NCBI GenBank assembly: GCA_051747785.1
Contig: JBNJGN010000001.1
Location: 1 to 36,760 of the forward strand
From: Patescibacteria group bacterium
Lineage (GTDB): Bacteria > Patescibacteriota > Minisyncoccia > Phycocordibacterales > CSBR16-193
Direction: 5' to 3'
Length of the DNA stretch: 36,760 bases
The notes beneath the pieces are model-generated. The model was given only the letters and a program-made list of their open reading frames with translations, ran no database searches and was not told the origin of the DNA. The first letter of the stretch is position 1. Each line of letters opens with the position of its first letter. A program made the position numbers and the translations under genes. Below, in pieces: positions 1-36,760 of this stretch.

Positions 1-915
1 AAGAGTTGAGGTTCCTCCTTCTTGTATAGTTGCGGGGTCGGCGTAGAATTCGGTGATGATAGGATCGGGGTCAGGTGTTGGACAGTCTTTTACCGTAACA
101 GTTACAGAATCTGTTTTTTCATTTCCTTCGTCATCTTCACAGCTAACACTGAAAACCGTTTCTTCAGAGACATTCTCTGTGGTAGTGCCGGAAGTTTCTC
201 CGCCTGTGTCAAAATTATCCCCTTCACAACTTTCAGCTCCGTTGGAAACCCAAGCGATGGTTGTCTCATCCCCGCTCTCGTTCACCTCCACAGGATCAGC
301 GGTGATAGAAACACAAAGTCCTCCACAGTCAGCACCAAAGTCATCGCTAAAATACTCATCTACTATTCTGTCCCTAAAATCATCAAACCATCCTCCGGAG
401 GAATTTGTTGAATCTATTTCATTTTCATCTATATCCGAAGTTGTAGTAGAAGCGGCCACCTCTTCCAGGTCATCTAAGAGAGTGTCATCCCCTTGTTCAT
501 CAGAATCACCATCAGTGTTTATATCTTCTTTTCCCTCATCCAAAGATTCATCCATTGACGTTGTTCCAGCTTCATTATCCAGATCATCCAATAAAGAAAC
601 TTCTCCTTCATTTCCATGGTCGTTAACAGAAACGTCATTCTCTCCTTGGTCACTAGGCTCTGATTCTGTAGCTGTCTCTTCAGAAACAGAAGAAAGAGAA
701 GAGAGTACGCCATCATTATCCTCTACCTCGGCCTGTGCAGGAATAACAGCAGATCCCGTGAAAGCCAATGAAGTCCACCATAGAGAGAGTATAAAAAAGG
801 CAAAGATGAACCCTGTCCCCTTAAAATTAAAAAAAGAAGTACAGTTTCCGCACTTTACCCTTTTTCTCACCTTAAAAGCTTGAACTTCAGGATTGTTATT
901 ATAGTAATTTTTCAT
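1..915 (-). CDS. Secreted or membrane-anchored acidic low-complexity protein with Cys-containing C-terminal modules (3' end runs off the window)
   Basis: Missing from the ORF track because it has no stop in the window. ATG at 915-913, and the frame stays open for 305 codons to position 1. N-terminus MKNYYNNNPEVQAFKVRKRVKCGNCTSFFNFKGTGFIFAFFILSLWWTSLAFTGSAVIPAQA has a hydrophobic signal/anchor. A D/E/S-rich spacer follows, then CGGLCVSITADPVEVNESGDETTIAWVSNGAESCEGDNFDTGGETSG... The listed + ORFs 22-411 and 53-883 are its Ser-rich antisense shadow. Confidence 0.6.
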   Translation of the reverse strand, partial: MKNYYNNNPEVQAFKVRKRVKCGNCTSFFNFKGTGFIFAFFILSLWWTSLAFTGSAVIPAQAEVEDNDGVLSSLSSVSEETATESEPSDQGENDVSVNDHGNEGEVSLLDDLDNEAGTTSMDESLDEGKEDINTDGDSDEQGDDTLLDDLEEVAASTTTSDIDENEIDSTNSSGGWFDDFRDRIVDEYFSDDFGADCGGLCVSITADPVEVNESGDETTIAWVSNGAESCEGDNFDTGGETSGTTTENVSEETVFSVSCEDDEGNEKTDSVTVTVKDCPTPDPDPIITEFYADPATIQEGGTSTL

Positions 916-1133
916 AATTTTTTATCTCTTATAATATTAAAATAAACTCACCCAGCTATCTAAAGGTAAGCAAATGAACGATGTGGTGAGGAAAATTAAA
1001 ACAAACACCACAGATTAGACGTCCCTATTCGTCGGGAAACCTCTCTTTACTTCTGAAAAAAATATTACATACATATTTTTAAAAAGTCAATAGCCAAATA
1101 GAGAAAAAATCCTTATTTCTAGCAAAATTTTAA

Positions 1134-1261
1134 ATGTCTTTTATGTATTAAAGACAGATGTTTATATGTCTTTTAGAATATATTTTAAAATGGTGCCTTT
1201 TATTTTTTTGTGATGTAAAAGACATTTCTATGTCTTTTACATTGTCTTTTATAAAAGACAT
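1134..1261. repeat. Array of 7 copies (both orientations) of the motif ATGTCTTTTA / TAAAAGACAT, including two perfect palindromes
   Basis: Copies read directly: 1134-1143 fwd, 1149-1156 rev (imperfect, TAAAGACA), 1166-1175 fwd, 1216-1225 rev, 1230-1239 fwd, 1243-1251 fwd, 1252-1261 rev. 1214-1241 is TGTAAAAGACAT-TTCT-ATGTCTTTTACA (12-bp arms). 1243-1260 is the self-complementary TGTCTTTTATAAAAGACA. The array lies in the 486-bp divergent intergenic region between the 1-915 (-) gene and valS (+). Confidence 0.9.
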
Positions 1262-1401
1262 AGAAATACCTGCAAAATAAGATCGCCATCTTTTTTTAAA
1301 CAGAAACCCTTATCATTTTGATAATTAAAAAAGAAGAAAGATATCCCTTAAAAAAGCGATATATGTTATTATGCTATTAAAATAAAAGGTAAAACTAAAT
1401 T

Positions 1402-3675
1402 ATGGCCTCAACAGAAGATGGTAAAAAAATAGATCCGGCTTTTTTGAGCCCTTACACCCCTTCAGAAAATGAAGAGGTTATTTATAACAAATGGGAAGAA
1501 GAAGGAATGTTCAACCCTGAAGAATGTGAAAAGAAAGGTGTAGCCAAAAGTGACAGACCGCCCTTTAGTATTATTATGCCTCCTCCTAATGTAACCGGAG
1601 CGTTACACATGGGAAGCGCTCTAATGCTAGCTGTAGAGGATATGATGGTAAGGTTCCAGAGAATGAAAGGGCGAAAAACCCTATGGATACCGGGAACCGA
1701 CCATGCATCTATAGCCACAGAGTCAAAAGTAGAAAAAAGTCTGCAAAAAAGAAAAATAAAACGTTCCGAGCTTACCAGAGAAGAGTTTTTAGAGGAAATT
1801 GACGAGTTCGTACAAGAAAGCAAAAGAAACATACGTGACCAAATTAAAAAAATGGGGGCCTCCGTTGACTGGAGCAGAGAAGCTTTTACTTTAGACAGAC
1901 AGAGAGAAAAAGCCGTGAAAACCGCCTTTTCCCAGCTTTACAAACAAGGACTTATAAAAAGAGGGGAACAGATCGTAAACTGGGACCCTAAAGGCCAAAC
2001 AGCGATATCTGATGACGAGGTTGAATATCAAGAAGGCAAAGCTCTACTGTATACTTTTAAATATAGTAGTGACTTCCCTATATCTATAGCCACCACCAGA
2101 CCAGAAACAAAAGTAGGAGATACTGCCGTAGCTGTTAACCCCGAAGACAAGCGTTACCAGAAATACATAGGCAAAGAATACAAAGTTAATTTTGCCGGAT
2201 GCCCCCTAAACATTAAGATCGTGGGTGATAAAGAGGTTGACCCTGAGTTCGGCACAGGAGCACTTGGTGTTACCCCTGCTCACAGTAAAACTGACTGGGA
2301 TATAGCTCAGAAAAATCACCTCCCTTGGTTTAAGATAATTAATGAATACGCACGAATGGAAGTTGAGAACCCTGACATAAACGGTCTTAAAACCACCGAT
2401 GCCAGGGAGTATATAGTCAGATGGCTAAAAGAAGAAGAACTTTTAGAAAGAGAAGAAGAGATAGAACAGAACATATCTGTTTCTTACAGAAGTGGCGGAG
2501 TTATAGAACCGATACCTAAATTACAGTGGTTCATTGATGTTAATAAAAAATTTAACCTGCCCCACTCTTCCATACCAGGTATTAAAGCAGGTCAAAAAGT
2601 ATCTCTTAAGGAGCTTATGCTTCATGTTGTCAAAGAAGGTCATATAAAGATCATTCCTGAGCGTTTCAACAAAATATACTATCACTGGGTAGAAAATCTT
2701 CATGATTGGTGCATATCAAGGCAAATATGTTATGGACACCGAATACCCGTCTGGTACAAAGAAAACAAAGATTCAGAAACAGAGATCCATGTCGGAGAAG
2801 AAACACCTAAAGGAGAAGGATGGGAACAGGACCCGGACACTCTTGATACTTGGTTCTCTTCAGGTCTATGGACCTTTTCTACCTTAGGCTGGCCTGATAA
2901 CGTGGAAACGTCGGATAACGGACCGGAAATTAAGAAAAGAGGTGATTTAGAAGAGTATCACCCTACAAGCATTTTAGAGACCGGAGAGGATATAATCTTC
3001 TTTTGGGTTGCACGTATGATATTAATGAGTACCTCTCTTTTAGGAGAAGTGCCTTTCAAAACGGTATATTTACACGGAATGGTTCGTGACGAGAAAGGCC
3101 AGAAACTAAGCAAATCACTTGGAAACAACCTTGACCCCAGAGAAGCATCTAAACAGTACGGATCGGACGCAGTAAGAATGTCTCTGGTCATAGGAACAAG
3201 ACCAGGAAACGACTCTAAAATATCACCTCAAAAACTCAAAGCCTACAAGCATTTTGCCAACAAGATATGGAACGCAAGTAGATTCGTTTTTGAAAATACA
3301 TCAGACGAAAACGAATCAGAACCCGAAAGCATGCCCGAAAAATACCAAGAATACCATAAAGAATTTGAAGATCTAAAAAAAGAAATAACAAAAGACATGG
3401 AGAATTACCGCTTATATCTGGCCGGAGAAAAACTCTATCATTATTTCTGGCACAGATTTGCCGATGTTATAATAGAAGATGCTAAAAAAGATATTAGCGA
3501 AAGCGATGATGTTACAAAAGAATCAGCCAGATATACGCTTTTTAGATTATTAAGAACAAGCTTAGTTATGCTTCACCCCTTTATGCCTTTTATAACGGAA
3601 ACCGTTTGGCAAAAAAGTCCTTATCTATCAGACAGACCCTTAATGGCAGAGGAGTGGCCGAACGTTGATAATTAA
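1402..3675 (+). CDS. valS: Valyl-tRNA synthetase (short form, 757 aa)
   Basis: Class I aaRS signatures PPPNVTGALHMGSA (HIGH region) and KLSKSLGN (KMSKS). ValRS-typical WIPGTDHASIATE and the editing-domain block TTRPETKVGDTAVAVNPEDKRY are present. AAGG-type RBS about 12 nt upstream of the ATG. Confidence 0.9.
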   Translation: MASTEDGKKIDPAFLSPYTPSENEEVIYNKWEEEGMFNPEECEKKGVAKSDRPPFSIIMPPPNVTGALHMGSALMLAVEDMMVRFQRMKGRKTLWIPGTDHASIATESKVEKSLQKRKIKRSELTREEFLEEIDEFVQESKRNIRDQIKKMGASVDWSREAFTLDRQREKAVKTAFSQLYKQGLIKRGEQIVNWDPKGQTAISDDEVEYQEGKALLYTFKYSSDFPISIATTRPETKVGDTAVAVNPEDKRYQKYIGKEYKVNFAGCPLNIKIVGDKEVDPEFGTGALGVTPAHSKTDWDIAQKNHLPWFKIINEYARMEVENPDINGLKTTDAREYIVRWLKEEELLEREEEIEQNISVSYRSGGVIEPIPKLQWFIDVNKKFNLPHSSIPGIKAGQKVSLKELMLHVVKEGHIKIIPERFNKIYYHWVENLHDWCISRQICYGHRIPVWYKENKDSETEIHVGEETPKGEGWEQDPDTLDTWFSSGLWTFSTLGWPDNVETSDNGPEIKKRGDLEEYHPTSILETGEDIIFFWVARMILMSTSLLGEVPFKTVYLHGMVRDEKGQKLSKSLGNNLDPREASKQYGSDAVRMSLVIGTRPGNDSKISPQKLKAYKHFANKIWNASRFVFENTSDENESEPESMPEKYQEYHKEFEDLKKEITKDMENYRLYLAGEKLYHYFWHRFADVIIEDAKKDISESDDVTKESARYTLFRLLRTSLVMLHPFMPFITETVWQKSPYLSDRPLMAEEWPNVDN

Positions 3676-3683
3676 TATAAATA

Positions 3684-4367
3684 ATGACCCATATTGACGT
3701 TCTGACACTAGCCGCACTAGGAGGAGTGATACCCGCTCTCGTATGGCTATGGTTCTGGCTTCGTGAGGACAGGCATCCCGAACCGTGGCAATACATAACC
3801 CTGGTTTTCATAATGGGAATAGTAGCAGTTCCCGTAGTTATACCCTTCCAAAAATCCATTAACTCCTGTGTTTACCTGGCACCTCTATTAACATACTTCT
3901 CTTGGGCTGCCTTGGAAGAGCTCTTCAAATATGCAGCCGCCTATTTCGCCGCACTTAGAAACAAAGTAAACGATGAACCGATAGATCCTGTTATATATAT
4001 GATAGTCGCAGCTTTAGGCTTTGCCGCCATTGAAAATACTCTTTTTTTAACAGAACCTATTTCAAAAGAACTAATCGTTGATAGCGTAGTTATAGCTAAC
4101 TTAAGGTTCGTAGGGGCCACTCTTTTACATGTAGTATGTTCCGCCACCGTAGGATTATTCTTAGCCTTTTCGTTTTACAAGAGCAGAAAGAAAAAAATTC
4201 TTTACTTAATAATAGGATTATTAACCGCCACAGTAATTCACGCTCTTTTCAATCTCATAGTCACATCCGACAGCCAACTTGGCGGCCCTATAACGGCCCT
4301 CCTCTATACATGGACAGGTGCCATGTTCTTAATATTCGCTTTTGAAAAGGTGAAAAAGATACGTTGA
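3684..4367 (+). CDS. PrsW-family intramembrane protease-like protein
   Basis: Polytopic membrane protein carrying AALEELFKY (EExxK) and IHALFNL (HxxxN) in transmembrane segments, as in PrsW/CPBP-like proteases. Starts 8 nt after the valS stop. Confidence 0.65.
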   Translation: MTHIDVLTLAALGGVIPALVWLWFWLREDRHPEPWQYITLVFIMGIVAVPVVIPFQKSINSCVYLAPLLTYFSWAALEELFKYAAAYFAALRNKVNDEPIDPVIYMIVAALGFAAIENTLFLTEPISKELIVDSVVIANLRFVGATLLHVVCSATVGLFLAFSFYKSRKKKILYLIIGLLTATVIHALFNLIVTSDSQLGGPITALLYTWTGAMFLIFAFEKVKKIR

Positions 4368-4378
4368 GATTTCCACAG

Positions 4379-4413
4379 ATGTCTTTTAATTTATGTGTTT
4401 TCTCTGTTACAAT
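4379..4413 (+). promoter_or_regulatory. Putative hsp20 promoter: extended -10 (TGT TACAAT, hexamer 4408-4413) with one exact ATGTCTTTTA motif (4379-4388) at about -35/-45
   Basis: Sequence ACAGATGTCTTTTAATTTATGTGTTTTCTCTGTTACAAT read directly. The ATG of hsp20 is 21 nt downstream of the -10 hexamer. The motif is identical to the unit of the 1134-1261 array. Confidence 0.35.
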
Positions 4414-4434
4414 TAATTAGTAAATATAAAAACT

Positions 4435-4917
4435 ATGCCAAAAGACACAAGATCATTTTTTGAACGCCTCACAGGTTCAGATAATATTGAAGAGGACGAA
4501 GAAATAGACGAGGAGGATTATGAAGAAGAGGAAGAGGAGGAGGAATACGACAACGAAGGAGAAGAAGACGAACACGACTCTGAAGAAGAAGGAGAGCTAG
4601 CTGTTGATATGTATGAAAACCACAGTGATATTTTCATTAAAACTGTTGTATCTGGTGTAAGACCGGAAGAGCTTGACATCTCTATTACTCGCGAAAAGGT
4701 GGTTATTAGAGGAAACAGAACACCGGAAAGAGGTTTTGAGGGCTCTAATTACCATATCCAAGAACTATACTGGGGTGCCTTTTCTAGATCAATAGATCTA
4801 CCTCAAGAGGTTGAAGTTGATGAAGCAGAAGCGGTCGCCAAACACGGCCTTTTAGTTTTAAAGCTCCCTAAAATAAACAAAGAAAGAGAAACCAAACTTA
4901 AGGTTAAAACAGGTTAA
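4435..4917 (+). CDS. Small heat shock protein (Hsp20/alpha-crystallin family) with an acidic N-terminal extension
   Basis: Alpha-crystallin domain DMYENHSDIFIKTVVSGVRPEELDISITREKVVIRGNR ... FSRSIDLPQEVEVDEAEAVAKHGLLVLKLPK. It is preceded by about 40 residues that are almost purely D/E (EEDEEIDEEDYEEEEEEEEYDNEGEEDEHDSEEEGE). Confidence 0.85.
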   Translation: MPKDTRSFFERLTGSDNIEEDEEIDEEDYEEEEEEEEYDNEGEEDEHDSEEEGELAVDMYENHSDIFIKTVVSGVRPEELDISITREKVVIRGNRTPERGFEGSNYHIQELYWGAFSRSIDLPQEVEVDEAEAVAKHGLLVLKLPKINKERETKLKVKTG

Positions 4918-4937
4918 GTAAAAAACGATAAAAAAAC

Positions 4938-4975
4938 AAAAACGACCTTTTAACGAAGGTCGTTTTTGTTTTGTT
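4938..4975 (+). terminator. Rho-independent terminator of hsp20
   Basis: Perfect 12-bp stem AAAAACGACCTT / AAGGTCGTTTTT (4938-4949, 4956-4967) with a 6-nt loop, followed by a T-rich run. Confidence 0.8.
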
Positions 4976-5002
4976 CTTATAGATAAACAACGTATCCTCT
5001 TG

Positions 5003-5075
5003 TGCTGAGGGGCGGGTTCGAACCGCCGACCCTTCGCTCTTCAGGCGAATGCTCTACCAACTGAGCTACCTCAGC
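5003..5075 (-). tRNA. tRNA-Phe (GAA)
   Basis: Reverse complement GCTGAGG-TA-GCTC-AGTTGGTA-GAGC-A-TTCGC-CTGAAGA-GCGAA-GGGTC-GGCGG-TTCGAAC-CCGCC-CCTCAGC-A folds as a canonical cloverleaf. Anticodon GAA. CCA is not encoded. Confidence 0.9.
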
Positions 5076-5097
5076 AATTATGCCTTATGCTGAATAA

Positions 5098-5394
5098 TCA
5101 GCGCGGTAACCGCTCAAAAGCTTCCCGCGCCTCCTTAGAGGCTTCTTGTGCAGTTGTATACAGATCCTCTAATCTATCCAGGTATGGTTCAATGTAAATG
5201 TACGCAATAACTGCCAAAACCACTATAACTGCCCAGTAAAAAAAAGTAAACATTAAACTCCTCCTTTGCGCAGAGTAAAGTTTTCTAAGCATCTCATTGT
5301 TCTCCCGAGCCAGTTCATGTATCTCTTCTATCCGCTCATCATCATCCTCCCTGCTCATGTGGCCATTATAACAAAATTCTGTCTGGCAAAGCAA
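5098..5394 (-). CDS. Hypothetical small membrane protein (coiled-coil N-terminus, one TM)
   Basis: ORF only. It has an acidic/helical N-terminal part and the TM segment LMFTFFYWAVIVVLAVIAYIYI. The more plausible start is the second Met (MSREDDD..., 5358). No family recognised. Confidence 0.45.
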   Translation of the reverse strand: MLCQTEFCYNGHMSREDDDERIEEIHELARENNEMLRKLYSAQRRSLMFTFFYWAVIVVLAVIAYIYIEPYLDRLEDLYTTAQEASKEAREAFERLPR

Positions 5395-5408
5395 ACTTTA
5401 CAGTTCTG

Positions 5409-5480
5409 TCCTCTCGGCAGGAATCGAACCTGCATCTAGCCCTTAGGAGGGGCTCGTTCTATCCATTGAACTACGAGAGG
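5409..5480 (-). tRNA. tRNA-Arg (CCU)
   Basis: Reverse complement CCTCTCG-TA-GTTC-AATGGATA-GAAC-G-AGCCC-CTCCTAA-GGGCT-AGAT-GCAGG-TTCGATT-CCTGC-CGAGAGG-A. Anticodon CCT. CCA is not encoded. Confidence 0.85.
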
Positions 5481-5549
5481 TTTTAATACGAGAGCACAAT
5501 AACACACAAAACGTGTGATCTTCATTAAGATATAAAAAATTGATAGAAT

Positions 5550-5786
5550 TTAAGAATTCTCTAATAACTCTTCAACTTTCTCCCTATCAAAACCGATAAC
5601 CATATTCTCGCCTACGAATATCACCGGCACGCCCATCTGACCACTCTTCTCTACCATTTCTTGCCTTTTTTCAGTTTCCTCAGAGACATCGTGATCAGTA
5701 AACTCCACTCCTTTCTCTTTGAAAAATTCCTTGGCCATTTCGCAATAAACGCAAGTAGGTGTTGAATAAATAGTAACTTCTTTCAT
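5550..5786 (-). CDS. Glutaredoxin-like protein (NrdH/YruB type)
   Basis: MKEVTIYSTPTCVYCEMAKEFFKEKGVEF ... GVPVIFVGENMVIGFD: thioredoxin fold with a CxxC active site. The start was moved to the Met at 5786, because the track start at 5825 adds an implausible MLYFFCYHLGKII. Confidence 0.75.
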   Translation of the reverse strand: MKEVTIYSTPTCVYCEMAKEFFKEKGVEFTDHDVSEETEKRQEMVEKSGQMGVPVIFVGENMVIGFDREKVEELLENS

Positions 5787-5870
5787 AATAATTTTACCTA
5801 AATGGTAACAAAAAAAGTATAACACTAGACCATAAAATACTCAATCACTGTTTTAAAAGATCAATATTAA

Positions 5871-6257
5871 TTAAAAAAGACCTTTTATCCAGTCAGAAAA
5901 ACGCCCCCAGTTCCCTTTTTCTACTTTCTCTTCATTGTTTTTATCTTTTTCTTCATCTTCAACAATAACCGCCATTACCTCGCCTTCCTTGCCGGTCCTA
6001 AAACGTCTCCTTATCTCAGCCTCTCTCCCAAAGTCACTTTCAAGATAATCCAGCTCTCTTTCCAGTTCATGCTTTTCCTCTTTTAGCTCTTCCATTTTAG
6101 ACACAGAACCGGAAAGCAAAGCCTTACTTTCCGAGTAATTATTATACATATTCCAAACCGGAAACAGCATCAACCCCACAAGGATCAACAGTGCCACCAA
6201 AGTAACTCTTGAGTATACCCACTCTTTGATCTTTCTTTTGGTAATAATGAAGGACAT
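5871..6257 (-). CDS. FtsB/DivIC-like septum formation initiator (probable)
   Basis: Basic N-terminus, a single TM (VTLVALLILVGLMLFPVW), then a coiled coil (MEELKEEKHELERELDYLESD...EIRRRF). This is the typical architecture. The assignment rests on architecture, not on strong motifs. Confidence 0.5.
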   Translation of the reverse strand: MSFIITKRKIKEWVYSRVTLVALLILVGLMLFPVWNMYNNYSESKALLSGSVSKMEELKEEKHELERELDYLESDFGREAEIRRRFRTGKEGEVMAVIVEDEEKDKNNEEKVEKGNWGRFSDWIKGLF

Positions 6258-6502
6258 ATGTCAGATATTGAAAATTTTGCCTTTTACCTTTATACTAAAT
6301 AATACTATAAAATATACAAAATATGCTATTTCATCACAAAAGCCAAAAGATCATACGCTGGATAATGATAGTTGTAGGTATAGTCGTGGCAATCAGTATG
6401 GTCTTTCTCTACACTCCTATCTAGAACTCTCTTTAAACAGTTATTTATACTCTGTTTACAAGTGATCAAATTTTCTTCTAGGCACTAAACACAAACCTGA
6501 AT

Positions 6503-8290
6503 TTATTCTTCTTGCTGTGTCATCTTTATGAAAACCTCATAAGGAACGTTAACCTTTCCTTTGTCTTTCATTTTCTTTTTGCCTTCTTTCTGTTTCTCTC
6601 TTAACTTCATCTTCCTGGTTATGTCTCCTCCATATAATTTAGCGGTAACATCCTTACGTAAAGCGGGAAGAGTTTTAGATGAGATTATTCTTCCAAAAGC
6701 TCTAGCCTGTATTTTAGCAGCAAACATCTGTCTGGGCATTACGGAATAAAGCTTCTCTACTGTTTTTTTAGACTCACTCTCAACCTGCCTGCGAGAGATC
6801 ACTCTAGAAAAAACAGGCATCACCTCATCAGCTATGATAACATCCATACGTACAACATCCGCTTCCCTCATACCCTTAGTTTCGTAAGACATAGAAGCAA
6901 ACCCTGAAGATACACTTTTTACCTTATCAAAAAAGTTCCTCATGAGCTCACGTAAAGGCATATCAGCAGAAATTGAGGTCCTCTGATCACCAATAGTCTC
7001 AGAAGCGCCCACTATAGCCTCATGTTCGTATAGGACTGACAGTACAGTACCTATATAATCAGCCGGAGTTATTATCCGAAGCTCTACCCATGGCTCATAG
7101 ACAACCAGATCTTTCCTGTCATCAGGAAACATATGAGAAGAGTAAATTTTCTCTTTCTCTCCGGAACCGTAAACTATCTCGTACTCCACAGAAGGCATTG
7201 TCACTACCAGTTCCAGATCAAATTCTCTCTTTATTCGCTCAGTAATAATCTCCAAATGAAGCATTCCTAGAAAACCACAACGGAAACCCTTACCCAGAGC
7301 TTGAGAAGACTCTTCGTCAAAAGATAAAGAAGAATCAGATAGCTTTAGACGCTCCAGTGCCTGTCTTAGTGCAACAAACTCATCTTGTCCTTCAGGATAG
7401 ATAGAAGCCCAAACAATTGGTTGAGGAGTTCTATAACCCGACAGAGGTTCATTCAAACGCTTCTCCGATGAAAGCGTATCTCCCACAGAGGCTATATTTG
7501 GCTCTTTAAGACCCGTTACAATGTAACCTATTTCACCGGGTCCAAGAGACTCTACTGGCACATTCTGAGGAGAAAAAACCCCAACTTCCGCGGCCTTAAA
7601 AGAAGTTCCGCCGGCATGTAAAAAAAGTTCATCTCCTTTCTTAACTTGCCCATCAAATACCCTAATATAAACCACAACTCCTCGGTGATTGGAGTACTCA
7701 AAATCAAAGACCAAAGAACGAAAACCGGAATGGTCTCCCGGGCTCGGGGCCGGGATATCTCTAACAATTCTACCTAGAAGATCTTCCACCCCTTCTCCGG
7801 TTTTGCCGGAGGCAAGGCTTATCTCCTCTTTAGAGCAACCTATTAGATCCATAACCTCTTTAGAAACCTCCTCAATACGAGCCTGCTGAGAATCAACTTT
7901 AGTCAAAACCGGCAGTATTTCAAGATCCGCATCAAGAGCATCCCAGAGCGTGGTCAATGTCTGCGCCTGTATCCCCTGAGTAGCGTCAACCAACAGCAAA
8001 GAACCTTCCACCGCCTTTAGAGCCCTGGAAACCTCATAAGAAAAATCAATATGACCCGGTGTATCTATTAGATTAAGTACATATTCCGGACTGTGACCAT
8101 ACATCATCCTGGCTGGTTGCATCTTTATGGTTATACCCCTCTCACGCTCTAAGTCCATACTATCCAAAACCTGATCCTTCATCTTTCTACCCTCAACGGT
8201 ATGCGTAAGTTCCAACATGCGATCAGCCAAGGTTGATTTACCGTGATCAACGTGACTTATTATAGAAAAATTACGTATACTGTCGGTCAT
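6503..8290 (-). CDS. lepA: Translation elongation factor 4 (LepA)
   Basis: NFSIISHVDHGKSTLADR (G1), DTPGHIDF (G3), full EF-G-like domain order and a LepA-type C-terminal domain. 595 aa. Confidence 0.93.
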   Translation of the reverse strand: MTDSIRNFSIISHVDHGKSTLADRMLELTHTVEGRKMKDQVLDSMDLERERGITIKMQPARMMYGHSPEYVLNLIDTPGHIDFSYEVSRALKAVEGSLLLVDATQGIQAQTLTTLWDALDADLEILPVLTKVDSQQARIEEVSKEVMDLIGCSKEEISLASGKTGEGVEDLLGRIVRDIPAPSPGDHSGFRSLVFDFEYSNHRGVVVYIRVFDGQVKKGDELFLHAGGTSFKAAEVGVFSPQNVPVESLGPGEIGYIVTGLKEPNIASVGDTLSSEKRLNEPLSGYRTPQPIVWASIYPEGQDEFVALRQALERLKLSDSSLSFDEESSQALGKGFRCGFLGMLHLEIITERIKREFDLELVVTMPSVEYEIVYGSGEKEKIYSSHMFPDDRKDLVVYEPWVELRIITPADYIGTVLSVLYEHEAIVGASETIGDQRTSISADMPLRELMRNFFDKVKSVSSGFASMSYETKGMREADVVRMDVIIADEVMPVFSRVISRRQVESESKKTVEKLYSVMPRQMFAAKIQARAFGRIISSKTLPALRKDVTAKLYGGDITRKMKLREKQKEGKKKMKDKGKVNVPYEVFIKMTQQEE

Positions 8291-8380
8291 ATTCCTTTAT
8301 TTTTTATAAAATCTGAATCACAGAATTAATGCCACCTTAACACTTAAAAGGCATAAAGGAAACACCGTATTCCATCAAGA

Positions 8381-10054
8381 TCATACTTTTGTTTCTGAAA
8401 TTGGTGGTTTTACTTTCCAAAAACGATGTTTTAAAGTTTCCATTACAACTTTTATTTCTTTATTGTTTAAAAGCAAAAGAACCAAAACATTCATTAAAAG
8501 AGCCACAATTCCCGCACAAACCCCTTGAACAAGAACTGTAAACAGTGTATTAAGTTCAAAGAAAAGACTATATACCGCTAAAGTAACATAAGCCCCAGAA
8601 CCTGCAATAATTGAAGATGCAAATATCTGTGAAAAAGTAACTAAAATAGGATAAGAAAAACCCTTACATCTTCTTTCCAAAAGCAACCAGAAAAGGATCC
8701 CGTTTACTGTCATTCCCGCCGAAAAAGCTAGGGGGAGCATCAAGACCTCCGTTCCATAAAGGTCTTCCACTCTTAATAAAGATTCCATAAAATAGCGAAA
8801 CAGATCAGCGTTTTTGAAAAAATAAGTCAGAATAAAAGCAGAAGCGACAGCACAAGCACCGGAAAAAAGATTAATAAAAAGAGGCAAAGCCGTTTTTCCC
8901 ATAGCGTAGTAGCTCCTTATAAAAAGAAGTACCAAACCCTGAAAAACAACAGAAATAGAGAAAAGCGCCAGTGCGGCAGCTGTTAACTGAGTAGCACTCC
9001 AATCAAACTGACCAGTTCCAAGAACAACACGAACTATCTGAGCTCTTAAAACAATAAAGATAACTGTGGCAGGTATGGACCAGAATATAATATGCTGAGC
9101 CGATGTTATAACATAACGCCAATACTGTTCTATTTTCCCCTGTGAGAACAGCTTGGTTATAGTGGGAAAAACCGCAAGGGAGTAACTGACCCCTATGGTA
9201 CTTAACACAACCGACTGTAAATTGAAAGAAAAGTTAAAAACCGTTATTGACCCTTCAGCCATCAAAGAGGCGACCGAAAGCAGAGCCAGGATCAAAAGAT
9301 TAGTAATTCCCATAGTTAAGGTCCTGGGTATTGAAAGCTTAGCAACAGATCTAAAAACAGAAATATCAGGTTTTAAGGAGAATCCGGGTAAGAAACCTTT
9401 TTGAATAATAAAAGGTACATGGATGAACATATGTAAAAAAGCTCCCAAAATAACACCCAAAGCAACACCTAAAACACCTAATCCAGGGGCTAAAAAGACT
9501 ATACCAGCAATAATACCAAGATTATACATTACTGGACTTAAGGCATAGAGAAAAAATCTCTGGTGAGTTTGACTTATACTACCAAACAGATTTGACACTC
9601 CTAATAGTATAGGAGAGAGAAGCATCACACGAGTCATCACCACCAAAAGCTGAAAATCCTCCCCGGAAAAACCCGGAAAAACAAAAGAAAGGATACTAGG
9701 AGTAAACAGAAAAACAACAACGCTTACAAGTACTATCAGTGTGAAGAATAAGGTAAAAATCTGCCTTATAAAATACCTCGCCTCCTCTTTCTCTTCCTTG
9801 ATCCGTTCCACCAAAAAAGGAACGATAACGGAAACGGATACCAAAGACCCTATTGTGATAAAGATAAAATCAGGGACCCTGAAAGCGGCATAATATATGT
9901 CCAACTCTATTCCCGCACCAAAATTATGAGCGAGCAAGCGATCACGTACAAGTGCCAATACTTGAGAAGACAGAGCGAAAAACCCAAGAAGAAACGCCGC
10001 CTGATGAAGACCCAAAATTTCCTTGTTCAAGAAATTAAGTAGTCTTCTAACCAT
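8381..10054 (-). CDS. murJ: Lipid II flippase MurJ/MviN
   Basis: About 14-TM protein of 557 aa. N-terminal block SSQVLALVRDRLLAHNFGAGIELDIYYAAFRVPDF matches the MurJ family pattern. Confidence 0.8.
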   Translation of the reverse strand: MVRRLLNFLNKEILGLHQAAFLLGFFALSSQVLALVRDRLLAHNFGAGIELDIYYAAFRVPDFIFITIGSLVSVSVIVPFLVERIKEEKEEARYFIRQIFTLFFTLIVLVSVVVFLFTPSILSFVFPGFSGEDFQLLVVMTRVMLLSPILLGVSNLFGSISQTHQRFFLYALSPVMYNLGIIAGIVFLAPGLGVLGVALGVILGAFLHMFIHVPFIIQKGFLPGFSLKPDISVFRSVAKLSIPRTLTMGITNLLILALLSVASLMAEGSITVFNFSFNLQSVVLSTIGVSYSLAVFPTITKLFSQGKIEQYWRYVITSAQHIIFWSIPATVIFIVLRAQIVRVVLGTGQFDWSATQLTAAALALFSISVVFQGLVLLFIRSYYAMGKTALPLFINLFSGACAVASAFILTYFFKNADLFRYFMESLLRVEDLYGTEVLMLPLAFSAGMTVNGILFWLLLERRCKGFSYPILVTFSQIFASSIIAGSGAYVTLAVYSLFFELNTLFTVLVQGVCAGIVALLMNVLVLLLLNNKEIKVVMETLKHRFWKVKPPISETKV

Positions 10055-10076
10055 ATCATTTCATAACCGAGAGTAA

Positions 10077-12605
10077 CTATTCGGTTTCCTCTACTTCTGA
10101 GTCTTCTTCCGTTTCTATTAATTCATCTCCTTCTGCATCCTCTGCATCTTCCTGTAAAATTTCTTCCTCTTCATCTTCAGGGACTTCATCTCCCATTTCG
10201 GGAACATCTTCTTCAACAGGCAACTCTGGAGTAGGTTCTTCAAATTCGGCTACATCAGCCAGAGGATCATCCTCCCCTTCTCTCATATTATCTAGAACAC
10301 TCACAAGTTGGGAAATGTCATTATACCTTTCAGCCAGATCCTCCATCAACTCTATGGCAGTTTCTTCTCTCTCGGTTTGGTAGAGTGAAAGACTCAAGAA
10401 ATATCTAGCATTATCAAACCCGGGTGCCAGATTAACAGCCCTGGCAAAAGCATTAGACGCTTCACTCAACTGCTGATCCTCATAATGAAGTATACCTAAC
10501 TGGAAGTGCAAACCGGCATCAAACGGCTCTACAGCCAAAGCTTGAGAAACAGACTCTCTGGCTTCTTCCAAATTACCATCCCTGATATCCAATTGTGATT
10601 TAAAGAACATGGCATTGGCATAATTGGGCTTCATCTCAAGAGCTTCCTCGGTATAACGACGAGCTTCTTCCATGTCCTCATTTACAAGCTCAAACCTTGC
10701 CATTTGAAGCACCAGTGCAGGGTTCTTAGGATTATGTTCTATAGCCCTCTCATATGCATTTTTCGCTTCCGAATAAGCATTAACATCGGAAACATTAAAA
10801 GCAAGCATTTCCTGATATATTCTTCCTAAAGTAAGCCAGTTCCGATAACCTACATTCCTTAGATCAGTTGCTTTTCTTGCTCTATTTATAGCTAAACGAA
10901 ATTCCGATCCAGCACTTTGAACAAAACTGTCTTGATTTATTTGACCACTTTCTAAAAGCCCAATGTATTCACGTATCCTGGCAATAGGAAATTCCGCGGC
11001 TGTTCTGTAATACCTATCTTGCTCCGCGAGGCTAACAGCCCAGTCAAAATTATCTTCAGCCGCCTCCATATCCTCTTCACCAAGATAGGCATAAGCTGCT
11101 TTTTCATAAAAGTAAGCGGAAACACCCCTTTGCACCAAAAAGGCACTGAAAATAACCAATGCTCCCGCAATAACTATTATCCCCACGGCATAAAGTGACC
11201 CTTTTCTATCTCTCATATTAATATTAACCGAAACAGTTTGAAGCTTGCCTTCCCGAACCAGCACACCCAAAGAAATGGCGGCAAAGATAAAGAACAAAGA
11301 AAGCACCGCCACAGGAAGAAGTGTCATGAACATTGCCACCAATATTATCAACGAAGCGGAAGCGGAAGATATGAAGGCGTAACGCGTAAAATTATCATTG
11401 TCAAAAGATCGGGTCATAAAACCTCGCCACAGAACTAAAAGATAAAGTACAACAAAAACGATCCAAGCCGCCAACCCTAATATACCGACAGTGGTCGGTA
11501 CCGAACTTAACAAGCTATGACCTTGACCGAACTCAACATTCCAGAAGCGAGTATTCAATATCTCCTGAGGTTTATACTGCATCCACTGATAAGAGAAGTC
11601 CATAGGCCCAGCACCCAATGCCGCCTGAATAGGACCCTCAAATACTGTTGACTTGGCAACGTGAGCAGTAGCACCAAATGAAGGTCGCAGATCATCTGAG
11701 GCCACACCTATATTGCCGGACAGAACCTCCGACAGAGAACCTCCAAAGAAAACAAAAGTGATCACAATAAACAAGGTTACCAATGAGACAATGGGAACCC
11801 CGGCTCCTTCGGCGCCCTGCTGACCTCCTGTCATTTTATAAACAGTAAAAAGCAAAACAACAGCACCGATGGTGATCCAAAGCCAAGTCACGTTAACAAG
11901 CACCAAGAAAAACAAGGAAATAAGCATTAACAGCAATAACAGCCACTTAAAAAGCGGTTTTAGCTTGAACATTTCATGGGTAAATAACGCCAAAGTAAAC
12001 ACAACACCGAAGAGTATCCCCGCTCCGGTCCAAGATTCAACGGGACTGGAATTGAGAGAATCAAAAAATCCCAAAGAAAGAAATTCCGATCCTGCAAAAA
12101 AGCGAACAAGGAAAAACAAAGCCAACACCAAAGAAGACGCCGCCAGAGCAGAGTAAAAATAGAAGACATTAGAGTTCTTTTGAAAAAAGAATAAGGTCAG
12201 GAAAAATAGAGCGAATAAAAATGTCACCGCAGCGAAAGTGTATACTTCTGAGCCATATCCGGCCACAGAAAGCGAGAAACCGGACTCGGAAAAGATACTG
12301 GATATAAAATACACTACAGGAATTGACAGAGCGGCGATGAACAGAGGATGTTTCGGTAAACTCAACCCCCCACTCTTAAGTGAGAGCGCCGTCATTAGAA
12401 TAAAAGCTATCGCCACAACAGCTATTACAAAAAGTATCTTACCGGTGGAAAAATTGAAAAAAGGAGAAGGGATAAAGAACAGTGGCACCAGAAAAGCAAA
12501 AGCTATCAAGAGAGATGATCCCAAATTATTTAACTTTTTCAAGGATAACGACAGTGCCTTGGATCTATTATTCAAACCTTCGTGCTGATTATTTTCCCCA
12601 TTCAT
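10077..12605 (-). CDS. Large polytopic membrane protein (O-antigen-ligase/Wzy-like region, probable) fused to TPR repeats and an acidic C-terminal tail
   Basis: About 480 aa with many TM helices. Clear TPR units follow (AYSEAKNAYERAIEHNPKNPALVLQMARFEL..., EEARRYTEEALEMKPNYANAMFFKSQL..., ASNAFARAVNLAPGFDNARYFLSL...). The last ~65 residues are D/E-rich. The Wzy-like assignment is from architecture only. Confidence 0.65.
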   Translation of the reverse strand: MNGENNQHEGLNNRSKALSLSLKKLNNLGSSLLIAFAFLVPLFFIPSPFFNFSTGKILFVIAVVAIAFILMTALSLKSGGLSLPKHPLFIAALSIPVVYFISSIFSESGFSLSVAGYGSEVYTFAAVTFLFALFFLTLFFFQKNSNVFYFYSALAASSLVLALFFLVRFFAGSEFLSLGFFDSLNSSPVESWTGAGILFGVVFTLALFTHEMFKLKPLFKWLLLLLMLISLFFLVLVNVTWLWITIGAVVLLFTVYKMTGGQQGAEGAGVPIVSLVTLFIVITFVFFGGSLSEVLSGNIGVASDDLRPSFGATAHVAKSTVFEGPIQAALGAGPMDFSYQWMQYKPQEILNTRFWNVEFGQGHSLLSSVPTTVGILGLAAWIVFVVLYLLVLWRGFMTRSFDNDNFTRYAFISSASASLIILVAMFMTLLPVAVLSLFFIFAAISLGVLVREGKLQTVSVNINMRDRKGSLYAVGIIVIAGALVIFSAFLVQRGVSAYFYEKAAYAYLGEEDMEAAEDNFDWAVSLAEQDRYYRTAAEFPIARIREYIGLLESGQINQDSFVQSAGSEFRLAINRARKATDLRNVGYRNWLTLGRIYQEMLAFNVSDVNAYSEAKNAYERAIEHNPKNPALVLQMARFELVNEDMEEARRYTEEALEMKPNYANAMFFKSQLDIRDGNLEEARESVSQALAVEPFDAGLHFQLGILHYEDQQLSEASNAFARAVNLAPGFDNARYFLSLSLYQTEREETAIELMEDLAERYNDISQLVSVLDNMREGEDDPLADVAEFEEPTPELPVEEDVPEMGDEVPEDEEEEILQEDAEDAEGDELIETEEDSEVEETE

Positions 12606-12646
12606 AATAAAGAATATTAATTTTACTTATAAAGATTATAACATTC

Positions 12647-12668
12647 GTTTCAAGGAGACCCTTGAAAC
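12647..12668. promoter_or_regulatory. Perfect 9-bp inverted repeat next to an extended -10 (TGTTATAAT; hexamer 12635-12640 on the minus strand) upstream of the TPR-murJ-lepA gene string
   Basis: GTTTCAAGG-AGAC-CCTTGAAAC read directly. No T-run on either side, so it is not a canonical terminator. It sits where a -35 element would be. Confidence 0.35.
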
Positions 12669-12787
12669 TAAAACCGCCCTCTCCTTTCTCTCGAAAGAAC
12701 TTAATTCATTTTATTATCAAAAGAGAGGTAAATCAAGTGTAGATAATAAACATGGCTAAAATAAACAGAATTCAACCAAATTTTCTG

Positions 12788-12861
12788 AGCCTGGGGTGGG
12801 GCACGATCCCACAACCTGCCGATTACAAATCGGCTGCTCTAGCCAATTGAGCTACCCAGGC
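12788..12861 (-). tRNA. tRNA-Thr (UGU)
   Basis: Reverse complement GCCTGGG-TA-GCTC-AATTGGCTA-GAGC-A-GCCGA-TTTGTAA-TCGGC-AGGTT-GTGGG-ATCGTGC-CCCAC-CCCAGGC-T. Anticodon TGT. The T-loop ATCGTGC is atypical. CCA is not encoded. Confidence 0.8.
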
Positions 12862-12925
12862 TTTTTTTAATATCACTTATGAAATATACAACAACAGATA
12901 GTATCTTTGCAACCAAAAAAGATGA

Positions 12926-13339
12926 TCAACCTTCATTATCACTTGCTTTTTCATCTGTTCTTACAGATTTATTTTGTGATGTATTCCAAGATATAGTTCT
13001 TAAATATAAAGAGGTTTCATTTCTATACCTGGCCATATGCCTTTCTCTTAACCTATCCAAAAAACGAAAATACCAAGTACTTAATCTAAACTTCGTCCTC
13101 CTAGAAACTCTATGCATAGGATAGACCACTCTAGTTAAAAAAAACAGAGACACTTTACCTTTAAAAGTAAAAACAAACTCTCTGATAAAGATAAAAAACT
13201 CTCTTAAAACAAGATCATAAGAACGAATGTACCTAGAAAACGCAAAATCCGTGCCTAAGTAAAGCTCCGTTTTCTTATATATCAAGAATAATATAAGTAG
13301 TATCAGAGGAATAAAAAAAAGTCCTTCTGAAATTGACAT
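12926..13339 (-). CDS. Hypothetical basic protein with an N-terminal TM (weak call)
   Basis: ORF starts 11 nt after the tsf stop on the same strand. It is very AT-rich and R/F/L-rich, with no recognisable family. It could be non-coding spacer upstream of tRNA-Thr. Confidence 0.3.
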   Translation of the reverse strand: MSISEGLFFIPLILLILFLIYKKTELYLGTDFAFSRYIRSYDLVLREFFIFIREFVFTFKGKVSLFFLTRVVYPMHRVSRRTKFRLSTWYFRFLDRLRERHMARYRNETSLYLRTISWNTSQNKSVRTDEKASDNEG

Positions 13340-13350
13340 GATAAGTTCAA

Positions 13351-13938
13351 TTATTCACCAACTTCGTAACGCGTGAATCTGGTGACCTCTATTCTCTCAC
13401 CAAACTTTTGAATAGCTTCATCAATGAGGCCGGCTATAGTCTTATCGCCATCTTTTATATACGGCTGCTCCATCAGCGCTATTTCACTTAAATAAGAAGA
13501 GAGCTTACCTTCAACAGCCTTTTCGCGAACCCCGTCAGGCTTATCTGATAGCTCTTTTTCAAAGTCTTCTCTCATAGAACTCTTATCCTCTTCGGGAACT
13601 TCTTCAGCAGAAGTATACTGAGGATTCATCGCCGCTACATGCATCGCTATATTATAAGCGAGATCAATAAATTCTTCATTTTTAGCGACAAAATCTGTCT
13701 CACAGGAAAGCTCCAAAAGAACTCCTACTGTTTTGGTGTTGTGAATATAAGAGACAATTCTTCCAGCCCCCAACGTACGGTCTTTTTTCTTATCTGCTGT
13801 TTCCTTGCTCTTCTTCTGTAAAAGTTCAGCTGCTTTTTTCATGTCCCCACCAGCTTCCTCAAGGGCATTCTTGCACTTCATAACAGAAACTCCTGTTTCA
13901 TCGCGAAGTTTTTTTACATCTTCGGTTGTTGTATCCAT
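13351..13938 (-). CDS. tsf: Translation elongation factor Ts (short form)
   Basis: N-terminal UBA-like block VKKLRDETGVSVMKCKNALEEAGGDMKKAAELL and core TDFVAKNEEF. Located directly downstream of rpsB, which is the conserved order. Confidence 0.88.
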   Translation of the reverse strand: MDTTTEDVKKLRDETGVSVMKCKNALEEAGGDMKKAAELLQKKSKETADKKKDRTLGAGRIVSYIHNTKTVGVLLELSCETDFVAKNEEFIDLAYNIAMHVAAMNPQYTSAEEVPEEDKSSMREDFEKELSDKPDGVREKAVEGKLSSYLSEIALMEQPYIKDGDKTIAGLIDEAIQKFGERIEVTRFTRYEVGE

Positions 13939-13978
13939 AATTAGTTATTATAAATTATTATTTAAGACCAAAAACTTT

Positions 13979-14764
13979 TTATTTTTCCTGATCTTCCGAA
14001 GTAAACTGTTTCATTCCACTTTCATAAGCCTCTACAATCCTGGAAAGGATATGGTCAATGCTTTTTTGAACCGAACTGTTTCCTGGAATGGCCACATCAA
14101 CTTCTGAGAGATCACAGTTTGAGTTTGATAAAGTTACAACTGGAATATTAAGCTGTTTAGCCTCTCTCAGAGCAGTATACTCCTTGCTTATATCAACTAT
14201 AAATATTGCTGACGGTAGATCATTCATTTTTCTGATACCGCCAAAAGTTCTTTTTAAAGTTTCAATTTCTCGATCAAGTAAAAGACGTTCTTTTTTAGTA
14301 TATTTAGCAAAAACTCCCTTTTCATTATCACTCTCCAAATCATCAAGTTTTTGAACCCTTTTACTTATTTGAGAATGATTGGTCAAAGTTCCTCCAACCC
14401 AACGTCCGGAAACATAAGGTTGATCTATCCTTGTAGCGTTGTTCTCTACAGGTTTTCTGGCCTCATTTTTACCGCCCACAAAGAGAACATTCGCCTTTTT
14501 TCTTCCTAGGTCTTCAAAAAATCTCTCTGCCTCCTTTATCTTCTCCTCGGTTTTCTCCAAATCAAATATTTCAACATTATTCTTCACTCCGAAAATATAA
14601 GGGCTCACTGAAGGGTGCCTCCTTGAACGGCTATAAGCATAATGAGCCCCTACTGAAAAAAGCTCTCTTATATTATCATCTTCAATTTTTGAAGTTTTGT
14701 CTGTTTTTTCTTTTACGGCTATCATATAGGTTAGGAGTGTATCAAATTTATCAAAAATGCGCAA
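13979..14764 (-). CDS. rpsB: 30S ribosomal protein S2
   Basis: LFSVGAHYAYSRSRRHPSVSPYIFGVKNNVEIFDLEKT and VLFVGGKNEA ... RWVGGTLTN ... IFIVDISKEYTALREAKQLNIPVV match S2 blocks. The true start may be the internal Met at 14725. Confidence 0.9.
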   Translation of the reverse strand: MRIFDKFDTLLTYMIAVKEKTDKTSKIEDDNIRELFSVGAHYAYSRSRRHPSVSPYIFGVKNNVEIFDLEKTEEKIKEAERFFEDLGRKKANVLFVGGKNEARKPVENNATRIDQPYVSGRWVGGTLTNHSQISKRVQKLDDLESDNEKGVFAKYTKKERLLLDREIETLKRTFGGIRKMNDLPSAIFIVDISKEYTALREAKQLNIPVVTLSNSNCDLSEVDVAIPGNSSVQKSIDHILSRIVEAYESGMKQFTSEDQEK

Positions 14765-14812
14765 TAAAATACAACCTATTTAATAGGAACTGCGTAGGAA
14801 AATCTAAAAAAA

Positions 14813-16345
14813 CTATATCTCAAATACCAGAAGATCCCACCAGTGGGAATCTCCTCTCTTAGAAATAACAGGGTTATTAAGAACATCTCCGTATGGAGTA
14901 TAAACTTTACTTTCAGCCATATTTCCAGCAAACACAATATGAACACCGCTCCAACGAGCCTGCACTCTTAACATAGTATCCAGCCGCTGTTCCAACTGAT
15001 GAGAATTATCAAACCAAGAAAGAGAAACCATATTCACTATAAAAGGAACCTTTTCTTTTCTCTTCATTACCAAACTCTTTACTCCGTAAGGCGACACGTT
15101 CTCAAAACAAAAAAGAACAGCTGGACTACCGTCAGGTAAATTAGACTGGCTATCAGATCCCGGAACATAATTCATCACCTCAGAAAGAACATTAAGAGCG
15201 TCATCTTGTCCCAAAAATGACACTGATCTAATAAAAAGATAAGACAAAAACTCTCCCTGTGGAACAAGATACTGCTTATCAAATCTATATAGAGAGTTAG
15301 TGTCATTATTATACAAAAAACCTTTTAATACACTTTCATCACCCAGAGACACTTTTCCACTGCCGATAAGCTGTACTGAGCTAGTGGCAAACTCTTTACT
15401 TAACCAAGACTTAGCCTCTTGATAGTCAGAAAAACCATTAAGAAAACGAGTGTCCTCCGGAAGTAAAATATGATCTGCAGAAGTCTCCCCTGCCAGTACT
15501 ACACCTTTCCGCATTAATTCATGCTGTTTACTGCCCATATCAGGATTAGAACGAAATTCCCTATCAAAATAAGTCTGCAAAACTGCGATCCTTAACCCTT
15601 TAGGCTCGACATTAGGACTTTCCTTAAAATAAAAAAGACCGTAACCTAAAACGGCCAGTGCTAAAATAAAGACAGTTATAAAAGATAATGAAATATTCTT
15701 AAACCTATTTATATACCAAATAATTATTACAACGGTAACAGCAGCCAAAGATAGGATATAAACTCCGCCCAAAGCAGATAAATGAAAAAGGGGTTCATAA
15801 TGAGCAAGATGATATCCCAAATAAGAAAAGCTAAAACGAGCATTCAAGAAAGCCCCCTCCCCTATAGTAAAAAGGGAAAAAAAGATTGATCCCGCTATTT
15901 CACACACCAACCAAAAAACAGGAACGAGTACTAAATATAAAGGTTTTTTAGCCTGAAAAAAACACCAAACAAAAAAACCACACACCATTCCAGCCAATCC
16001 CAAAAAAGCCGCAGAAAGAAACCAACAGATACCAATAAAAGAAAATTGCAATATGCTGGAAAAATCTTCCAAGTAACTAATGGGAAAAACAGACCACGCC
16101 CAAAACACACTCAGAGATCCCGAAACAGTCCAAGATATAAAACCCAAAATGGCCGCCTTACCTCTAGATGCAACATTTGCCCATAACCAAAATAAAAGAA
16201 ATAGCCCTAAAACATAAATCCACCACAGTTGGGGGATTACAAAACCAATCCCTAAAAGAAAACCAGCAAAGGCACCGGAAAGATATCTGTGAGTTATAAG
16301 TTTTTCCCTTATTTGCTTTTTTAGTTCATCTCTCTCTTTCAACAC
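14813..16345 (-). CDS. lnt: Apolipoprotein N-acyltransferase-like protein (Lnt family)
   Basis: About 8 TM helices followed by a CN-hydrolase domain with the Lnt-type triad context: ILLPED (Glu), FDKQYLVPQGEFL (Lys, the K-x-LVPFGEY pattern) and VLFCFEN (Cys). Confidence 0.65.
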   Translation of the reverse strand: MLKERDELKKQIREKLITHRYLSGAFAGFLLGIGFVIPQLWWIYVLGLFLLFWLWANVASRGKAAILGFISWTVSGSLSVFWAWSVFPISYLEDFSSILQFSFIGICWFLSAAFLGLAGMVCGFFVWCFFQAKKPLYLVLVPVFWLVCEIAGSIFFSLFTIGEGAFLNARFSFSYLGYHLAHYEPLFHLSALGGVYILSLAAVTVVIIIWYINRFKNISLSFITVFILALAVLGYGLFYFKESPNVEPKGLRIAVLQTYFDREFRSNPDMGSKQHELMRKGVVLAGETSADHILLPEDTRFLNGFSDYQEAKSWLSKEFATSSVQLIGSGKVSLGDESVLKGFLYNNDTNSLYRFDKQYLVPQGEFLSYLFIRSVSFLGQDDALNVLSEVMNYVPGSDSQSNLPDGSPAVLFCFENVSPYGVKSLVMKRKEKVPFIVNMVSLSWFDNSHQLEQRLDTMLRVQARWSGVHIVFAGNMAESKVYTPYGDVLNNPVISKRGDSHWWDLLVFEI

Positions 16346-16401
16346 CTGAATATAATAAACTCTAATTAAAAATAAAAAAAGGGAAAATTAAAAAATTGGA
16401 A

Positions 16402-17361
16402 CTATTCTTCCTCAATACATATTTCCTTTTTTGAAATAGCGACAACTGTTTTTGTAAGTAAAATAACAATTATGATATTAACTATTACAAAAAACAGCCA
16501 GGATAGATACTTGAACACCTCAATGTCAGTTTCGTGGAACATTAAAATACTCGCAATAGTAATAGCAGTCATAGGAAAGGAGTAAGCCCACCAAGATAGG
16601 TAATACTTTATCCTTCCGAACATTTTTATTTGCGCAAATAACATTATTACCAAAAATAAAGCAATGTAATATAGTATTTTAGAGAACTCACTTACATCTC
16701 CGGTTAATTTAACAAAAGAGATAAATCCTATCGCCGGCGGAGCGATCAAAATAAAAAGCGTCGGTAACAGTTTTTGTGGCAAGGGGCTATGAAAGATTAT
16801 GCGATTAAAAAATATAATAAAAAGTGCCACCCAGAAGAAAAATCCTATGCTATAAAAAAACCAAGATATTTCATTAGAAAAATGAGCCACACCAGCCACC
16901 GGAACTAAAATATTACCAACAGCCGGAATAAACCAAGCAGGATTCATATGTCTAACCTCAAATTTTGTGTGCTGTATCCATATGGAAATGATCTTAATAG
17001 TAAAAATAAGATGAATAGCAGATCCTGCGATCCATAAATACTTTGAAATAGGAACGTTTATCCCCAAAAAAGCTATACTTAATAAAAGTAAACTGATTGA
17101 AAAGGTTGGGAAAAAACTCAATTTGACAGGGTCATTGAATTCCACCCTAACTTCTTCTTTAAACCTAAATATCTTTAGGGCGTAAACAACGGTAATAACA
17201 AGAAAAATCAAGGATGTTATTATCAAAAGATACCAGCTAATATCAAACGGCATACCCAAAACCTCTTCCGCTCTCTGGAAAGCAATCGTAAACCCAGCCA
17301 TTCCCAAAATCACCGAAAAAAATGATACTGGGAAAAATTTAATTCTGCATTCTTTTTTCAT
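16402..17361 (-). CDS. TehA/SLAC1-family anion channel/transporter
   Basis: 10-TM protein of 319 aa. FPVSFFSVILGMAGFTIAF near the N-terminus and MNPAWFIPAVGNILVP mid-protein are typical of the TehA/Mae1 (C4-dicarboxylate/tellurite-resistance) family. Confidence 0.7.
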   Translation of the reverse strand: MKKECRIKFFPVSFFSVILGMAGFTIAFQRAEEVLGMPFDISWYLLIITSLIFLVITVVYALKIFRFKEEVRVEFNDPVKLSFFPTFSISLLLLSIAFLGINVPISKYLWIAGSAIHLIFTIKIISIWIQHTKFEVRHMNPAWFIPAVGNILVPVAGVAHFSNEISWFFYSIGFFFWVALFIIFFNRIIFHSPLPQKLLPTLFILIAPPAIGFISFVKLTGDVSEFSKILYYIALFLVIMLFAQIKMFGRIKYYLSWWAYSFPMTAITIASILMFHETDIEVFKYLSWLFFVIVNIIIVILLTKTVVAISKKEICIEEE

Positions 17362-17554
17362 GATCTTTGTATTATATAAATAAAATACCTATATCTTAAA
17401 TATCACATCCAAACTTTCTAAAATGCAACCTGACAAGAGCTCGAATAGTGGTCATTCAAGCAAAGATTAGCAAATACTTTACACCACAGTTTAAGTAAAA
17501 TTTATCTCGCACACAACGATCATTCTTTCCATAAATATCTTGTCTCTCCACGAT

Positions 17555-17761
17555 CTATTCCGAATATCTTTGAATAACATCTTCGAGTAATTGTTTTGCT
17601 TTCGGATCTTTAAATTCATCCAAAGCTCGTTCTGCTTCTCTAATATAAAAATCTCTTATATTATTTCCCTCTAGATCTTCACAAGGATCGTTAATATGTT
17701 CAGTTAAGAACAGTGCTAATTCCATATCTGTCGCTTTCTCTTTTTTTTCAAAATTTTCCAT
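17555..17761 (-). CDS. Hypothetical small acidic protein (68 aa)
   Basis: ORF only. Helical and acidic, with no recognised family. Confidence 0.4.
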   Translation of the reverse strand: MENFEKKEKATDMELALFLTEHINDPCEDLEGNNIRDFYIREAERALDEFKDPKAKQLLEDVIQRYSE

Positions 17762-17905
17762 ATTTATGTATGTATTGCTTCACGTAATGTAAATGCTTAT
17801 ACAAAGTGTACCGCAAAAGTAAAGTTTTTTCAGGAACATTTTATAAAAATGATGGCTGACCCTATTTTCAATATCCTCAAATGCTCCGCATTCTCGTCTT
17901 TGTTT

Positions 17906-17993
<88 letters not shown>

Positions 17994-18062
17994 TTATGCT
18001 TTTTGAGTGTCAGGTTATTGTAAGAGAAAATTAAAAAGTTATCAACCAATAAAGACTTTTTA

Positions 18063-18965
18063 CTACTGCATTTTCTGTCTCAGGGCCTTAACCCTCTCTT
18101 CAACCGGCGGATGAGTCATGAAAAGCTTATCCATAAAACCCATCTTTGTACCCTTTCCTCCGAAAGGGTTAGAGATATACATATGAGCCATAGCGTGATT
18201 CGCTTTTTTAAGAGGCTCAGAGACACCGGATATTTTCTCTAGAGCACTGGCCAATCCTTCTGAGTAACGTGTCATGAGTGCTCCACTGGCATCAGCCAAG
18301 AACTCTCTTTTCCTTGAAATAGCCAGCTTTATTATAACCGCCACAATAGGGGCCAATATAGCTAAAGCGATACCTAAAATGATCATTATTAACTGAGCTC
18401 TTCCATCACGGTCTCCCCCCACTCCTCCGAATATCGTCATTCTCAAAAAGAAATCGGAAAGGAGTGTAACAAAGCCGACCAACACAACAACAGTGGTCAT
18501 AAGTAAAATATCACGATTCTTTATATGCGATAACTCATGAGCTATCACGCCTTCCAATTCGTTTCTGTCTAATATTTTTAAAAGACCTGTGGTTACGGCC
18601 ACAACCGAGTTCTCAGGATTCCTTCCGGTAGCAAAAGCGTTAGGCGCCTGATCTTCTATCACATACAACTTAGGCATGGGAAGTCCACTGGCTATGGAAA
18701 GATTCTCCGTAACATTCCAAAGCTCACGAAACTCTTCTCTTTTAACTGGCCTGGCTCCACTCATCTTCAACACTATCCTGTCTGAATACCAATAACTTAT
18801 TACGTTCATCAGAATACTTATAGCGACAGCAATAATCAAAATGATCTGACTATCAAATATCCAACTGAAAGCCCAACCCAGTAAAATGACAACGACAAAA
18901 AAGCCGAGCATCAAAAACCATGTTCTTCTCACATTGGAATCAACCTGTGTATAAGCAGTAGACAT
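18063..18965 (-). CDS. htpX: Zinc metalloprotease HtpX (M48 family)
   Basis: HELSHIKNRD (HExxH), the downstream REFLADASGA motif, and 4 TM segments in the typical HtpX arrangement. Confidence 0.88.
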   Translation of the reverse strand: MSTAYTQVDSNVRRTWFLMLGFFVVVILLGWAFSWIFDSQIILIIAVAISILMNVISYWYSDRIVLKMSGARPVKREEFRELWNVTENLSIASGLPMPKLYVIEDQAPNAFATGRNPENSVVAVTTGLLKILDRNELEGVIAHELSHIKNRDILLMTTVVVLVGFVTLLSDFFLRMTIFGGVGGDRDGRAQLIMIILGIALAILAPIVAVIIKLAISRKREFLADASGALMTRYSEGLASALEKISGVSEPLKKANHAMAHMYISNPFGGKGTKMGFMDKLFMTHPPVEERVKALRQKMQ

Positions 18966-19027
18966 AAGATATGTTAAAGATAAGTAATTATACCTATCAG
19001 AGAATAACTAAGACTGATTTCGCCTTA

Positions 19028-19600
19028 CTAGAAACTTACCTCCACAGGTTCACGGGCCTCCTCCTCTTCCAGTTCAAAGTACTCTCTGTCCTCAAACTTG
19101 AAAATACTGGCAATTATGTTGTAGGGGAAAGATTCTATTCTGATATTAAGATCCCGTACATTACCATTATAGAATCTTCTAGCTGCTTGGATTTTGTTTT
19201 CAGTGTCGGAAAGCTCTCTTTGAAGTTCTAAAAAATTCTCATTGGCCTTTAGATCTGGATAGTTCTCCGCAACGGCAAAAAGAGACTTTAGAGCATCAGA
19301 GAGCATATTCTCTGACTGTTCCATGCTCTTTACATCTCCCGACTTTTCAGAGTTCATCGCCTCGGTACGCTTCTTTGTAACCTCTTCAAAAACACCCCTT
19401 TCATGTTCTGCGTAACCCTGAACGGTATTAACCAACTGAGGAATAAGGTCATACCGTCTCTTTAGCTGAACGTCTATGTCAGCCCAAGCTTCTTTAGTTC
19501 GGTTAACAAGTTTTACAAAGCCGTTATAGGCGATAATAACCCATACCACCAAAACAAGTATTAATCCTAAAAGAATATATATCAAAATATTCAAATCCAT
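19028..19600 (-). CDS. lemA: LemA family protein
   Basis: N-terminal TM then YNGFVKLVNRTKEAWADIDVQLKRRYDLIPQLVNTVQGYAEHERGVFEEVTKKR, the LemA signature region. Sits directly upstream of htpX. Confidence 0.85.
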   Translation of the reverse strand: MDLNILIYILLGLILVLVVWVIIAYNGFVKLVNRTKEAWADIDVQLKRRYDLIPQLVNTVQGYAEHERGVFEEVTKKRTEAMNSEKSGDVKSMEQSENMLSDALKSLFAVAENYPDLKANENFLELQRELSDTENKIQAARRFYNGNVRDLNIRIESFPYNIIASIFKFEDREYFELEEEEAREPVEVSF

Positions 19601-19673
19601 GTTTATATTTAATTATTATAAGTAAGTAAACTTATTTTACCACAACAGACATCACTAATAAAGACAGCGCACT

Positions 19674-20618
19674 CTATATCTCATCAATCACTCTTCTAGC
19701 TGCTCGCTCCACCTCTTTTTCAGAAACCCTCTTCGGAAGATCGTCAGAACTGTGATAAACAGACATAAGATCGTCTAAATCCCCTGCCACTACTTTTGTT
19801 TTTTTAGCAACCTTCTCCAATGACTTTATACCAAAACCAAGTTTTAAAAGTTCAAGATCGTCAATAAATTCGGTATTTGAATGACCCAAAGAATCTAGAA
19901 CAAATATCTTTTTTGAACCAAGCAAAATATCGGAGTGCTTATCTTCAAAACGCCTATATCCATAACACCAGTAAACAGGCTCGTCATAGGAAATCTCTTC
20001 ATTTCCCGAAAAAACAAAAAGTGCTCTTTCTAAGATATCGGGGCAACTCAATATCATGTATAGCGCCATCGCGGTACCACTCGCATTATCAATAGATCCA
20101 TTCTCAATAGAATCATAATGAGAAAAAATTATCACTTCTGGATTTTTTGTATTACCTACAAGAATATTCCGACATTCATGAGCCTCTCTTTTAACTTCCA
20201 CCCTTCCAGAAACCTTTTTAGCCTTGGCTATCTTTAAAATATCACCCCTCCTTACAGCCACAGATGGTGCAAAATAAAAATTACACTTAGAAATTACTCT
20301 ACAAGCAGGATTGAAATTGATATTCGGCTTATACAGAAAATCACACGAATCAGCAAGAGAACTTACAAGATGGTGGTTATCTTTTATCTCCCCACTAATA
20401 AAAGATGTGGATTTACAAGGTATTTCTTTTTCATCAACCCGAAGTTCACACTTCTTAACCCTTGGAAGATCCACCTTGAAGCCCTCTTTTTTGTAAGAAG
20501 TAGCACTCTTTTTCAAAATGTCTTCTATATATAAAGCGGTTCTTGTCTCAACCTCAAACTGACGTTCCCCCATTGCGCTCAGGTCTCTAATGACTTTTTT
20601 TACAAAACCTTTTTTCAT
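19674..20618 (-). CDS. M28-family metallopeptidase-like protein (cytoplasmic; no signal peptide seen)
   Basis: Co-catalytic zinc ligand pattern in order: IIFSHYDS (His/Asp), IDNASGTA (Asp), FSGNEE (Glu-Glu), VLDSLG (Asp), YHSSDD (His). Confidence 0.6.
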   Translation of the reverse strand: MKKGFVKKVIRDLSAMGERQFEVETRTALYIEDILKKSATSYKKEGFKVDLPRVKKCELRVDEKEIPCKSTSFISGEIKDNHHLVSSLADSCDFLYKPNINFNPACRVISKCNFYFAPSVAVRRGDILKIAKAKKVSGRVEVKREAHECRNILVGNTKNPEVIIFSHYDSIENGSIDNASGTAMALYMILSCPDILERALFVFSGNEEISYDEPVYWCYGYRRFEDKHSDILLGSKKIFVLDSLGHSNTEFIDDLELLKLGFGIKSLEKVAKKTKVVAGDLDDLMSVYHSSDDLPKRVSEKEVERAARRVIDEI

Positions 20619-20671
20619 TTAAATCTATCTTATATTATATACTAACTCTATCAAATATAAATTTAAAGAAA

Positions 20672-20700
20672 AGCCGTCCATCTCAAACGAATGAACGGCT
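20672..20700 (-). terminator. Rho-independent terminator after the 265-aa orphan gene
   Basis: Minus strand AGCCGTTCAT-TCGTTTGAG-ATGGACGGCT (10 bp including one G-U), followed by TTTTCTTTAAATTT. Confidence 0.6.
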
Positions 20701-20729
20701 CTGTTAGGAGGTTTCTGTTTAGAGATTTG

Positions 20730-20753
20730 GATGTTTATCTTTTGATAAACATC
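20730..20753. repeat. Perfect 10-bp inverted repeat GATGTTTATC-TTTT-GATAAACATC just after the orphan gene stop
   Basis: Read directly, 16 nt downstream of the stop at 20769. It could be a second terminator stem or a protein binding site. Confidence 0.6.
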
Positions 20754-20768
20754 TATCAATAAAATTCA

Positions 20769-21566
20769 TTACAAGTCTTCCTCAAGTCTGGCAAAAGGCT
20801 GCTCCTTCCAAGGAACTTCTTTTTTGTTATAGTTTACAAAATTAACACTTGGGTAATAGTCAAGTTCTTTTCGCCAGGACATCTTAACAATAACCGGGGC
20901 ACACCCGAACAGTTCTTTAACCTCTTTGAAAGCAGGTTCAAAAACATTATTCGTAAAGCGATTGAGTTGCCAGTCAGATCCATCACCATGGTAGTCCTCA
21001 AAAAGAACACCATGAGAAATTGCCAACGACAGAAAATGAGTATAGTAAAACACGGCCCTACCTCCCAGTTCCTTGGCTTTTCCGGAAAAATCCCAGGTAA
21101 GAGCTTCAGGGTAAAAAGACAGAAGTTGCTTTCGGTGAAATTCTTTGAGACTACCTCCGCCGTTATTACAAACAATCTCGGAAAGCTTCTTCCCTTCGTT
21201 CTTTTCACAACAAGCTATTCTCTTTTTTTCAAGAACAACTCCACCATTCTTGCCCATACGCATAGCAAATACGGGGTTAATAAGTGAAATTTTATCTGAA
21301 GAAGCAGATACCATGAAATCTTCGCTATACCCCATCCAAAGAGGAGTAAGACCAACTCTTTCTGCCATCTTAACAAAAACAGCATCTTCGTACCTGAAGG
21401 TTGGAATGTTGCGTGCCAAAATGGCATAAGGGACTCCATTAAAAATAGACGGGAAGCTAACTCCTGAATCGATCCACCAATCTTCTACAGATTTTTTTAC
21501 ACCCTTTCCCCGAGAATCAATAACATCCTTAGCCTCATCAATCTCAGTATAAAAGCCATCAGACAT
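20769..21566 (-). CDS. Hypothetical protein, 265 aa, no recognised family
   Basis: Longest ORF in the region. It has a perfect SD (AAGGAGGT, 5 nt before the ATG) and its own terminators downstream. No TM or signal peptide. No motif I can assign (WWIDSGVSFPSIF, GGRAVFYYTHFLSLAISHGVLFEDYHGDGSDW). Confidence 0.7.
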   Translation of the reverse strand: MSDGFYTEIDEAKDVIDSRGKGVKKSVEDWWIDSGVSFPSIFNGVPYAILARNIPTFRYEDAVFVKMAERVGLTPLWMGYSEDFMVSASSDKISLINPVFAMRMGKNGGVVLEKKRIACCEKNEGKKLSEIVCNNGGGSLKEFHRKQLLSFYPEALTWDFSGKAKELGGRAVFYYTHFLSLAISHGVLFEDYHGDGSDWQLNRFTNNVFEPAFKEVKELFGCAPVIVKMSWRKELDYYPSVNFVNYNKKEVPWKEQPFARLEEDL

Positions 21567-21720
21567 GGAAACCTCCTTTTTCGAAAATCAAAGAACAAAA
21601 TATGTTCAGCCCACTTGGACGAACAGTACAGCTCCATAGGTTAAACCGTAACCTAAGGTGTGACCACCATACTAATGGACACACCCAGAGTCACGATGAG
21701 TAACCCGAGCACTTAAATTA
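21567..21720 (-). promoter_or_regulatory. GC-enriched, hairpin-rich 5' leader / candidate cis-regulatory RNA upstream of the 265-aa gene
   Basis: Minus-strand RNA contains GGGTGTG-[TCCAT-TAGT-ATGG-TGGT]-CACACCT and TAGGTTA-CGGTT-TAACCTA (7 bp). It also contains TGTTC-GTCCAAGTGGGCT-GAACA, then the AAGGAGG SD. It is visibly more G+C-rich than the flanking intergenic DNA. No Rfam family recognised by eye. Confidence 0.35.
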
Positions 21721-21748
21721 AAAGACCTCCCTTGGGAGGGAGGTCTTT
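21721..21748. terminator. Strong 12-bp hairpin AAAGACCTCCCT-TGGG-AGGGAGGTCTTT (bidirectional terminator-like)
   Basis: Perfect inverted repeat read directly. T-runs follow on both strands (plus TTGCGTTTTATTTTTT; minus TTTTAATTT). Located 197 nt downstream of the kinase stop and 154 nt upstream of the orphan gene start. Confidence 0.7.
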
Positions 21749-21776
21749 TTGCGTTTTATTTTTTAAAGTTCTTATT

Positions 21777-21866
21777 TCATCTTATAGCAAAACCCCCCCC
21801 CCTTCTCTGAAGGATAAATAGCATGTAGACAATAAACCATGCCTGGGTTTTCGCTTTGTTCTCCAT
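21777..21866 (-). CDS. Candidate leaderless 29-codon ORF MENKAKTQAWFIVYMLFILQRRGGGFAIR (leader peptide or small membrane peptide)
   Basis: The A of the ATG is the 7th nt after the TATAAT hexamer (21878-21873), i.e. at the expected transcription start. It has a hydrophobic core, and the G10 tract encodes RGGG. The stop TGA at 21779-21777 lies 28 nt before the hairpin. The ORF is short, so coding status is unproven. Confidence 0.3.
   Translation of the reverse strand: MENKAKTQAWFIVYMLFILQRRGGGFAIR
21793..21802. repeat. Homopolymeric C10 (G10 on the minus strand)
   Basis: Counted directly: aacccccccccctt. It is the only long G/C homopolymer I saw in this AT-rich window. Confidence 0.95.
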
Positions 21867-21872
21867 ATTCGG

Positions 21873-21900
21873 ATTATAACCACCATTTCGAAACTGTCAA
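21873..21900 (-). promoter_or_regulatory. Near-consensus sigma70-type promoter TTGACA-16nt-TATAAT
   Basis: Minus strand TTGACA (21900-21895), spacer GTTTCGAAATGGTGGT, TATAAT (21878-21873). It lies 45 nt downstream of the kinase stop and points toward the small ORF, hairpin and orphan gene. Confidence 0.6.
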
Positions 21901-21945
21901 TAGGTTATACACACTTTTTTAAGAGAGTCTCAAATCTTCATGAAC

Positions 21946-23571
21946 CTATGAAGTCATCGGAAGTTCAATAGTAAATACACTCCCCTTACCTTCGCCCTCT
22001 GATTCCACTTTAACAGTACCACCGTGGTCCTCAGCTATCTTTTTTGCCAGATAGATCCCTAACCCACTACCGTTGGTATTCACCTTATCAGCCCCTTTGG
22101 CTCTTTTGAACTTGGCAAACAAAGAAGATATCTCTTTAGGATCTATACCTACGCCGGTATCGGAGATCTTTATATGCATCCTTCCTTTATTCGGTTTTGA
22201 AAAACGAACGCCTATCTTTCCTTCAGGGGTGTACTTAATGGCGTTATCAATAAGGTTACCGATGACTTGCTCAATTTTGTTCTCATCAACCTTGGCATTA
22301 CACTCTTCATCTATACTCTCAAAGTTCATTTCCAGTCCTTTCTCCTCCGCCGAAGGCCTGTATTCCTCCACTATATTCTTCACTATATGGCGCATATCTT
22401 TCTTTTGAAATTCGTAGCTCATTCTTCCTTGCTCTATTCTTGAAACATTAAGAAAGTCATTAACGATCTTTATTAAGCTCTTAGTAGAATGATCCACAAC
22501 ATTCAACGGCTCCTTTAATCCTTCGTTAACCTCTCCATAATCACCTTCAAGCATCATTGAAACGTACCCCCTGATAGAAGTTAAAGGAGAACGGATCTGA
22601 TGAGTCGCCAAAGAAAGAAATTCCGTTTTAGCCTTATCAAATTCTCTTAGACGCCTGTTAGCCTTTTTTATTTTTTTCGCCAACTCTTCAATCTTTTCTC
22701 TTTGCTTAACTTCTTTCGTTACACTGCGAATAATAAAAATTCCAAAAATGATAGTTAAAATAAGTAATAAAGAACTTGCAACTTGTTCTTGAAAACTATC
22801 AGAAACTAATACTCGTATAACCAAAAAAACCCATAATACTAGGATGAATATCTCTGTAGTTATAATTTTAATGTTAAATAATTCATATCTAAAAATTGCA
22901 ACAGAAAAATAGAATACCATTACTAAAGTAAAAACAGGCCCTAGCCAGTAATAAGTAAATATTCCTAGGGTAGGTAAAAGTAAATTGGTAATTAAACCAC
23001 CAATTACAGTAATAAAAATTCCAATTAATATATTTTTACCTTGTTGTTTTCTAATTTTAGATATCGACTTTTTCAAAAAAAATAAAAGAATAACACAAGA
23101 GATTGTAAAACAAGCCACCATAAAAAAACTATAAAAAAAATAAAGGGGGCCGAATTCTAAAATTCTTGCAACAAGAACTCCGTCTACAAATTTAAAAATC
23201 TTAAAACCAGAAACGACGAAATTAGTAAGAAAAATTATAAAACCCCAAAATAAAATAAAAACAATGTAAATAATATTTAGTATTTTCTTTGTTTTTTTTG
23301 TTACTTCATAACTAAAAAATAAATTATAAAATAGAGCTGAAACAGGTAATGTAAAAGCTGCAAAATAAGAGATCTTAGAAAACAAATAAATCATTTCTTT
23401 GCTTGGAAGTAAAGAATATGAAGCCAGAGAAGTAGACCATACAAAAACACCAAAAGTTATTAAGATAAAATAAAACATTTTTATATCTCTTTCTCCGTGC
23501 ACAAGCGTAATTGCCCCAATAAAAAAATTCACTAACGCAACACCTAGCAAAATAACTGAGAACAAAGGCAT
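21946..23571 (-). CDS. Sensor histidine kinase with a ~9-10-TM membrane sensor domain; no cognate response regulator in the window
   Basis: The first ~290 aa are almost entirely hydrophobic helices. Then come a coiled coil, H-box FLSLATHQIRSPLTSIRGY, N-box IGNLIDNAIKYT, G1 ISDTGVGI and G2 GSGLGIYLAKKIAEDHGG. No PAS, HAMP or receiver domain seen. Confidence 0.88.
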   Translation of the reverse strand: MPLFSVILLGVALVNFFIGAITLVHGERDIKMFYFILITFGVFVWSTSLASYSLLPSKEMIYLFSKISYFAAFTLPVSALFYNLFFSYEVTKKTKKILNIIYIVFILFWGFIIFLTNFVVSGFKIFKFVDGVLVARILEFGPLYFFYSFFMVACFTISCVILLFFLKKSISKIRKQQGKNILIGIFITVIGGLITNLLLPTLGIFTYYWLGPVFTLVMVFYFSVAIFRYELFNIKIITTEIFILVLWVFLVIRVLVSDSFQEQVASSLLLILTIIFGIFIIRSVTKEVKQREKIEELAKKIKKANRRLREFDKAKTEFLSLATHQIRSPLTSIRGYVSMMLEGDYGEVNEGLKEPLNVVDHSTKSLIKIVNDFLNVSRIEQGRMSYEFQKKDMRHIVKNIVEEYRPSAEEKGLEMNFESIDEECNAKVDENKIEQVIGNLIDNAIKYTPEGKIGVRFSKPNKGRMHIKISDTGVGIDPKEISSLFAKFKRAKGADKVNTNGSGLGIYLAKKIAEDHGGTVKVESEGEGKGSVFTIELPMTS

Positions 23572-23582
23572 AATTCTTTATG

Positions 23583-24341
23583 TTATAAAAAAAATCTTAT
23601 ACGAATTAAATCCAATAAATTTAAATTTTTTTTAACAAAGTAAATATCTTTCTCTTTTTTACTAAAAATTAGAGAACTATTAAATAAACGAGAATAAAAA
23701 TTGACTATTTCTTCGTTTAAGAAATACAAAGGTATAACTGGATCATTTGGATTAAAGAAATTTCTTAAAGGATCATTAGATTTCTGAGGAGAATACTTTA
23801 GTTTATATTTTTTTATTAATTTTAAAGGAAACCCTAGCTTATTAAATTTTTTAAAAGCATATAATTTTAATGCTCCATAACCACCATAATAACCGTTATC
23901 CTTACCATATTCACTTATAACCAAAAACATACCTAGAGGGATTAAATGTCTAGGAAACTTGTCTATACCTAAAACATTAGGACGAGATATTAGACGCCCT
24001 ATTTCAACAATTTTTTCTCTTGAAATTTTTTTAAATTCTTCTGGCTCTTCAAAATCAAAATAGTCTTTTTCTATAGGAAGATGATTACTATCAATCATTC
24101 TGGCTGTACCTATAATTTTATTATTACATTTTACTATAAAATAGTGGCATTCATTATTTTCATCATGTTGATCTCTATCTTCTGCTAGTTCTTTCATTTC
24201 AAGGCTATTGGGAATGTAGCCTTTTTCTTTTACATATACATCATACCTTAATCTAAACATCTCCGAAAATTCTTTTTTAGATGAAGGCATGCCAAAATCT
24301 ATTTTTTTATTTTTCCACACAAAACTTTTTTTAACATCCAT
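23583..24341 (-). CDS. GNAT-superfamily N-acyltransferase of the autoinducer-synthase-like branch (FeeM N-acyl amino acid synthase / OlsB / LuxI-like)
   Basis: Pattern FRLRYDVYVKEKGYI ... AEDRDQHDE ... HYFIVKCNNKIIGTARMI ... KIVEIGRLISRP parallels the LuxI/FeeM/OlsB core (R-x-x-V-F/Y, acidic E-x-D-x-x-D, G-x-x-R-L/M, E-x-S/G-R-L/F). 252 aa. Assigned by motif recognition only. Confidence 0.55.
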   Translation of the reverse strand: MDVKKSFVWKNKKIDFGMPSSKKEFSEMFRLRYDVYVKEKGYIPNSLEMKELAEDRDQHDENNECHYFIVKCNNKIIGTARMIDSNHLPIEKDYFDFEEPEEFKKISREKIVEIGRLISRPNVLGIDKFPRHLIPLGMFLVISEYGKDNGYYGGYGALKLYAFKKFNKLGFPLKLIKKYKLKYSPQKSNDPLRNFFNPNDPVIPLYFLNEEIVNFYSRLFNSSLIFSKKEKDIYFVKKNLNLLDLIRIRFFL

Positions 24342-24352
24342 ATTAAAAAGAT

Positions 24353-25039
24353 TTACTTAAAAAGTATTTTAACTCCTTCATAAAGACCCGACACCTTTTC
24401 TCTTAAATACTCCCTGGCTTCCGTATAACTTTCATCTTCATTAAAAAGATCTTTGGGTATATAAAGAACCTCTCCGAAAGAAACAAAAACCTTTCTTCTG
24501 AATAATCTTTTTGAACCTAGACGAACTGAGCACGGCAGTATGGGAGCACCTGATCTTTCTTGAATAGCTACAGCTCCTTTTTTAAATTCACTTACCCCTT
24601 CTTTAAAAAAAATTCCCCCTTCGGGGAACATCAATATAGTATTTTTATTTTTGAGAGCTTCTACAAGAGGGTCTATTTTTCCATCAAAAGAATCTGTGTC
24701 GGGAATGGTTATAACATCGTAGATATAATAAATAAACTTGGTTATCTTAAGCTTTGACAGAACCGCCAAGAAAGAGTTGCCCTTAAACTCTTTCTTGGCA
24801 AAGGGTCTTATAGGAAAAAGACGGAGCAAAACAGTGAAAGGAAGTGATACAAAAATTATCCAGGGATCAAAAGGAGTTTTGTGATTGGAAACTACTACCA
24901 TTGGTTTTTTTACATCCTTAAAATTTTCATCTTCATAATAAGTTTGTATAGAAAGAAAAATTTTTGAAACAATAAAAACTACGAAATAACTAAAAAACCA
25001 AACAGATAAAGCAACACTCTTCTTTATCTTCCTTCGCAT
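24353..25039 (-). CDS. PlsC/LPLAT-family acyltransferase (1-acyl-sn-glycerol-3-phosphate acyltransferase-like; OlsA/HdtS-like)
   Basis: N-terminal TM, motif I VVSNHKTPFDP (NHxxxxD), motif III LMFPEGG and motif IV GAPILPCSV. Confidence 0.8.
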   Translation of the reverse strand: MRRKIKKSVALSVWFFSYFVVFIVSKIFLSIQTYYEDENFKDVKKPMVVVSNHKTPFDPWIIFVSLPFTVLLRLFPIRPFAKKEFKGNSFLAVLSKLKITKFIYYIYDVITIPDTDSFDGKIDPLVEALKNKNTILMFPEGGIFFKEGVSEFKKGAVAIQERSGAPILPCSVRLGSKRLFRRKVFVSFGEVLYIPKDLFNEDESYTEAREYLREKVSGLYEGVKILFK

Positions 25040-25138
25040 AAGATCATATTAAAAATGAATAATTCTTTCATATGCATAAATACTGGTTTCTTTTTTGGAT
25101 ATTTTATAAATTATATACCCTCTTTTTTCAAGGGCAGT

Positions 25139-25154
25139 AGACAGTTACCTGTCT
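25139..25154. promoter_or_regulatory. Palindrome AGACA-GTTACC-TGTCT upstream of the acyltransferase-kinase operon
   Basis: Read directly. It has the same half-sites and the same 6-nt spacing as AGACA-TTTCTA-TGTCT inside the 1214-1241 palindrome. It lies about 100 nt upstream of the 25039 start and about 23 nt upstream of a TATATAAT box (25110-25117, minus). Confidence 0.35.
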
Positions 25155-25238
25155 TGATCCATATCAAAAAGGTAAATGTACCAAATCAAAGCCCCGCTCT
25201 TTTCAATAAAAACGAGGCTTAACCAAAGGAGACCATCC

Positions 25239-25610
25239 TCATAAACTACCCCCGTTCTTATTATCTTCTTCTAGAAATTCTCTGCCTTTTTCAATAAGCT
25301 GTAAAGCAAAGTTCCTCTCTCCTCTGAACCTATACCTAAGTTCAGGATAATGTTGAAGTTGACTTGAATCGGCTATTGCCTTGAGCTGTCTAAGACATTC
25401 TTCCAGGGCATCTATTCTCTCGATAACCTTTTCTCTATTTATCGCCCCCTTTTCTTCAAGGTAAAGATTTTCTTCTTCTTCTGATAAAACCCTTCCCCTG
25501 AAAGCCGACGGATTAAGCCCTTGCCAAACTGAATGCCGATTTTCCTTTTCAAATTTATCTAACAACTCCGCAACACCTCTTTCAGTAAAGTCTTTTTTCT
25601 CAAGCAACAT
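25239..25610 (-). CDS. Hypothetical helical protein, 123 aa
   Basis: ORF with a strong SD (AAGGAGGT, 8 nt before the ATG). Charged and helical, with no recognised family. Confidence 0.6.
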   Translation of the reverse strand: MLLEKKDFTERGVAELLDKFEKENRHSVWQGLNPSAFRGRVLSEEEENLYLEEKGAINREKVIERIDALEECLRQLKAIADSSQLQHYPELRYRFRGERNFALQLIEKGREFLEEDNKNGGSL

Positions 25611-25696
25611 TTTTATTACCTCCTTTTAAAGTGCTCTTCTTTAAGGATATACTTTATTTGAAGTCAAATCAAGCCTTTTAGGCTTTTTAGACCAAA

Positions 25697-25724
25697 CAAA
25701 AAGACCTCCTTGGGAGGTCTTTTT
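25697..25724 (-). terminator. Rho-independent terminator of groEL
   Basis: AAAAAGACCTCC-TTG-GGAGGTCTTTTT. On the minus strand it is followed by TTTTTGTTTGG. 29 nt downstream of the groEL stop. Confidence 0.75.
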
Positions 25725-25752
25725 GTATATCTTTAGGTTAAATGCAGTTCCA

Positions 25753-27435
<1,683 letters not shown>

Positions 27436-27458
27436 TTACAATTCTAGATCCTTCCAAA

Positions 27459-27782
27459 CTATTTGATAATAGCAAGTACATTATCTTCTCTTAAGATGTA
27501 ATACTCTTCCCCTTCTATCGTTACTTCATCGTATCCGAACTTAGAAAATATAACCTTGTCTCCTTTACTTACATTCATAGGTATTTTTTCACCATCTTCG
27601 TATTTACCTTCTCCGACGGCCACAACCTCTCCTTGTTCAGGTTTATCCTTCTCAACGGTCTCAGGAAGAATTATTCCCGAATCGGTTTTGGTTTCAAGCT
27701 CACTCTCCTCAAAAGGGCGTACCAGTACACGATCACCAAGAGGTGTAATTAAATTCTCTACATCTTTTTTACTCTTGCTCAT
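27459..27782 (-). CDS. groES: Co-chaperonin GroES (10 kDa)
   Basis: PLGDRVLVRP ... GIILPETVEKDKPEQGEVVAVGEG ... GDKVIFSKFGYDEV. Directly upstream of groEL. Confidence 0.95.
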   Translation of the reverse strand: MSKSKKDVENLITPLGDRVLVRPFEESELETKTDSGIILPETVEKDKPEQGEVVAVGEGKYEDGEKIPMNVSKGDKVIFSKFGYDEVTIEGEEYYILREDNVLAIIK

Positions 27783-27896
27783 ATAGTATTTAGATTAACT
27801 TATAATAAAATGATAACTTAACAGAACGTTTTCGTCCGTCAGTTCTTTTTAACAGTTCACACCGGGAAAAGTGTCTGAAGTGATCAAAGCAGAGGT

Positions 27897-27925
27897 ATTA
27901 TAACCGCGCCCGAATATTCAGTCAA
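27897..27925 (-). promoter_or_regulatory. Near-consensus promoter of groESL: TTGACT-17nt-TATAAT
   Basis: Minus strand TTGACT (27925-27920), spacer GAATATTCGGGCGCGGT, TATAAT (27902-27897). This leaves a leader of about 110 nt before the groES ATG. Confidence 0.6.
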
Positions 27926-27958
27926 CAAAAAATCCAAAACGCGTTGATCCGTAAAGAC

Positions 27959-29122
27959 TCAGACAAAAACCGATACAAGACCAGCGATAAAAACCACTAC
28001 CAAAAAAACACTCGCAGTTCCAGCTATTTTCGGCGAAAGAGTGAAATAGGGTTTCAATTCACCTTGTTTTCTAGCAACCCAAAAAAGCCAAACAGCTAAA
28101 AGCCCGTTAACCCCAACCATCAGAGACCCTACAAAACTTATAATAGAAATAAAATCTCGGAAATTAAGAGCAAAAAGAAATAACGGCACCGCTATCACCA
28201 GTGCCGAAGAGATAGGGCGCGATAGTTTATAGTCACGATGAAAAATGTCCTGCTGAGAAAGCGCAATAGTAAGAAAACTGGTAGCTACCGTGAAGAAGGC
28301 AAATACATTCCCAATTATCACCATATGCGGACCAATGGTCTCTCCTAGACTTACGGTGGCCACCTGGCTGGTTTCAGGTCCCGTAATGCCAACAACCAAA
28401 AGAGCGAAAATTAAATATATAATGGGAGGAATTATACCTCCCCAAATCAAAACAGACTTGTAAATATCCTCTCTTCCGGCACGTTTTACCACTCTCCAAG
28501 AAGCAGGTACAGATACTAGCCCTGCGCAAGCGAACATGATCACTCCGAAGGGTAAAAATACCTCAGAAACATCAAACTCACTTAAAAAAGACACCTTAAC
28601 CCCCGGAGCGGAGTAAGCGGTGATTACTACCATAATGAAAAACACAGCCACTATCATTATCAGCTCTGAACGTTTCACTACATCGATTCCGAACACCACC
28701 AAAAAAGAGAACAGAAGATAGAACACCAGAGACCATACCAAAGGAGGACCACCCAAAAGAGCCGATAATATATCCCCCTGGCTTACCATATATGCTAGAA
28801 GAGTTCCGAATATACTGCTTACAAGAACCACTCCCTGCAAATGCTGGAAAAAGGGACCTAAATACCTCCTAGTGTAACCAGTAAGCTGATGGATCTCTTT
28901 GGTTCGCATCAGAACCTCTCCGAGCATTAACCTTACAAAGAGCAAAGCGATCCCAACTAAAACCAATACCAAAGTAGCCGTTAAAAATCCGCTTTGCGCA
29001 AAAACGTAAGGAACTCCTATTATGCCGGCACCTATTATCGTTCCCACAATAATGGCCACCCCTTCAAAAAAAGGCATTCTGTTTTTCATTTGGATGAAGT
29101 TTAACATAAGTAGCAAAAACAC
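27959..29122 (-). CDS. Amino acid permease (Aa_trans / Trp-Tyr permease-like, ~11 TM)
   Basis: FFEGVAIIVGTIIGAGIIGVPYVFAQSGF N-terminal signature and polytopic topology. The true start is probably an internal Met (29089 or 29077). Confidence 0.65.
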   Translation of the reverse strand: MFLLLMLNFIQMKNRMPFFEGVAIIVGTIIGAGIIGVPYVFAQSGFLTATLVLVLVGIALLFVRLMLGEVLMRTKEIHQLTGYTRRYLGPFFQHLQGVVLVSSIFGTLLAYMVSQGDILSALLGGPPLVWSLVFYLLFSFLVVFGIDVVKRSELIMIVAVFFIMVVITAYSAPGVKVSFLSEFDVSEVFLPFGVIMFACAGLVSVPASWRVVKRAGREDIYKSVLIWGGIIPPIIYLIFALLVVGITGPETSQVATVSLGETIGPHMVIIGNVFAFFTVATSFLTIALSQQDIFHRDYKLSRPISSALVIAVPLFLFALNFRDFISIISFVGSLMVGVNGLLAVWLFWVARKQGELKPYFTLSPKIAGTASVFLVVVFIAGLVSVFV

Positions 29123-29155
29123 GTTTCAAGGAAATACACAAAATCACTGCAAATG

Positions 29156-29183
29156 TTGCCTAATATTAAAAATATGTTATATT
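29156..29183 (+). promoter_or_regulatory. Putative secG promoter TTGCCT-16nt-(TGT)TATATT; the start codon lies at about the transcription start
   Basis: Read directly. The ATG at 29192 begins 9 nt after the -10 hexamer and no SD is present, suggesting a leaderless or near-leaderless mRNA. Confidence 0.4.
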
Positions 29184-29191
29184 AGCGCTAC

Positions 29192-29425
29192 ATGGATTTC
29201 TTGGAAACTTTTTTACCATACATTCAGATAACGCTTTCTGTGCTTTTAATAGCAGCAATACTTATGCAAAGATCAGACGCAGGTCTTGGTGGGGCTTTTG
29301 GTGGAGGTGATGCTTCCAGTGCCAATTTCTATACAAAAAGAGGCGCTGAGAAAATTCTTTTTAATGCCACCATCGTGATCGCCATACTATTCGCTTTATC
29401 ATCTTTCGCCAACCTTTTGGTATAA
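29192..29425 (+). CDS. secG: Preprotein translocase subunit SecG
   Basis: 77 aa, two TM segments. LSVLLIAAILMQRSDAGLGGAFGGG is the SecG signature loop. Confidence 0.8.
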   Translation: MDFLETFLPYIQITLSVLLIAAILMQRSDAGLGGAFGGGDASSANFYTKRGAEKILFNATIVIAILFALSSFANLLV

Positions 29426-29571
29426 ACTGAGAACCTATTTAGATCATTTGAGTTTCAATATTACTTCTTAATTCCAAACTAAGTCTTTTCTTGGCTTGAT
29501 TTAACTTAATTATATTATTTGAATTTTTATCTCTATAAACGGTAAAACTAATAAATATTTCATTCTCCAGT

Positions 29572-31371
29572 ATGGAAAAAACATCAGCCGGTGAAGGCAC
29601 ACCAGATAATAAAAACGGGTACCGGGGAAAAGTCGGTGCAAATATCACGAATAAATTCCGCGTTTACTCAAAAACAAATAAAAGTGACTCGAGTAAGAAA
29701 AGTATACCTGCAAGCATGTCATTGACCGAAAAATTCATTTTTGTCACTCTTCTTTTGGTAATGGCAACCGGAGCTCTGTCGCTCCTTTGGCAAGTACAGT
29801 CCTCTCTTCTTGTTACCATACCTGCTTATGATGGAACCCTAAAAGAAGGCTTAATCGGAACACCTGGTCCTATTAACCCCCTTCTGGCTTCATCCGCACC
29901 GGATAGAACTCTATCCGACTTCATTTATTCCGGACTAATGAAAGCAACCCCTGATGGTAAACTGGTTCATGAGCTAAGCTCCGAACATAGAGTATCAGAA
30001 GACAACACAGAATATGTATTCAGATTGCGAGATGATGCCGTTTTTCATGACGGTGTCAAGGTAACCGCCGAAGATGTAGTCTTTACCATAGAAAAAGTCA
30101 AAGACCCGGCTGTAAGAAGTACACTGGCAGCAGATTGGACAGGAATAGAGGCAAAAGCAATCGATGAAAATTTAGTCAAATTTAAGCTTTCCGAGCCACA
30201 CCCTCACTTTCTTGAACTTACAACTTTAGGAATCTTGCCAAAGCACATCTGGGATACCATTGACAGTAATCGTTTCGCCTTCAGCTCCGTAAACACAGAA
30301 CCCATTGGAGCAGGACCCTATAAGGTCTCTTCCGTGTCAGTACAAGATGACGGCAACCCCAAAGAATACAGATTGGAGGCCTTTGAAGAATACGTCAGAG
30401 GTAAACCTTATATAAGCAATTTTGTATTTACCTTCTACCCCCAAGAACGAGAAGCTTGGATGGCCCTACAACGCAAAGAAATTGATGCTCTGGCCGGATT
30501 TTCTCCTCAAAGACTGGATTCCATGATAAGAGATGATGTAGACATTAAAACCACACCTTTACCCAGAGTTTTTTCCATATTCATAAATCAAAATAACAAT
30601 GAAAGTTTAGCTGATACAGACGTCAGAAAAGCACTATCATTAGCCATAGACAGAGAAAAAATATTAGAGGAAGTACTAAATGGCAAAGGAGAAATAGCAA
30701 AAGGTCCCGCTCCCATAAGCGTTGCTGAAAATAAAAAAGATGACGAAAAGCAAGGAAAAGTGGACACCGAAAAAGCTAAAGAAATGCTGGAAGAAGCGGG
30801 GTGGGAATTCGATGAGGAGCTTGGCGGATTTACAAAAGACGGTGAAACGCTTCTTTCTGTAAAATTATCAACCGTAAGAGATAGCGACTTGCAAAAAGCA
30901 GCCGAAATAGTAAAAAATAACTGGGAAAGAATCGGGGTTAAAACCTCTCTAGCCCTTTACGGCAACAGTGAACTTAACCAAAACGTACTGCGCCCTAGAG
31001 AGTTTGAAGCTCTTCTTTTTGGATATATCCTGGAAAGAGACATGGACCTTTTCCCATTCTGGCATTCATCAGAAAGAAATGACCCCGGAATGAATCTCTC
31101 TCTTTACACTAACATAACCGTTGATGAACTCCTTGAGAAATACAGAGACACGAATGACCCTGAAAAGAGATCAGAAATAAGAGAAGAAATAACTAATAAC
31201 ATAAAATCTGATATGCCAGCTATATTTCTTTATACCCCTCATTTTCTTTACGCTCTACCTAAAGATCTTCAAAACACCAATTTTGGACACCTCATCACCC
31301 CGGAAGAGCGATTCCTTAATGTTCATGAATGGTTCATGATCACAGACAAGGTGTGGTCCTTCCTTCTCTAA
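29572..31371 (+). CDS. Family-5 solute-binding protein (OppA/DppA-like), membrane-anchored, with no ABC partners nearby
   Basis: TM anchor FIFVTLLLVMATGALSLLW. Then GTLKEGLIGTPGPINPLL ... DGKLVHELSSEHRVSEDNTEYVFRLRDDAVFHDGVKVTAEDVVFTIEKVKDP, typical of SBP_bac_5. An alternative start is the Met at 29716. Confidence 0.75.
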   Translation: MEKTSAGEGTPDNKNGYRGKVGANITNKFRVYSKTNKSDSSKKSIPASMSLTEKFIFVTLLLVMATGALSLLWQVQSSLLVTIPAYDGTLKEGLIGTPGPINPLLASSAPDRTLSDFIYSGLMKATPDGKLVHELSSEHRVSEDNTEYVFRLRDDAVFHDGVKVTAEDVVFTIEKVKDPAVRSTLAADWTGIEAKAIDENLVKFKLSEPHPHFLELTTLGILPKHIWDTIDSNRFAFSSVNTEPIGAGPYKVSSVSVQDDGNPKEYRLEAFEEYVRGKPYISNFVFTFYPQEREAWMALQRKEIDALAGFSPQRLDSMIRDDVDIKTTPLPRVFSIFINQNNNESLADTDVRKALSLAIDREKILEEVLNGKGEIAKGPAPISVAENKKDDEKQGKVDTEKAKEMLEEAGWEFDEELGGFTKDGETLLSVKLSTVRDSDLQKAAEIVKNNWERIGVKTSLALYGNSELNQNVLRPREFEALLFGYILERDMDLFPFWHSSERNDPGMNLSLYTNITVDELLEKYRDTNDPEKRSEIREEITNNIKSDMPAIFLYTPHFLYALPKDLQNTNFGHLITPEERFLNVHEWFMITDKVWSFLL

Positions 31372-31416
31372 TTAGATTAGATTATCAACAGTAAATTAAA
31401 AAAGAAAATTAATATC

Positions 31417-33318
31417 ATGTCACAAGTACCGCAAAGAAAACGTTCCTATTCACCTCTTAAGGCCTCCTTTGGACAGAACGGTGTAAAAAAGAAAAAAACC
31501 CAAAATAACCAAAAGACACAAGGAAAAAAGAACTTTCACCGCTCCGGTAAGAGCAATAAAAAGAAAAACGAAGGGCAAAACAAAAAACAGCCTCGAAAAC
31601 AGAATAACGAAGTAATGGTAAGCAAAAATTTACCAGAACTAGGGGACTCAGTAAGGATCATACCACTGGGTGGAGTTGAAGAAATTGGACGAAACATGAT
31701 AGCTATTGAGTACGGTAACGATATAGTTATCCTTGATATAGGTTTCAAATTCCGCGATGAAGACTGCCCAGGTATTGATTTTTTACTTCCCAACACAAAA
31801 TATTTGGAAGAGAAAAAAGAGAAGATCCGAGGAATATTTATCACACATGGACACTTAGACCACATAGGCGCTATTCCTTACCTTATAGAAAAACTTGGTA
31901 ACCCTCCTATCTATTCCAGATCTCTTACCACCATAATGATACAGAAAAGGCAAGAGGAGTTTCCCGATGTACCGAAACTTAATATACATAACGTGGAAAA
32001 CGAAGATATCGTTCGCGCGGGAGATATAAGAGTTCGTTTTTTCGGGGTTACTCATACCATACCAGATTCAATGGGAATTATAGTTGAAACCCCTTACGGA
32101 GATATAGTTGACACGGGAGATCTTAAACTTAATCACGTTGACGGAGTTCCAGCGGAAGAAGAAGAAAAAGCTTATAGTATATTTAAAGATAGAAAAGTCC
32201 TTGCACTAATGGCAGATTCCACCAACATAGAAAACCCAGGATTTTCAACTCCTGAATGGCTGGTACATCAGAGCTTGGAAGAGATAATCAAAAGCACCAA
32301 AGGTCGCCTTATAATAGGCACATTCGCCTCTCAGATCGAAAGAATTGTAAAGATAATAGAAATATCCGAGCGATACGGCAAGAAAGTGGTTGTAGAAGGT
32401 AGAAGTATGAAAAATAATATAGACATAATCAGAAAAACCGGTGTACTGAAAGCCAAGAAAGACACGATCATCACTGCGGAGAATATGCACAGCTATCCTC
32501 CCGACAGGATAGTAGCGCTGGCCACCGGAGCACAGGGAGATGACTTTGCAGCACTGATGAGGATGTCCAATAAAACCCATAAGCATTTCTCAATAAACAA
32601 AAAAGATACTATACTTCTATCCTCTTCAGTTATTCCGGGGAACGAAAGTGCAGTAATGAAACTTAAAGATAATCTTTCTCGCCAAGGAGCAAAAATAATT
32701 CATTACAAGTCCGCAGATGACTTTCATGTGCACTCAACGGGACACGGATACAGAGGAGAGAGCGAATGGATACATAAAAAGATAAACCCCAAATTCTTTA
32801 TTCCGGTTCACGGTCACCATCATATGCTACGTGTTCACAAGGAAGTAGCGTTGGAAATGGGAGTACCGGAAGAAAATATAATAGTGCCTGATAACGGAAT
32901 GGTGATAGAGATAAGAGATAAAGGACAAAAAATTGTATCCTTAGAAGAAAACGTGGCCGAGGGAGATATTGCCGTAGACGGACTTTCCGTAGGAAATATG
33001 CAAGATGTAGTAATCAGAGACAGAAAGATGTTATCGGAAGAAGGTATTTTTATTGTGATCGCAAGTATTAATCCCAAAACCGGTAATTTAAAGAAATCCC
33101 CTGATATCATATCAAGAGGGTTCGTATATCTTCGTGAATCACATGACCTCCTTCAACAGACAAGACTCATTATTAAGAAAACCGTTGAGGAGAGTACAAA
33201 GGGAATGAACCCGATAGACTTTGAATTCATAAAAGAGCAAGTGGCAGATAACGTAAGTCGCTTCCTTCTACAGAAAACAGCCAAAAGACCTATTGTTATC
33301 CCCGTAATACTGGGATAA
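31417..33318 (+). CDS. rnj: Ribonuclease J with a Lys/Asn/Gln-rich N-terminal extension
   Basis: Metallo-beta-lactamase/beta-CASP: FITHGHLDHIGA (HxHxDH), DTGDLK, HSTGHG, IPVHGHHH. It is preceded by about 70 basic residues (KKKKTQNNQKTQGKKNFHRSGKSNKKKNEGQNKKQPRKQNN). Confidence 0.9.
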   Translation: MSQVPQRKRSYSPLKASFGQNGVKKKKTQNNQKTQGKKNFHRSGKSNKKKNEGQNKKQPRKQNNEVMVSKNLPELGDSVRIIPLGGVEEIGRNMIAIEYGNDIVILDIGFKFRDEDCPGIDFLLPNTKYLEEKKEKIRGIFITHGHLDHIGAIPYLIEKLGNPPIYSRSLTTIMIQKRQEEFPDVPKLNIHNVENEDIVRAGDIRVRFFGVTHTIPDSMGIIVETPYGDIVDTGDLKLNHVDGVPAEEEEKAYSIFKDRKVLALMADSTNIENPGFSTPEWLVHQSLEEIIKSTKGRLIIGTFASQIERIVKIIEISERYGKKVVVEGRSMKNNIDIIRKTGVLKAKKDTIITAENMHSYPPDRIVALATGAQGDDFAALMRMSNKTHKHFSINKKDTILLSSSVIPGNESAVMKLKDNLSRQGAKIIHYKSADDFHVHSTGHGYRGESEWIHKKINPKFFIPVHGHHHMLRVHKEVALEMGVPEENIIVPDNGMVIEIRDKGQKIVSLEENVAEGDIAVDGLSVGNMQDVVIRDRKMLSEEGIFIVIASINPKTGNLKKSPDIISRGFVYLRESHDLLQQTRLIIKKTVEESTKGMNPIDFEFIKEQVADNVSRFLLQKTAKRPIVIPVILG

Positions 33319-33319
33319 T

Positions 33320-33348
33320 AAAAACCCGCCTTTATGGCGGGTTTTTTT
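33320..33348. terminator. Bidirectional rho-independent terminator (rnj on +, YtxH-like gene on -)
   Basis: AAAAACCCGCC-TTTAT-GGCGGGTTTTTTT. A-run and T-run flanks make it functional in both directions. Confidence 0.8.
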
Positions 33349-33365
33349 ATTAACTTTAACTTTTC

Positions 33366-33815
33366 TTATTTCTTAGAGGCAGTTTTCTTTTTGGCAGTAG
33401 TTTTCTTAGCAGGAGCTTTCTTTTTGGCAGTAGTTTTCTTCTTGGAAGATGTTTTTTTAGCCGGCGCCTCAAGATCTTTTCTCACATGTTTCCAATAGCG
33501 CTTCATTTCATCCACCATATCAGCCACCTCTTGAGGATCTATGGACTTAACTTTCTTATACTGTTCACCGACCTCATCTATAACCTTATTATATATCTCT
33601 TCATTCACTTCTTTGAGATTCTCAAGCTTTTTCATAACATCCCCTTTCATTCTTACAGCCCAGCTCTTAATCTTCTTGCGCCTCTTAGCCCCCTCCTTAG
33701 TACCGTAAAGAAAGTAGGCACCCGCCGCACCTGCTGCTAGTGCTCCTATGCTTGCACCCCAAGTAAGATAACTCTTTGTGCTCTTTTTTTTATTATCACT
33801 TGCTTTTTTGGTCAT
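33366..33815 (-). CDS. YtxH-domain-like membrane-associated protein with a Lys/Ala/Thr-rich (histone H1-like) C-terminal tail
   Basis: GASIGALAAGAAGAYFLYGTKEGAKRRKKI resembles the YtxH Gly/Ala-zipper helix. The tail is APAKKTSSKKKTTAKKKAPAKKTTAKKKTASKK. An exact 21-nt DNA repeat (33387-33407 and 33420-33440) underlies the tail. Confidence 0.5.
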   Translation of the reverse strand: MTKKASDNKKKSTKSYLTWGASIGALAAGAAGAYFLYGTKEGAKRRKKIKSWAVRMKGDVMKKLENLKEVNEEIYNKVIDEVGEQYKKVKSIDPQEVADMVDEMKRYWKHVRKDLEAPAKKTSSKKKTTAKKKAPAKKTTAKKKTASKK

Positions 33816-34209
33816 TTTTATTTTTATTAAAAACCTTTAATATACTTTTAATTGTAAGAAAACTTAAAAGAAAAGTAAATAGACCCCAGAAACGCTTGGC
33901 TTCTTTTTTAACCTCCTTATGAGCTTCGGAAAAAGCATTGATCGCTTCTTCGCCTTCCGACTTGGCACGACCTGATAGATCATCGGTATCTTTTTTAAGT
34001 TTTAAAGCCTCCTCTTTAACCGCCTGTCTCAGAGTTGATATGTCTTCAACAGTCTGATCGGTTTGCTGTCTAGCTTTCTTTGAAATATAAAAAATATTCT
34101 TTAATATAAAAACCATATAAATAGAAGCCACTATGGCCAGCAGAGAAATTATCGCCACCGCAACTGTGGTAACAAAGAAAAATATATCAGCTTTCATGAT
34201 CGTATCCAT
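33796..34209 (-). CDS. DUF948-like protein (N-terminal TM + coiled coil, C-terminal TM)
   Basis: IFFFVTTVAVAIISLLAIVASIYMVFILKNIFYISKKARQQTDQTVEDISTLRQ matches the DUF948 architecture. Its 3' end overlaps the next gene by 20 nt. Confidence 0.45.
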   Translation of the reverse strand: MDTIMKADIFFFVTTVAVAIISLLAIVASIYMVFILKNIFYISKKARQQTDQTVEDISTLRQAVKEEALKLKKDTDDLSGRAKSEGEEAINAFSEAHKEVKKEAKRFWGLFTFLLSFLTIKSILKVFNKNKNDQKSK

Positions 34210-34295
34210 ATAAGATATGTTACCATTAATACATGAATTTGCGAAAAAGTTTTACACTCATACCGAAACCTTCCAAATTGTAATATAATGAAATT

Positions 34296-35264
34296 ATGAC
34301 ATTTACGGGAATCGCCATAACCCTAACCTCTCTTGCAGCTATTATTTTCATCGGAAGATGGGTAATATATTCACTGGTGGTGATCGCCAGGTATTTCGGA
34401 TTCAAAGAGTTCGTTGTCGCTTTCTTTACAGTTTCCATAGGTGCAGTTATACCGGAATTCTTTGTCGGAGTAACATCGGCATTGCAAGGGATACCGGAAG
34501 TCTCCCTTGGAACAGTAGTTGGAGAAAATCTATTTCTTATAACCGTAACCATAGCCCTGGCAACTTTTTTTAGCGCACAGGGATTAGTAGTTGATAGTAA
34601 AACTGTACGTGGCGGGATAGTATTCACAGTTTTTGTAGCCGTCTTACCTTTACTCTTAATACTAAACGGTGAGCTTTCCAGAATGGACGGATTCGTTCTA
34701 CTGATGTGTTTTGCTTTTTTCATCTTTTGGCTATTCTCCAAAAAAGAAAGATTCATAAAGATATACGAAGAGGACACACCGGAAATAGAGAACCTTACAA
34801 AGAGATCGGCTATAAGAGCTATGTTTATAGCGGTTATCGGAGTACTAGCAGTAGTAATAAGCGTTGACCTTTTATTAAAAGAGATACTCACCCTCTCTTC
34901 AGAACTAGGCTTGCCACTGGCTGCCTTGGGTCTTTTTGTAATAGCCATTGGAACAGCTCTGCCGGAGACCTATTTTGCCGTTGATTTAGCACGAAGAGGA
35001 AGTTCCTGGATGGTTCTGGGAGGAGTTATGGGAGGTATAGCTATGGCCTCCACTCTTGTATTGGGTACAGTTGCTTTAATAGAACCGATAACCTTAACTG
35101 GTCTTGATATTTCCTCGCTTATTTTAGCCAGAATATTCTTAACAATAAGTTCTATTTTGTTGCTTGTTTTTGTTACAACGGGACATGTTATAACAAAATT
35201 TGAGGGTATTGCACTCTTGGCTGTTTATATATCTTTCTTGCTTGCTGAAATTATGGTGTTTTAA
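34296..35264 (+). CDS. Ca2+/cation antiporter (CaCA, YrbG-like Na+/Ca2+ exchanger family)
   Basis: 10-TM protein with two alpha-repeat motifs, IGAVIPEFFVGV and IGTALPETYFAV. TATAAT at 34284-34289 puts the ATG at about the transcription start. Confidence 0.8.
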   Translation: MTFTGIAITLTSLAAIIFIGRWVIYSLVVIARYFGFKEFVVAFFTVSIGAVIPEFFVGVTSALQGIPEVSLGTVVGENLFLITVTIALATFFSAQGLVVDSKTVRGGIVFTVFVAVLPLLLILNGELSRMDGFVLLMCFAFFIFWLFSKKERFIKIYEEDTPEIENLTKRSAIRAMFIAVIGVLAVVISVDLLLKEILTLSSELGLPLAALGLFVIAIGTALPETYFAVDLARRGSSWMVLGGVMGGIAMASTLVLGTVALIEPITLTGLDISSLILARIFLTISSILLLVFVTTGHVITKFEGIALLAVYISFLLAEIMVF

Positions 35265-35265
35265 C

Positions 35266-36471
35266 TTAAATATTAGCAGGTGCTTCTATCAGGGGTACTT
35301 CTATTTCAAATCTTTCTTCATTGCGAACAATCTCAAGCTCTATAGTCTCTCCTACCTTTTTCTCTCTTATTTTACGAGCAAAACTTTGAGGTTCTTCCAA
35401 TTCTTCTCCGTCAATACTTACAATAACATCCCCTTCCTTGAGCCCGGCTTCATCTGCCGGAGTATCCGGAACAACAGCCGGTTCGTCATTTCCTCCGCCT
35501 ACAAGCAATACCCCTTTTTCAACAGAAAGGTTTTCCCTTGCTTGCAACATGGGGGTTATCTCGGTATAGCGAACTCCCAGAAAAGCCCTGACTATTCGCC
35601 CTGTTTCTTTTACCGAAGAAACTAAAGGTTTCACTGTATGCGAAGGAACGGCAAAACCTATATTTTGAGAACCCAAAGCAAGAGCGGTATTTACCCCGAC
35701 AACCTCACCCTTGATATCCAAAAGAGGACCGCCGGAATTACCTGGATTAATAGCGGCATCCGTTTGGATGACCTCTTCAAAAAATTCGGTTCTGCCTCTT
35801 AAGCCTCCCGCACTAATGGATCGAGAAAGACCGGATATGACACCAACGGAAACACTGTTTTGAAATTCACCTAAGGCATTGCCTATGGCAATGGCGGTTT
35901 GCCCGACATCCAACTCCTCGGAATCACCAAATTTCAAATAATTGAAGCTCTCCTCAGAGTCTATTTTTAAAATAGCTATATCAAAAACAGGGTCTTTATC
36001 CAAAACCTTAACATCATACTTTTCTCCGCTATTAGTCAAAACCGAGTAATCAATACTATCATCTTCCACTACATGACGGTTAGTGACTATATGCCCCTCA
36101 GAAGACACTATAAAACCTGACCCCCCAACAACCTCCTCTTCCTCCGGTTCTTTTAATGTATCAGGAAGCATATCTTCAAAAAAAGGATGGAGATCCTGCT
36201 CAACCCCCGACAGAACCGCCTGAGTGGATACAACAGAAACAACCGCAGAGTCAGCATCCGCTACGGCGTTTACCACCCTCTCTTCATGACCTTTGCCCAC
36301 TGAAGGCATATCACGCTTCTCTTCCGAGGACATCTCTTCCACCTGCTCTATATAATATGATCCGACATACTCAAAAACCTCTTCTCTAAAAAGAAAGGCT
36401 ACCAAAAAGGCCACAAAGAGGGTTAAAAGAGTAACAGAAATATTTATAAATACTGTTTTCCAAAACTGCAT
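35266..36471 (-). CDS. htrA: HtrA/DegP-family serine protease with a PDZ domain, N-terminal TM anchor
   Basis: Catalytic context HIVTNRHVV (His), DIAILKI (Asp), GNSGGPLLD (Ser), and PDZ PADEAGLKEGDVIVSIDGEEL. The start was set to the Met at 36471 (MQFWKTVFINISV...), because the track start at 36537 lies inside the upstream terminator hairpin. Confidence 0.88.
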   Translation of the reverse strand: MQFWKTVFINISVTLLTLFVAFLVAFLFREEVFEYVGSYYIEQVEEMSSEEKRDMPSVGKGHEERVVNAVADADSAVVSVVSTQAVLSGVEQDLHPFFEDMLPDTLKEPEEEEVVGGSGFIVSSEGHIVTNRHVVEDDSIDYSVLTNSGEKYDVKVLDKDPVFDIAILKIDSEESFNYLKFGDSEELDVGQTAIAIGNALGEFQNSVSVGVISGLSRSISAGGLRGRTEFFEEVIQTDAAINPGNSGGPLLDIKGEVVGVNTALALGSQNIGFAVPSHTVKPLVSSVKETGRIVRAFLGVRYTEITPMLQARENLSVEKGVLLVGGGNDEPAVVPDTPADEAGLKEGDVIVSIDGEELEEPQSFARKIREKKVGETIELEIVRNEERFEIEVPLIEAPANI

Positions 36472-36524
36472 ATTTAAATGATATCGTGATTTTTTTTTAC
36501 TTTCAAGAATTCCTTTATAAAAAT

Positions 36525-36551
36525 AAACACGCCTCATTAAAAGGCGTGTTT
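36525..36551 (-). terminator. Rho-independent terminator of the upstream acidic-tail gene
   Basis: AAACACGCCT-CATTAAA-AGGCGTGTTT. On the minus strand it is followed by ATTTTTAT. Confidence 0.65.
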
Positions 36552-36579
36552 AATGTTTAGAAACTTAAGGTCTTTGTTA

Positions 36580-36760
36580 TTAGAGTTCTACTTCCTCTGC
36601 TTCGGTAGCCTCTTCTTCGTCAGTTTCTTCCTCTTCATCGGTGTCCTCCTCTTCGTCAGTTTCTCCCTCTTCATCGGTATCCTCCTCTTCGTCAGTTTCT
36701 CCCTCTTCGTCACCAGTCTCATCTTCATCTATAAGATCTCCTTCATCTATGACTTCTTCG
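36580..36760 (-). CDS. C-terminal fragment of a protein ending in a D/E/T-rich repeat tail (5' part outside the window)
   Basis: Frame is open from the window edge to TAA at 36582-36580. Translation is ...EEVIDEGDLIDEDETGDEEGETDEEEDTDEEGETDEEEDTDEEEETDEEEATEAEEVEL. Absent from the ORF track because no start lies in the window. Confidence 0.55.
   Translation of the reverse strand, partial: EEVIDEGDLIDEDETGDEEGETDEEEDTDEEGETDEEEDTDEEEETDEEEATEAEEVEL
36610..36717. repeat. Three in-frame tandem copies of a 36-nt unit
   Basis: Units are 36610-36645, 36646-36681 and 36682-36717 (ctcctcttcgtcagtttctccctcttcatcggtatc and near-identical variants). Each encodes a 12-residue D/E/T/G unit. Confidence 0.85.

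Follow-up and report, generated by a model that had tools for sequence, protein, structure and literature searches.

A compact minus-strand gene trio in the 36,760-nucleotide stretch of Patescibacteria DNA analyzed here (the window) encodes a PlsC-type acyltransferase (AT), an N-acyl synthase (SYN) and a sensor kinase (HK). We tentatively read its cassette as a self-contained circuit, predicted to combine an N-acyl lipid synthase, a tailoring acyltransferase and the cognate intramembrane receptor kinase. The initial annotation had proposed either an aminolipid pathway or a signal module. We retain that frame, and the data lean towards a synthase with its receptor, given the linkage of SYN to HK in relatives and the co-variation of SYN with the sensor domain.

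An ORF check placed AT at 24353–25039 (228 aa), SYN at 23583–24341 (252 aa) and HK at 21946–23571 (541 aa), all on the minus strand. The two gaps (24342–24352 and 23572–23582) are 11 nt each, and 199 nt (25040–25238) lie between AT and the preceding gene. These coordinates match the initial annotation exactly, and every motif that it quoted for AT and SYN was located at the residue given below. Its operon reading was upheld, and so were its three family assignments, the latter by Pfam matches to PF01553 (AT), FeeM/PF13444/PF00765 (SYN) and HisKA_7TM with HisKA and HATPase_c (HK). The upstream region (25040–25238, minus strand) has hairpins that resemble terminators of the preceding gene, including one at 25136–25116. 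Scanning it yielded no confident operon promoter, only weak sigma-70-like matches such as a 9/12 promoter-like site at 25071–25043.

SYN is a soluble protein that Pfam, PDB profile and Foldseek comparisons place in the LuxI/FeeM/OlsB branch of GNATs; hydropathy and positive-inside prediction found no TM segment. It carries FRLRYDVYVKEKGY at residue 29, EDRDQHDE at 54, IIGTARM at 76 and VEIGRLI at 112. Three Pfam models exceeded their gathering scores (PF21926 FeeM, 1.6e-9; PF13444, 5.6e-9; PF00765, 1.5e-7), and the general GNAT model PF00583 reached 0.06 only. With hits accepted at E≤1e-10, the SYN family numbers 157 clusters at 50% identity. The FeeM model was matched by 70 out of 70 family members and ranked above Autoind_synth for SYN and for all 70, although in SYN the match is restricted to the N-terminal 92 of 158 positions; 60 of the 70 passed the PF13444 gathering score. 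The best NCBIfam match was TIGR03694 (2.3e-9), at 37 bits versus a cutoff of 112. Against the PDB, the family profile recovered AHL synthases only (RpaI, 1.8e-6, then BjaI, EsaI, LasI, MesI and TofI). The AlphaFold model (pLDDT 82) had BjaI, MesI and RpaI as its top Foldseek matches, at TM-scores of just ~0.5 and with ordinary GNATs close behind. The FeeM structure 2G0B was recovered by neither search. Residues R32, D57, D60, R81 and R116 are invariant in the family and the catalytic-type Glu, E113, is near-invariant; all six align with conserved AHL-synthase residues in the PDB profile alignment. In agreement with the initial annotation, the best profile and fold matches are to AHL synthases and the FeeM model instead of ordinary acetyltransferases.

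AT belongs to the PlsC/LPLAT family (PF01553, 3e-14) and has an N-terminal TM helix. Its motifs are NHKTPFD at residue 52, FPEGG at 138 and PILP at 166, and the catalytic dyad assigned by motif is H53-x4-D58. All NCBIfam PlsC and OlsF equivalogs scored far under their cutoffs. In the PDB, sequence comparison matched only T. maritima PlsC (5KYM), in which FPEGTRS aligns to FPEGGIF, so that motif III of AT is missing the Thr-Arg of the canonical FPEGTR. The Arg of this motif contacts the acceptor phosphate in PlsC-type enzymes.

The sensor domain of HK (residues 1–289; 22704–23571, minus strand) matches HisKA_7TM (PF16927, 3.6e-13) over residues 8–234. The initial annotation correctly described it as entirely membrane helices; its count of about 10 is revised to 9, with an N-out/C-in topology, by hydropathy and the positive-inside rule, in agreement with the AlphaFold model (pLDDT 91.6). 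A ~20-residue beta-hairpin (residues 120–140) is all that the sensor exposes on the extracytoplasmic side. It lacks a sizeable extracytoplasmic domain, which leaves the membrane or its surface as the place where any ligand must be sensed. Conserved sensor residues are N15, W45, TN (195–196) and WLGP (209–212). NCBIfam gave no match to the sensor and no solved homolog was found, the best Foldseek matches being weak ones (E~4e-3, TM~0.5) to GPCR-type 7TM bundles. The transmitter (21946–22703, minus strand) comprises a coiled linker, HisKA (residues 314–382; PF00512, 6.7e-16) and HATPase_c (429–540; PF02518, 2.2e-28), with His324 as phospho-acceptor and intact N, G1 and G2 boxes by motif position. 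HK is not a hybrid kinase because it has no receiver domain, and the likeness to LuxN drawn initially fails in this respect: the protein ends at the HATPase domain. As first noted, the window encodes no response regulator. Receiver domains were found there neither by Pfam on ORFs ≥90 aa nor by phmmer on six-frame ORFs ≥50 aa, using four receiver query sequences; as a positive control, these queries recovered receiver domains from unrelated loci. The ~15 inspected flanking stretches of the module likewise encode no response regulator. Kinases of this architecture number >1,859 clusters (at 90% identity) in Patescibacteria at E≤1e-20, and members of the HK family from Taylorbacteria and Paceibacterota show ~40% identity over the full length.

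Chance does not account for the grouping of the three genes, since they recur jointly on unrelated contigs. At each of the 12 informative loci that encode a SYN relative (down to ~27% identity), a HisKA_7TM kinase adjoins SYN or sits one methyltransferase gene off, and a PlsC-type AT lies close by in six out of eight, being absent in L007 and L011; the co-location first proposed from the window therefore holds in relatives. A SAM methyltransferase (MT) is present at seven of the 12 loci and is fused to SYN three times (MT::SYN once, SYN::MT twice); a SYN::aminotransferase fusion also occurs. The window order AT-SYN-HK is found again in L095, where AT is a C-terminal fragment (49% identity) immediately upstream of SYN, and L001 has AT-MT-SYN-HK. 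Other orders are SYN-HK (L005, L006 and L008), SYN-MT-HK (L004) and MT-SYN-HK (L092 and L093). L009 and L010 carry AT..SYN-MT-HK, L097 has AT-hydrolase-MT-SYN-HK, and in L096 MT-HK is convergent with SYN-AT; the ATs of L096 and L097 represent a different sub-branch. SYN has arrays of kinase paralogs and a free-standing 7TM protein as neighbors in L007 (SYN-HK-HK-ABC-HK-HK), where up to four kinase paralogs lie beside one synthase, and L011 (7TM, MT, SYN::PLP, 7TM-GAF-HK). The PLP partner in these relatives is HisC/CobD-like, not CqsA/AONS-like. The window trio is a minimal form of a larger modular cassette that can include the SAM methyltransferase, an alpha/beta hydrolase, the HisC/CobD-like PLP enzyme and extra kinase paralogs. 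Neighbors of the module in L009 and L007 include an LCAT/lipase-like protein and an MMPL lipid transporter.

These loci represent 12 independent contexts, with SYN identities of 19–68% and differing flanks (groEL, an rplE/rpsH operon, rplJL, AsnRS/AspRS), and their module genes are spaced by 1–30 nt or overlap. Approached from the kinase side, the two closest long-contig HK homologs examined both have the module. In a comparison of 15 non-independent pairs from 6 loci, sensor-domain identity followed that of SYN (r=0.69), whereas identity of the kinase core did not (r=−0.32). Between the window and L096, for example, the kinase core is 63% identical, whereas the sensor and SYN are each 27% identical.

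The initial annotation had placed the trio in a housekeeping setting, but it sits on an island. In relatives, groES-groEL-lemA-htpX are contiguous; in the window, ~6.1 kb are inserted between groEL and lemA, and none of 80 groEL loci of relatives contains the module. GC content is 25% in SYN and 33% in both AT and HK, versus 38% for the window. From sequence composition and context, the module appears to be an A+T-rich, horizontally inserted, patchy accessory island of a Patescibacteria (Paceibacteria-type CPR) bacterium. A bidirectional hairpin, AAAGACCTCC-TTG-GGAGGTCTTT, brackets the cassette on the left at 25700–25722, just past the groEL stop, and a second copy with a 13-bp stem brackets it on the right at 21721–21748, past HK and a small ORF. 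The motif occurs twice in the window versus 0 expected, and the bracketed cassette is 3.97 kb long. It also contains ORF123 (25239–25610, minus strand), a 123-aa protein with no Pfam or NCBIfam match and no homolog in the 80 groEL loci. At 21777–21900 (minus strand), a perfect TTGACA-16-TATAAT promoter (21900–21873) precedes a 29-aa hydrophobic ORF (21866–21777) whose ATG is 6 nt past the -10 hexamer and which includes a G10 run (21793–21802). Rfam detected no family at threshold in 21777–21900; this region may encode a small membrane peptide without a leader, or a small RNA, belonging to the cassette. The cassette encodes no exporter.

We infer the product chemistry, the role of the product as kinase ligand and the downstream regulator as follows. 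Soluble SYN would N-acylate a small amine or an amino acid, drawing the fatty acyl chain from acyl-CoA or an acyl-carrier thioester, and membrane-anchored AT would add or exchange a second acyl group on this product. In relatives, the SAM methyltransferase, alpha/beta hydrolase or HisC/CobD-like PLP enzyme may tailor the product or provide its head group. The amphiphilic product would partition into the membrane, be bound within the 9-helix bundle of the co-translated kinase, and alter autophosphorylation of His324 and signaling to a response regulator presumably encoded elsewhere.

This lipid-signal reading is favored by the constant, tight SYN-HK linkage, the fusions of SYN to MT or an aminotransferase, the all-membrane sensor and its co-variation with SYN, the kinase arrays, the retained superfamily catalytic signature, the patchy distribution and an independent survey that found a LuxI homolog adjoining a sensor kinase in 18 CPR genomes (PMC7567580). 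Against it count the missing response regulator and exporter, the small, non-independent co-variation sample, and an AT that is neither universal nor always of the same sub-branch. Fatty-acid synthesis is generally not known from CPR bacteria, which leaves the acyl donor for SYN unexplained. Moreover, pairing an N-acyltransferase with an O-acyltransferase of PlsC type is what textbooks associate with structural aminolipids (OlsBA, GlsBA; PMC12971839), not with signaling. Under that alternative, possible although on balance unlikely, the cassette would supply a bulk phosphorus-free membrane lipid, and the kinase would monitor membrane composition or envelope state and not a specific product signal. 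SYN would act as OlsB/GlsB (amino-acid N-acylation with a hydroxy-fatty acid), AT as OlsA/GlsA (O-acylation to an acyloxyacyl aminolipid) and the MT of relatives as OlsG (head-group methylation). The pairing itself, also seen in the two domains of OlsF, is in accord with this, as are the known N-methylation of ornithine lipid by OlsG (PMC12971839), the match of SYN and most of its family to the OlsB-type model PF13444, the lipid-related neighbors in L009 and L007, and the absence of the motif III Arg, which would be compatible with a non-phospholipid acceptor. The proposed likeness to OlsBA/GlsBA stands for the pairing, but the NCBIfam equivalogs fail by a wide margin (OlsB, 14.9 bits versus 350; OlsF, 12.6 versus 620). 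The constant partner of SYN is the kinase and not AT, SYN tracks the sensor and not the kinase core, a core membrane-lipid pathway would not usually lie on a patchy low-GC island absent from related groEL loci, and up to four kinase paralogs per synthase are hard to fit with membrane homeostasis.

True AHL quorum sensing, in which a LuxI-type SYN would convert SAM and acyl-CoA/ACP to an AHL and the 9-TM kinase would replace LuxR, as in LuxM/LuxN, seems improbable. It draws on the PDB profile and Foldseek results, led by AHL synthases (in the profile search by the CoA-dependent RpaI and BjaI) with 2G0B missed by both, on PF00765 and on the six aligned residues. The F28 and W34 positions hold other aromatics, as PMC7567580 noted; a relative is named 'N-acyl-L-homoserine lactone synthetase' (JGI naming), and Bernard et al. 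2020 classed relatives so. However, the NCBIfam AHL-synthase equivalogs gave 15–21 bits versus cutoffs of 250–292, Pfam prefers FeeM across the family, the Foldseek TM-scores are low with ordinary GNATs close behind, and the window encodes no LuxR-type protein. The N-terminal motifs are common to OlsB-type enzymes too, and frequent fusion or adjacency to MT, the HisC/CobD-like PLP enzyme and PlsC-type AT suggests that the head group is a tailored amine or amino acid, not a lactone. It is very improbable that there is no functional unit, AT being a housekeeping PlsC of a lipid-scavenging CPR cell and HK one of many kinases, adjacent incidentally. HisKA_7TM kinases are indeed very abundant in Patescibacteria and PlsC homologs widespread in CPR (PMC7567580), but the synteny, spacing and fusions across the 12 contexts contradict incidental adjacency, and AT (62%), SYN (57%) and HK (49%) are all conserved between the window and L001, with AT in the same position.

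We compared the cassette to known systems. The initial claim that no described system couples these three parts was too strong, and the module is not as new as that claim made it. Bernard et al. 2020 (mSystems, PMC7567580, Table S4) reported a LuxI homolog beside a sensor kinase in 18 CPR genomes, including two Taylorbacteria with an HdtS/PlsC homolog three genes off, and proposed the pairs as candidate complete quorum-sensing systems; some of the kinases match a CqsS-sensory-N-terminus HMM. As in the window, these are ~250-aa LuxI-like GNATs adjoining one or sometimes two polytopic histidine kinases, and from matching size, Pfam hits and context we infer that they probably belong to the SYN family. 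That study was a BLAST/HMM census and does not describe the SAM-MT, hydrolase, HisC/CobD-like PLP enzyme, fusions, 9-TM architecture, island-like insertions or synthase-sensor co-variation. In OlsB/OlsA, GlsB/GlsA and OlsF, an N-acyltransferase of SYN's GNAT branch works with an O-acyltransferase of the PlsC family; the two are frequently encoded in a single operon, and OlsG methylation is optional (PMC12971839). The terms 'histidine kinase', 'two-component' and 'Patescibacteria' are all absent from that review. Known ols/gls loci lack a kinase, the constant partner here. In LuxM/LuxN, AinS/AinR, CqsA/CqsS and LqsA/LqsS, the synthase gene adjoins that of a polytopic (6–9 TM) kinase, whose membrane domain is where the hydrophobic acyl signal binds. 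Those kinases are hybrids whose receiver feeds LuxU/LuxO, unlike HK, and the LuxM/AinS and PLP-dependent CqsA synthases are unrelated to SYN. FeeM-type (PF21926) and TIGR03694 enzymes provide the best Pfam and NCBIfam models for SYN and share its catalytic-type Glu, but the model matches are partial or below cutoff, the FeeM structure was not recovered, and the window has no exosortase or PEP-CTERM genes. A passage in PMC4897644, citing Craig et al. 2011, describes such enzymes as genetically linked to other systems, not stand-alone. If the lipid-signal reading is true, a reduced-genome Patescibacteria/CPR bacterium would make and sense its own N-acyl lipid via a recurrent mobile module.

The window contains three minus-strand open reading frames (ORFs) in close succession: a PlsC-family acyltransferase gene (AT, 24353-25039, 228 aa), an N-acyl synthase gene of the LuxI/FeeM/OlsB superfamily (SYN, 23583-24341, 252 aa) and a histidine kinase gene (HK, 21946-23571, 541 aa). 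Both spacers are 11 nt long, that between AT and the downstream SYN included, and 199 nt separate the preceding ORF from the first gene. All the motifs quoted in the initial annotation were found in the sequences, and Pfam searches upheld the three family assignments. By comparing loci, we found that the trio represents a conserved, mobile unit (henceforth the module). Its constant core is SYN and a kinase with a wholly membrane-embedded sensor, and its tailoring or supply enzymes vary.

We assessed the family membership of SYN. Three Pfam models of the LuxI/FeeM/OlsB clade scored above gathering: PF21926 FeeM (1.6e-9; 38.2 bits against a cutoff of 27, covering model positions 2-92 of 158 only), PF13444 Acetyltransf_5 (5.6e-9; 37.1 bits against 22.4) and PF00765 Autoind_synth (1.5e-7; 31.6 bits against a gathering score of 24, below the score of the FeeM model). 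The generic GNAT model reached only 0.06, in line with the earlier view that SYN is not an ordinary acetyltransferase. Searches with an indexed-word method retrieved few relatives (4 from the single sequence and 8 from a profile), and a search for related loci with an alignment of close homologs (A1) found none in genome contigs or metagenome contigs. The family was revealed only by an exhaustive HMM search of 1.84 billion cluster representatives. It recovered 310 clusters (50% identity) at E ≤ 1e-3, of 157 clusters at the stricter E ≤ 1e-10 and 86 clusters at E ≤ 1e-30 nearly every one has a length of ~250 aa. The FeeM model matched 70 out of 70 family members (best 1.5e-15), Acetyltransf_5 matched 60 and Autoind_synth 57. 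SYN fell below the cutoff of every NCBIfam equivalog considered (AHL synthase TraI, OlsB and exosortase-linked acyltransferase) by wide margins: 20.8 bits against 250 and 15.4 against 292 for the AHL synthases, and 14.9 against 350 for OlsB (NF052554).

Seven residues are invariant in the 70 members (R32, D57, D60, R81, R116, P130 and P172) and E113 is nearly so. Searched against PDB sequences, the family profile matched AHL synthases only (RpaI 1.8e-6, BjaI 3.5e-6, EsaI, LasI, MesI and TofI), and the conserved R, D-x-x-D, R and E-x-x-R positions of the family align to these enzymes. The conserved catalytic and SAM-site residues of the LuxI family we take to be R24, F28, W34, D45, D48, R68, E97-101 and R100-104. 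R32, D57, D60, R81, E113 and R116 of SYN align to AHL-synthase positions, and Y36 and Y42 stand in place of F28 and W34. These residues do not discriminate AHL synthases because they are common to related non-AHL enzymes. Foldseek searches with the SYN model (pLDDT 82) ranked AHL synthases first, at a TM-score of ~0.5, with ordinary GNATs close behind. FeeM (2G0B) was not among the best 50 Foldseek matches, nor among the profile-versus-PDB matches at E ≤ 1. E113, which lies in VEIGRLI, aligns with the conserved glutamate of AHL synthases; the active-site glutamate is E95 in FeeM, and E103 is essential in Nas354 (PMC4897644). We infer, indirectly rather than from an alignment of the two, that E113 is equivalent to FeeM E95. 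Since the best PDB and fold matches are AHL synthases, the FeeM structure was not recovered and all equivalogs failed, SYN forms a separate branch within the LuxI/FeeM/OlsB clade; the sequence does not reveal its acceptor.

AT matches PF01553 (3e-14) and carries the HX4D, FPEG and PILP motifs. NCBIfam scores were well under the cutoffs, at 48.6 against 103 for TIGR00530 and 17.4 against 501 for the E. coli PlsC equivalog. In the alignment to PlsC 5KYM, motif III (FPEGTR) has Gly-Ile in the window, and Lys-Ile in a related locus (L001), where the canonical sequence has Thr-Arg. Since it is the phosphate of the acceptor that the motif III arginine of canonical PlsC contacts, AT may plausibly use an acceptor other than a phospholipid. 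We also observed a terminator-like hairpin followed by a T-run (TTCCCCGAAGGGGGAATTTTTTTT, 24612-24629, minus strand) inside the AT gene, where catalytic motif III (FPEGGIFF) is encoded. The overlap is probably a chance effect of the coding sequence; the hairpin could alternatively attenuate transcription within the operon.

HK matches PF16927 HisKA_7TM (residues 8-234), HisKA (6.7e-16) and HATPase_c (2.2e-28). Its transmitter boxes are intact, with H324 in the H-box and NLIDNAIKYT, DTGVGI and GSGLGIYL as the N, G1 and G2 boxes. The sensor had been described as consisting entirely of membrane helices, about ten in number; the first part held, and the count is revised to nine. Hydropathy and the positive-inside rule indicated an N-out/C-in sensor whose loops at 87-96 and 167-179 are rich in K/R, and in an AlphaFold model built with 50 homologs (pLDDT 91.6) the nine helices are accompanied by a single short beta-hairpin on the outside. 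The sensor had no match in NCBIfam and matched PF16927 only in Pfam. Against the PDB, its fold gave weak, non-significant GPCR-like 7TM matches only, with no solved homolog. The protein ends at HATPase_c and is thus a non-hybrid kinase that carries no receiver domain. As noted earlier for the window, we detected no response regulator in the 36.8 kb, either by Pfam in any ORF of at least 90 aa or by phmmer on six-frame ORFs of at least 50 aa, and loci L001-L011, L096 and L097, which carry relatives of the module, likewise contain no receiver domain. The same phmmer receiver queries did find receivers in unrelated loci. The transmitter is complete as in a classical two-component system, but no response regulator is encoded alongside it in the window or in these loci. 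Pfam detected no LuxR, autoinducer-binding or GerE domain in any window ORF, and the adjacent partner of SYN is the histidine kinase.

We compared the gene order around SYN relatives in other loci. A HisKA_7TM-type kinase adjoins SYN or sits one methyltransferase gene away in all 12 informative loci, and 6 of the 8 loci with upstream DNA visible have a PlsC-type AT, so that the genes are co-located in relatives. SAM methyltransferases (MT) accompany 7 of the 12. The order AT-SYN-HK of the window recurs in L095, where SYN identity is only ~30%. SYN-HK alone is found in L005/6 and L008, MT-SYN-HK in L092/93, SYN-MT-HK in L004 and AT-MT-SYN-HK in L001. L009/10 encode MMPL, AT, CYTH and NUDIX proteins followed by SYN-MT-HK. 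In L007 (JGI 3300071356, a 1.17-Mb contig), a HisC/CobD-like PLP enzyme precedes SYN-HK-HK-ABC-HK-HK, and L011 comprises a 7TM-only protein, MT, a SYN::aminotransferase fusion and a 7TM-GAF-HK. The remaining two loci were reached from the kinase side, through its nearest homologs on long contigs, and each has the module: L096 as MT-HK convergent with SYN-AT, and L097 as AT-hydrolase-MT-SYN-HK. Three independent SYN-methyltransferase fusions and the one SYN-aminotransferase fusion were recorded, two of the four in NCBI assemblies on ~23-kb contigs. Gene spacing is tight in all loci, ranging from overlaps to gaps of 30 nt, and chance adjacency of the module genes was excluded. The flanks vary (groEL, the rplE/rpsH region of the ribosomal-protein operon, rplJL, or a class II aminoacyl-tRNA synthetase, PF00152), which rules out a single inherited ancestral neighbourhood.

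Several loci have further features. In L096 (GCA_007117035.1, SKHG01000054.1, 7990-13221), a TraB-like protein, the methyltransferase, HK and the convergent SYN and AT form an insertion that interrupts the conserved ribosomal-protein operon between rplE (L5) and rpsH (S8). The array in L007 (10001-19044) consists of one SYN and then four kinase paralogs of ~540 aa with an ABC ATPase among them, and a 1199-aa LCAT/lipase-like protein with PKD domains is encoded upstream. The second kinase paralog may be a pseudokinase, since SLQLRTPL in place of SHQLRTPL removes the phospho-acceptor histidine. A CqsA/Spt/AONS-like assignment of the PLP partner, which in relatives is adjacent or fused to SYN, would have implied an alpha-hydroxyketone or ceramide-like pathway; it was rejected, as the protein scores as HisC/CobD-type. 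In L009 (4974-9802), AT and SYN are separated by genes for a class IV adenylate cyclase of the CyaB type (TIGR00318, above cutoff), for a NUDIX hydrolase and for an unassigned 209-aa protein with only a faint LNS2-type Pfam match; an MMPL transporter lies divergently upstream. These neighbours hint at links to nucleotide signalling and lipid export. In L097, an IS200-type Y1 transposase (3638-4333) lies 2.6 kb upstream of the module, and an alpha/beta hydrolase (7707-8519) is encoded between AT and the methyltransferase.

The trio had been described as sitting in an otherwise housekeeping genome. This is true of the rest of the window, which encodes a class I aminoacyl-tRNA synthetase, LepA, MurJ, EF-Ts, S2, GroES/EL, RNase J, HtrA and four tRNAs. 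The window is part of a 44.5-kb contig. It also encodes a 510-aa protein (14813-16345, minus strand) whose sole match is to LNT_N (1e-6), the membrane domain at the N terminus of apolipoprotein N-acyltransferase, with no nitrilase-type catalytic domain detected, another lipid-related oddity in a reduced genome. GroEL has at most 68% identity to anything among 185,579 species-representative genomes, and its best matches are all Paceibacteria/Parcubacteria-type Patescibacteria. The host is therefore a CPR bacterium that has no close sequenced relative. Many of the matched Patescibacteria have lemA and the gene for an M48 (HtpX-type) peptidase immediately after groES-groEL (e.g., L012, L024, L029 and L048). 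The window has ~6.1 kb between groEL and lemA (19601-25752) that is absent from this arrangement. ORF123 and the trio share this insert with a small ORF and its promoter, with ORF265 (20769-21566), which matches no family, and with an M28-peptidase-like protein (19674-20618); no gene of the insert, from ORF123 to the M28-like protein, has a homolog in any of 80 relatives' groEL loci. GC content is 25% for SYN and 33% for both AT and HK, compared with 38% for the window and 43% for groEL. The hairpin AAAGACCTCC...GGAGGTCTTT occurs exactly twice in the 36.8 kb, directly 3' of groEL (25700-25722) and past HK and the small ORF (21721-21748). Between them lies a 3.97-kb cassette of ORF123, AT, SYN, HK and the small ORF, and the pair resembles a terminator duplicated at an insertion site. 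Other direct repeats around the island are AT-rich and look like chance matches. From the absence of the insert from the relatives' groEL loci, the AT-rich module genes and the hairpins around the cassette, we conclude that the trio itself sits on an inserted accessory island and not in an ancestral housekeeping context.

A sigma-70 consensus promoter (TTGACA-16-TATAAT, 12/12; 21900-21873, minus strand) lies 46 nt past the HK stop. It is followed by a 29-aa hydrophobic ORF (MENKAKTQAWFIVYMLFILQRRGGGFAIR, within 21777-21900, minus strand) whose ATG is six nt beyond the -10 hexamer, so that its transcript would be leaderless. The ORF holds a G10 run (21793-21802), at which slippage could occur, and a terminator with a 13-bp stem comes next. 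It could specify a small membrane peptide or sRNA of the cassette, such as a kinase modulator or a toxin-like peptide. Rfam returned nothing convincing for the region downstream of HK; the Phe_leader match (26.7 bits against a gathering score of 55) is probably just the terminator.

We compared the module to described systems. The initial annotation had stated that none couples these parts, which is too strong: Bernard et al. 2020 (PMC7567580) reported 18 LuxI homologs adjacent to a sensor kinase in CPR genomes (Giovannoni-, Kerfeld-, Nomura-, Portnoy-, Ryan-, Sacchari-, Taylor-, Uhr-, Vogel- and Yonathbacteria, and WWE3). The authors, who proposed candidate complete quorum-sensing systems, report a match to a CqsS-sensory-domain HMM for several of the kinases and, in two Taylorbacteria, an HdtS homolog at a distance of three genes. 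These pairs, defined computationally and likened to the module here by their description, are its closest precedent, and our literature searches found no experimental work on the synthase-kinase pairing. As far as these searches show, the full modular architecture, the fusions, the 9-TM GPCR-like-bundle sensor that has no solved homolog, the non-hybrid kinase with no linked regulator, the island-type insertions and the synthase-sensor co-variation had not been described before. The module is predicted to work functionally like LuxM/LuxN and CqsA/CqsS. It falls outside those families, however: the synthase fold differs, HK has no receiver domain, and the PLP partner in relatives is HisC/CobD-like rather than CqsA-like. 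The enzyme pairing resembles OlsBA, but SYN fails the OlsB/OlsF equivalogs.

In the mechanism we propose, SYN would N-acylate a small amine or amino acid, and AT would add or exchange a second acyl chain on the product. The resulting amphiphile would be sensed inside the nine-helix bundle of HK, and its binding would alter the phosphorylation of an unlinked regulator. The earlier interpretation was largely right, and both of its mechanisms remain in play: the unit joins a receptor kinase of the membrane to a synthase of lipid signals, or else a sensor to an aminolipid pathway. The latter, the main rival, would be an OlsBA/GlsBA-like structural pathway with OlsG-like methylation in relatives and a kinase that reports membrane state (PMC12971839). 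It is supported by the pairing of an N- with an O-acyltransferase and by the lipid transporters or lipases near some loci, and weakened by the patchy island distribution and by three further observations. The invariable partner of SYN is the kinase and not AT; up to four kinase paralogs (L007) and a stand-alone 7TM protein (L011) lie beside a single synthase; and SYN identity co-varies with the sensor domain (r = 0.69) and not with the kinase core (r = -0.32), a statistic that is soft because it comes from six loci and non-independent pairs. The window and L096, for example, are 63% identical in the kinase core, 27% in the sensor and 27% in SYN. These observations favour a ligand-receptor relation over mere co-regulation.

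Strict AHL synthesis by SYN is possible but not favoured, given Pfam scores that lean to FeeM and the methyltransferase, PLP and AT partners. A more ambitious reading, which we offer tentatively and regard as less likely than not, is a CPR-specific, horizontally mobile device for cell-cell or cell-host communication. It would combine a new autoinducer class (a tailored N-acyl amine or amino-acid lipid, possibly made with acyl chains scavenged from a host) with a new class of receptor, a non-hybrid histidine kinase fused to a GPCR-like bundle of nine TM helices. The arrays of kinase paralogs would be explained by a joint diversification of synthase and sensor into private 'dialects'.

The Patescibacteria/CPR form a huge radiation of tiny episymbionts, most of them uncultivated, which have minimal metabolism and are not known to synthesize fatty acids. 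The module has a modular composition (AT, MT, hydrolase, PLP enzyme) and is mobile, with insertions beside groESL and even within a ribosomal-protein operon, and its synthase co-varies with the kinase membrane domain, which are traits expected of a diversifying signal-receptor system. It is compact and cloneable. If the product is a structural aminolipid, the view of CPR membranes as purely scavenged would need revision. The module could give the first chemically defined CPR signal, or a CPR-specific lipid, together with its receptor.
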